From positions 1 through 37,711 of the forward strand of contig NBMH01000001.1 in the NCBI GenBank assembly GCA_002084875.1: a stretch of 37,711 nucleotides of DNA. Reading direction: 5' to 3'. Positions within the stretch are counted from its first letter, which is position 1; each line of letters begins with the position of its first letter. The DNA comes from Anaerolineaceae bacterium 4572_78 (GTDB lineage Bacteria > Chloroflexota > Anaerolineae > 4572-78). The translations under genes were made by a program, and so were the position numbers. Below, in pieces: positions 1-37,711 of the stretch. The notes below the pieces were generated by a model, which did no database searches, had not been told where the DNA came from, and was given only the letters and a program-made list of their open reading frames with translations.

Positions 1-242
1 ATTTCGTACCTCAATCTTATCCATGGGGTATTGTTTTTAACAGAATATGTAGAGATTTATGGTATAAATCCTACACGATGATAAGACATGTGTCCCATAT
101 TCCTGCCATGTTCTACCTGAAAAAATAGCATTGAACAGCTCTGAATAGTAAGGGCGTACGCCCGTACGCCCTTACAACTGGCATTGAACAGCCCTGGTAG
201 GGTGAACGGTTACGTTCCGTTTTACGGATTGTTTTCCTGAAT

Positions 243-271
243 TTGTTAAAAAATTGAGATTGATATATAAT
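243..271 (+). promoter_or_regulatory. Putative sigma70-type promoter upstream of the DprE1-like gene (-35 TTGTTA at 243-248; -10 TATATAAT at 264-271)
   Basis: TTGTTA, a 15-17-nt spacer and TATATAAT lie about 25 nt upstream of the ATG at 300. The hexamer match is visual only. Confidence 0.3.
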
Positions 272-299
272 GGCAATAATTTTGACATAATCAACATGG

Positions 300-1560
300 A
301 TGAACAAAAAAATGAAACGATACGAATCATGGGGAAAATACCCCACTGCACATCATAAAATTTACCCGCTTCAATGGCGAACCGATAAATTAGACATGGC
401 AACATTTGATAGAACGGTTTTGCCATTCGGACAGGGACGTAGTTATGGCGATAGCTGTTTGAATGATGGAGGAATCCTGCTCGATACTGAAGGATTAAAT
501 CGCCTAATTTCTTTCGACAGAGAAAAAGGTATCTTGCGATGCGAAGCAGGTTTAACGCTGGACAAAATTTTGGAATTGATTGTTCCACAAGGTTGGTTTT
601 TTCCTGTAACTCCTGGCACAAAATATGTTTCAGTTGGAGGGTGTATTGCTAATGATGTACATGGCAAAACACACCATCGGGAAGGTACGTTTGGGCATCA
701 TGTTTCATGCTTTGAGTTGATGCGTTCTAACGGTGAGCGATTGCTATGCTCCCCGACCGAAAATGAGGAGTTGTTTAGGGCAACAATTGGCGGACTAGGC
801 TTGACAGGATTAATCACTTGGGCAGAATTAACTCTAAAGCCCATCAAGAGTCCCTTCATTCGCATGGAAAGCATCAAGTTTGAAAACCTTGATAAATTTT
901 TTGAGGTTTCGGCAGAATCGGATGAAAAATTTGAGGCAACCATGGCTTGGGTAGATTGTCTTTCTCAAGGTGAGTCATTGGGACGAGGCATATTCATGGG
1001 CGGCAATTTTGCTGAACCTCCCTTTGACAAAACCCCCACTGGTCGCAGTAAAACATTATTTACTGTTCCCATAAATGCCCCAAATTTTGCCCTGAACACC
1101 TTAACCAGTCGAGCTTTTAATTATTTGTACTACAACAAACAACGAATAAAAATCCAAAGAAGTTTGCTCTATTATGAACCGTTTTTCTTTTGTTGTGCCG
1201 TATACAGATTATAATGCTATTCGCACCATTTTCCAAAAGATTGCCGAGTCAGGCTTGGGGTCATTTCTGGCAGTGCTAAAAACGTTCGGAGATATTCCAT
1301 CGTTGGGCATAATGTCTTTTCCACGTCAGGGAGTCAATTTAGCTCTTGATTTTCCTAATGACGGGACTAAAACATTTAACCTTTTGGAACAGCTCGACCA
1401 AATTGTTAAGGCAAATAATGGTTTGGTCTATCCTGCTAAAGATGCCCGCATGTCCGCTGATAGCTTTCAGTCATTTTATCCGCAATGGCATGAATTTGCC
1501 AAATATATTGACCCTAAGTTTTCATCTAGTTTTTGGCGGAGAGTAACAGTAAGCAAGTAG
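300..1560 (+). CDS. dprE1: FAD-binding oxidoreductase, DprE1-like (decaprenylphosphoryl-beta-D-ribose 2'-oxidase family); reading frame interrupted at a T5 run (1182-1186), so the ORF track splits it into 300..1214 and 1174..1560
   Basis: The N-terminus has the ESWGKYP motif typical of DprE1 (mycobacterial LTGWGRTAP). The protein aligns along its length to the FAD-linked oxidase family (VSVGGCIANDVHGK). The second ORF, FSFVVPYTDYNAIRTIFQKIAESGLGSFLAVLKTFGD..., matches the DprE1 C-terminus (FLQYQFVIP...SFLNVFKLFG). Deleting one T from the T5 run would fuse the two frames into ...YYEPFSFVVPY... Confidence 0.6.
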
Positions 1561-1622
1561 GTTGGGCATTTGCCCGCCTGCTAAACAAACAGGATGTCCG
1601 TTCTATATGAGGAGATATAACA

Positions 1623-2360
1623 ATGCACAAGATTTTAATTATCGGAGCCACTTCAGCAATTGCACAAGCTACAGCCACATATTTTGCAGCCGATGGTAAC
1701 ATGTTCTTCTTAGTAGCTCGTAATCAAGACCGATTACAAATAGTAACAGATGACTTGAAAGCACGAGGAGCAAATCAGGTCAGTTTTACGGCTATGGATG
1801 TTAATGAATTTGACCGCCATGAGCCTGTTATCCAAGAAGCTACCGAATCTATGCATGGCTTGAATATGGTGCTAATCGCACATGGCACGTTAGGTGACCA
1901 AAAAGTTGGGGAAAAAGATTATCATGTAGCAGAAGAGGAATTAAAAACAAATCTGTTAAGCACAATATCACTTTGTACAATTTTGGCTAATCAGTTTGAA
2001 TCCCAACGACATGGTACTTTAGCCGTAATCACCTCTGTGGCTGGGGATAGAGGTCGTCAGAGCAATTATATTTATGGTACTGCTCAAGGAGCAAAAAGCA
2101 TTTTCTTGCAAGGGCTACGCAACCGTCTAAGCCATGCGGGTGTTCAGGTGCTGACCATCAAGCCAGGTTTCATTGACACGCCCATGACAGCTCATCTGAA
2201 AAAAGGATTGCTTTTTGTTAAACCCGAAGTGGCGGGCAAAGCAATCTATCATGCAATTATCAAAAATAAAGATATTGCTTATGTACCTTCGTTTTGGTGG
2301 TTTATTATGACGGTAATTAAGTTGATACCCGAAGGAATTTTTAAGCGATTACGATTGTGA
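1623..2360 (+). CDS. dprE2: Short-chain dehydrogenase, DprE2-like (decaprenylphospho-D-erythro-pentofuranosid-2-ulose 2-reductase family)
   Basis: It has the Rossmann motif IIGATSAIAQA and the YGTAQGAK active-site Tyr/Lys. The C-terminus (IKPGFIDTPMTAHLKKG...KLIPEGIFKRLRL) is near-colinear with mycobacterial DprE2 (IRPGQVRTRMSAHLKEAP...RHIPRSIFRKLPI). It sits immediately downstream of the DprE1-like gene. Confidence 0.8.
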   Translation: MHKILIIGATSAIAQATATYFAADGNMFFLVARNQDRLQIVTDDLKARGANQVSFTAMDVNEFDRHEPVIQEATESMHGLNMVLIAHGTLGDQKVGEKDYHVAEEELKTNLLSTISLCTILANQFESQRHGTLAVITSVAGDRGRQSNYIYGTAQGAKSIFLQGLRNRLSHAGVQVLTIKPGFIDTPMTAHLKKGLLFVKPEVAGKAIYHAIIKNKDIAYVPSFWWFIMTVIKLIPEGIFKRLRL

Positions 2361-2376
2361 GGTATTGCGGTTGAAT

Positions 2377-3159
2377 TCATAAAATAACCTGTACTAATAG
2401 CATCAAACAAAACCCTATCACAAACGCCCATGCAATTTCTACCGGGCTTTTATCTTCAAGTGCTTCAGGGATGAGTTCCATGATTATCAAAAATATCATT
2501 GCCCCAGCGGCAAAACCTAAAAATGGGAGCATCAATGGTTTGAATAACCACACCAAAATACTTGCGGGAACGGCGGCAATTGGTTGAGGGAGGCTAGTGA
2601 GGAATGCCATGAAAAAGCAGTACATAATGCTTGCTCCTTTACTCCTCAAGGGAATAGAAATGGCTAATCCTTCGGGAATGTTATGGATGGCAATTGCCAG
2701 TGCGATATAATTCCCTAGATTTTCTGCACCAGCAATATGAGTTCCTGAAGCATAACCCACACCAACAGCAACACCTTCAGGGATACTGTGAAAGCTCATG
2801 GCAACGAAAATTAGAATTTCTGTTCGGTTGCCGATTTTGTTGAGGAATGAGTTTTCAAGTCGTTCGGGTGTTAAACTAACATTAACCGCCCATAAAAAAG
2901 CCGCCCCCAAAAGAATACCAATTAAAACAAGCGTTACTTGTTCAAAACTGGTATAGTCATTTTGCCCAAGTGTTAAGCCTGGTAAAATCAAGTTGTAAAC
3001 GGAAGCAGAAAACATCAACCCACCAGCAAAACCATAACCCAAACCCATATTTTTTTGGATATTTAGTCGTTTTATCAGTAATGGGAATGCTCCGCATCCA
3101 CAGGCGATACTTGCTAGAATGCCTGCAACCGTGGTTTCAACAAGAAAATCATATTTCAT
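2377..3159 (-). CDS. ZIP-family divalent metal (zinc) transporter, ZupT-like
   Basis: It is multi-pass hydrophobic and carries the two HNIPEG/HSIPEG ZIP signature motifs. The start is trimmed to ATG at 3159 (MKYDF...), preceded by GTGAGGTAATT with a GAGGT Shine-Dalgarno. The longer track ORF begins at 3225 without an RBS. Confidence 0.75.
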   Translation of the reverse strand: MKYDFLVETTVAGILASIACGCGAFPLLIKRLNIQKNMGLGYGFAGGLMFSASVYNLILPGLTLGQNDYTSFEQVTLVLIGILLGAAFLWAVNVSLTPERLENSFLNKIGNRTEILIFVAMSFHSIPEGVAVGVGYASGTHIAGAENLGNYIALAIAIHNIPEGLAISIPLRSKGASIMYCFFMAFLTSLPQPIAAVPASILVWLFKPLMLPFLGFAAGAMIFLIIMELIPEALEDKSPVEIAWAFVIGFCLMLLVQVIL

Positions 3160-3308
3160 AATTACCTCACTATTCGCATGGTAGTATAGCTGAATAGCAT
3201 GATTTGGCAAATTTACAAAGCACAAAGCAAATTTGCTAAATCCTACAAAATATGTATTATGTAGAAAAGATGAATATGAGTCCTTGACTCATATAAGGTA
3301 ATAGTCAA

Positions 3309-3337
3309 ACAAGAAAGGTTTTTAAAACCTTTCTTAT
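3309..3337. repeat. Copy 1 of a dispersed palindromic element (consensus GACAAGAAAGGTTTTTAAAACCTTTCTTGTC)
   Basis: This is a near-perfect inverted repeat AAGAAAGGTTTTT/AAAACCTTTCTT in the divergent intergenic region between the ZIP gene and the GT4 gene. The same unit recurs at 6156-6188 and 22760-22790, each preceded by tAGTCa. Confidence 0.7.
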
Positions 3338-3369
3338 TTTAACCATAATAGGTTCTAGTTAGACATACC

Positions 3370-4500
3370 ATGAAAATATTACATATCTACAAAGATTACT
3401 ACCCCATCAAAGGTGGAATTGAAAACATGCTAAAGTGGGTGGCAGAGGCTCAAGCTGAACTGGGGCATGATGTCACCGTGTTAGTTGCAAGCCTAAATCG
3501 TCAAGAACAGATTGACATGCAACAAGGTGTGCGAGTCCATAAAGTTCCCCGTTTGGCAACTGTTGCCTCCACCCCAATTACACCTACATTACCATTTGCA
3601 ATTCGTCGCTATAAGCCTGACATTGCCCATGTGCATAGCCCTTATCCGCCCGGTGAATTGTTCAATTATTTATTTGGCAGGGCAAAATTTTCGGTGATGA
3701 CTTATCATTCTGATGTTGTTCGGCAACAAACTCTTTTGAAATTTTATAAGCCATTGTTCAAAAGGGTGCTTAATCGGATTGATGTTATCATGCCTACCAG
3801 TGCCAACTATATCGAAAGTTCTTCGTTCATTCGCTCTCATAAGCATAAATGTCGGGTTGTGCCATTGGGCATTGATTTGTGTCGATTCGATACGCCGCCT
3901 TCAGCATTGGCACAAACGCTTAAGGAAATACATGGCTCGCCGTTGGTGTTGTTTGTGGGGCGTTTGCGTTACTATAAAGGAATCGATACCTTAATTGATG
4001 CTATGTCGCATGTCAACAAAGGAAAGGCATTGATTGTTGGTGACGGACCCTTGCGTGCTGAATTAGAGGCACATGTTAATCGTCTTAATTTAAGTGGTCA
4101 TGTTCATTTTGCGGGAGATGTGTCTAATGACGATTTGCCTGCTTATTTTCAGGCGGCAGATTGTTTTGTGTTGCCCTCCAATTCACGGGCGGAAGCCTTT
4201 GGCATTGTTTTGCTTGAGGCGATGGCATCAGGTTTGCCATGTATCAGTACTGAATTGGAAACAGGAACTTCATGGGTAGTGCAGGATGGGATTACGGGCT
4301 TTGTTGTTCCTCCACAAAATTCATCGGAACTTGCTCAAGCAATTAACACCATGCTTGGTGACAATGTCCTTCGTCGAAAAATGGCTCAGGCAAGTTTAAA
4401 ACGAGTGCATGCTAATTTTTCAAAAGAAAAAATGGTGAATAATATTATGCAAATTTACGAAGAATTACTGAAAGGAGTTTATTATGCGAAAAAAAATTAA
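3370..4500 (+). CDS. Glycosyltransferase, family 4 (GT-B fold, GT1 superfamily)
   Basis: The N-terminus MKILHIYKDYYPIKGGIENM is typical of GT4. The C-terminal half has the E-x7-E region (FVLPS...EAFGIVLLEAMASGLPCIST). Confidence 0.8.
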   Translation: MKILHIYKDYYPIKGGIENMLKWVAEAQAELGHDVTVLVASLNRQEQIDMQQGVRVHKVPRLATVASTPITPTLPFAIRRYKPDIAHVHSPYPPGELFNYLFGRAKFSVMTYHSDVVRQQTLLKFYKPLFKRVLNRIDVIMPTSANYIESSSFIRSHKHKCRVVPLGIDLCRFDTPPSALAQTLKEIHGSPLVLFVGRLRYYKGIDTLIDAMSHVNKGKALIVGDGPLRAELEAHVNRLNLSGHVHFAGDVSNDDLPAYFQAADCFVLPSNSRAEAFGIVLLEAMASGLPCISTELETGTSWVVQDGITGFVVPPQNSSELAQAINTMLGDNVLRRKMAQASLKRVHANFSKEKMVNNIMQIYEELLKGVYYAKKN

Positions 4501-6145
4501 CGATAATACAGGAGCAAGTCAAATGAAACAAACTTATGATTTTGATTTTATTGTAATTGGTTCGGGCTTTGGTGGAAGCGTCTCCGCACACCGTTTGACG
4601 GAGAAAGGCTATAAGGTTGGTGTCATAGAAAAAGGGAAACGATATCGCCCTAAGGATTTCCCGAAAACAAATTGGCACTTGAAAAAATTTCTCTGGTTTC
4701 CACAATTAAGCCTACATGGTTTTTTTCAAATGACTCTATTTAGTCATGTGTGGATTTTGACAGGAGTAGGCGTAGGTGGTGGTTCATTGGTCTATGCCTG
4801 TACTTCGTTACAACCTCCCGATACGATTTGGCATGACCACCGCTGGGCAAAATTAAATGATTGGGTAAATGTGATGCCCACATTTTTCGACGAATCTCGA
4901 CGAATGTTAGGCGTAAAAACTAACACCTATTTCGGCAGGGCTGATAAAATTTTACAAAAAGCTGCCGAAAATATCGGACGGGGAGATACCTATTATCCTA
5001 CTGAAGTCGCCGTTTATTTTGGTGAAAATGGAAAAGTTGTTCCTGACCCATATTTTGATGGTGAGGGTCCCGCTCGCACAGGGTGTAAACTTTGCGGCGG
5101 GTGCATGATTGGCTGTCGGAATGGGGCAAAAAATACATTGGATAGAAATTATCTCTACCTTGCCGAAAAGCATGGAACTAAGATTATTCCTGAAACGAGA
5201 GTGGTTAGTATTAAACCGCTCAATGGCTCAACTGATGGCAGTGATGGCTACGAAATTCATACCGTTAGTTCTACTCGGCTTTTTGGAAAAGAACGAAAAG
5301 TTTATCGTTCACGAGGAGTTGTCTTTTCAGGTGGTGTATTAGGGACAGTCAAATTAATGCTTGACATGAAGGAAAACGGTTCCATGCCATATCTGAGTGA
5401 CCAAGTGGGTGAGTATGTCCGCACCAATTCTGAATCAATCATCGGGATACAAATGGATGATGAAGGAATTGATGTTACTGATGGCATCGCCATTGGTTCG
5501 GGATTTTATTTGGATGACCATACTCATATTGAAGCGGTGCGTTATCCAAAAGGCTCTGATTCCATATCACTTGTCACGACATTGCTCACAGGTGGTAAAC
5601 TTGGGTCTTCACGCATTTTGTCATGGCTGAAGGTGATAGCACTCAATCCGATTAAATTTTTAAGGACACTAATTCCATTTGATTTTGCTAAAACTAACGT
5701 GATGTTGTTAGTCATGCAAACTATTGATAATCATATAAGGATGCGGCTCAAAAAATCATGGTATTCCCCATTTACAAAAACATTAGAGACAGTGGGAGCA
5801 AACATCCCAACTTATATTCCCCAAGCAAATCAATTTGCTGAAAAAATGGGACATGACTTGAATGGCACCCCCAAAACATCCCTCGCAGAAATATTTATGA
5901 ATGTGCCCACCACAGCTCATATCTTAGGTGGGGCAATCATGGGAGCAAATCCGAATGAGGGTGTCACTGATAATAAGAGTCGTATCTTTAATTATAAAAA
6001 CATGTATGTTTGCGATGGGAGTATGATTGGAGCAAATTTGGGGGTCAATCCAAGTTTAACCATCACTGCCCTAAGCGAATATGTCATGGATAATGTTCAA
6101 TCGGCTGATGAAACCGATTGGAATGAAATAGGACAAACACTTTAA
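4484..6145 (+). CDS. GMC-family FAD-dependent oxidoreductase (cholesterol oxidase / alcohol oxidase-like)
   Basis: An N-terminal FAD dinucleotide-binding motif DFIVIGSGFGGSVSAHRL is followed by a C-terminal GMC region (HILGGAIMG...NMYVCDGSMIGANLGVNPSLTITAL). The RBS AAGGAG sits 6 nt before the ATG at 4484. The start overlaps the GT4 stop by 17 nt, suggesting translational coupling. Confidence 0.75.
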   Translation: MRKKINDNTGASQMKQTYDFDFIVIGSGFGGSVSAHRLTEKGYKVGVIEKGKRYRPKDFPKTNWHLKKFLWFPQLSLHGFFQMTLFSHVWILTGVGVGGGSLVYACTSLQPPDTIWHDHRWAKLNDWVNVMPTFFDESRRMLGVKTNTYFGRADKILQKAAENIGRGDTYYPTEVAVYFGENGKVVPDPYFDGEGPARTGCKLCGGCMIGCRNGAKNTLDRNYLYLAEKHGTKIIPETRVVSIKPLNGSTDGSDGYEIHTVSSTRLFGKERKVYRSRGVVFSGGVLGTVKLMLDMKENGSMPYLSDQVGEYVRTNSESIIGIQMDDEGIDVTDGIAIGSGFYLDDHTHIEAVRYPKGSDSISLVTTLLTGGKLGSSRILSWLKVIALNPIKFLRTLIPFDFAKTNVMLLVMQTIDNHIRMRLKKSWYSPFTKTLETVGANIPTYIPQANQFAEKMGHDLNGTPKTSLAEIFMNVPTTAHILGGAIMGANPNEGVTDNKSRIFNYKNMYVCDGSMIGANLGVNPSLTITALSEYVMDNVQSADETDWNEIGQTL

Positions 6146-6155
6146 TCACATAGTC

Positions 6156-6188
6156 AGACAAGAAAGGTTTTTAAAAACCTGTGTTGTC
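6156..6188. repeat. Copy 2 of the palindromic element (GACAAGAAAGGTTTTTAAAAACCTGTGTTGTC), between the GMC oxidoreductase and the ALDH gene
   Basis: It is an imperfect inverted repeat of the same unit as at 3309-3337 and 22760-22790. It may also act as an intercistronic hairpin. Confidence 0.65.
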
Positions 6189-6206
6189 TTTAAGAAAAGG
6201 AGAAAA

Positions 6207-7811
6207 ATGACAGATAAAAAAATACTTACCTGCATCAATCCCGCTACAGGGGAAAAATTTGATGAGATAACAATGGCGACAGCCGAAGATGTCGCTACCG
6301 CATACAAAGACATGCGGCGGGCTAAAACGATATGGCAACAAAAATCGGTACATGAGCGGGTTCGCATCTTACGACAATTTCAATCGGTCATGGTCGATGC
6401 CCTCGACGAAATTACTTCGGTTATCAACCAGGACTGTGGCAAAAGTCGGCAGGATGCACTTTTAGAAGTTTTCGTTACTCTCGATTTACTTCGAGAATAT
6501 TGTAACCATGCCCCGAAATGGTTAGCACGAGAATATGTCCCATCGGGCTTACAATTTTTCAAGCGAGGCTATATTGAACATCGTCCTTACGGTGTGGTTT
6601 TGATTATAGCTCCATGGAATTATCCTTTTAATTTAGCTTTAGCACCAGTGTTATCAGCCTTATTTGCGGGAAATACGGTTTTGCTCAAATCATCAAAAAC
6701 GACAGCCGCCACAGGTAAATTAATTGAATCGCTATTCAAACGTGTTCCCGAGTTGGAGCCGTTTATTCGGATAGTGCATGGCGATAGTTCGGTGGGAAGG
6801 ATGTTAGTGAAGTCTGCCCCTGACCATATTTTTTTAACGGGGTCGGGTGCCACTGCCAGCAAAATTTTGCATGATGCGGCTGATAATTTAACTCCTGTAA
6901 CTTGTGAGCTCGGCGGCAAAGATGCCATGATTGTGCTTGATGATGCCGATGTAGAAAAAGCGGCAAAATGGGGCGTATGGGGAGCATTTTTCAATGCAGG
7001 ACAAACTTGCATGTCAGTGGAACGGGTTTATGTACATGCGTCCATTTACGATGAATTTGTCTGGCATGTTGTGGCTGAAACTGAATCCATCCAAATGGGC
7101 TATCATAAGGAAATGGTCAATTTTTGCCTTATTGGCTCCATGACCACATCTGAACAAGTCGACTTGGTCGAAGAACATTTAGCCGATGCTGTGGCGAAAG
7201 GTGCTAAAATTTTAGCGGGCGGCAGGCGACAAGACAATTTCTTTGAGCCGACGATTTTGGTTGATGTTGACCACACTATGAAGGTCATGCAAGAAGAGTC
7301 ATTTGGTCCATTCATACCGATAATGAAAGTGTCTGATGAGGCTGAAGCAATTCGGCTGGCAAATGATAGTATTTATGGATTGAGTGCTATCGTGTGGGGC
7401 AAAGATATTAAGCGAGCAGAACGAGTTGGGCATTATTTGGAAGCAGGTACTGTTATTATTAATGATGTCCTTGTTCATTTCGGGAATCCACTGTTGCCTT
7501 TTGGTGGAGTCAAGGAATCAGGAAATGGTCGTTCACATGGTAGAGCGGGCTTACTTGGGTTTACGGAACCACATTCCTACATGATAGGTAATCCACCTTA
7601 TTCATTTGACATTGCTACGATGTTACGTGAACCCGGCCAATATCATGCTAATTCAGCCATTTTACATCTGATTTTCGGTACATCGCCCAAGCAAAAATTG
7701 AGACCAATTTTGAAAGATAAGGAAACTATCAGTAAGGCAGTAAAACTGACCATGCTTGGTACTACACTAGGAATTGGTTTTAAGTGGTTGTGGCATGTGA
7801 TGAAAAGGTAA
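6207..7811 (+). CDS. Aldehyde dehydrogenase family protein with an extra ~60-aa hydrophobic C-terminal tail
   Basis: It has the ALDH signatures ELGGKDA and FFNAGQTCMSVERVYV (catalytic Cys), plus the glycine motif GSGATAS. The RBS AAAAGGAGAAAAATG is good. The C-terminal tail ...TMLGTTLGIGFKWLWHVMKR lies beyond the usual ALDH end. Confidence 0.8.
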   Translation: MTDKKILTCINPATGEKFDEITMATAEDVATAYKDMRRAKTIWQQKSVHERVRILRQFQSVMVDALDEITSVINQDCGKSRQDALLEVFVTLDLLREYCNHAPKWLAREYVPSGLQFFKRGYIEHRPYGVVLIIAPWNYPFNLALAPVLSALFAGNTVLLKSSKTTAATGKLIESLFKRVPELEPFIRIVHGDSSVGRMLVKSAPDHIFLTGSGATASKILHDAADNLTPVTCELGGKDAMIVLDDADVEKAAKWGVWGAFFNAGQTCMSVERVYVHASIYDEFVWHVVAETESIQMGYHKEMVNFCLIGSMTTSEQVDLVEEHLADAVAKGAKILAGGRRQDNFFEPTILVDVDHTMKVMQEESFGPFIPIMKVSDEAEAIRLANDSIYGLSAIVWGKDIKRAERVGHYLEAGTVIINDVLVHFGNPLLPFGGVKESGNGRSHGRAGLLGFTEPHSYMIGNPPYSFDIATMLREPGQYHANSAILHLIFGTSPKQKLRPILKDKETISKAVKLTMLGTTLGIGFKWLWHVMKR

Positions 7812-7908
7812 ATGTGTTGGATGGGTAGACCTGTCAGGTCTGAATCCAATATGACTTATGAAAAATTCATAGATTTGTTGAAGGATAAATATAGAAAGGA
7901 AAACACAA

Positions 7909-8679
7909 ATGAAATTATCAGGCAAAATTGTAATACTGACAGGTGCCAGTCAAGGAATAGGTAAGGCAGCCGCTTATAAATTTGCTCAAGCTGGTTGTAA
8001 AGTGGCGTTGGTAGCTCGTTCGGCAAAGATGCTGACCGAAATTGTCAAGGATATAGGAGAGAACCATGCTCTAGCTATTCCTGCCGATGTCAGTCAAAAA
8101 GAAGATTGTAAAAAAATTGTTGAAAAAACAATAGAACACTACGGTAAAGTAGATGTGTTGATAAATAATGCTGGAGTGGGGCTTTATCAACCAATGGAGT
8201 CTGTTTTGTTATCGGATATAAACACGGTAATGAACGTCAATTTTATAGGGGTGATTCAGTTAAGTCAAGCCGTTATTCCAAAGATGAGGACACATGGCGG
8301 GGGACTGATTATTAATGTTGCCTCTATCATTGGTAAGCGAGGTTTTCCAAACATGGGTATTTACTGTGCTAGTAAAGCCGCCCTAGAACGAATGACCGAA
8401 TCATGGCGGGTTGAGCAGGAGAAGGATAATATTCGTTTTAGCATGTGCTATCCTGGTATAACTCAAACTAATTTCCAGAAAAACACGTTGGGTATACCTC
8501 CTACCGACCAATTTAACCAGCTCGCAGGTGTTTCAGCTGAGCGTGTCGCATGGCAGATTGTTCAAACTGCTAGACGTGAATCTCGCGACGCTTATGTGAC
8601 GTTATTTGATAAAATGTTTATTTTGGGAACGAAGCATGTTCCTCATTTATTCGATATGATTTTTCGGCGGTATTCGTAG
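7909..8679 (+). CDS. SDR-family NAD(P)-dependent oxidoreductase
   Basis: It has the TGASQGIGKAAA Rossmann motif, NNAG, and the YCASKAA catalytic Tyr-x3-Lys. An AGGAAA-type RBS is present. Confidence 0.8.
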   Translation: MKLSGKIVILTGASQGIGKAAAYKFAQAGCKVALVARSAKMLTEIVKDIGENHALAIPADVSQKEDCKKIVEKTIEHYGKVDVLINNAGVGLYQPMESVLLSDINTVMNVNFIGVIQLSQAVIPKMRTHGGGLIINVASIIGKRGFPNMGIYCASKAALERMTESWRVEQEKDNIRFSMCYPGITQTNFQKNTLGIPPTDQFNQLAGVSAERVAWQIVQTARRESRDAYVTLFDKMFILGTKHVPHLFDMIFRRYS

Positions 8680-8926
8680 CCGCTCCCCCATCTCTAACTA
8701 GTTGTAGGGGCGGCCATACGCCCTTACTATTAGGGTTGTTCAAAGCTTGCTTTGACATGAAAAAGCAAGCTTTTTCGCTCCATTGTGCGACCACATGGTT
8801 GAAAATCATGTCGAAAAATATCCCAAGCCATGTTTTTTATTTAGCATTAAACAGCCCTACCACCTCTAACCCCTCCCCACATGGAGAGGGATTAGGGGGC
8901 GTGGAGGTGAACTGTTTGGCTATGGA
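8680..8926. repeat. Composite intergenic repeat region between convergent genes. It contains a GGGCG/CGCCC palindrome, the hairpin AAAGCTTGCTTT-gacatgaa-AAAGCAAGCTTT, a GCATTAAACAGCCC box and a G-rich tail ending GGAGGTGAAC
   Basis: Modules of this region recur at 100-215, 14620-14730, 18031-18056, 19262-19312, 24283-24362, 28735-28862 and 35641-35660. The copy at 28745-28860 is collinear with this one, except for a 33-nt insertion here (ttgtgcgaccacatggttgaaaatcatgtcgaa). Confidence 0.7.
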
Positions 8927-18210: not shown

Positions 18211-19110
18211 ATGTCAGTTGTGCTAACTCCAACTATTGAAAAACATACTAAAAAAATTAGTAGCAATAATGGTTATTGGTCAATGATGACTGATAATTGG
18301 TCAATTGTGACCGATAATTGGTTGCTGGTTTTAGATAGGTTACATGATTTGCCTGACCATACTCAACTTCCTGAAACGGACGGTGCTATCGTGGCAAACT
18401 TTCAAGAACATCCACAAAGTTCATTACTCTCGGACGCAATTACGCCCGTACTACAAGAAATACATCCCGATGGACAATATGCCATTGGACAAAATAGTTT
18501 GATTTATTGGGAATGGGTAGAGCCAGTATTGGATGGTGCTAAAGCTCCTGATTGGTTTTATGTTCCTAATGTAGCACCTTTGCTAGATGACGATTTTAGG
18601 AGGTCGTATGTGCTATGGAAAGAGCATGTTCCCCCCTTAATTGCAATTGAAATGGTGTCAGGCGATGGCAAAAACGAACGAAACCGAACACCAGGCACAG
18701 GTAAGTTATGGGTGTATGAGAATGGCATACGAATAAAATATTATGCCATAATAGATGCTTGGCGAAAAATATTGGAGGTGCGTAAATTGGTAAGAGGTAG
18801 CTATCAGTTACTAAAAGCAAATGAGCAAGGTCGCTATCTGATAGAAGAGCTGGGAGTGGAGATTGGCATGTGGACAGGCACATACCAAAACATGACCACA
18901 GACTGGTTGCGATTTTGGGATAGAGATGGCAACCTATTGTTGATAGGCGACGAGCGTGCCAAGCAGGAACGCATGCGTGCCGAACAAGCCGAAGCTAGCC
19001 TTCGCTTGAAAGACCAAGAGACTGCCCGCCGCATGTTAGCTAAAGGCATGAACGTAGCACTCATTTTTGAAATAACAGGGCTTTCAACAGATGAAATCGC
19101 TAAACTCTAA
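18211..19110 (+). CDS. Uma2-family (DUF820) putative restriction-endonuclease-like protein with a C-terminal coiled-coil/HTH-like extension
   Basis: It has the characteristic LPETDG...(acceptor-like) motif and the downstream EHVPPLIAIEMVSGDGKNERNRTPGTGKLWVYENGIRIKYYAIIDA core. This matches the Uma2 pattern ...PDLAVEVLSP...K...Y...GV.EYWIID. The C-terminal ~60 aa (ERAKQERMRAEQAEASLRLKDQE...) lie outside the core. Confidence 0.7.
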   Translation: MSVVLTPTIEKHTKKISSNNGYWSMMTDNWSIVTDNWLLVLDRLHDLPDHTQLPETDGAIVANFQEHPQSSLLSDAITPVLQEIHPDGQYAIGQNSLIYWEWVEPVLDGAKAPDWFYVPNVAPLLDDDFRRSYVLWKEHVPPLIAIEMVSGDGKNERNRTPGTGKLWVYENGIRIKYYAIIDAWRKILEVRKLVRGSYQLLKANEQGRYLIEELGVEIGMWTGTYQNMTTDWLRFWDRDGNLLLIGDERAKQERMRAEQAEASLRLKDQETARRMLAKGMNVALIFEITGLSTDEIAKL

Positions 19111-19261
19111 CATTAACTAAATTTTGGGTAACCGTTCGTCTCCCTTGTTCCAATACTTTGTGTCGACCTACACAATGACGCAGAGTGTCATGTATCACGT
19201 TGCTACGCCCTGTGCGGTAACGATATGGTTATGATGAGGGAAGTGAATAATTACATACAAA

Positions 19262-19312
19262 AACAATCTCCACCATTCCTCCCTTTGAAGGGAGGGGTTG
19301 GGAATGGGATTT
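19262..19312. repeat. Intergenic repeat: hairpin CCTCCCTT-tga-AGGGAGG followed by GGTTGGGAATGGG
   Basis: It is a member of the G-rich dispersed repeat family seen in other intergenic regions of this window. Confidence 0.5.
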
Positions 19313-19326
19313 TACACTGAAAACCA

Positions 19327-19971
19327 ATGGTAAAAGATAAGCTTCCTGAAATATGGAGAAAAAATTTTTTAAACTTTATTCGATATCGTCACCTTTCCCG
19401 AGCGTTGACAACCATCGGCATTAATAAAGGTGATTTAAATGAATGGGCAAAGATAATGACCGAAATAGCTATAGCTACCTGTAAGTCATTAAGCTGGTCA
19501 ATAGCGGCTGAAGGTCATGTCTGTGATATATTACCAATATCAAGTCATAAGTATCTCGATTTAGATATAATGGCATTTGACCATACCAGCCGGTCTGATT
19601 GGAAGTATCCGATAGCTATAATAGAACTGGAAAGCTCGCAACGAGATTATGATGTTGCCTATTCTTTTTGGAAACTGATGAGTGTACGTTCTTACTTTCG
19701 TGTGTTATACTGCTATCGCCCCCGCAAATCAAAAGGAGTAGAATTGATACACGAGCTAGAACAAGAAGTATGGCGTGCTCTGGATTTAGAAGACCGTCTA
19801 ATAACAAAAGGAATAATCCTGGTTGTGGTCGGCGGCTATGAACGTATTGCCACTATCCCGCACACCTTCTTTCAGTGGTGGGTGCTTAATAAAGATACAG
19901 GATGGTTTGAGCCGATGCCTGAGGAAGATGTGAACTTATTAGGTATGAAGTACCTACATCGTAAAACATAA
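19327..19971 (+). CDS. Hypothetical protein (214 aa), no confidently recognised domain
   Basis: It is a long ORF isolated by 190-220-nt intergenic spacers, with no matching repeats inside. The weak D...D / E-L-E pattern (YLDLDIMAFD ... IAIIELESS) could be a degenerate nuclease-like core. This is speculative. Confidence 0.45.
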   Translation: MVKDKLPEIWRKNFLNFIRYRHLSRALTTIGINKGDLNEWAKIMTEIAIATCKSLSWSIAAEGHVCDILPISSHKYLDLDIMAFDHTSRSDWKYPIAIIELESSQRDYDVAYSFWKLMSVRSYFRVLYCYRPRKSKGVELIHELEQEVWRALDLEDRLITKGIILVVVGGYERIATIPHTFFQWWVLNKDTGWFEPMPEEDVNLLGMKYLHRKT

Positions 19972-20162
19972 TGAGTTTTTCTACTCAAACAAATCAATGG
20001 TTGCACAAATTGAATCAGTTTTTAAAACCTATCCAATCTCAAATTTCTGTAACCATAGACAGTCAACCACCCAACCTAAAGGGATTGGGTTTTATGGACT
20101 TTTTTCATAACGATTAAGTTTTTGTTAATATTTATGTTATCCAAATCATTTAAGGAGAAAAA

Positions 20163-21011
20163 ATGAAGAAATATACAATGTTGTTTATTGTTTTACTTTT
20201 AGGTACAATGTTAGTGGTGGCATGTTCGCCTCCAGCATCTCCAGAAAAATCTGGGGATGAGACACCAAAAGAAGAAAGTACTGAAGGTTTACCTGATTTA
20301 AAAGGGCAGGAATTAACCATTGCCATAGAAAACGCCTATATGCCGTTTAACTATATCAATTTGGAAACAGGTAAGCCCGAAGGTTGGGACTACGATGCCT
20401 GTAATGAAATTTGTCGTCGCCTCAACTGCACCCCTGTTTATGTTGAAGCAGCTTGGGATGGCTTGATTGCGGCTGTCGAAGAAGGTCAATTTGACATAGC
20501 AGCTAATGGAGTCACTATCACAGAAGAACGAGCTCAGGTCGTTGATTTTTCTGATGGCTACATGAGCATTGAACAACGAATTATGGTTCGAGTTGATGAA
20601 AACCGTTTTGAATCAGCACAAGAATTAAAGAACAATTCAGACTTGACACTTGGTACACAAGTCGGCACGACTAATTTTAATACGGCTGTTGACTTGGTTG
20701 GTGAAGAAAGGGTCATTTCATTTAATGACTTTGGTTTAGCAGTGCAGGCTCTCATTTCAGGTGATGTAGATGCGGTTATCATGGATGAGACGGCTGGGCA
20801 GGGCTATGTGGGAGTCAATGCCGAAAAAATTAACTTGATTGGCGATTCATTAAGCAGTGACCAACTTGGTTTCATTTTTCCACAAGGAAGCAAATTGGTT
20901 GAGCCCTTTAATGAAGCCTTAGCTTCTATGCGTGAAGATGGCACTCTTGAAGAATTAGCCATGAAATATTTCTCCGACAATTTCACATTGACAGATGAGG
21001 ATATTAAGTAA
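20163..21011 (+). CDS. ABC transporter substrate-binding lipoprotein (amino-acid/family-3 SBP type)
   Basis: It has a signal peptide with a lipobox ([11 protein letters not shown]). The SBP_bac_3-like core includes ...[14 protein letters not shown]... and ...[16 protein letters not shown].... The RBS AAGGAGAAAAAATG is good. Confidence 0.8.
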
Positions 21012-21030
21012 TTGATGTCAACCACATTGG

Positions 21031-21070
21031 TTTGTAGTAGTGATTGAAGTCGTTACTACAAACCTTTAGA
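21031..21070 (+). terminator. Candidate intrinsic terminator after the SBP gene (stem GTTTGTAGTA / TACTACAAAC, then CTTT...GTTTTT)
   Basis: It is a 10-bp perfect stem with a 13-nt loop, 20 nt past the stop codon. The T-tract is interrupted, so this is weak. Confidence 0.35.
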
Positions 21071-21092
21071 ATGTTTTTGAGGATTGTAAACA

Positions 21093-21731
21093 ATGAATTG
21101 GTCATTAATTTATGAAATAATTGGTTATACCGCTTCTGTCTTGATTGCGGTTTCAATGATGATGAGTTCTATCATTAGATTACGAATCATCAATCTCATC
21201 GGGGCATTTTTCTTTACATTGTATGGCTTGTTGATTTCAGCCTACCCTGTTGCCGCCCTCAATTTTTTTATTGTGTTGATAAACATCTACTATCTACACA
21301 AAATGTTTACCAGCAAAGAATATTTTACCTTCCTCGAATCAGAAAAAGATTCACCATACATAAAATATTTTTTAGGGTTCCATAAACAGGAAATTACTTT
21401 CTTTTTTCCTGATTTTTCTTATGAGCCCACAAAAAATTTGCTGACATTTTTTACTTTGCGAGATATTATTCCTGCTGGCTTATTTATTGCTGAAATCATG
21501 GATGACCATACTTTATTTGTCACCCTTGATTTTGTCATGCCTGGCTACAGAGATTTCGCAATTGACAGGTTTATCTATGTTGAAAGGTCAGATTTTCTTA
21601 CCGATAAAGGATTTAATAATATTTACACGAAGATTGATAATGATGCTCATGTGAAACATCTACAGAAAATAGGCTTTAAGTTTGACGATACAAAGGGTGA
21701 TGGCACACTATATTTGAAACTTGGAAAGTGA
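21093..21731 (+). CDS. Membrane protein: N-terminal YgjV-like 3-TM module fused to a ~135-aa soluble domain of unknown function
   Basis: The N-terminal 75 aa (SLIYEIIGYTASVLIAVSMMMSS...GAFFFTLYGLLIS...FFIVLINIYYL) resemble the YgjV inner-membrane family. The remainder has no recognised motif. Confidence 0.5.
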   Translation: MNWSLIYEIIGYTASVLIAVSMMMSSIIRLRIINLIGAFFFTLYGLLISAYPVAALNFFIVLINIYYLHKMFTSKEYFTFLESEKDSPYIKYFLGFHKQEITFFFPDFSYEPTKNLLTFFTLRDIIPAGLFIAEIMDDHTLFVTLDFVMPGYRDFAIDRFIYVERSDFLTDKGFNNIYTKIDNDAHVKHLQKIGFKFDDTKGDGTLYLKLGK

Positions 21732-21733
21732 GC

Positions 21734-22723
21734 CTACATTTTTTTCATACTACATAATCGTGTTATCAGCATGTCTAATGCCATTGTCTCCTCCATTTGC
21801 CCTGTTTTAATCGCTTTGTCTGTTTCAAGTAAAATCGAAAAAACATCTACTAATTGCTTGGTGCTAAACTTTTTCCCTTCTCGTAGCCGTATCTGCACAG
21901 GGTAATCACTTCGCCAGCCTTTTGCTTGAGCGATTTGAGGTGGGGTCATGCCGCTTTCAGCCATGCTTTTTATTTCGAGCAGGCTACGAAATTGGCTGGT
22001 AATGCTACCTAATATTGCTAGGGTATGCTGTCCTTCATTCAGGTGTTTATGATATTGGTCTAATGCCTTTTCAATGTTTTGTCGTCCGATTGCGTTTGCC
22101 ATAGCAAATGCTTCGGAATCAACAGTATAAGGACATAAATATTCAACATCGGCTAAACGAATTGGACGTTTATTTTTAACATACAAAATAAGTTTTTCCA
22201 ATTCGTTATCTAACATCCGCAAATTTTCACCAACAACATTTGCTAGTGCCATCGCGGCTGGCATGTCAATTTTGCCCTCCTTTTGCTGAACACGTTTTTC
22301 TATCCATGGCACAAGTTCTCTCTTCGTCGGTTCAGGAAAAGCGTGGACACAATCAGATATTTTCAATCCTTTTTTGAGAATTGAGTGGTTTTTTCTCAGA
22401 GTAACATTCTCAATGAAAACAAGCGTGGTGCTATCAGGGAGGTTGTCCAATAATTTTGCCAAATCAGTGATGACTTCGGCACGATTTTTCTTCTTGGCTC
22501 CGCCACTGATTTGGCTCAAGTAGTTCTGAACAATTACCAGCCGATTTGAGATGAGAAAGGGCATAGCATGAACATGATGAGTAAGTTCAGCTATAGTAAG
22601 GTTTTTCCCTTCCAATTCAGTAGTATTAAGGGAAAGCATATCTGAATTACCTAGACGACTTTTTAAGTCGGCAAGCATTTCTTTGGCTGTAAATTCATTG
22701 GGCCCATGAAAAATATGATACAT
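21734..22723 (-). CDS. holA: DNA polymerase III delta subunit (HolA)
   Basis: It matches the delta-subunit N-terminal pattern (MYHIFHGPNEFTAKEMLADLKSRL...LSLNTTELEGKNLTIAELTHHVHAMPFLISNRLVIVQN). The start is set at ATG 22723 with AGGTAAAC upstream. The longer track ORF starting at 22828 adds 35 non-conserved residues. Confidence 0.65.
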   Translation of the reverse strand: MYHIFHGPNEFTAKEMLADLKSRLGNSDMLSLNTTELEGKNLTIAELTHHVHAMPFLISNRLVIVQNYLSQISGGAKKKNRAEVITDLAKLLDNLPDSTTLVFIENVTLRKNHSILKKGLKISDCVHAFPEPTKRELVPWIEKRVQQKEGKIDMPAAMALANVVGENLRMLDNELEKLILYVKNKRPIRLADVEYLCPYTVDSEAFAMANAIGRQNIEKALDQYHKHLNEGQHTLAILGSITSQFRSLLEIKSMAESGMTPPQIAQAKGWRSDYPVQIRLREGKKFSTKQLVDVFSILLETDKAIKTGQMEETMALDMLITRLCSMKKM

Positions 22724-22759
22724 GTTTACCTGTAGACTTTTTTTATACCTACAGTCTAA

Positions 22760-22790
22760 GACAAGAAAGGTTTTAAAAACCTTTCTTGTC
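22760..22790. repeat. Copy 3 of the palindromic element (GACAAGAAAGGTTTTAAAAACCTTTCTTGTC), a perfect 12-bp stem between holA and its upstream gene
   Basis: It is a perfect inverted repeat, the same unit as at 3309-3337 and 6156-6188. Confidence 0.75.
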
Positions 22791-22803
22791 TGTCCATTGT
22801 CTT

Positions 22804-24111
22804 TTATAAGCGTCGACTGATTTTCCATTTACCTTCATGAAAAACCACCTCTAGGTTGATAATTTCTGTTGTTGTAACTTCGGCATCACCCTTATTTTGC
22901 TTAATCACTGCCTGTAATTTAACTCGACTGGAAAGTGGGGTTGAGCCTGCATAAGAAACAGCTACATCTGTTTTCTCCACATCAGGAAAATATTCCAGTT
23001 TGGTAACAGATACATTAAATGGTAATGTATCACTTGGCAAGCCAAAGTAGGAAAATTTATTATTATTATATTCTGTTCCTGCTTGACTATCAGGAGCAAA
23101 AAAATCAAGCATGTTCTCATTAGCATCAACTAATGCTGTATTTTCCCCCAACGTTTTATAAAATCCCAAAACCAGTTTTTCAGGAAATTCTGTTTGGAAG
23201 ATGTTCACAAGAGGGTCTTCTAAAGCAAAATCAATATAAGATTTCACGGGAGCAGCCAATGAAGCCGCTCCTATATCTGCCATAAAGGTGGCATTAACAC
23301 CTTCACCATGAAGGTCATACACATTTTTCACTGCCAGCTGAGCCCGTTCATATGCTCCCCTGTCAGAAACTGTAACTTGTTTGGTATCAGGATTGTATGA
23401 TACCCCACCACTTCCTTCAAAAGAACCAATCACTTGATAACGTGGGGGGTCATCTCGTGGCGGTTGCCAAGGGCTTGTATTTTGTTGGAAGCTAAAAATG
23501 GTCAATTGATTTTTCACTCCATTCAATTGACCGTAAATAAGGAGCTCGGGAATACCATCTTGTACGATTACACCTGTTTCGGCATCGCAGTCACTTGTTT
23601 CGCATTTAGCAAGATTAGGAATAATATCTTGTTTGTCATCAACGATGACATGTCCTTCACCTAAGAAATCTCTGTCAGGAGCGTCAAGTGAATAAGGGAA
23701 AATAATAGGTAGCGGTTTGCCACGGTCATTATCATAAATCACCGCCAAACGTGGGGAACTTCCTGGACAAGGGTCGTTTAGGCTTTTCCTTTCAGAAATG
23801 TCACTGAATTCATCAGATACTCTAACCGAATCAACCTGATAAACGACCAGCCATTCTTGGTCTTCCGTATTATTATCTGTGTTAAGTTGTTGTGCTGAGC
23901 AGATTTTCCTCCCATCTTCAGGAATAAAATCAGTCAATTTACCTGACCAGACAAGCCAACCTGTTTCCACAAGTGGACTCATGTCAATTCTACACAGAAG
24001 TACTGAAAACACCAACATAAAACCAATAACAACGAGCAATCCAATCGCATTAACAATTGCTCCTGTAATATATTTTATAAACTGAGAACCAATTTCTGTT
24101 AATCCAGACAC
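22804..24111 (-). CDS. Hypothetical membrane-anchored protein (N-terminal TM, large extracytoplasmic domain), upstream of and co-oriented with holA
   Basis: It has a GTG start at 24111 with AAAGGTGAAAG upstream. The TM helix is AIVNAIGLLVVIGFMLVFSVLL. No domain is recognised in the remaining 400 aa. Confidence 0.5.
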   Translation of the reverse strand: MSGLTEIGSQFIKYITGAIVNAIGLLVVIGFMLVFSVLLCRIDMSPLVETGWLVWSGKLTDFIPEDGRKICSAQQLNTDNNTEDQEWLVVYQVDSVRVSDEFSDISERKSLNDPCPGSSPRLAVIYDNDRGKPLPIIFPYSLDAPDRDFLGEGHVIVDDKQDIIPNLAKCETSDCDAETGVIVQDGIPELLIYGQLNGVKNQLTIFSFQQNTSPWQPPRDDPPRYQVIGSFEGSGGVSYNPDTKQVTVSDRGAYERAQLAVKNVYDLHGEGVNATFMADIGAASLAAPVKSYIDFALEDPLVNIFQTEFPEKLVLGFYKTLGENTALVDANENMLDFFAPDSQAGTEYNNNKFSYFGLPSDTLPFNVSVTKLEYFPDVEKTDVAVSYAGSTPLSSRVKLQAVIKQNKGDAEVTTTEIINLEVVFHEGKWKISRRL

Positions 24112-24282
24112 TATCTTTCACCTTTGTATGTTAAAAATATTATGTAAATTAAATTCATGTTATCACTGATTTTTTATTATGTCAACTTAAGAAAAAAAAA
24201 TGGATATTATATTTTGACGATTTTTCAATCTGTTGAAACCGATTTCTGTTTCCAGAATGAGGTTTGAATCTCACGCCCGTTA

Positions 24283-24362
24283 GTACTACAACCCCCCATC
24301 CCATTCCCATGCGAGGAGAATCCCCCTCCACATAGGGAAGGGGTTAGGGATAGTGAAACGCG
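24283..24362. repeat. Intergenic G/C-rich repeat (CCCCCCATCCCATTCCCATGCGAGGAGAATCCCCCTCCACATAGGGAAGGGGTTAGGGATAGTGAAACG)
   Basis: It shares the ...GGGGTTAGGGATAGTGAAACG tail with 28838-28860 (GGGGAGTGGTGATGGTGAAACG) and with other ...GGTGAAC-terminated copies. Confidence 0.55.
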
Positions 24363-24376
24363 ATTACCCAAGAAAA

Positions 24377-25012
24377 TTATTTCTGCTTCTTATGATTTTT
24401 AAACTGCTTAAAAGCTACATACATCAGCATGAAAAAGATTGCACTTGCCAAGAAGCTAACATAAGGTGAATCTTGAACTGCTAAGGTAATTCCTGTTTCA
24501 GGCATTTCGACGTATATATCAATATCATCAGTACTTGTTTTTGATGATGGTGGTGATGTTGGTGTACTGGTGCTAGTCAGTTCAACTTCAGGAAGTGCAC
24601 TCTCACCCAAGTCACCTGTACTTGTTATAACAGCAGTACTGGTTATAACAACAGTACGAATCATTGACGGTGTTTGGGTCTCTGTTGGGAATGGTGTATT
24701 AATGGAAACCTGTTCTTTGGTAGGTGTCCAAGTTGGAACTGAAGCTACCTCATTAGTAGGTGTCCAAGTCGGAGTTGCTACATCCTCGACCGCTTCCGTT
24801 GTGTCAACAACTTCAGTGGCATCACCATTGGTATCAGGTTCGGTACCAGTATCAACAGTATTGGTTATTGGTTCTCCTGTTTCAGCAGTTGTATCAGGAG
24901 GCGGTTCAGCACTGCCTGCACCAATCTGTGGCAATATAAAATAAGCACCAACACCAATAATACCAATCACAACAAATACAGCTAAAATAATGATAATTAA
25001 TCTCAGTTTCAT
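24377..25012 (-). CDS. Pro/Thr-rich surface protein with N-terminal signal-anchor and a C-terminal sortase-like sorting signal (MPETG + hydrophobic segment + KNHKKQK)
   Basis: The N-terminal TM is IIIILAVFVVIGIIGVGAYFIL. A long T/P/E-rich linker contains a tandem VPTWTPT(N/K)E repeat. The C-terminus is ...YVEMPETGITLAVQDSPYVSFLASAIFFMLMYVAFKQFKNHKKQK. The RBS AGGAGT is present. Confidence 0.6.
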   Translation of the reverse strand: MKLRLIIIILAVFVVIGIIGVGAYFILPQIGAGSAEPPPDTTAETGEPITNTVDTGTEPDTNGDATEVVDTTEAVEDVATPTWTPTNEVASVPTWTPTKEQVSINTPFPTETQTPSMIRTVVITSTAVITSTGDLGESALPEVELTSTSTPTSPPSSKTSTDDIDIYVEMPETGITLAVQDSPYVSFLASAIFFMLMYVAFKQFKNHKKQK

Positions 25013-25064
25013 AAATTGATACTCCTATAGTTTTAGTGAACGGACTAGAAATCCGTTCTGCATG

Positions 25065-25565
25065 CTAATCTTCGATGCTATCTGATCGTTGCTGATTGTA
25101 ATCAACATAGCGAACGGCACCGACAATAAGAAACGCAATCAATGCAAAACTCATCCAAAATTGCCAATCAGTAGGAATATCCATTGAGGAAACTCCCGTT
25201 TGAGGTAAAGGTCGCTCCATGCCTGCACTATTGGCAGGCGGAAGCGTTGCTATTGGTTGAGCAACAGATTCAGATGTAAGTCGCGGTTTTATCGGCTTAA
25301 TTGTGGGAGTTGCATCACCACCTGTTACATCAGGAGTCATCTGCATGACCCTAATCACTGTTGGCGAAGATGTAAATGTTGGTAATGGGGTTGGTGTTTC
25401 AATTGATATGGGTGTTGGTGCAACCTCATCACCTGGTACAAGAGCAGATTCTCCACCACCAAACCCCAAGATGCCACTGTTAAATACAAAATAACCTCCC
25501 GCAACCAAAAGCACCAATCCAATAATTGTGCCAAAAATAATAATGAGTACACGTCTACTTTTCAT
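25065..25565 (-). CDS. Pro/Thr-rich surface protein with N-terminal signal-anchor and a C-terminal LPQTG-type sorting signal
   Basis: The N-terminal TM is VLIIIFGTIIGLVLLVAGGYFVF. The region after it is PT-rich (TPTPLPTFTSSPT). The C-terminus is ...RPLPQTGVSSMDIPTDWQFWMSFALIAFLIVGAVRYVDYNQQRSDSIED. Confidence 0.6.
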   Translation of the reverse strand: MKSRRVLIIIFGTIIGLVLLVAGGYFVFNSGILGFGGGESALVPGDEVAPTPISIETPTPLPTFTSSPTVIRVMQMTPDVTGGDATPTIKPIKPRLTSESVAQPIATLPPANSAGMERPLPQTGVSSMDIPTDWQFWMSFALIAFLIVGAVRYVDYNQQRSDSIED

Positions 25566-25708
25566 GCTTTTTCACATTTCCTCACTTCTGTAAACAAAAA
25601 TAGATTGTGTCAACCTAATTCTAAGTATACCACAAGATTTTTTGTTATGTCAACTAAAAACCATAAAAATTGTGTATTCTATCATTGTTTGGGTATTTTT
25701 TCAGAATG

Positions 25709-25717
25709 TGATATAAT
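25709..25717 (+). promoter_or_regulatory. Candidate extended -10 promoter element (TGATATAAT) about 37 nt upstream of the hybrid kinase start
   Basis: TGnTATAAT matches exactly at 25709-25717. Only a poor -35 (TTGTTT, 21-nt spacer) is present. The region is AT-rich and divergent. Confidence 0.3.
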
Positions 25718-25753
25718 AGTACATGATTTTATAAATTATTTGTGTGAGACAAG

Positions 25754-27652
25754 ATGACTAAATCTAAGCATATCCAATCATCACATTGGTATTATCGTTG
25801 CTGGGATAATTATACATTACGTGTAAAATTAATTATTGCCTTTTTAAGTGTGAGTATATTTTCGGCGGGTATAGTTGCATTTTTTTCAGGCACCATTCAA
25901 TTGTCAACGCAAGACTTTGACATGCCTTGGGGAAACATAGCTTTAATTACTCTGTGTGTTGTCGGGGTATCCATAATAGTTGCAATTGGTGTTAATCAAC
26001 TATTAACAAGACAACTTGCTCATATCACAAATACCATTAATAAAATCATAGAAGGTAATTTGGATATGAGTGCTTCCGTTGAGACACATGACGAAATTGG
26101 TCAACTCGCTCAGGCACTTAATGCTATGACCAGCCATTTCCAAAAATCAATTGGTTCATTCACAACACAAATCAAAGAACAAACCTTTGAATTGGAAAAA
26201 GCAAAAGAAAAAGCAGGGGTGGCAAACAAGGCAAAAATTGAATTTCTTTCCAATATGAGTCATGAATTACGAACCCCTCTTAATGGTATTTTGGGCTATG
26301 CTCAAATCCTTAGACGCTATAAGGGACTCAACCCTACCCAAAAAGAAGGCATGAAGATCATTTATCAAAGTAGTGAACATCTCCTCACTCTAATCAATGA
26401 TGTATTAGACCTTGCTAATATTGAATCACAAAAAATAAACATCTATCCTTCCGATTTTCACTTCCAACAATTTTTAGATAATATTGCAAGCGTCATCCGC
26501 ATGCAAGCAGAACAGAAAAGTATTACATTCGTTCAAGAAATAACAACACAATTACCACCTGGTATCCATGCTGACGAGAAACGGTTACGACAAATTTTAA
26601 TTAATCTTTTGGGAAATGCGGTTAAATTTACTAACAGTGGTAAAGTGATATTTCGAATAAGTGAATTGGATGAGATTAATGTTGTGAATGAATTAGGTGA
26701 TAAAGAAAATCAGTCCATTATCCGCTTTGAAATTAAGGATACAGGAGTGGGGATGTCCCATGAAGAAATAAAAACAGTTTTCCTCCCTTTTGAGCAAGTT
26801 GGTGATATTCAACATCGGGCTCCTGGCATGGGTTTAGGTTTGACAATTAGTGGGAGATTGATTAACATGATGGGGGGTGAACTCAAGGTCAAAAGTGAAT
26901 TGGGAAAAGGAAGTACCTTTTGGTTTGATATAAACCTACCAATTGCTTTCGTCGATAAATTAGGATTTGAAAAACAAGCTAAGCGAACTATTACAGGATA
27001 TAAAGGTAAAAGACAAAAAATATTGGTTGTTGATGACAGACCACAAAATTGTTTGGTGCTAACCAAGATGTTGCAACCACTTGGGTTTGAAGTGATTATT
27101 GCCTACAATGGTCAGGAAGAAGTTGAAAAAGCAGATGAATTTCGCCCCGACATTATCCTGACTGATTTGGTTATGCCCGTCATGACTGGTTTTGAGGCAG
27201 TGCAGATTATTCGTCAGACTGCCGAAATTCAAAACACAGTCATTATTGCTATATCTGCCAGTATTTTTGACATGAACCAAAAGGATAGTAAGCTAGCAGG
27301 GTGTGATGATTTTCTTCCTAAACCTGTTCGAAGGATTGATTTGCTTGATACTATTGCTGAACATCTCAACCTGGAATGGACATATCAATCAATTGAGGAG
27401 GAGCTTGTTTTAGCTGAAGAAGATGTTCAAGACAAAGACATGGACAGGTTCGTGCCGCCACCAATGAAAGATATACATACCTTGCATGAGCTTGCCATGA
27501 TGGGAGACATGGAAGGTATCAGCGAATGGGCAACAGATATTGAACAATTGGATGAACAATTCAAACCGTTTGCTCGCGAACTTAGAAAGTTGGCAAACGA
27601 ATATAAAGATGCCCAAATTTTGGATTTGGTCGAACAGTATGTTCAGGACTAA
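25754..27652 (+). CDS. Hybrid sensor histidine kinase/response regulator (2TM-HAMP-HisKA-HATPase-REC) with a ~100-aa C-terminal extension
   Basis: H-box [16 protein letters not shown]-box [10 protein letters not shown]1 IKDTGVGM. G2 [13 protein letters not shown] has [14 protein letters not shown] and AISAS. A C-terminal acidic helical domain (...[18 protein letters not shown]...) is unassigned. Confidence 0.85.
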
Positions 27653-27693
27653 CATTAATTTATTTTGTCAGATTTTCAGAAGGAGGAACAACT

Positions 27694-28703
27694 ATGTACC
27701 TGGCACCATTAAACTACGACCGTTTTTTCAAGAAAGTTTTTCCGATACACGTATCGCTCAACAATTTTTGGAGGACTTTTTGGAAGTTACCATTACAGAG
27801 CTCAAACCACTGTCTAAAGAACATTATGTAACAGATGATTCCTCGCGGGTTGAGTTCGATTTTCGTTGTAAAATTGAAGGACGGCATGTCATCGTTGATA
27901 TGCAACAATGGTACAAGTCTGATATTGTACAACGTTTTTATCTTTATCATGCTTTGAACACAGGTTTACAACTGGAGACCTTGCCCGAAAAACGATTGAT
28001 TTTTGATAAGGAAACGCAATTACTCAAACAAGTCAAAGATTATCGTTATGTTGAACCAGTATTGACCTTGATTTGGTTGGTTAGTGAAACTTTAGGCTTT
28101 GAGGATAATTATGTTAGTTTCACCATGGCACCTGAACTGGTGCTAAATTTTTTGAAAAATGAACACTTGTGGCACAATACTGAAATAAAGGATTTATTAA
28201 CCGAACGCAAACATATTTTATCTTTGGTAAATAATACTACCAAATACCTTGATTTTCTATCCCAAAATCGGTTAATATTTCTCATTCAAAGAAATATCGT
28301 CAAGCATCAAAAAGGCATGGTTTATGAACGCTGGTTCCATTTTGCCGAAAAGAGCCGTAACCTAGAAAATGTGGAGTCTGATTTTGATGAGTTTCGGAAT
28401 GATACCATCTTTGATGAGATGATGAGAAGGTTATCAAAAAAAGGCTTAGCAGATGAAGATTTAGTCTACATTGCCAGCGAGTCAGAGGTACGAGCCGAAA
28501 TGGCTCGTTGGGAACAAGGATATTTTGAGGATGGTTATAGGGACGGTTACAATTCAGGTCAAATCAAAGGTCATGCCGAAGGTCATGTCAAAGGAGAGCA
28601 TAATAAAGCTATTCAAATTGCGGATAGCTTGCGAAAAAGGTGCATGTCGCTTGATGAAATTGCGGATATAACAGGACTCAGCCCGACCGAAATTATGGCA
28701 TAA
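27694..28703 (+). CDS. Rpn-family PD-(D/E)xK nuclease (TIGR01784-type 'putative transposase'); N-terminal 16 codons are in a different frame from the body (frameshift at the T5 run 27737-27741)
   Basis: A strong RBS AGGAGG sits 7 nt before ATG 27694. That ATG encodes MYLAPLNYDRFFKKVF, the conserved family N-terminus (...DYAFKKLF). The main frame continues SDTRIAQQFLEDFL...VEFDFRCKIEGRHVIVDMQQW (family E/D...E-x-Q core). One additional T in the run would make the product contiguous. The track ORF 27540..28703 has a spurious N-extension overlapping the kinase gene. Confidence 0.6.
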
Positions 28704-28734
28704 ACCCCTACCATGCTATTTTGTGACAAGATAA

Positions 28735-28862
28735 ATTGGAGCGTCAAAGCTTGCTTTGACATGAAAAAGCAAGCTTTTTCGCTCCATAAATATCCCAAGC
28801 CATGTTTTTTGTTTTAGCATTAAACAGCCCTAATTGTAGGGGAGTGGTGATGGTGAAACGTT
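28735..28862. repeat. Composite intergenic repeat (hairpin AAAGCTTGCTTT-gacatgaa-AAAGCAAGCTTT, GCATTAAACAGCCC box, GGGGAGTGGTGATGGTGAAACG tail); collinear copy of 8735-8920
   Basis: It is near-identical over ~90 nt with 8738-8862 but lacks the 33-nt insertion found in that copy. Confidence 0.7.
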
Positions 28863-28880
28863 TTGATTTAAGAGGTTTCT

Positions 28881-31800
28881 ATGACAAAATTTAAAACATG
28901 GCAACAGCCGCTAACTATGCGAAAAAAATTAATTTTCGTTTTTGTTATCATGGTTCTGACACCATTGGTGATATTAGCATGGCTCAATAACCGAGCCACA
29001 CATGCCGCACTAACATCGGCTGCCAATCAAACCATGTATGCGGCCGCATCTGAAAGTGTGACTGCATTAGACACTTTTATACATACAAATATTGGTACTG
29101 TTTATGCTATAGCTCAACTGCCCCAAATCGTCGAATATGTGCGTTTGCCTGCTGGCGAACGTCTAGGAATGAAAAATATCCGTGACATATTTACCACTCT
29201 GAAAAATAATAACGCCGACACGTTGACCTATATAATTCTCGATGAGAATGGTAAAATTATCGTTGTTGGCTATGGGTCAGGTGAATTTGGTATTGGCTTT
29301 GATAAATCAGAGCATGATTATTTTAAGATACCTTTCGCAAACGGCAAACCATTCATCTCAAGTGTACAATTTTTGTCGGATGAACAACCTGTTTTATATT
29401 TCAGCACACCTATTGAAGATGTGGTTGGTAATATCATCGGTGTATTAGTTCAAGTGTATGATGCCACCGTTTTGCAAGACTTGATTAAACACAACAAGGG
29501 TTTATCTGGAGAAAATGCGTTTGTTGCTTTAGTGGATGAAAATCAATTTTACTTAGCTCATAGTTCCCGCCCCGAAAATATGTTTAAGTTTGTACATAAT
29601 GTCGACGATGATACATTATTACAACTTTATCAAAATGAGCGTATCCCCGATTTGGAAGATAAAGCCTTGTTTCTTGATGACTCCACACTCAAACAAAAGT
29701 TAATAGAAAGCACAAATAAGTCCCATTTTTCAATCGCCGATATTACCCCTGATGGCAAAGTTCATCAAGCTACAGTGGCAAATTTAAGAATGTTGCCATG
29801 GTCTGTTGTCTTTTTTCAACCTCAAGATGTCTTTCTAGAACCTGTCTATGAACAAACACAAACCGCAATTATTGTAGCTGTGGTGATTATTGCCATAACA
29901 ATTGGCATTGCAATTATAATAACTGGATTTTTGGTGGGTCCCATTGTTCGTTTAACCAGCATTGCCCAACAGGTCGGCAAAGGTAATTTAAGTGTTCAGG
30001 CACATGTCGAGTCGGGTGATGAAATTGGTATCCTAGCAGCAACATTTAATAAAATGATAAATCGCTTGGAAGCACGCATCAGTGACCTGACACATACTCA
30101 AGAAGAACTTAGGCAATCTAAACAAGAATTGGAAGTGAAAAATAAACGGCTTAAGGAGATGGATAAACTTAAAGATGAATTTTTGGCAAACACATCTCAT
30201 GAACTACGCACTCCCATTAACGGTATCATCGGCTTGACCGAGTCCATGCTTGATGGAGCAACGGGAAGGCTTACTTCCGTGCAAAGCAGAAATCTATCCA
30301 TGGTGGTCATGAGTGGACGACGTTTGTCGACATTGATTAACGATATCCTTGATTTTTCTAAGTTGAAACACCATGCTCTTACTCTACAAATCAAACCCAT
30401 TTATTTATATCCTCTTGTTGATATAGTGCTTGCTCTATCTGAACCACTTGTAATAAGCAGACCCATTGAATTGATAAACGACATTGACCCCGATATTCCA
30501 GCAGTGTACGGCGATGAAAATCGAGTTCAGCAAATTTTGTATAATTTGATTGGCAATGCTATCAAATTTACCGAAGTCGGTAAAATTACTGTGTCAACTG
30601 TTGTTGGTGAAGAATACTTGACCGTTGTTATTGAAGATACAGGAATTGGCATTTCAGATGAAAATCTACCACTTATCTTCCAAGCATTTGAACAAGCGGA
30701 TGGCTCCATTGCTAGAAAATACGGTGGGGCAGGTTTGGGCTTGGCACTGACCAAACAATTAGTGGCATTGCATGGCGGGGAAATTCATGTCGACTCACAG
30801 GTCGGAAAAGGGTCAAAGTTTTATTTCACCTTACCAATTTCAAAGGGATTATCAGTAGACTCAAACACCTTTTTTGACCATCAATACGAAAAAGAAACGG
30901 TAGCCTCGATTTTAATTAATGACGATGAGGTCATGATTGAACATAAAACGCTTGCTCCTGTTGAAGGAGAATTTCATATTTTAGTTGTTGATGATGAGCC
31001 TGTTAATTTACAAGTTTTAATCAATCATTTGTCATTACAAAATTATCATGTCACCGCCGCGGCAAATGGCTTAAAGGCATTGGATTTAATTAAAAATGGA
31101 CAGTTGTTTGATATTGTCGTATTAGATGTGATGATGCCACGCATGTCAGGCTATAGTGTTTGCAAGGAAATCCGCCGTCACTATTCAGCTATAGAACTTC
31201 CGATAATTCTGCTCACTGCTAAAAATCAAGTAGGCGATTTGGTTACAGGTTTTAATTTGGGTGCTAATGATTATCTGGTCAAACCATTTTCTAAACTCGA
31301 ATTATTAGCTCGCATAAAAAGCCATCTACAACTAAATGACATGCGAAGACTCAATGCGAGTAAAGATAGATTTTTTTCAATCGTAGCCCATGACTTAAAG
31401 GGACCATTTCAGCCATTACTCGGCTTAACGGAATTGTTTCCACTGATTATTAAAAATAATGCATCTGAAGATGAATTAATAGAAACGGCAAATACTGTCC
31501 ATGCCTCCGCTCAGAATGTATATAATCTGCTTGAAAATTTGCTTAAATGGTCACGCTTGCAACGTGGACACATGTCTTATGAACCAGCAAAACTCAATCT
31601 GCATGAAATTGTGCAACAGGCAGTTACTTTACTGACAGGTAATGCTATGGACAAAAATATTACTTTACAAAATGCCGTTCCAAAGGGCATGTTTGTTTAT
31701 GCCGATGAAAACATGCTTTATACCGTCATTCGTAATCTGACCACCAATGCCCTTAAATTTACCCCAAAGAAAGGCTGGATTACTATAAAAGCTATCATGC

Positions 31801-32210
31801 TCAAAAATATGGGTAACTCCTCTGATAAGTCTGTTTTTCACAAAGAATTTGTGGAAGTATGGGTCATAGATACTGGCATCGGCATGACTCAAGAGGTGAT
31901 GGATAAATTATTTAAGATAGATGTGCATCACAGCACTGTTGGCACAAACAAGGAACAAGGTACAGGCTTAGGCTTGATTATCTGTCAAGAGATGGTCAAA
32001 AAAAATGACGGGGAAATTTGGGTTGAGAGTGAACCAGGTGATGGCACAATCGTTAAATTTACTGTGCCGTTTGATAGGTCGTCTCAACAAGATACCACTG
32101 TATCATCTCATGATGACATGACTGAAAAACATACAAACATGATTAAAGATGATAATGAAGAAAAAACAAAAACATGTATCCTGCCACCTGATGAAGAATA
32201 CAACAATTAG
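28881..32210 (+). CDS. Large hybrid sensor kinase: TM - periplasmic (d)Cache-like sensor - TM - HAMP - HisKA/HATPase - REC - second HisKA-like/HATPase module
   Basis: TM1 is LIFVFVIMVLTPLVILAWL. A ~300-aa extracytoplasmic domain follows. TM2 is AIIVAVVIIAITIGIAIIITGFLVG, then HAMP. Kinase 1 has H-box LANTSHELRTPINGI, N-box LIGNAIKFT, G1 IEDTGIGI and G2 GGAGLGLALT. REC has VVDDEP, VLDVMMP and LLTAK. Kinase 2 has H-box IVAHDLKGP, N-box LTTNALKFT, G1 VIDTGIGM and G2 GTGLGLIICQ. Confidence 0.85.
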   Translation: MTKFKTWQQPLTMRKKLIFVFVIMVLTPLVILAWLNNRATHAALTSAANQTMYAAASESVTALDTFIHTNIGTVYAIAQLPQIVEYVRLPAGERLGMKNIRDIFTTLKNNNADTLTYIILDENGKIIVVGYGSGEFGIGFDKSEHDYFKIPFANGKPFISSVQFLSDEQPVLYFSTPIEDVVGNIIGVLVQVYDATVLQDLIKHNKGLSGENAFVALVDENQFYLAHSSRPENMFKFVHNVDDDTLLQLYQNERIPDLEDKALFLDDSTLKQKLIESTNKSHFSIADITPDGKVHQATVANLRMLPWSVVFFQPQDVFLEPVYEQTQTAIIVAVVIIAITIGIAIIITGFLVGPIVRLTSIAQQVGKGNLSVQAHVESGDEIGILAATFNKMINRLEARISDLTHTQEELRQSKQELEVKNKRLKEMDKLKDEFLANTSHELRTPINGIIGLTESMLDGATGRLTSVQSRNLSMVVMSGRRLSTLINDILDFSKLKHHALTLQIKPIYLYPLVDIVLALSEPLVISRPIELINDIDPDIPAVYGDENRVQQILYNLIGNAIKFTEVGKITVSTVVGEEYLTVVIEDTGIGISDENLPLIFQAFEQADGSIARKYGGAGLGLALTKQLVALHGGEIHVDSQVGKGSKFYFTLPISKGLSVDSNTFFDHQYEKETVASILINDDEVMIEHKTLAPVEGEFHILVVDDEPVNLQVLINHLSLQNYHVTAAANGLKALDLIKNGQLFDIVVLDVMMPRMSGYSVCKEIRRHYSAIELPIILLTAKNQVGDLVTGFNLGANDYLVKPFSKLELLARIKSHLQLNDMRRLNASKDRFFSIVAHDLKGPFQPLLGLTELFPLIIKNNASEDELIETANTVHASAQNVYNLLENLLKWSRLQRGHMSYEPAKLNLHEIVQQAVTLLTGNAMDKNITLQNAVPKGMFVYADENMLYTVIRNLTTNALKFTPKKGWITIKAIMLKNMGNSSDKSVFHKEFVEVWVIDTGIGMTQEVMDKLFKIDVHHSTVGTNKEQGTGLGLIICQEMVKKNDGEIWVESEPGDGTIVKFTVPFDRSSQQDTTVSSHDDMTEKHTNMIKDDNEEKTKTCILPPDEEYNN

Positions 32211-32279
32211 CAGTATCATTTGAGGACGAGAAAATATTACTTGTGATTGAAGAATGCATGAAAAAACAGAACGAATAAC

Positions 32280-33314
32280 TTAATAATTTTTTCGCCACTC
32301 AACATAAACAACCCCGTACATAGTATCCGTAGGTACTTCCTTTTCTTCTGATAATACTTCGGCACCATTACATCCTGACGGGCCGCTTGACGAGGCATTA
32401 ACAATAGCTACTTTCCAATTACCTGGTTTTGCCCTACCATCTAACAGAATATCATAGTTTCCAGCTGGGTATACTCCCGCTTCACCTGATGGTACGGAAA
32501 CTGTACAAAATCCCCCATCAACTCGAACCCTAACGCGTACGCCATTGACAGGGTTACCGTTGACATCTTCAATATACCCTCTAATTTGGGTGATGGCTTC
32601 ATTAACTTGCGGAAATATGTTGTTGGTTGTGTACTGATATTGGAATGAAGGTGTTGATGTTGGTAGGGTGACAGGCGTAGAGGCAGGTAACGGGACAGAT
32701 GTATAAGTGGGAGGAGGATATGTGGATGTGGGAACTATAGCTTGTGGTGGTAATGTGGGAATCGATTCAGGGGAAACAATTGGAACATCATCGGCATTGC
32801 TGGCGGTGGTTACACTAGCAGCAATCCAAACCAAACCATTAATGTACTTAACTTGCCACCATGAACTACGAGCATTACGCCCCACAATTTCGAGACTCGC
32901 ACCTAAGTCTAACACTCCCACCAACTCATAATTAATACCAGGTCCAGTCCGAAGATTAACGGCAGTATTACTTGCCATGACCATTGCTTTTACAGAAGTA
33001 GGGGTAGGCAATACTTCATTTTCATTGTTGTCATTTTCGCCATCTTCATGTGACTCGGCAACCGTTGGGGTAACGGTATCGGTTGGAGAAGATAGAAGAA
33101 TTGGTAATGGAGTGGAGGTAAATGTAGCAATAACTATATGCTGTGTTGGGGAAGGGGTAAAGGTTGGTAATGCAGAAGTTGGAGTGCTTATTACTACAGA
33201 CTTAACTGTAGGAGTAGGTGACACATCGCCTGCTATTCGTATGAACAGTTGCGAAAAAATAATATAGTTTAGTGAAATCAATATGATTACAAGGCTTAGT
33301 TCTCTTTTTGACAT
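32280..33314 (-). CDS. Membrane-anchored Pro/Thr-rich protein with a bacterial SH3 (SH3b)-like domain
   Basis: N-terminal TM LSLVIILISLNYIIFSQLF. PT-rich linkers. The SH3b-like segment is VNLRTGPGINYELVGVLDLGASLEIVGRNARSSWWQVKYINGLVWIAASV. RBS GGAGGT. Confidence 0.6.
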   Translation of the reverse strand: MSKRELSLVIILISLNYIIFSQLFIRIAGDVSPTPTVKSVVISTPTSALPTFTPSPTQHIVIATFTSTPLPILLSSPTDTVTPTVAESHEDGENDNNENEVLPTPTSVKAMVMASNTAVNLRTGPGINYELVGVLDLGASLEIVGRNARSSWWQVKYINGLVWIAASVTTASNADDVPIVSPESIPTLPPQAIVPTSTYPPPTYTSVPLPASTPVTLPTSTPSFQYQYTTNNIFPQVNEAITQIRGYIEDVNGNPVNGVRVRVRVDGGFCTVSVPSGEAGVYPAGNYDILLDGRAKPGNWKVAIVNASSSGPSGCNGAEVLSEEKEVPTDTMYGVVYVEWRKNY

Positions 33315-33625
33315 AAATGTAATAGACCTCCAAGTGCCAGTTATACCAAAAAAGGGTTAGTTTTGTGAATACCATAAGCGGGTTTATGCCATAAACCCCT
33401 ACATTAACACTGTTCACAAATGTAGGGGTTTGTGGTACAAACCACATGGTTTAAAATTACAATTCTTACCCTTAGCAATATCTTCATGAAAATATCTCGT
33501 ATTATCTAAAAATATTATAGCATGTTTCGCCTAAACGCCAAAATTGGTTCGTTATTTTGGTATGTGATTCATGATTTCTAGTTTGGCAATTCATGTTTTT
33601 GTATTAAAAAAAATTTAGTCTAAGT

Positions 33626-33654
33626 TTGACAAAAAAAGAAAAGTAGTGTATGAT
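33626..33654 (+). promoter_or_regulatory. Putative promoter for tRNA-Leu (-35 TTGACA 33626-33631, 17-nt spacer, -10 TATGAT 33649-33654)
   Basis: A consensus -35 at exactly 17-nt spacing from a near-consensus -10, about 24 nt upstream of the tRNA 5' end. Confidence 0.45.
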
Positions 33655-33677
33655 ATAATTAAGTAAGTTAATATTTT

Positions 33678-33763
33678 GGGCCGGTGGCGAAATGGCAGAC
33701 GCAGGGGACTTAAAATCCCCCGGGATCATATCCCGTGTGGGTTCGACTCCCACTCGGCCCACC
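33678..33763 (+). tRNA. tRNA-Leu (anticodon UAA), class II with long variable arm
   Basis: Cloverleaf folded by hand. Acceptor GGGCCGG/TCGGCCC (one G-U). U8. D-loop with GG. Anticodon stem GGGGA/TCCCC with loop CT-TAA-AA. Variable arm hairpin GGGAT-cata-ATCCC. T-arm GTGGG-TTCGACT-CCCAC. Discriminator A, then CC encoded (no genomic A of CCA). Confidence 0.85.
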
Positions 33764-34005
33764 TTAAAGGGTACGGAATTATCAATTCTGCACCCTTTAT
33801 TTTTGACCACTATGTAACACGGACATCTTGTCTGTGACAGAGCGATTCAGGTTCTTTGGGAATCTCCCAGTATAAAATGAAAAGTAGTGCAAAAGATAAA
33901 TCTTTTGAACTCCGAAATTTTACTTTAATTCACAAAGAAAGACAATTCACTGCTTTCAGGTGAAAATCAAATAACCATTTTAACATATAAGCACAAGGAG
34001 GTGCT

Positions 34006-35628
34006 ATGAAAAAAGTACTATTAAGTGGAAACGAAGCAGTCGCTCGTGGAGCATGGGAGCACGGTGTTTCCATTGCTACAGCTTATCCTGGTACACCAAG
34101 TACCGAGATATTGCAAAATATTGCCCTATACGACGAGATTTATGCTGAATGGGCAACTAATGAAAAAGTTGCTTTTGATACCGCCGTTGGGGCAGCTTAT
34201 GCTGGAAAAAGAACCTTAGTAGCTATGAAGCATGTTGGCTTAAATGTAGCTTCAGAGGTTTTGTTTTATTCATCCTACACAGGAATTGATGCAGGTTTAG
34301 TAGTCATTACAGCCGACGACCCTGGCATGCACTCATCTCAAAATGAGCAGGATAATCGTCGTTATGCCAAATTTGCTAAAGTTCCCATGCTTGAACCTGC
34401 TGATAGCCAAGAAGCAAAAGAATTTGTCGGCTTATGTCTGGAATTGAGTGAGCAATTTGATACTCCTGTTCTACTACGAATGACCACGCGCACCTCGCAT
34501 TCCAAAGCAGCCGTTACGTTGGGTGAACGTCAGGAAATAGAACAGCATCCGTATAAAAAGGATGCTTCTAAACGAGCTATGATTCCCCTTTATGCCCGTA
34601 GGCGGCATGTAATAATTGAGGAACGGACAACACAACTTCGCCAATGGGCAGAAGAAACTGATATAAATCGGGTTGAGATGGATGACACATCGTTAGGCAT
34701 TATCACGGCTGGGATTGCTTATCAGTATGCCAAAGACATTTTCCCCAATGCATCTTTCTTAAAATTGGGTATGGCTTGGCCCATGCCTGAAAAACGCATT
34801 AGGGATTTTGCCAATTCGGTTGACCGTCTGATAGTTATTGAGGAACTCGAACCATTTATTGAGGAAAAGGTTAAACAATTAGGCATAAAAGTGGAGGGAA
34901 AAACGATTTTTCCTATCACTGGTGAATTCACGCCTGAAGTGGTACGAACTTCGGCTATAAATTATGCTTTAGGAGTGTTATCACCGTTAGATGCCGCAGA
35001 TTCACTTGGCTCAATGGGGTCAAGTATTGGGGTGGCGATGGGAGGTAGTTTAGCGGGAATAGAAAACAAGAAAAATATAGCTATTATTGGTGATGGTACC
35101 TTTTTCCATTCGGGATTGTCTGCTTTAGCTTCTGCCGTTTATAACCAAGTTCCAGTAACTATTATTGTTGTAGATAATCGTACCACAGGTATGACGGGGC
35201 ATCAAGGTCATCCAGGCACAGGGAAAACCCTACAAGGTAATAAGCATGAAGAAGTGAGTATAGCAAACGTTGCTAAAGCGTTGGGTGTACATCATGTTTA
35301 TGAAGTTGATGCTCGTAATTTGAAAAAGATGGAGCAGACAATTAGGCAGGCAATAAATTTAGATGAGCCTGTGGTTGTGGTAGCTCAAACTGTATGTGTA
35401 TTCGTAAGTTCTCATAATCGAGAAGCATACAAAATTATATTGGAAAACTGTAATGGATGTACATTATGTTTCAGAATTGGTTGCCCTGCGATTAGTAAAT
35501 CTGAAGAACGAGACCAAAAAACAGACCGTCCCAAAGCATGGATTGACCCAGTCATGTGTACAGGGTGTGGTTTATGCCTTGATGTGTGTGCTCGTCAGGC
35601 AATTGAAGAAGGAGAAGTTAAGAGTTAG
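34006..35628 (+). CDS. iorA: Indolepyruvate:ferredoxin oxidoreductase alpha subunit (IorA; TPP-binding, 2x[4Fe-4S] C-terminus)
   Basis: The N-terminus MKKVLLSGNEAVARGAWEHGVSIATAYPGTPSTEIL is typical of IorA/2-oxoacid:ferredoxin oxidoreductases. TPP motif GDGTFFHSG. C-terminal CNGCTLCFRIGCP and CTGCGLCLDVC ferredoxin clusters. RBS AAGGAGGTG. Confidence 0.85.
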   Translation: MKKVLLSGNEAVARGAWEHGVSIATAYPGTPSTEILQNIALYDEIYAEWATNEKVAFDTAVGAAYAGKRTLVAMKHVGLNVASEVLFYSSYTGIDAGLVVITADDPGMHSSQNEQDNRRYAKFAKVPMLEPADSQEAKEFVGLCLELSEQFDTPVLLRMTTRTSHSKAAVTLGERQEIEQHPYKKDASKRAMIPLYARRRHVIIEERTTQLRQWAEETDINRVEMDDTSLGIITAGIAYQYAKDIFPNASFLKLGMAWPMPEKRIRDFANSVDRLIVIEELEPFIEEKVKQLGIKVEGKTIFPITGEFTPEVVRTSAINYALGVLSPLDAADSLGSMGSSIGVAMGGSLAGIENKKNIAIIGDGTFFHSGLSALASAVYNQVPVTIIVVDNRTTGMTGHQGHPGTGKTLQGNKHEEVSIANVAKALGVHHVYEVDARNLKKMEQTIRQAINLDEPVVVVAQTVCVFVSSHNREAYKIILENCNGCTLCFRIGCPAISKSEERDQKTDRPKAWIDPVMCTGCGLCLDVCARQAIEEGEVKS

Positions 35629-35700
35629 GAGTTTGGAGGGACAAAGCTTGCTTTGTCATGTCATATTTTCAAACTTCCAAAATTATACACGGAGAAAATC

Positions 35701-36282
35701 ATGAAAAAAACAAACTTTTTCGTTGTCGGTGTCGGAGGACAAGGCACATTATTAGCTAGTAATATCATTGCTGAAACGGGTTTATATATTGGACTCGATG
35801 CTAAAAAATCGGAAGTGCATGGTATGGCTCAACGAGGTGGTATAGTCACTAGTCATATCCGTTGGGATGAACATGTAGCTTCGCCTTTGTGTGAGCCAGG
35901 CACGGTAGATTATTTCATCGCCCAAGAAATGCTAGAAGGCATGCGTTGGATACACTTTCTAAAGCCTGGTGGTACAGTGATTATTAGTCATCAGCATTTA
36001 CCACCCACATCAACGGTACTTGGCTCGGTTGTATATCCATCTGATGAAGAAATCATGACCAAGCTAAAAGAATGGACAGATAATATTCTGATGATAGATG
36101 CGGCTGGCATTGCCAATAAACTCGGTAATCTGCGGGTGTCAAACAGTATATTAATCGGAGCATTATCTTCGGTCATGGACGTATCCCCTGAAGACTGGTT
36201 AGCAGTTCTGACAAGTAGAGTGCCTGCTCGTCATAAGGAAATTAATCGTCAAGCGTTCTTAGCTGGACGTGCAGGAAAGTAG
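35701..36282 (+). CDS. iorB: Indolepyruvate:ferredoxin oxidoreductase beta subunit (IorB)
   Basis: FVVGVGGQGTLLASNIIAE...HGMAQRGG is the pyruvate/ketoisovalerate oxidoreductase gamma-type fold found in IorB. Start set at ATG 35701 with GGAG 6 nt upstream (the track ORF starts at 35653 without an RBS). It follows iorA directly. Confidence 0.8.
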   Translation: MKKTNFFVVGVGGQGTLLASNIIAETGLYIGLDAKKSEVHGMAQRGGIVTSHIRWDEHVASPLCEPGTVDYFIAQEMLEGMRWIHFLKPGGTVIISHQHLPPTSTVLGSVVYPSDEEIMTKLKEWTDNILMIDAAGIANKLGNLRVSNSILIGALSSVMDVSPEDWLAVLTSRVPARHKEINRQAFLAGRAGK

Positions 36283-37349
36283 AAGTCGATGTTACCTAAA
36301 TTTTGATACATTGGGCTGACAAACAAGTAGGTCAGGTTAATTTTAGTCGGGTAGGTAGATAAATGTCCATTTTCATCAGTGATATGAATCACATAAAATA
36401 TATCTTCCGTTAATAAACCACTTGTTGTCCAACTTAAGAAAACGGTTGAATCATCCCCTTCTATCAAAGTATTGTTAGTTGGAGATAATAACATTGGTTG
36501 CACGAGAAGGGGACGAGGGGTAAATGTTGGTAGTGGAGTAGCCGTAGAAGTAGCAGTTGGTGTTGGAGTAGAGACAGGAACGATTAAAATCTGTCCAACT
36601 ATTAGTGAATCGGGATTAATTTCAGGATTAAGTAATTTGATTTCATCCAAAGCGGCTCCGTATTCTGATGAAATACCCAATAATGTATCACCAGCCTGGA
36701 TGGTATAAGTAAATGTTTGACGGCGAGCGACAGGTTCAGGAGCGTTTTCATCATCTGATTTGTAATTGGAAGGAATTACAATTTTATCACCGATGTGAAG
36801 TATAGTTTGTGGGCTAAGATGTATGTTTACCGCTAAAATTTCATCAACGGACACGCCATACAGATTTGCCATGATACCTAGATTATCACCGCTTCGAACT
36901 TCATGCACAATTTGAGTAGGTGAGGGAGTAGGCGAAGGGATAGGTGTGTTGGTAGGCGTTTGTGTAAAAGTAGGGCGGGGGGTAGGTGTGATGGATGGGG
37001 TATAGGTGGATGTTGGTATGGAAAAAGTTGCAGTTGGTGGTAATGCAATAATGATTCTTGTTTTTGATGGAACTGTGTGAGATGGTTGTATCTGTAGGAG
37101 AAAATAAACGATACTGATAATAATAATCAGACTCACTCCTAAGATAACATTATCTACACCAATATTTTTACGTTGGGGCAATGCGTCAATTGGTTGTTGA
37201 CACATTATGCATGTGGTCGCATCTTGGGCAACTACCATGCCACAATTAAAACAGGTACGTTGTGTTTTTTGACCAGGCATGCGGACACCACACATGTTAC
37301 AACGTAATGTATTTGGTTCAAGGTTTGCACCACAATTTGTACAAATCAT
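36249..37349 (-). CDS. Membrane protein: cytoplasmic double zinc-ribbon - TM - Pro/Thr-rich linker - two LysM domains - C-terminal domain
   Basis: Four CxxC pairs in the first 55 aa (CTNCG...CNMCG...CFNCG...CIMCQ). TM IILGVSLIIIISIVYFLL. LysM 1 is VRSGDNLGIMANLYGVSVDEILAVN...GDKIVIP. LysM 2 is YTIQAGDTLLGISSEYGAALDEIKLLNP...GQILIVP. The 3' end overlaps the iorB stop by 34 nt (convergent). Confidence 0.65.
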   Translation of the reverse strand: MICTNCGANLEPNTLRCNMCGVRMPGQKTQRTCFNCGMVVAQDATTCIMCQQPIDALPQRKNIGVDNVILGVSLIIIISIVYFLLQIQPSHTVPSKTRIIIALPPTATFSIPTSTYTPSITPTPRPTFTQTPTNTPIPSPTPSPTQIVHEVRSGDNLGIMANLYGVSVDEILAVNIHLSPQTILHIGDKIVIPSNYKSDDENAPEPVARRQTFTYTIQAGDTLLGISSEYGAALDEIKLLNPEINPDSLIVGQILIVPVSTPTPTATSTATPLPTFTPRPLLVQPMLLSPTNNTLIEGDDSTVFLSWTTSGLLTEDIFYVIHITDENGHLSTYPTKINLTYLFVSPMYQNLGNIDFYFPARPAKNA

Positions 37350-37462
37350 GAGTATTTTGACCTAGGTTATAATTTGATGTTATGAAAACAAGATAAATAC
37401 CGCGACAGGATTCTAAAACCCTGTCGCTGTTTTGTGTTTAGTTAAAAAACACAACTACCGAA

Positions 37463-37657
37463 TTAATAATAACGGTGCGTAGTTTTACGATTTGCTTTAC
37501 GGGTAGCACGTTGTTTAGCCAATCGTCTGGTTTCGCTTTTTGAGACAAACCAGCGGTTTTTTCGGTATGTGCTTAAAATTCTGTCTTTAATCACTTCTTT
37601 ACGAAATCGTTTCAAAAGTGCGTCTTGAGATTCACCATGTCGCAATTTTACACTCAC
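37463..37657 (-). CDS. rpsU: 30S ribosomal protein S21
   Basis: A 64-aa basic protein. ...LLKRFRKEVIKDRILSTYRKNRWFVSKSETRRLAKQRATRK matches the S21 family. GTG start with GAAAGGAGGTG Shine-Dalgarno 9 nt upstream. Confidence 0.85.
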   Translation of the reverse strand: MSVKLRHGESQDALLKRFRKEVIKDRILSTYRKNRWFVSKSETRRLAKQRATRKANRKTTHRYY

Positions 37658-37711
37658 TAAGTTCTCACCTCCTTTCTTGTTTTTTATGATATATTAAGTG
37701 CTGGCGGGGCA

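Follow-up and report, generated by a model that had tools for sequence, protein, structure and literature searches.

A disrupted DprE1/DprE2-type gene pair and its probably unrelated neighbours in a Chloroflexota MAG

Results

Layout of the genes

The window, by which we mean the whole 37.7-kb stretch of DNA that was analysed, comes from a contig of the MAG "Anaerolineaceae bacterium 4572_78". Its features of interest are collected in Table 1. The original prediction read these genes as a DprE1/DprE2-like epimerase pair embedded in a single cluster of glycosyltransferase and oxidoreductase genes. The gene types that it named do lie about where it placed them, but three details were wrong or missing, namely the split in dprE1, the ZIP gene and the uncertain overlap of the GT4 and GMC genes. 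Because the ZIP gene is on the minus strand, the region 312-8679 is at least three transcription units. Unit 1 (312-2360) would be a two-gene operon of the dprE1-dprE2 type, unit 2 (2377-3225, minus) a ZIP metal transporter, and unit 3 (3370-8679) a same-strand run of GT4, GMC flavoprotein, ALDH and SDR genes that is not conserved elsewhere.

Upstream of dprE1 the contig extends for 311 nt, as a non-coding, promoter-like spacer. Promoter-like sites are also present in the spacer between the ZIP and GT4 genes (3226-3369); the total of such sites in positions 1-9000 does not exceed that expected from shuffled sequence.

Table 1. Coordinates of the features described in the text.
Feature	Position	Strand	Remarks
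Promoter-like site TTGTTA-17-TATAAT	243..271	+	10/12 consensus, pattern match only; ~40 nt upstream of DprE1-like start
DprE1-like 5' part (FAD-binding domain and first half of substrate domain)	312..1187	+	Frame 3; ORF continues to stop at 1214
Deletion junction, T-rich run ccgTTTTTCTTTTGttg	1185..1192	+	~65 nt absent, frame shifted
DprE1-like 3' part	1189..1560	+	Frame 1; ORF as mechanically listed 1174-1560
DprE2-like short-chain reductase, apparently intact	1623..2360	+	NCBIfam PRK07102 317.8 bits (cut-off 267)
ZIP/ZupT-type metal transporter	2377..3225	-	Pfam Zip 54.8 bits; NCBIfam ZupT 92 bits, under its cut-off
33-37-nt palindrome AAACAAGAAAGGTTTT.AAAACCTTTCTTATTT	3304..3340	.	In ZIP/GT4 divergent spacer; dispersed family
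GT4 family glycosyltransferase (GT-B, nucleotide-sugar type)	3370..4500	+	Pfam Glycos_transf_1 150 bits; Glyco_transf_4 69 bits
GMC flavoprotein oxidoreductase, 'cholesterol oxidase-like' type	4484..6145	+	Alternative start 4523
Second palindrome copy	6155..6189	.	Between GMC stop and ALDH start
Aldehyde dehydrogenase (ALDH)	6207..7811	+	Pfam Aldedh 433.6 bits, residues 5-455; ~75-aa C-terminal extension
Classical SDR oxidoreductase	7909..8679	+	Pfam adh_short 196 bits; no NCBIfam equivalog passes cut-off

The DprE1-like gene is split by a deletion

The expected DprE1 homologue is present as far as its clade is concerned, but not as a single intact gene, since the reading frame is broken into two parts. 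The NCBIfam DprE1 model was the top hit for both fragments; the 5' part covers profile positions 35-291 (221.7 bits) and also matches Pfam FAD_binding_4 (PF01565, 76 bits), and the 3' part covers positions 323-446 (87.2 bits). When the closest intact relative (P0002) was compared with the window by tblastn, its residues 1-296 aligned with 312-1190 at 64% identity and its residues 315-438 with the 3' part at 65% identity. Near nt 1188 some 65 nt are lost, one base short of 22 codons, which moves the frame from 3 to 1. The absent segment, Y-PLDxxxxWNRxYGxxGFxQYQ, shows the highest conservation in the DprE1-like family; 9 of the 78 near-invariant family columns fall inside the gap, and DprE1 profile positions 292-322 are unmatched. 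Alignment to 4AUT places the gap at residues 315-336 of Mtb DprE1 (numbering from PMC4366402). In the Mtb enzyme, residues 316-330 belong to the substrate-binding domain (PMC4366402), and the ligand pocket is lined by M319, F320 and Q334 (PMC11588222). Because an invariant segment of the substrate domain is lost and the frame is shifted, the DprE1-like gene, judged from its translation, cannot encode a working enzyme as sequenced.

The assignment to the DprE1 clade is clear from the intact relatives, for which the DprE1 model gives 368-415 bits and no other model more than 49. The best solved structures for P0002 were DprE1 (E 6e-77), with the next family, cytokinin oxidase, at 1e-10. Neither the window fragments nor the intact relatives reach the DprE1 equivalog cut-off (NF053785, 500 bits); by sequence, the DprE1-like family is a sister family and not a strict equivalog of DprE1. 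The lysine equivalent to the catalytic Mtb K418 is kept (YPAKDARM, against YTAKDSR in 4AUT), and the position of Mtb C387 is occupied by Ala (GVNLALDF, against GWNVCVDF in 4AUT). Cys387, the site of covalent inhibitors, is dispensable for catalysis and bears on drug sensitivity only.

For comparison we used 83 DprE loci from other genomes, and the window alone among the resulting 84 DprE1 genes carries a disrupted copy. There is some chance, though a minor one, that the ~65-nt deletion arose in assembly or consensus calling or represents a minority allele, and that an intact operon works with PPPRS, flippase and GT-C genes located elsewhere. In its favour, the remainder of the gene shows good conservation, with only two substitutions at near-invariant columns outside the gap (one of them, T to N, gives the residue found at Mtb N385), and the DprE2-like protein agrees with the family at all 42 near-invariant columns. 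Moreover, the junction sits in a T-rich, low-complexity run, and stand-alone pairs are usual in Chloroflexota (L001, L002, L008 and L018). However, an internal loss of 65 nt is atypical of short-read assembly errors, and the 83 comparator genes, which come mostly from MAGs, are all free of frameshifts and internal gaps. The fragment P0001 has an entry at JGI only and the neighbouring GMC protein one at NCBI, a pattern that would fit a pseudogene call by NCBI. Since the contig starts so close to dprE1, the MAG may encode a PPPRS, a GT-C or another, intact dprE1 elsewhere.

The DprE2-like reductase is apparently intact but lacks the YxxxK lysine

The DprE2-like gene follows on the same strand after a gap of 62 nt. 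Its product scores 176.1 bits on the NCBIfam DprE2 equivalog (NF053786), under the cut-off of 250, and its best PDB match is DprE2 (21gq_C, E 2.8e-29, residues 4-243), with the next at 7e-15. The structure matches of both proteins thus bear out the DprE1/DprE2 pair of the original prediction, but to call them close homologues of the mycobacterial enzymes was an overstatement: an intact DprE1-like relative shares 39% identity with M. smegmatis DprE1, and the window reductase shares 29% with Mtb DprE2, with which it is colinear through the C-terminal tail.

The canonical catalytic YxxxK lysine is absent from the reductase, which reads Y151-G-T-A-Q155 and has Lys at 158. K155 is found in 56 of 60 DprE2-like family sequences, and Q or M at 155 together with K158 recurs in three other Anaerolineae loci, in which the DprE1 genes are intact. 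The Q155/K158 arrangement may be a compensated lineage variant, and the motif Y-x3-[Q/M]-x2-K could mark a functionally distinct reductase subgroup of the Anaerolineae.

Because the reductase gene is still intact, the lesion in the oxidase gene is probably recent. A bolder reading goes further: with a real and recent deletion, the window would hold a natural knockout of the oxidase, the donor sugar would change from arabinose back to ribose, by analogy with Citrobacter youngae O1 and O2, and the DprE2 subgroup with the relocated lysine would be distinct. We regard it as improbable that all of these hold jointly. If they did, loss of the epimerase would change a surface glycan of a Chloroflexota bacterium.

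Distribution and putative role of the family

That such a pair lies outside the Actinobacteria, which was thought notable, is not unusual: the family was matched in at least 592 species of many phyla, and experimental work has described the system for Pseudomonas and for Gram-negative O antigens. In P. aeruginosa, D-Araf glycosylation of the pilin depends on DprE1/E2 homologues (bioRxiv 10.1101/2020.04.19.049825), and such homologues accompany PPPRS, flippase and GT-C genes in Gram-negative bacteria with Araf-containing glycans (Kelly et al. 2024, PMC11127046), so a polyprenyl-phospho-arabinofuranose route outside the Actinobacteria is already known.

Among the comparator loci, DprE2 adjoins DprE1 in 73 of 83, far beyond chance, and a HAD-UbiA phosphoribosyltransferase fusion is encoded upstream of the pair in 46. 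The fusion protein matches PRK08238 (658 bits) and the NCBIfam models of decaprenyl-phosphate phosphoribosyltransferase. Some loci, such as L003, have in addition genes for a flippase-like protein and a large polytopic membrane protein; L003 carries the flippase-like gene and a DUF2079 gene. Given the clade assignment and the linkage to HAD-UbiA, the proposed role of the family in converting polyprenyl-phospho-ribose to polyprenyl-phospho-arabinose is well founded. By homology and by the conserved HAD-phosphatase/UbiA linkage, the family would epimerise polyprenyl-phospho-beta-D-ribofuranose at C2': the FAD oxidase would form a 2'-keto intermediate, which the SDR would reduce to polyprenyl-phospho-D-arabinofuranose for GT-C glycosyltransferases. 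The lipid-linked Araf donor pathway suggested earlier is therefore upheld for the family, but not as an activity at the window, where the oxidase gene is disrupted.

Pfam scans of the 37.7-kb window revealed no UbiA-family PPPRS and no match to GT-C, GtrA, MATE or LPG_synthase_TM, the only strongly polytopic protein being the ZIP transporter. With a Chloroflexota HAD-UbiA as query, no protein of MAG 4572_78 was among the best 120 matches. We considered whether the stand-alone Chloroflexota pair has some substrate different from polyprenyl-phospho-ribose. Of the Chloroflexota loci examined, nearly all lack HAD-UbiA within 10 kb of the pair, and the Anaerolineae subgroup has its non-canonical SDR motif, both of which would agree with another substrate. 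However, the Chloroflexota proteins share 55-60% identity with proteobacterial members that lie within HAD-UbiA operons, in one Chloroflexota MAG (L055) DprE1 is directly preceded by HAD-UbiA, and the pathway's biosynthetic and transferase genes need not be linked, as P. aeruginosa shows (bioRxiv 10.1101/2020.04.19.049825). A different substrate is thus very unlikely.

The neighbouring genes

The GT4 gene that was reported to come after the DprE pair is present, but a ZIP gene on the opposite strand, which had been overlooked, lies between them. It is convergent with the DprE2-like gene and divergent from the GT4 gene, encodes five hydrophobic segments, and belongs to neither flanking module. 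For the GT4 protein, every NCBIfam equivalog is far under its cut-off.

The GMC protein matches the ChoxAB family model (NCBIfam NF058674) end to end at 779.2 bits, under the cut-off of 850, and aligns only in part with solved cholesterol oxidases, to which it is distantly related (E 4e-24). An identical protein at NCBI is named 'cholesterol oxidase [Anaerolineaceae bacterium 4572_78]' and has 540 aa with the start at 4523, where the ATG has an AGGAG Shine-Dalgarno sequence equal in quality to that of the ATG at 4484. The 17-nt overlap with the GT4 gene, which had been taken as translational coupling, exists only if the ATG at 4484 is used; with the ATG at 4523 there is a gap of 22 nt instead. 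The ALDH scores 423 bits on PRK09407, under the cut-off of 521, and its translation has the catalytic motifs ELGGKD and GQTC. Its C-terminal extension was confirmed, but the tail is only moderately hydrophobic, no 19-aa window reaching a Kyte-Doolittle value of 1.6.

The relatives of the GMC gene lie among genes of lipid metabolism; their neighbours encode acyl-CoA dehydrogenases with a TetR protein, WS/DGAT with acyl-CoA ligase, or aldehyde:ferredoxin oxidoreductase. To judge from these neighbours of homologues, GMC and ALDH, perhaps with the SDR, would most plausibly oxidise a lipophilic alcohol to the aldehyde and then to the acid. A 27-nt sequence that includes a palindrome recurs upstream of both the GT4 and the ALDH genes, and a further copy of the palindromic element of Table 1 is at 22759-22791. 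Because the genes from GT4 to SDR share a strand, with short gaps between them, and two of them are preceded by the recurring sequence, some co-regulation within unit 3 is possible.

The genes do not recur as a cluster

If the seven same-strand genes were one cluster, the GT4 would transfer lipid-linked Araf or another 2'-epimerised pentose, and GMC, ALDH and SDR would oxidise the product. Their physical closeness, the single strand and short gaps from GT4 to SDR, and an Anaerolineae locus (L008) in which a 50%-identical GT4 lies ~4 kb from the DprE pair are in line with such a cluster. However, the gene set does not recur. Homologues of GMC, ALDH and ZIP were found at 0 of the 83 DprE loci, and a GT4 homologue near only two, in neither case contiguous with the pair; at L008 an MFS gene on the opposite strand and an ORF that fuses peptidase M24 to PRA-cyclohydrolase lie between the two. 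Conversely, tblastn of 37 GMC loci revealed an ALDH homologue in one and no homologue of DprE, GT4 or the second SDR in any, and the gene calls around three further GMC relatives show no ALDH, GT or DprE-type neighbour.

The enzymology points the same way. GT4 enzymes are nucleotide-sugar (Leloir) transferases and do not use polyprenyl-phospho-sugars. Polyprenyl-phospho-pentose donors serve GT-C enzymes (PMC11127046), and use of the lipid-linked pentose donor by the GT4 is not supported. With the opposite-strand ZIP gene interrupting the cluster, dprE1 broken, and the window free of PPPRS and GT-C genes, the embedding of the pair in a glycosyltransferase/oxidoreductase cluster is not supported; the one-cluster reading is already largely refuted by the comparative data, and we give it hardly any credence.

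Discussion

The best explanation of the whole, and one that we hold with reasonable confidence, is that a broken dprE pair, a ZIP gene and an unrelated GT4-GMC-ALDH-SDR run lie in one 8.4-kb stretch as three unrelated transcription units, side by side by chance. The pair itself would then probably be a decayed, or possibly misassembled, dprE copy of a known kind. The main value of the analysis is correct annotation: the apparent 'arabinose glycolipid cluster' would be a chance juxtaposition, and DprE1/DprE2-type pairs are commonplace outside the Actinobacteria, with the copy in the window disrupted. Chloroflexota widely carry stand-alone DprE1/E2 pairs, and the literature that we searched links no D-arabinofuranose glycan to this phylum. 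The stand-alone pairs, or the unusual reductase motif, could guide glycan chemistry on cultured relatives, for example Aggregatilinea lenta or Ktedonobacter racemifer.

The window pair resembles mycobacterial DprE1 (Rv3790) and DprE2 (Rv3791) in both folds and in the order of the genes. Intact members of the family are colinear with DprE1 over the full length and the Lys418 equivalent is kept at the window, but the scores on both mycobacterial models stay under the equivalog cut-offs and the benzothiazinone target Cys387 is replaced. Mycobacteria have a separate Rv3807c-type phosphatase, whereas in the wider family of the window pair the HAD domain is fused to the UbiA transferase. Unlike the mycobacterial pair, the window oxidase lacks the segment 315-336 and is frameshifted, and the reductase has Gln for the YxxxK lysine.

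The arrangement HAD-UbiA/DprE1/DprE2 of the Gram-negative pentofuranose systems (PMC11127046) is the one seen in the 46 loci of the window's family. Those systems comprise PPPRS, a flippase and GT-C; the window, in contrast, has the epimerase pair only. In the D-Araf pathway of the P. aeruginosa Pa5196 pilin (PsPA7_6245-6249) the biosynthetic and transferase genes are unlinked, and the same is possible in the window's family. A further comparison is with Citrobacter youngae O1 and O2, in which the side chain turns from Xylf into Ribf once the orf13 epimerase is lost (PMC11127046). The likeness to the window is in a naturally decayed epimerase gene of a pentofuranose donor pathway, with the gene remnants still in place. 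However, orf13 is a single GalE-like SDR acting at C3, whereas the window has a DprE1/E2 pair for C2, and any wider pathway in the Anaerolineaceae bacterium would be hypothetical. Finally, the GMC protein shares with the ChoxAB family its end-to-end alignment and the FAD motif GSGFGGS, but it comes from a MAG of uncultured Anaerolineaceae, and the neighbours of its relatives point to the metabolism of fatty acyl groups and alcohols, not of sterols.

The DprE1/DprE2-like pair and its gene map

The gene map of the 5' region was built from the ORF listing and from profile scans against Pfam and NCBIfam. It bore out the gene types named in the original prediction, and it also showed two features that the prediction had missed, namely a disruption of the DprE1-like gene and an opposite-strand ZIP gene inside the proposed cluster. 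The window is a contig in its entirety, the G+C content was about 40% across all of its 37,711 nt, and the sole RNA match in an Rfam scan was a tRNA-Leu.

Coordinates of features in the window and in comparator loci
Sequence	Feature	Position	Strand	Basis
Window	FAD_binding_4 ORF (DprE1-like, first part)	300/312-1214	+	profile scan
Window	Second DprE1-part ORF, other frame	1174-1560	+	profile scan
Window	DprE2-like SDR	1623-2360	+	
Window	ZIP/ZupT transporter	2377-3225	-	
Window	GT4 glycosyltransferase	3370-4500	+	
Window	GMC oxidoreductase	4484 or 4523-6145	+	
Window	ALDH	6207-7811	+	
Window	Second SDR	7909-8679	+	
Window	1218-aa protein	8927-12583	-	
Window	Weak PD-(D/E)XK-like ORF	14841-15476		
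Window	827-aa MVP_shoulder protein	15540-18023	+	
Window	Uma2-family endonuclease-like gene	18211-19110		
Window	Ferredoxin oxidoreductase-type pair	34006-36282	+	
Window	Palindrome, ZIP/GT4 spacer	3304-3340		
Window	Palindrome, GMC/ALDH gap	6155-6189		
Window	Palindrome, 5' of holA	22759-22791		
Window	~100-nt repeat	8735-8860; 28742-28833		
Window	~100-nt repeat, partial relatives	123-196		
L037	Y-x3-[Q/M]-x2-K reductase	11323-12060		
L035	Y-x3-[Q/M]-x2-K reductase	11327-12064		
L022	Y-x3-[Q/M]-x2-K reductase	3801-4538		
L122	GMC relative and neighbours	919-7569		
L123	GMC relative and neighbours	4629-11317		
L085	GMC relative and neighbours	3046-9641		
L086	GMC relative and neighbours	4160-12077		
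L003	HAD-UbiA/DprE1/DprE2 locus	8216-15064		

Intact relatives of the DprE1-like protein matched DprE1 structures over their full length (39% identity, E 6e-77), the next family being the cytokinin oxidases (E 1e-10), and scored 368-415 bits against the NCBIfam DprE1 equivalog (cut-off 500), with all other models at 49 bits or less. The best structural relative of the DprE2-like SDR was M. tuberculosis (Mtb) DprE2 in the DprE1-DprE2 complex entry 21gq (29% identity, E 2.8e-29; runner-up E 7e-15), and this alignment confirmed the predicted C-terminal colinearity. The same SDR scored 317.8 bits against PRK07102, above the cut-off of 267, and 176 bits against the DprE2 equivalog model, below the cut-off of 250. 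By sequence, the pair classifies as a DprE1/DprE2 sister family; at these identities the two proteins are homologues, as proposed, but not close ones.

The DprE1-like gene is broken as sequenced

One ORF of the DprE1-like gene matched positions 35-291 of the NCBIfam DprE1 profile, and the other matched positions 323-446. When P0002, the closest intact relative, was used as a tblastn query, its residues 1-296 aligned to 312-1190 (frame 3) and its residues 315-438 to 1180-1548 (frame 1), and an alignment with intact relatives of 437-446 aa had the same two-part layout. At the nucleotide level, Y-E-P-F-F ends at nt 1187 and, after one extra T, F-V-V-P-Y starts from nt 1189. Relatives carry Y-P-L-D-x4-W-N-R-x-Y-G-x2-G-F-x-Q-Y-Q at this gap, so that the loss amounts to about 65 nt, or 22 codons minus one base. 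No other stretch of the family is as well conserved as the missing segment, which holds 9 of the 78 columns that are near-invariant in an alignment of 70 sequences. The missing segment corresponds to Mtb DprE1 residues 315-336 (via an alignment to M. smegmatis DprE1) and thus spans both residues 316-330, a part of the substrate-binding domain (PMC4366402), and three residues of the ligand pocket, M319, F320 and Q334 (PMC11588222).

Each of the 83 comparator DprE1 genes gave a single continuous full-length HSP, which makes the window gene the only broken copy of 84. Elsewhere in this gene conservation is high, with 2 substitutions at near-invariant columns, and the DprE2-like gene has none at its 42 near-invariant columns; the lesion is therefore either a recent event or an assembly artefact. 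As sequenced, the window DprE1 copy is broken, and the pair is a decayed, or possibly misassembled, additional member of an already known family. By analogy with the C. youngae O1/O2 switch, the deletion might be a real natural knockout of the epimerase, in a lineage whose DprE2 has an unusual catalytic motif; we consider this improbable. A programmed frameshift or a split enzyme was rejected because the 22 residues are physically gone from every frame.

The unusual motif lies at residues 151-158 of the DprE2-like SDR, where Gln155 replaces the lysine of YxxxK and a lysine stands at 158. K155 is kept in 56 of 60 DprE2-like family sequences, and Y-x3-[Q/M]-x2-K was found in four, all from Anaerolineae: the window and three further loci (L037, L035 and L022). 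The DprE1 partners are intact in these three loci. Q/M155-K158 thus has the look of a variant specific to the lineage, and possibly compensated, rather than of decay. Neighbour-joining trees of DprE1 and DprE2 were poorly resolved at about 55-60% identity, and the DprE2 tree did not group the window sequence with the other Q/M155-K158 sequences; we therefore withhold a phylogenetic claim.

The pair is probably separate from the GT4-GMC-ALDH-SDR module

The original prediction placed the pair within a glycosyltransferase/oxidoreductase cluster, and the locus comparisons spoke against this. Searches by tblastn with the window proteins found GMC, ALDH and ZIP homologues in none of the 83 DprE loci and GT4 homologues in two. 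In L008 (50% identical), the GT4 gene and the pair are separated by an MFS transporter gene on the opposite strand and by an ORF that fuses a peptidase M24 with a PRA-cyclohydrolase; in L068 (38% identical), the GT4 gene lies about 4.5 kb upstream, apart from the DprE pair. Among 37 loci of GMC relatives (where full-length matches have 41-63% identity over their longest aligned segment), tblastn found DprE1, DprE2, GT4 and second-SDR homologues in none and ALDH in one, and gene calls around three additional GMC relatives contained no ALDH, GT or DprE-type neighbour. In the window, the intervening opposite-strand ZIP gene imposes separate transcription units, and the ZIP/GT4 spacer (3226-3369) has promoter-like sites in both directions.

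GT4 enzymes are Leloir-type, nucleotide-sugar transferases. Polyprenyl-phospho-pentose donors serve GT-C enzymes (PMC11127046). Pfam scans and hydrophobicity revealed no UbiA (PPPRS, the PRPP:polyprenyl-phosphate phosphoribosyltransferase), GtrA/MATE/flippase-like or GT-C candidate in the 37.7-kb window, and its sole strongly polytopic protein was the ZIP transporter.

GT4, GMC, ALDH and the second SDR share a strand, with gaps of -17 or +22 nt, 61 nt and 97 nt. The predicted 17-nt GT4/GMC overlap holds if GMC starts at the ATG at 4484 and gives way to the +22 gap if it starts at the ATG at 4523, which is preceded by a Shine-Dalgarno sequence of equal quality and matches the start of the 540-aa NCBI protein. 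The translations keep the catalytic motifs EX7E (GT4), GSGFGGS (GMC), ELGGKD and GQTC (ALDH), and TGxxxGIG and YxxxK (second SDR), and none of the four proteins reached an NCBIfam equivalog cut-off. The ALDH is of a generic type with a C-terminal extension of about 75 aa, the last 20 or so residues of which are moderately hydrophobic.

The GMC protein is 100% identical to the NCBI entry 'MAG: cholesterol oxidase [Anaerolineaceae bacterium 4572_78]', which places the host among the uncultured Anaerolineaceae (Chloroflexota). It scored 779 bits against the 'cholesterol oxidase ChoxAB' model (cut-off 850), and solved cholesterol oxidases are only remotely similar to it. GMC relatives stand beside acyl-CoA dehydrogenases and a TetR regulator (L122, L123), a wax-ester synthase/DGAT, acyl-CoA ligase and HMG-CoA reductase (L085), or a TRAP transporter and aldehyde:ferredoxin oxidoreductase (L086). 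These repeated neighbours hint at lipid or alcohol oxidation by the GMC clade, away from glycan synthesis. Our best guess is that the GMC/ALDH module would convert a lipophilic alcohol to an aldehyde and then to an acid. The window also encodes a two-subunit indolepyruvate/2-oxoacid:ferredoxin oxidoreductase-type pair (TPP_enzyme_C/POR_N with 4Fe-4S, then POR gamma). This pair fits an anaerobic host, a lifestyle that would make an O2-dependent 'oxidase' role of GMC less likely.

Intergenic elements and other window proteins

A palindrome of about 33 nt, AGACAAGAAAGGTTTT(T)AAAACCTTTCTTGTCT, has three intergenic copies, and its half-site gave 6 matches where 0.14 would be expected. The palindrome may be REP-like or may serve a global regulator as its operator; an operator shared by GT4 and ALDH was made less likely, and a REP-like element likelier, by the perfect third copy 5' of holA. 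A second intergenic repeat, of about 100 nt, has a hairpin that resembles a terminator (AAAGCTTGCTTT...AAAGCAAGCTTT, then Ts) as well as the motif GCATTRAACAGCCCTR (5 matches against 0.52 expected). In its partial relatives, two GCATTRAACAGCCCTR copies bracket a GC-rich hairpin, GTAAGGGCGTACG/CGTACGCCCTTAC. A genomic island bounded by the related repeats at 123-196 and 8711-8859 was rejected, as near-identical copies at 28742-28833 mark the repeat as a dispersed element.

The 827-aa protein matched Pfam MVP_shoulder significantly (92.9 bits) and had a weak Vault_3 repeat, suggesting that this bacterial protein is related to the major vault protein of eukaryotes; a PDB search returned no sequence-level match. 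The PD-(D/E)XK-like ORF and the Uma2-family gene are its neighbours. The 1218-aa protein has a signal-like hydrophobic N-terminal segment and no Pfam match; this large protein is probably secreted or exposed at the surface.

Spread of the family and comparison with known systems

A protein search returned at least 8000 candidates, with about 55-64% identity among the matches listed, where the names included Caldilineae, Ardenticatena, Ktedonosporobacter, Aggregatilinea, Nitrospinota, Oligoflexia and Methylomirabilis. A scan of species-representative genomes confirmed at least 592 stretches from 600 candidates, in Chloroflexota, Pseudomonadota, Myxococcota, Acidobacteriota, Verrucomicrobiota, Bdellovibrionota, Gemmatimonadota and other phyla. 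Occurrence outside the Actinobacteria is already known and very widespread.

We compared the 83 DprE loci with 10-kb flanks. DprE2 adjoins DprE1 in 73, and a HAD phosphatase/UbiA fusion (HAD-UbiA) of about 480 aa lies immediately 5' of the pair in 46. The fusion matched NCBIfam PRK08238 at 658 bits, and its UbiA half matched decaprenyl-phosphate phosphoribosyltransferase models (NCBIfam). When all ORFs flanking the pair in the 83 loci were clustered de novo, no further widespread partner emerged, except that about 10 loci have a flippase-like LPG_synthase_TM protein. Chloroflexota pairs mostly stand alone amid housekeeping genes (L001, L002, L008, L018), and Aggregatilinea lenta, Ktedonobacter racemifer and Dictyobacter arantiisoli are among the carriers of such pairs; in one Chloroflexota MAG (L055), HAD-UbiA is immediately 5' of the pair. 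A Chloroflexota HAD-UbiA query retrieved 5465 family members, with no Anaerolineaceae 4572_78 name among the matches listed.

In Gram-negative glycans, pentofuranoses are added by a PPPRS, a flippase and a GT-C, with DprE1/E2 homologues where the sugar is arabinofuranose (Araf) (PMC11127046), and D-Araf pilin glycosylation in P. aeruginosa Pa5196 requires PPPRS, DprE1 and DprE2 homologues (bioRxiv 10.1101/2020.04.19.049825). The HAD-UbiA/DprE1/DprE2 (plus flippase) anatomy of the family matches these described systems; the proposed lipid-linked arabinose role is well founded for the family as a whole, but not for the window copy, which is broken as sequenced. L003 comes from an uncultured bacterium. 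There, HAD-UbiA, DprE1 and DprE2 are followed directly by a flippase-like LPG_synthase_TM protein (TIGR00374) and then by a DUF2079 membrane protein of 678 aa. Judged by its gene content, this locus is a candidate for a complete pentofuranose system, and its flippase-like protein (LPG_synthase_TM/TIGR00374) is unlike the MATE and GtrA flippases of the described systems.

Follow-up and report, generated by a model that had tools for sequence, protein, structure and literature searches.

Background

REPs are palindromes of 20-40 bp that occur as several families per genome and form mosaic clusters, and copies that lie within genes and preserve the reading frame have been documented in linkers (PMC3733652, PMC6006769). 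The canonical REP guide is GT[AG]G, located 0-2 nt 5' of the hairpin foot, and in E. coli REPs have known effects at the RNA level (PMC6006769). A CGTC-tagged class, which includes Neisseria dRS3 and Rickettsia RPE-4 and RPE-6, tolerates the tag variants TGTC and CCTC and was described mainly in Alphaproteobacteria, not in Chloroflexi (PMC3733652). REPs have been reported in Chloroflexi, and 'untagged' REP-like families are also acknowledged (Di Nocera et al. 2013, PMC3733652; Quentin et al. 2018, PMC6006769).

The palindrome described here, designated family 1, is very likely a REP-like, non-autonomous short interspersed palindromic repeat that is specific to one uncultured Anaerolineae lineage. 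Indeed, it is a short, multi-copy, dispersed palindrome, mainly extragenic and near gene ends, with occasional frame-preserving intragenic copies, no target-site duplication (TSD) and a species-specific sequence, and the genome that carries it holds several unrelated families abutting in BIME/NIME-like mosaics. The match to the REP type is drawn from dispersal, intergenic bias, lack of TSDs, coexisting families, mosaics and intragenic copies.

The DNA analysed, hereafter the window, is a stretch of 37,711 nucleotides (GC content 40%) and corresponds to a part of contig JAOZQT010000013.1 (55.9 kb) of MAG GCA_029932075.1. Names of the form 4572_78 presumably designate MAGs from Guaymas Basin hydrothermal sediment. 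A PrfA encoded on another contig of this MAG shares 100% identity with a protein that NCBI lists under Anaerolineaceae bacterium 4572_78. This bacterium has been placed in the class Anaerolineae (PMC6426788).

Three copies of the palindrome in the window

A preliminary description of the window had reported a palindrome at three intergenic sites. It is present at all three, with full cores, after re-reading of the positions, at 3307-3339, 6156-6189 and 22759-22791. The consensus at these sites is a palindrome of about 33 nt, AGACAAGAAAGGTTTT-N(1-2)-AAAACCTTTCTTGTCT, whose arms measure 15-16 nt, the stem of 12-13 bp given previously being too short. The motif tAGTCa, said to precede each copy, matches sites 1 and 2 exactly, whereas site 3 reads CAGTCTA. 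The gene settings are those initially given, according to the ORF listing, Pfam and public gene calls.

Site 1 (3304-3343, no strand; nhmmer E = 3.7e-11) has the core AAACAAGAAAGGTTTT-T-AAAACCTTTCTTATTT and a GTC foot motif at 3304-3306. Its arms (AAACAAG.../...CTTATTT) are 94% complementary with one C.A mismatch, and it is an AAC/GTT stem variant. It is located between two divergent genes, coding for a ZIP transporter (minus strand) and a GT4 glycosyltransferase (plus strand), 30 nt before the ATG of the latter (3370); the RNA of the plus strand folds at -12.1 kcal/mol and that of the minus strand at -19.8 kcal/mol. Site 2 (6153-6192, no strand; profile E = 9e-13) has the core AGACAAGAAAGGTTTT-TA-AAAACCTGTGTTGTCT, with two stem mismatches in the right arm CCTGTGTTGTCT and a GTC foot at 6153-6155. 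The stop of a GMC oxidoreductase gene (6145) lies 10 nt before it and the ATG of an ALDH gene (6207) 17 nt after it; the AAGGAG ribosome-binding site of the ALDH gene is outside the hairpin, whose RNA folds at -12.6 kcal/mol. Site 3 (22757-22794, no strand; profile E = 2e-13), with the core AGACAAGAAAGGTTTT-A-AAAACCTTTCTTGTCT, is a perfect 16+1+16 palindrome and its sequence is the same in three independent assemblies. It lies between minus-strand genes, 12 nt after the stop (22804) of a gene of unknown function coding for 435 aa and 35 nt before the ATG of holA (22723), and its RNA folds at -22.7 and -19.8 kcal/mol (z = -7.0 and -4.7).

The HolA protein predicted by NCBI (P0001, 364 aa; window 21734-22828, minus strand) begins at 22828 and thus crosses the palindrome of site 3. 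HolA homologues are 323-337 aa long and their alignment begins at the ATG at 22723. The 35 N-terminal residues of the NCBI protein are probably an artefact, the palindrome being open in that frame.

A half-site search of the window gave 8 matches against 2.1 expected, a number reached in 0/100 shuffles, and the six real half-site arms each carry at most two mismatches. The family profile detected the three sites with E values from 4e-11 to 2e-13. When the sites were aligned with 60 nt of flank, conservation was confined to the palindrome and a few foot bases.

Structure and folding

The alignment of family 1 gives the core AGAC-AAGAAAGG-TTTT-(T/A/TA/CG/TG)-AAAA-CCTTTCTT-GTCT, of about 33 nt, which reaches about 43 nt when a bulged GTCA/TGAC outer stem is included. 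The arms of 15-16 nt fold into stems of 11-15 bp with loops of 3-4 nt. Of 11 copies, 8 have a GTC triplet at 0-2 nt on the 5' side of the stem foot, and in several of them it pairs with TGAC across the stem (GTCAGAC...GTCTTGAC). This outer, bulged extension of the stem, formed with the far side in some copies, explains the tAGTCa motif mentioned above. The foot flanks observed are AGTC, GGTC, TGTC, GAAC, GGTT, ATAC and ATAA, and the 3' flanks are TTAAG, TAAG, TGACTG, TAAC and similar sequences. Folding energies of the window copies are -11 to -23 kcal/mol for RNA and -9 to -15 kcal/mol for DNA, and hairpin z-scores go down to -7.

Pairing is retained in the alignment, with 88% of cells paired compared with 45-62% in slid registers. 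Covariation across the alignment was not significant, the observed score being reached by 82 of 500 shuffles. The sole compensatory change is the replacement of a G-C by an A-U pair, which defines an AAAC.../...GTTT sub-variant (G-C pair to A-T in the DNA) in three possibly related copies, namely site 1, the second copy of contig L031 (L031b) and the copy of contig L033; the same sub-variant occurs in contig L011, which lay outside the alignment. A larger '68-nt sub-variant' common to site 1 and the L033 copy was rejected, as the flank-only score of 27 is no higher than unrelated pairs can reach (median 20, up to 31). The centre of the palindrome varies (CG, TG, TA or one base fewer). The CG, TG and TA centres are a plain transition (and deletion) series, which needs no special mechanism, and symmetric selection at the centre was consequently dropped as an explanation.

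Copy number and dispersal

The preliminary description had made the existence of a dispersed family depend on further copies in the genome, and ten were found beyond the three window sites. In total, 13 distinct copies were detected in about 75 kb attributed to one organism, represented by MAG GCA_029932075.1. In brief, these are the three window copies; one copy at 2021-2061 of L033, on the window's own contig 8 kb upstream, and two copies at 7259-7299 and 17377-17415 of L043 (contig 41 of the MAG), the L033 copy and the second L043 copy having come from a profile search; one copy in L011; and six copies in five further contigs of metagenome Ga0190283 (one each in L027, L028, L029 and L032, two in L031). 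The copy of a sixth Ga0190283 contig, L030, was counted once, being the same locus as L043 7259-7299.

A strict 26-base pattern searched in 241 million JGI metagenome records retrieved only six contigs, all from Ga0190283, each of which matches the pattern on both strands. According to BLAST, these contigs overlap the window or the window contig only at the repeat itself. L030 is 100% identical to JAOZQT010000041.1, contig 41 of the window's MAG, and L027, L028, L031 and L032 contain the other repeat families of the window; the Ga0190283 contigs were attributed to the same organism on these two grounds. Comparison of all pairs of copies showed unrelated flanks, save for a composite shared by L028, L030 and L032. 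A core-pattern scan of 185,579 species genomes yielded, among the 20 matches listed, a single full palindrome (L011); the other 19 were discarded as chance matches, coming from unrelated phyla and having no second arm. None of the viral contigs searched with the family-1 pattern carries the element.

L011 (JAOZRY010001105.1, 1.2 kb) starts inside a family-1 palindrome and has been assigned to a 'Bacteroidales' MAG, probably through mis-binning of a fragment of the Anaerolineae genome. Its accession suggests that it comes from the same study.

The density is about one copy per 11-13 kb in regions that were partly chosen because they contain copies, and about one per 13 kb in the two regions that were not picked for a copy. 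As a rough and partly biased extrapolation, this density would imply copies of the order of 10^2 per genome. Furthermore, four short-read contigs from other assemblies begin or stop at family-1 copies, as is expected of a repeat that tangles assembly graphs; for instance, the Logan contig L035 ends within site 1 and the Logan contig L003 starts 7 nt upstream of site 2.

Position relative to genes

At a coding density of 90%, 11 of the 13 copies fall between genes (P about 6e-10). Several of them are located 9-13 nt past a stop codon and 17-35 nt ahead of the next start (sites 2 and 3, L029), and two lie in divergent promoter regions, namely site 1 and the L030 copy, the latter between the aconitase gene and prfA. 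The genes found beside copies code for a glycosyltransferase, ALDH, HolA, aconitase/PrfA, HigBA, a sugar transferase and a solute-binding protein.

The two remaining copies lie within long intact ORFs whose frames are unbroken: a cas10/csm1 gene of a type III CRISPR-Cas system on contig 41 (L043 16075-18595), with the palindrome in the coding sequence, and a yfhO-flippase fusion gene. Both are translated in the same frame, giving ETRKIFENVSCL and QTKNVFENLSCF, that is, the pattern [QE]T[KR][NK][VI]FEN[LV]SC[FL]. In both proteins, homology alignments stop within a few residues of the palindrome peptide; for Cas10, they stop 2-3 residues before it, and solved Csm1 structures have a linker that is shorter by about 50 aa. 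For the YfhO-like protein, no gain in length was demonstrated, 14 homologues having an equally long hypervariable linker at this position. Judged from these comparisons, an in-frame insertion into the cas10 and yfhO linkers is plausible.

Among the other genes of the window, the one at 15540-18023 codes for an 827-aa protein that has a major-vault-protein shoulder domain (PF11978), an unusual feature for a bacterium; it is adjoined by a gene coding for a 299-aa Uma2 + HTH_Rpn_C protein (18211-19110).

Other repeat families and mosaics

At least three further small repeat families are present in the same genome and abut one another, and family 1, in mosaics. Family 2 is a hairpin of about 50 nt, TGGAGCG...CGCTCCA, found in the window at 8740-8785 and 28737-28787, in L031 at 441-491 and in L028 at 2093-2150; its sequence is TGGAGCG(T/A)(C/A)AAAGCTTGCTTT...AAAGCAAGCTTT..CGCTCCA, with CGTC within the stem. 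Family 1 is fused to the right half of family 2 through an identical junction, CTTGTCTTGACTGTCAAAGC, at L028, L030 and L032, and the resulting similarity of flanks is the only one to stand out among all copy pairs.

Family 3, a GC-rich palindrome whose foot is GTAG/GTAA, occurs in the window at 147-176 (GTAGGGGCGGCCATACGCCCTTAC) and 8704-8727 (GTAAGGGCGTACGCCCGTACGCCCTTAC) and in L028 at about 267-292; its GTAG-foot form is GTAGGGGCG...CGCCCTTAC. It looks like a canonical GTAG-type ('double foot') REP in its predicted structure, which points to a RAYT, present or past, in the genome. A short motif, GCATTGAACAGCCCT(G), is often found beside family 3 and is part of the mosaic repeat clusters (window 131-145, 183-197 and about 28807-28823; L027 after the family-1 copy; L033 8283-8297).

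In L031, which contains another palindrome, AGACCTGTCAGGGTTTTAAACCTGACAGGTCT, a block of about 180 nt repeats at a spacing of about 1 kb (356-464 / 1378-1486 and 1304-1365 / 2302-2363), flanking the toxin-antitoxin pair higBA as well as a DUF3969 gene. This block is made up of a 62-nt unit, family 1 and the palindrome AGACCTGTCAGGGTTTTAAACCTGACAGGTCT, together with the left part of family 2; the two family-1 copies of this contig are direct repeats located 1,022 nt apart.

Two other structures were observed in the window. The longest inverted repeat of the window, at 33381-33443, has 25-nt arms that are 88% complementary, contains GTAGGGG and lies between the start of an SH3_3 gene and a tRNA gene (33678-33761); it may be another REP-like unit. 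A hairpin of 11 pairs, GCGACAGGGTTTTAGAATCCTGTCGC, at 37402-37427 (minus strand), resembles the L031 palindrome and has the GAC...AGG-TTTT-A..-CCT...GTC pattern of family 1.

Searches for insertion marks, transposase, terminators and known RNAs

No target-site duplication of 2-7 nt was found at ten boundary offsets in 11 copies. The suggestion of a MITE-like element made in the preliminary description is thus unsupported, TSDs being absent and the element measuring only 33-43 nt, whereas the REP-like alternative offered alongside it gains support from the dispersal, the unrelated flanks and the further copies. No HUH-Y1/Y1_Tnp domain or other transposase was detected in about 75 kb (genes called in L001, L004, L033 and L043, and scanned ORFs).

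No presence/absence polymorphism was found, as all independent assemblies of the same loci carry identical copies; an 11-base 'gap' in L005 considered as a strain polymorphism is only a run of N. The nearest HolA relatives (at most 60% identity, different synteny) are too distant to show an insertion at orthologous loci: relatives from Chloroflexota/Anaerolineae share 55-58% identity, and at the loci of HolA relatives holA adjoins DUF6391 with a gap of 2-8 nt and no family-1 copy. Comparison of assemblies also revealed two deletions in the window, both unrelated to the palindrome: 65 bp are missing at 1188/1189 in a FAD_binding_4 gene relative to L001, L002 and L004, the ORF being split into 300-1214 and 1174-1560, and about 101 bp are missing at about 32190-32199 in a hybrid histidine-kinase gene relative to the public record.

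The earlier view that the hairpin is not a terminator was borne out, as no copy meets terminator criteria. Indeed, none of the three window sites is among the 33 terminator-like hits of a terminator scan, and the absence of a U-tract after the hairpin holds for every copy, the tails in the window being TTTAAGAA, GTCCATTG and TAACCATA. Promoter-like matches were at chance level in a promoter scan, and no Rfam 15 family matched over the sites, either at the gathering threshold or at E values up to 5.

Comparison with described repeat classes

In contrast to classical REPs, which have GC-rich, mismatched stems of 5-13 bp, family 1 has an almost perfect, AT-rich stem of 13-16 bp that reaches about 20 bp with the outer extension. 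Neither GTAG nor GTGG is found at the family-1 foot, on either strand, in any copy checked. Moreover, REPs often occur as inverted dimers (BIME/REPIN), whereas every family-1 copy is single.

With the CGTC-tagged REPs, family 1 shares an xGTC at one hairpin foot (PMC3733652), an A-T first stem pair, intragenic units and the lack of an adjacent transposase gene. However, the base preceding the GTC at the family-1 foot is A, G or T and never C, and the GTC is base-paired in some copies, whereas the tag of the CGTC class is unpaired. That class also has a stem of 8-9 bp, a loop of 4-5 nt and a CCA tail, compared with a stem of 13-16 bp and no CCA tail in family 1 (PMC3733652). As it has no GT[AG]G, a 13-16-bp stem, no CCA tail and an xGTC that is never CGTC, family 1 falls outside the strict GTAG and CGTC classes, and its best place is among the 'untagged' REP-like stem-loop families.

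Rickettsia palindromic elements (RPE) are found in-frame in protein genes, as family 1 is in cas10 and in the yfhO-like gene, but they are about 100-150 bp long, against 33-43 nt here, and only 2 of the 13 family-1 copies are intragenic. MITEs resemble family 1 in being non-coding, multi-copy, intergenic and built on inverted repeats, but they measure 70-300 bp (PMC3733652), and family 1 is far shorter and has neither TSD nor internal sequence.

Alternative explanations

The stability of the hairpin (-11 to -23 kcal/mol) and the position of some copies in short co-directional gaps, 9-13 nt past a stop and 17-35 nt before a start (sites 2 and 3, L029), would fit a selected RNA hairpin acting as mRNA stabiliser, processing site or translational modulator, with sequence identity maintained by recognition by an RNA-binding protein or RNase, and E. 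coli REPs are known for effects of this kind (PMC6006769). Such a function is nonetheless a rather poor candidate for the origin of the family: the orientation is inconsistent, the GTC foot being on the plus strand at all three window sites while the neighbouring genes are on the plus (sites 1 and 2) or the minus strand (site 3); two copies are in divergent promoter regions and two inside ORFs; no covariation signal supports the stem; and fusion to other families and contig breaks are the behaviour of a repeat. An incidental RNA-level effect on neighbouring genes is possible and compatible with the REP-like reading. The two-fold symmetry and the position of most copies, no more than about 40 nt ahead of a start codon, would also suit the palindromic operator of a dimeric transcription factor whose regulon comprises the adjacent genes. 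The functions of these genes are unrelated, however, and 33 nt is long for an operator with an unconserved centre and a half-site spacing varying by 1 nt; copies occur inside cas10 and yfhO, and at about one per 11-13 kb the estimated density greatly exceeds that of a typical regulon, which makes this explanation highly improbable.

As the element consists only of two inverted arms of 16-20 nt around a variable centre of 1-2 nt, it could be regarded as a minimal IS-derived element, that is, two terminal inverted repeats with the ends GACAAGAAAGGTTTT abutted through a 1-2-nt spacer, as in an IS circle junction or an extreme MITE, and moved in trans by a DDE transposase. Against this very unlikely origin stand the lack of any 2-7-nt TSD at the ten offsets, a length of 33-43 nt compared with 70-300 bp for MITEs (PMC3733652) and the absence of a transposase gene from the sampled sequence. 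Stable hairpins just downstream of stop codons also recall intrinsic, possibly bidirectional, terminators, and the L031 block, which contains the palindrome and separates modules of about 1 kb including higBA, is superficially similar to a cassette array with integron attC-like sites. attC sites are imperfect palindromes of about 55-140 nt with RYYYAAC and GTTRRRY cores and extrahelical bases, organised in cassette arrays next to intI. By comparison, family 1 is shorter (33-43 nt) and nearly fully paired, a GTTRRRY core (GTTAGAC) is found only in the L028 copy, and the window copies sit among housekeeping genes rather than cassettes; with regard to terminators, no copy passes the terminator scan or is followed by a T/U tract, and 33 identical nucleotides would be unexpected among independent terminators. 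A terminator or attC-like role therefore appears extremely improbable.

A bolder version of the mobile-element reading would see in family 1 an undescribed group of long-stem (15-20 bp), AT-rich palindromic mobile elements of Chloroflexota with an xGTC foot, moved by a non-canonical enzyme, settling in-frame in linkers and fusing into composites that multiply. This proposal, which draws on the identical family 1/family 2 junction at three loci and on the block of about 180 nt flanking higBA in L031, is an unlikely one.

Proposed mode of spread

For the preferred reading, that of a REP-like, non-autonomous repeat, mobility is inferred from the distribution of the copies. Family 1 would be a selfish element whose single-stranded DNA hairpin is copied in trans by a nuclease or transposase. 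A purely conjectural candidate for this role would be a RAYT/TnpA_REP-type HUH-Y1 enzyme, yet family 1 does not carry the GT[AG]G guide of such an enzyme. Once inserted, copies would decay by ordinary mutation, as may be reflected in the transitions at the centre and in the mismatches of the outer stem and arms. When transcribed, the hairpin could incidentally alter how stable the mRNA 3' end is or how the gene ending upstream is translated, as do E. coli REPs.

Significance

Much work has been devoted to REP-type repeats in Proteobacteria, but they have barely been catalogued in Chloroflexi and are essentially undescribed in Anaerolineae. In the genome analysed here, at least four families of small repeats form mosaics, and family 1 fits neither of the published tag classes. 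These repeats have practical consequences, as they break up short-read assemblies of the MAG (copies mark the ends of four contigs) and mislead gene callers (the NCBI HolA is probably 35 codons too long). Family 1 could be used as a lineage-specific marker for binning, one copy being on a contig binned in Bacteroidales. In summary, family 1 represents a modest extension of the range of REP-like elements, and would be of larger import only if the enzyme that mobilises it proved to be new.

Follow-up and report, generated by a model that had tools for sequence, protein, structure and literature searches.

The intergenic region at 8680-8926 of the window, by which we mean the whole 37,711-nt stretch of contig NBMH01000001.1 (Anaerolineaceae bacterium 4572_78) analyzed here, contains a hairpin and short boxes that recur elsewhere in the same contig, and it raises the question of whether such a repeat is a small non-coding RNA, a mobile miniature element, or another kind of intergenic structure. 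The region is a true mosaic, and we consider it probable that it is a REP/REPIN/BIME-like mosaic of repetitive extragenic palindromes. As such it would be a new REP/REPIN-like family and a feature that is real yet ordinary, its single unusual point being that unrelated bacteria from lakes and sludge have the same 23-nt unit.

An earlier note on this DNA described a modular family of intergenic repeats, and the counts bear this out. The 12-mer AAAGCTTGCTTT was identified 5 times (8742+, 8762-, 28746+, 28766-, and 35643+) against 0.48 expected, a number that 0 of 100 shuffles reached, and GCATTRAACAGC was found as an exact match 4 times (128, 181, 8844, and 28817) against 0.43 expected. Intergenic DNA makes up 9% of the window, and every window copy falls there. 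The 2 fullest copies are identical over 44 nt (8740-8783 versus 28744-28787) and 95.6% identical over a further 45 nt (8816-8859 versus 28788-28832); with only 2 copies, an identity of 95-100% points to recent copying rather than conservation. Their collinearity, given in the earlier note as 8738-8862 and 28745-28860, holds up to 8859 and 28832, beyond which the copies diverge, and the insertion reported in copy 1 is present with a length of 32 nt (8784-8815) instead of 33 and has no counterpart in copy 2. Partial copies, which had been reported at the window start and after iorA, were located at 123-196 and 35635-35657. Immediately upstream of the window there is an additional inverted box (8283-8302 of L168, from the related assembly GCA_029932075.1), bringing the total for this organism to 3 unit sites and 5 boxes in approximately 46 kb (the window plus 8.3 kb upstream), and the available strains are identical at the repeat locus. 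That all copies lie downstream of gene 3' ends is true yet uninformative, as 3 of the 4 sites also lie 5' of the following gene. The features are as follows.

123 to 143, minus strand: copy of the box (reverse complement CAGAGCTGTTCAATGCTATTT), a truncated unit in which a degenerate head is joined to the left half of the stem
148 to 175, unstranded: palindrome GTAAGGGCGTACGCCCGTACGCCCTTAC, a GC-rich REP of the GTAGGG...CCCTAC type that resembles the REPs flanking the RAYT gene of lake-metagenome contig L155
176 to 196, minus strand: copy of the box (reverse complement CAGGGCTGTTCAATGCCAGTT); a further hairpin headed by GTAGGG, GTAGGGTGAACGG..., follows at 197
8704 to 8727, plus strand: GTAGGGGCGGCCATACGCCCTTAC, a GTAGGG-headed GC-rich REP hairpin that matches GTAGGGGCGGC..., a REP of L155, exactly over its first 11 nt
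8729 to 8756, plus strand: left unit of the copy 1 doublet, with head TTAGGGTTG, no GAGC, and then the self-complementary hairpin TCAAAGC-TT-GCTTTGA
8759 to 8781, minus strand: right unit of the copy 1 doublet, the minus strand reading GGAGCGAAAAAGCTTGCTTTTTC, self-complementary via 2 compensated pairs
8784 to 8815, plus strand: 32-nt extra hairpin module of copy 1 only, sharing 16 of 17 nt with positions 33441-33457, a part of the 137-nt element
8816 to 8838, plus strand: spacer module AAATATCCCAAGCCATGTTTTTT, common to copy 2
8839 to 8859, minus strand: box of copy 1, reverse complement TAGGGCTGTTTAATGCTAAAT, a truncated unit; the G at 8860 completes GTAGGG
8860 to 8909, unstranded: G/C-rich hairpin CCACCTCTAACCCCTCCCC-ACAT-GGAGAGGGATTAGGGGGCGTGGAGGTG, a member of a separate intergenic hairpin family
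28738 to 28760, plus strand: left unit of copy 2, identical to the consensus across taxa, GGAGCGTCAAAGCTTGCTTTGAC
28763 to 28785, minus strand: right unit of copy 2, GGAGCGAAAAAGCTTGCTTTTTC, convergent with the left unit in a tight doublet (spacer of 2 nt)
28788 to 28812, plus strand: spacer module of copy 2, common to copy 1
28813 to 28832, minus strand: box of copy 2, reverse complement TAGGGCTGTTTAATGCTAAA, followed by GTAGGGGAGTGG at 28836
35635 to 35657, plus strand: solo unit GGAGGGACAAAGCTTGCTTTGTC with A-T at pair 7-22, inside the 73-nt iorA-iorB spacer

Using the hairpin arm as a query against public genomes and metagenomes, we identified the conserved entity as the 23-nt unit GGAGCGTCAAAGCTTGCTTTGAC, which consists of GGAGCG and a self-complementary GTCAAAGC-TT-GCTTTGAC (the last 18 nt) with the apex GCTTGC. 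The doublet core is formed by 2 inverted copies of this unit, each self-complementary. All copy and locus numbers from these scans are lower bounds and refer to the matches listed; among them we collected 269 oriented copies and aligned their 69 distinct variants. In these variants, 94.4% of the cells of the intra-unit stem were paired and both partners changed in 6 of the 8 pairs. The covariation score was reached by 0 of 500 shuffles, and the signal collapsed in slid controls. Across the copies, pair 7-22 was found in all 4 Watson-Crick forms, TA (159), AT (42), CG (35), and GC (12), while pair 13-16 changed from CG to TA in 21 copies and pair 6-23 from GC to AT. The compensatory changes that the earlier note had proposed looking for are therefore present, yet this covariation is equally expected for an RNA, for DNA hairpins read by a transposase, or for palindrome-templated mutation; it cannot separate these, so the test does not discriminate between an RNA and a DNA function.

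As a free single strand, copy 2 is predicted to fold optimally into the long inter-unit stem (-30.6 versus -12.7 kcal/mol). The window right arms, GGAGCGAAAAAGCTTGCTTTTTC, keep the intra-unit stem by 2 compensated pairs that create mismatches to the left arm, and identical arms were found in only 22 of 99 distinct doublets, most of which combine different 7-22 pairs. Because the arms of a doublet usually differ and the intra-unit stem is kept, the conserved hairpin of the earlier note survives as a small covarying hairpin within the 23-nt unit and not as the long "AAAGCTTGCTTT...AAAGCAAGCTTT hairpin," which is better described as 2 adjacent convergent self-complementary units.

The GCATTRAACAGCCCTA box, which reads TAGGGCTGTT(C/T)AATGC on the opposite strand, aligns to the head and left half stem of units from other taxa with a sole gap of 4 nt, as in the L130 unit CCTAGGGCTG-GAGC-GTCAAAGCT, and the left arm of copy 1, TTAGGGTTG-TTCAAAGCTTGCTTTGAC, is an intermediate form in which the hairpin is complete and GAGC is absent. 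The boxes are thus truncated units, and the modules distinguished by the earlier note belong to 1 family; the box at 8839-8859 and the sequence at 8729-8747 make up an imperfect inverted repeat of 17 nt. A second type, the GC-rich GTAGGG...CCCTAC REPs, is represented by the hairpin at 8704-8727 and the "GGGCGTACGCCC palindrome" (148-175), and GTAGGG itself was counted 15 times in the window against 8 expected, with 8 of the 15 intergenic. The window organism alone has the G-rich hairpin at 8860-8909, the spacer, and the 32-nt insert, and the tail and box modules are likewise confined to it, leaving the 23-nt unit as the only module shared elsewhere.

Further hairpin families were observed in the same contig. 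A 137-nt dispersed element is present twice (window 33342-33478 and L168 3897-4033, 96.5% identity) and includes 2 GTAGGGG-headed REPs arranged head to head as a doublet, GGTTTATGCCATAAACCCCTACATT / AATGTAGGGGTTTGTGGTACAAACC. At window 28690-28712, the same REP occurs singly and overlaps a stop codon. The separate family to which 8860-8909 belongs, CCCTCC-loop-GGAGGG followed by (G)TTAGGG or TTGGG, was recognized by eye in intergenic DNA also at 14655-14725, 19280-19320, and 24290-24355. A repeated hairpin, (ATAGTCARAC)AAGAAAGGTTTTTAAAACCTTTCTT, was identified in 4 intergenic regions (3301-3342, 6150-6189, 22753-22797, and 20018-20042), and these hairpins are possibly bidirectional terminators.

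In other genomes and lake metagenomes, we identified at least 260 unit copies, and the 23-mer was present at no fewer than 160 other loci, including at least 120 lake and other metagenome contigs. Named carriers of GGAGCGTCAAAGCTTGCTTTGAC were a Methylococcaceae MAG (at least 5 contigs), a betaproteobacterial MAG, and at least 3 Anaerolineae/Anaerolineales MAGs. Among the matches listed, clusters were predominantly convergent doublets ("+-," 67) and singlets (36), with 9 each of "++-" and "+--" and a few larger arrays, and "-+" was found only 4 times among adjacent-unit pairs and never as a cluster alone. Start-to-start spacing peaked at 24, 35, 51, 56, and 63 nt, tandem extras lay 26-36 nt apart, and the spacers often contained a third small hairpin with the same apex, e.g., GCGAAGCTTGCTTCGC. 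Although approximately 76% of the sampled DNA is ORF, 96 of 102 clusters were outside long ORFs, and the 62 clusters whose intergenic type could be classified (10 convergent, 8 divergent, and 44 tandem) followed baseline proportions. Several Fibrobacter MAGs (L006, L029, L030, L039, and L041) carried a repeat of their own, GCGTCGCGACAAAGCTTGCTTTGGCATGACCGAG, with the CAAAGCTTGCTTTG core and different flanks.

No protein travels with the repeat in the loci analyzed. The 150 nearest genes matched 226 Pfam families, none occurring more than 4 times and, among those listed, none a transposase; no transposase recurred, and all-versus-all clustering of ORFs within 400 nt of repeats returned only housekeeping genes or spurious repeat-spanning ORFs. 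A 174-aa ORF bracketed by repeats in L010 had no match to the RAYT queries. Direct-repeat lengths at 69 doublet flanks equaled those of the shuffled control, giving no target-site duplication at these flanks. Viral contigs yielded zero matches to the unit and box patterns and the plasmid collection none, so these 2 collections do not support a phage or plasmid origin. A literature search with the exact core sequence returned no papers.

These properties can be set against several known classes of intergenic repeat. Correia/NEMIS, ERIC, RUP, and BOX elements are non-coding intergenic sequences of approximately 50-150 nt with inverted ends that can fold in mRNA and affect its stability; each has a defined full-length consensus, and some have target duplications, e.g., TA for Correia. 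The window elements are likewise intergenic, approximately 50-150 nt long, and inverted at their ends, but only a unit of 23-30 nt is shared between sites, its context varies, and no target duplication was found.

In Pseudomonas fluorescens SBW25, Bertels and Rainey described REP groups with the cores GGGGGCTTGCCCCC, GCGGGCTTGCCCCGC, and GGGAGCTTGCTCCC, which share a GCTTGC center, each group adjoining its own RAYT; 93% of the doublets were inverted pairs able to form hairpins in single-stranded DNA or mRNA, and the doublets were extragenic, with characteristic spacings, tandem clusters, and common compensatory changes, while singlets were viewed as defunct remnants (PMC3116915). The unit described here has the same GCTTGC palindrome center (here CAAAGCTTGCTTTG) and shares with SBW25 the prevalence of convergent inverted doublets, the preferred spacings, the tandem clusters, the extragenic location, the compensatory changes, and singlets as remnants. 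It differs in its A/T-rich stem, in window doublet spacers of 0-2 nt against 71 or 110 bp in SBW25, and in being common to Chloroflexota and Proteobacteria in identical form, unlike the lineage-specific SBW25 REPs. Sequence overlap with the SBW25 cores (Table 1, PMC3116915) is limited to the GCTTGC center, extending to AGCTTGCT with group GIII, and since the stems differ, these 6-8 shared bases may be convergent.

In E. coli, REP/BIME mosaics are mobilized by the RAYT TnpA-REP, as presented by Ton-Hoang, Messing, and colleagues (PMC3479197). The window region resembles a BIME in alternating palindromic units with other short conserved motifs between them, in the systematic difference between the 2 units of a pair (as in the E. 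coli Y and Z units), and in a conserved 5' head beside the hairpin, which is GTAG in E. coli and (G/Y)TAGGG in the window. A further likeness is that this part of the window contains GC-rich REPs headed by GTAGGG, similar to those flanking the L155 RAYT. The GGAGCG unit has no sequence similarity to the E. coli REP, and its head lies 9-10 nt from the stem and is only approximately 40-55% conserved.

Taken structurally, the copies correspond to REPs and REPINs: the unit is an imperfect palindrome in the range of approximately 20-40 nt, it is extragenic, and it occurs as inverted doublets with preferred spacing, as singlets, and in tandem clusters. A pairing-constrained unit, convergent doublets, arrays, decayed copies, and extragenic sites were all observed directly, along with the lack of target duplication and of a cis-encoded protein in the loci analyzed. 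Lineage-specific, mostly vertical inheritance, which characterizes REPs and REPINs, was not what we found, the identical 23-mer being present across phyla. The mobile miniature element considered in the earlier note fits, specifically in the form of REP/REPIN/BIME-like palindromic repeats. The basic unit would comprise approximately 30 nt, with the head YTAGGRYT followed by GGAGCG and the 18-nt self-complementary stem, and 2 convergent units would form a REPIN-like doublet (28738-28785 and 8734-8781). The solo unit at 35635-35657 and the truncated units would be decay products, and GTAGGG-headed GC-rich REPs and other small hairpins would be interleaved with them in the fashion of E. coli BIMEs.

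Knowledge of REP-RAYT systems (PMC3116915, PMC3337134, and PMC3479197) suggests how such a mosaic may arise. The units would fold into single-stranded DNA hairpins recognized together with the 5' head, and a tyrosine transposase of the RAYT type probably copies them in trans; this single-copy HUH/Y1 enzyme (RAYT), encoded elsewhere, would place them at new intergenic sites and leave no target-site duplication. If transcribed within a 3' or intercistronic mRNA, a doublet would form a stable stem of approximately -30 kcal/mol, and E. coli REPs have been implicated in mRNA turnover (PMC3479197). By this analogy, a secondary effect on mRNA is plausible, in which the repeats could protect upstream mRNA or modulate read-through, with the iorA-iorB solo unit and the 3'-region doublets as candidates.

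We searched approximately 1 Mb of fetched loci for such an enzyme with an E. coli RayT sequence, which was approximate and used as a lead only, and with Pfam Y1_Tnp for confirmation. One RAYT was identified, a 149-aa protein at 7820-8266 of L155 (lake-metagenome contig Ga0194049_1000061; Y1_Tnp, E = 3.8e-14). The GGAGCG unit is present on the same contig, but the RAYT gene is flanked by GTAGGGTGGCCTTCAGGCCACC REPs and not by that unit, and the approximately 1 Mb searched yielded no RAYT with the GGAGCG unit at its flanks. L155 also carries GTAGGGGCGGC... REPs, and the REP type flanking the RAYT matches the window modules at 8704-8727 and 148-175. Within L155 7740-8400, 2 GTAGGGTGGCCTTCAGGCC REPs were observed upstream of the RAYT, and downstream of it lie the REP in inverted orientation and a tandem array of 9 repeats of 12 nt, GGGCCACCCTAC. 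A second weak RAYT match, in L136, turned out to be a translated tandem REP array. At 1150-1395 of L136, a period of 48 nt is repeated 5 times in tandem (CTACTGCGTAACAAGGACTGTAGGGCGGCAACCCTTTGCCGCCAA), and the TGCGTAAC module of this array also flanks many GGAGCG doublets on lake contigs, suggesting that modules are shared between the 2 REP types.

Other explanations account for part of these observations. Under one of them, the composite at 8730-8860 and 28736-28832, which comprises the doublet, the 45-nt tail, and the box, would be the gene of a small non-coding RNA or an RNA structure acting in cis as a regulator. In its favor are the folding of the 247-nt region, which is far better than that of shuffles on both strands (z = -5.8 and -4.1), the near identity of the 2 window copies, and the covarying small stem. 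The small RNA that the earlier note considered plausible is nevertheless not supported: at the Rfam 15 gathering threshold tRNA-Leu alone matched in the window, permissive Rfam scans of both loci gave only miRNA-like hairpins of at most 23.5 bits against cut-offs of at least 43, and promoter-like and terminator-like sites were at chance level. Moreover, the tail and box modules are restricted to the window organism, unit copy number, spacing, and module order vary between sites, the doublets are strand-symmetric, clusters elsewhere lie between divergent, convergent, and tandem genes at baseline proportions, and G-U pairs are not enriched among departures from the stem (10 of 41). We therefore regard an RNA as unlikely. 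Rho-independent, possibly bidirectional, terminators of similar sequence would share the stable stems (-30.6 kcal/mol for copy 2) and the position after genes in the window, and T-runs follow some copies elsewhere (L018). The window stems, however, have no T-run, a terminator scan called no unit hairpin at either locus, and the consensus 3' flank of the doublet is CGCTCCA rather than a T-run. With 8 of 62 classifiable clusters elsewhere lying between divergent genes, 1 window copy inside the iorAB operon, and an exact 23-mer identity across phyla that would not be expected of terminators, this is the explanation we hold to be the most improbable.

Two further readings treat the repeat as DNA, as the REP/REPIN/BIME-like reading does. 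A classical MITE, i.e., a deletion derivative of an IS moved by a DDE transposase binding terminal inverted repeats, would agree with the inverted termini (TAGGGTTGTTCAAAGC / GCATTAAACAGCCCTA in copy 1 and GATGTTACGC / GCGTAACATC in lake variants), the size of 50-150 nt, and the assemblies that break at the element (L046), yet target-site duplication did not exceed the shuffled control, no unit pair encloses a transposase-sized ORF, and no recurrent transposase lies nearby. Head-to-tail tandem extras and variable spacing are not MITE-like either, and the self-complementarity of each unit covaries, for which a terminal repeat in double-stranded DNA has no need, making a MITE distinctly improbable. 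Slightly lower still we place double-stranded sites for a dimeric nucleoid-associated or regulatory protein, or signatures of the DNA-uptake type. The 12-14 bp core CAAAGC-TT-GCTTTG is nearly invariant across taxa and units occur in arrays, as do some binding sites; against this, positions 6-7/22-23 flank the invariant core and yet covary, with all 4 Watson-Crick pairs represented, which argues that the bases pair and are not read out individually. Relative to GGAGCG, the polarity of the central TT/AA is fixed, and units also lie between convergent genes where nothing is regulated, e.g., window copy 1. In contrast to the GGAGCG unit, uptake sequences mostly lie within genes and are specific to a lineage. 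Readings as attC/integron, CRISPR, IS200/IS605-end, or uptake sequences were dropped on sequence alone, the core motifs, regular spacing, or direct-repeat end orientation being missing.

Under the preferred REP/REPIN/BIME-like reading, the distribution across phyla is the point that departs from precedent, as REPIN-RAYT systems are described as specific to a lineage and passed on mostly by vertical inheritance (10.1101/2022.05.22.493013). We identified the identical 23-mer, preceded by a similar head (TTAGGGTTG), in Chloroflexota (the window organism and Anaerolineae MAGs) and in the Methylococcaceae and betaproteobacterial MAGs. The HtpX of the betaproteobacterial MAG carrying the 23-mer is of proteobacterial type, and the named best matches of the window Lon protease were exclusively Caldilineae, Anaerolineae, and Chloroflexota (52-58% identity), with the nearest relatives at only approximately 57%. 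We tentatively suggest that the GGAGCG-GTCAAAGCTTGCTTTGAC unit with its YTAGGRYT head may be a REPIN-like system that was transferred horizontally among phyla living in the same lake and sludge habitats, together with or served by a transferable RAYT-like enzyme. If true, it would be an exception to the view of REPIN-RAYT systems as vertically inherited, lineage-specific genome symbionts, and a 23-mer shared through horizontal REPIN-RAYT transfer would bear on how "domesticated" such systems are. The collection of at least 260 copies, with four-way covariation at 1 stem position, would be useful for inferring what the cognate enzyme recognizes. For annotation, the repeats explain unusually structured intergenic regions and assembly breaks in an uncultured Chloroflexota genome, and they serve as a warning that such hairpins should not be called small RNAs or terminators.

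Two observations concern the genes of the contig. A 1218-aa ORF (window 8927-12583, minus strand) adjoins the repeat region; it has no Pfam match and is 1214 aa long in related assemblies. At window 1188/1189, 65 nt are absent relative to the otherwise 99.9%-identical GCA_029932075.1 (L168 9502-9566), splitting a FAD_binding_4 gene (437 aa in L168) into ORFs at 300-1214 and 1174-1560, and this absence is either a strain deletion producing a pseudogene or an assembly error.

Follow-up and report, generated by a model that had tools for sequence, protein, structure and literature searches.

Two adjacent genes on the minus strand of a 37,711-nt stretch of DNA (hereafter the window, i.e., the whole of the sequence that was analysed) from an uncultured, deep-branching member of the Anaerolineae (Chloroflexota) encode small Pro/Thr-rich envelope proteins, A and B, whose C-termini run from an [L/M]PxTG motif through a hydrophobic segment to a short charged tail. 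This tripartite architecture, which a first-pass annotation had likened to that of sortase substrates, proved to be real, non-random and shared by both diverged paralogues, and it therefore favours a sortase-type sorting signal. Such a signal best explains the motif, the order of the elements and the Pro/Thr-rich region upstream, provided that the genome encodes a sortase, and we tentatively read A and B as divergent sortase substrates with a confidence that stops a little short of even. Both open reading frames were recovered where that annotation had placed them, and the elements on which the argument depends are the following:

24377..25012, minus strand: gene A, encoding protein A (211 aa; OQY49194.1 of 'Anaerolineaceae bacterium 4572_78')
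24932..25000, minus strand: N-terminal hydrophobic core of protein A (23 aa, residues 5-27), preceded by MKLR
24491..24505, minus strand: codons for MPETG in gene A (residues 170-174, starting 42 residues from the C-terminus)
24410..24460, minus strand: C-terminal hydrophobic segment of protein A, VSFLASAIFFMLMYVAF (17 aa, residues 185-201)
25065..25565, minus strand: gene B, encoding protein B (166 aa; OQY49195.1 of 'Anaerolineaceae bacterium 4572_78')
25482..25550, minus strand: N-terminal hydrophobic core of protein B (23 aa, residues 6-28, anchor-like), preceded by MKSRR
25194..25208, minus strand: codons for LPQTG in gene B (residues 120-124, starting 47 residues from the C-terminus)
25113..25157, minus strand: C-terminal hydrophobic segment of protein B, WMSFALIAFLIVGAV (15 aa, residues 137-151)

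In protein A, MPETG is followed by a 10-aa spacer (ITLAVQDSPY), the hydrophobic segment VSFLASAIFFMLMYVAF and the tail KQFKNHKKQK, while LPQTG of protein B is followed by a 12-aa spacer (VSSMDIPTDWQF), the segment WMSFALIAFLIVGAV and a 15-aa tail (RYVDYNQQRSDSIED). The tail of A is clearly basic, as had been described (net charge +5; one population variant carries K205E), and that of B, first described as mixed in charge and making it the weaker case, is acidic with a net charge of -2 and a single Arg beside the helix. Upstream of the motif, the 157-aa ectodomain of protein A is dominated by T (22%), P (12%), E (10%) and S (9%), forming a very acidic stalk with in-frame tandem duplications of 36-nt (TPTWTPTNEVAS / VPTWTPTKEQVS) and 18-nt period (VVITST / AVITST), which are typical for low-complexity stalks. 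The corresponding stretch of protein B between core and motif is rich in P, T, S and G (segment length 105 aa). Pro/Thr-rich segments in this position match the wall-spanning regions of Gram-positive LPXTG proteins.

As a chance test, each ectodomain was shuffled 200,000 times and the motif was sought among the 30 residues that precede the C-terminal helix. The strict form [LM]PxTG stood in place in 0.13% (A) and 0.55% (B) of the shuffles and the broad pattern [LMIV][PA]xT[GA] in 2.3% (A) and 3.2% (B). Proteins A and B are weak paralogues (BLASTP E 0.001, 26% identity), and the few identities of their alignment include the motif's P, T and G together with a downstream D-x-P element (QDSPY in A, MDIPT in B); no other ORF of the window ends in such a tail. 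Given the shuffles, the paralogue alignment and this uniqueness within the window, we regard the motif as a retained feature and not as a product of composition. Both proteins recur on contig JAOZQT010000013.1 (GCA_029932075.1), as they do on several metagenome contigs, and identity among the cluster members and population contigs is 98-100%. Because these contigs are essentially clonal (1 SNP in 1.6 kb), they carry no readable signal of selection.

In both A and B, as in classic LPXTG anchors such as that of S. aureus protein A, an xPxTG pentapeptide stands in the last 50 residues and leads through a spacer and a hydrophobic stretch to a charged tail, and the region directly upstream is Pro/Thr-rich and probably wall-spanning. 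They differ in the length of the spacer (10-12 aa, compared with about 5-8 aa in classic anchors), in a helix that is rich in aromatic residues where that of the anchors is rich in Gly, Ala and Leu, in the M at motif position 1 of protein A in place of L, and in the acidic tail of protein B. Further differences are the anchor-like N-terminus, the lack of a functional passenger domain and the lack of a cognate sortase in the sequence searched.

Established profiles reflect several of these departures. Neither TIGR01167 (cutoff 15.9 bits) nor PF00746 (cutoff 20 bits) nor any other sorting-domain model matched the full proteins or their last 56 or 59 residues in searches run up to E<=10, and Pfam and NCBIfam as a whole returned nothing in either protein; the C-terminus of S. 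aureus protein A, used as a control, passed both models with 23.1 bits (TIGR01167) and 35.7 bits (PF00746). Chimeras in which the native upstream sequence and pentapeptide were joined to the spacer, helix and tail of S. aureus protein A reached 23.0 bits (MPETG) and 28.0 bits (LPQTG) on TIGR01167, whereas a perfect LPETG ahead of the native downstream segment of A or B gave no match and M170L alone brought protein A no gain. Protein B is a near miss on this model, passing it after deletion of five spacer residues (16.3 bits), with a basic tail alone (17.5 bits), with a canonical spacer (19.1 bits) or with both canonical spacer and basic tail (21.8 bits), while protein A with a canonical spacer scored only 12.4 bits, under the cutoff of 15.9. 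The chimera scores thus indicate that the pentapeptides themselves are acceptable to TIGR01167 and that the departures lie in the long spacer, the aromatic-rich helices and the acidic tail of B. Published sortase-motif patterns for the last 50 residues (LP.T[GAND], NP.TG, LP.GA, LA.TG, NPQTN and IP.TG; PMC12617251) accommodate LPQTG of protein B under LP.T[GAND]; MPETG of protein A falls outside them, though it does lie within the last 50 residues.

The window itself holds no sortase, as the first-pass annotation had already remarked: no ORF of at least 100 aa matched the Sortase Pfam, and the 8.3 kb of contig upstream of the window contained no Sortase domain either, which brings the contig sequence covered to about 46 kb altogether. 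Searches of about 0.8 Mb on 58 contigs of related Anaerolineae MAGs (phmmer with SrtA, and screens for the TLxTC/His/Arg signature) returned no sortase, although in a sample of this size a single sortase per genome could have been missed. The probe sequence for SrtA had been validated against the PDB, and since none of the structures listed by that search was named as class E or F, sortases of these two classes would probably escape it. In the same 0.8 Mb, no ORF paired [LMIV][PA]xT[GA] with a helix except one 71-aa junk ORF, and several large secreted proteins of related Anaerolineae end in a plain helix and a basic tail that share no motif. Two secreted proteins from related Anaerolineales MAGs deserve mention in their own right, i.e., a 749-aa ORF (L043) that ends in ...ELPTGSG..., a helix and RRRGLR, and a 960-aa ORF (L051) that ends in ...VPEPEEW, a helix and RRAPRR; these tails are possible examples of other C-terminal sorting signals in the class, LPTG-like and PEP-CTERM-like, respectively. 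Our literature search found no sortases or LPXTG proteins documented in Anaerolineae and only a remark on Chloroflexus, for which one sortase-like protein or sortase homologue has been reported (PMC1586193).

Homologues of the two proteins are equally scarce. Protein A found only itself in a word-indexed search of 5.8 billion clustered proteins, and an exhaustive phmmer search of 1.84 billion representatives with protein B returned itself and one spurious repeat protein. A scan for the architecture of A and B at 55 loci from species-representative genomes, all of them Anaerolineae, Caldilineae or Ardenticatenia MAGs, gave only two matches, which constitute an unrelated orthologous pair. Judged by these searches, A and B appear to be species-restricted ORFans. 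The lineage as such is isolated, because a conserved neighbouring protein has its best non-self homologue at only 42% identity and the 55 related loci show 40% identity or less. GTDB places 4572_78 in an order of its own.

Single-sequence AlphaFold modelling of protein A produced two helices (residues 3-31 and 183-210) separated by about 150 unstructured residues, motif included, with pLDDT around 40 and no secondary structure, so that this model portrays a protein that has no passenger domain. The 23-aa N-terminal cores of both proteins offer no clear AXA site and are longer than the hydrophobic cores of two comparison proteins from the same window, namely the signal peptide of a 1218-aa protein (...SASIVMA|K) and the lipobox (LVVAC) of a solute-binding protein. 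They resemble instead an SH3_3 protein encoded at 32280..33314 on the minus strand, in which a short basic N-terminus and a long, uncleaved-looking anchor lead into a Pro/Thr-rich linker of TPT/PTF type with V/I-T runs. This envelope protein shares the anchor-plus-linker design of A and B but differs from them in placing a globular wall-binding domain after the linker and in having neither a C-terminal helix nor PxTG. From the length of the cores and the likeness to the SH3_3 protein, together with helix 3-31 of the AlphaFold model, the N-termini of A and B look like permanent anchors and not like cleavable signal peptides, in agreement with the signal-anchor first proposed for both. A permanent N-terminal anchor is atypical for sortase substrates.

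This topology lends itself to a competing explanation that we consider a distinct possibility, namely that A and B are uncleaved two-helix 'loop' membrane proteins (N-in/C-in) whose disordered Pro/Thr-rich extracytoplasmic loop serves the wall zone as a spacer or hydrated brush. In that case PxTG would have come down from the common ancestor of the paralogues as a juxtamembrane feature, and no sortase would be involved. The two terminal helices and nothing else in the AlphaFold model of protein A, the 23-aa cores and the acidic tail of protein B all fit this explanation, as do the aromatic-rich helices, which resemble ordinary transmembrane segments and fail LPXTG-anchor profiles even behind LPETG. 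Moreover, a plain C-terminal helix with a basic tail is a common end of secreted proteins in related Anaerolineae, and a sortase was not found in any sequence searched (about 46 kb of contig and about 0.8 Mb of relatives). What such loop proteins would leave unaccounted for is the motif itself, which is improbable by composition alone and has been kept in both copies despite their divergence to 26% identity, and the fact that protein B passes TIGR01167 after small changes.

The reading of A and B as sortase substrates thus has to be weighed against the failed profiles, the absence of MPETG from published lists, the tail of B, the anchor-like N-termini and the lack of a sortase in the sequence searched. 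It is supported by the presence of peptidoglycan-binding modules (LysM, SH3_3) nearby in the lineage, by the view of Chloroflexi as monoderm and by the Chloroflexus sortase homologue. That view is reported to be Sutcliffe's (2010/2011), whose work is cited in PMC3415414. As sortase substrates, A and B would be made from a two-gene operon as paralogous, species-restricted envelope proteins that have no globular domain. Their N-terminal hydrophobic segment would direct insertion via the Sec pathway, leaving the extended, unstructured Pro/Thr-rich stalk exposed outside the membrane while the C-terminal helix would hold the protein transiently as a stop-transfer element. The [L/M]PxTG motif 10-12 residues ahead of this helix would serve as a divergent cell-wall sorting signal for a sortase that we infer to be encoded elsewhere in the genome. 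This enzyme would cleave the Thr-Gly bond and attach the stalk to peptidoglycan precursors, and if the N-terminal segment is kept, the result would be a tether from the membrane to the wall.

An elaboration of this scheme takes that last step literally. The C-terminus would be a Chloroflexota-specific sortase signal, with a long spacer, an aromatic helix and a tail that is not necessarily basic, and the N-terminal anchor would be kept, so that a loop protein with two helices would become, through the sortase, a covalent tether from the cytoplasmic membrane to peptidoglycan. We consider these two claims improbable when taken jointly.

A further alternative that we judge unlikely is that the motif is the processing or recognition site for a system other than sortase, in which the stalk would be released or modified, e.g., by an unknown protease acting next to the membrane or by a C-terminal sorting enzyme specific to the lineage. 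The conservation of the motif between the paralogues, a downstream segment that is non-canonical for sortase signals and the D-x-P element shared by the spacers of A and B (QDSPY, MDIPT) are all compatible with such processing. The domains recognized by exosortases, archaeosortases and rhombosortases likewise combine a motif, a helix and a charged C-terminal tail, often after Thr/Pro-rich linkers. Their motifs abut the helix and differ in sequence, however, and sorting of the PEP-CTERM, PGF-CTERM or GlyGly-CTERM type was rejected for A and B, which have no NCBIfam match to these or similar domains and carry their motif 10-12 residues away from the helix. In addition, no candidate enzyme is encoded next to the two genes, where the 435-aa neighbour is NTF2-like and has neither a protease nor a sortase fold.

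All of these readings presuppose that A and B are expressed as proteins, and the further features of the locus are listed here:

25624..25668, minus strand: promoter-like site of the B-A operon (TTGACA, 18 nt, TATACT with TG), inside a 33-nt direct repeat
24157..24200, minus strand: second copy of the promoter-like repeat, ahead of the 435-aa gene
24200..24376, minus strand: structured 3' region after gene A with G/C-rich hairpins (MFE -56.9 kcal/mol, z -2.7)
22804..24111, minus strand: 435-aa neighbour gene of an Anaerolineae-wide family (N-terminal helix, beta domain, NTF2-like C-terminal domain)

Gene callers have annotated both genes in several public assemblies. Their codon-usage log-odds in the annotated frame (+0.39 bits per codon for A, +0.26 for B) are similar to those of known neighbour genes (0.31-0.42), and the other five frames do not exceed 0.04. 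Gene A is preceded by AGGAG as a ribosome-binding site, and gene B by a sigma-70-like promoter (11/12 match, extended -10). The TTGACA -35 box of this promoter belongs to a 33-nt direct repeat on the minus strand (25636-25668 and 24168-24200, 82% identical) whose core, AGTTGACATAAYAAAAAATC, has two matches where 0.03 are expected, and which represents either a regulatory element common to both transcription units or a local duplication of the promoter. Downstream of gene A, the hairpin region 24200..24376 gave neither a canonical T-tract terminator nor an Rfam match, and the B-A transcript probably ends there; Rfam and tRNA scans of the locus found nothing. Based on the codon usage, the AGGAG, the sigma-70-like promoter and the hairpin region, B and A look like a bicistronic operon. 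By their codon usage, ribosome-binding site and promoter, A and B are real genes. That they might be chance open frames in low-complexity DNA, as their lack of homologues outside the species and the long antisense ORFs in the same DNA could suggest, is very hard to credit given codon-usage scores that equal those of real neighbours while other frames are negative or near zero, a ribosome-binding site with a strong promoter, and the paralogous similarity and identical topology of the two proteins.

The 435-aa neighbour is not a sortase; its link to A and B consists of position and the shared promoter-like repeat only. Homologues of this neighbour (32-42% identical) are found after lon in relatives and have no A/B-like genes beside them. 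Another envelope protein of the window (36249..37349, minus strand) combines a double zinc ribbon with two LysM domains and, like the SH3_3 protein, thus carries modules that bind peptidoglycan non-covalently, and the 1218-aa protein with the clear signal peptide (8927..12583, minus strand) has no Pfam match. Apart from the envelope, an 827-aa protein encoded at 15540..18023 on the plus strand matches the shoulder domain of the major vault protein (PF11978, E 1.8e-26) and, weakly, a Vault_3 repeat, which would make it a bacterial MVP homologue in an Anaerolineae genome.

The assemblies themselves differ in minor ways. The window is almost identical to JAOZQT010000013.1 (55.9 kb), with a single SNP over 14377-32199 and indels near ~1170 and ~32200. 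A FAD_binding_4 gene at ~247..1560 is split into ORFs of 304 and 128 aa here, compared with 437 aa in GCA_029932075.1, and a dCache hybrid kinase at ~32200 has 1109 aa here and 1168 aa there; the indels in these two genes are probably assembly frameshifts. The holA gene is likewise split in the DOMB18 assembly (L007).

Taken as a whole, the feature is probably a modest and ordinary one of the cell envelope, and nothing in our analysis supports the role in a sheath or S-layer-like structure that had been suggested for A and B. Their wider impact is limited because they are small, species-restricted and devoid of catalytic or binding domains; at most, they may be divergent LPXTG-type surface proteins from an under-sampled lineage, and they may also be ordinary membrane proteins. 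If they are not sortase substrates, the lesson would be that [L/M]PxTG beside a C-terminal helix is insufficient to call sortase dependence in Pro/Thr-rich proteins. Should the covalent tether exist, it would be a monoderm counterpart of Braun-lipoprotein-type tethering that is made only of a disordered Pro/Thr stalk. If A and B are true substrates, they would extend the recognised sequence space of sortase signals to an uncultured order of Anaerolineae that has been little studied and imply that current anchor profiles miss such signals, which would bear on how the envelope of these filamentous monoderms is built.
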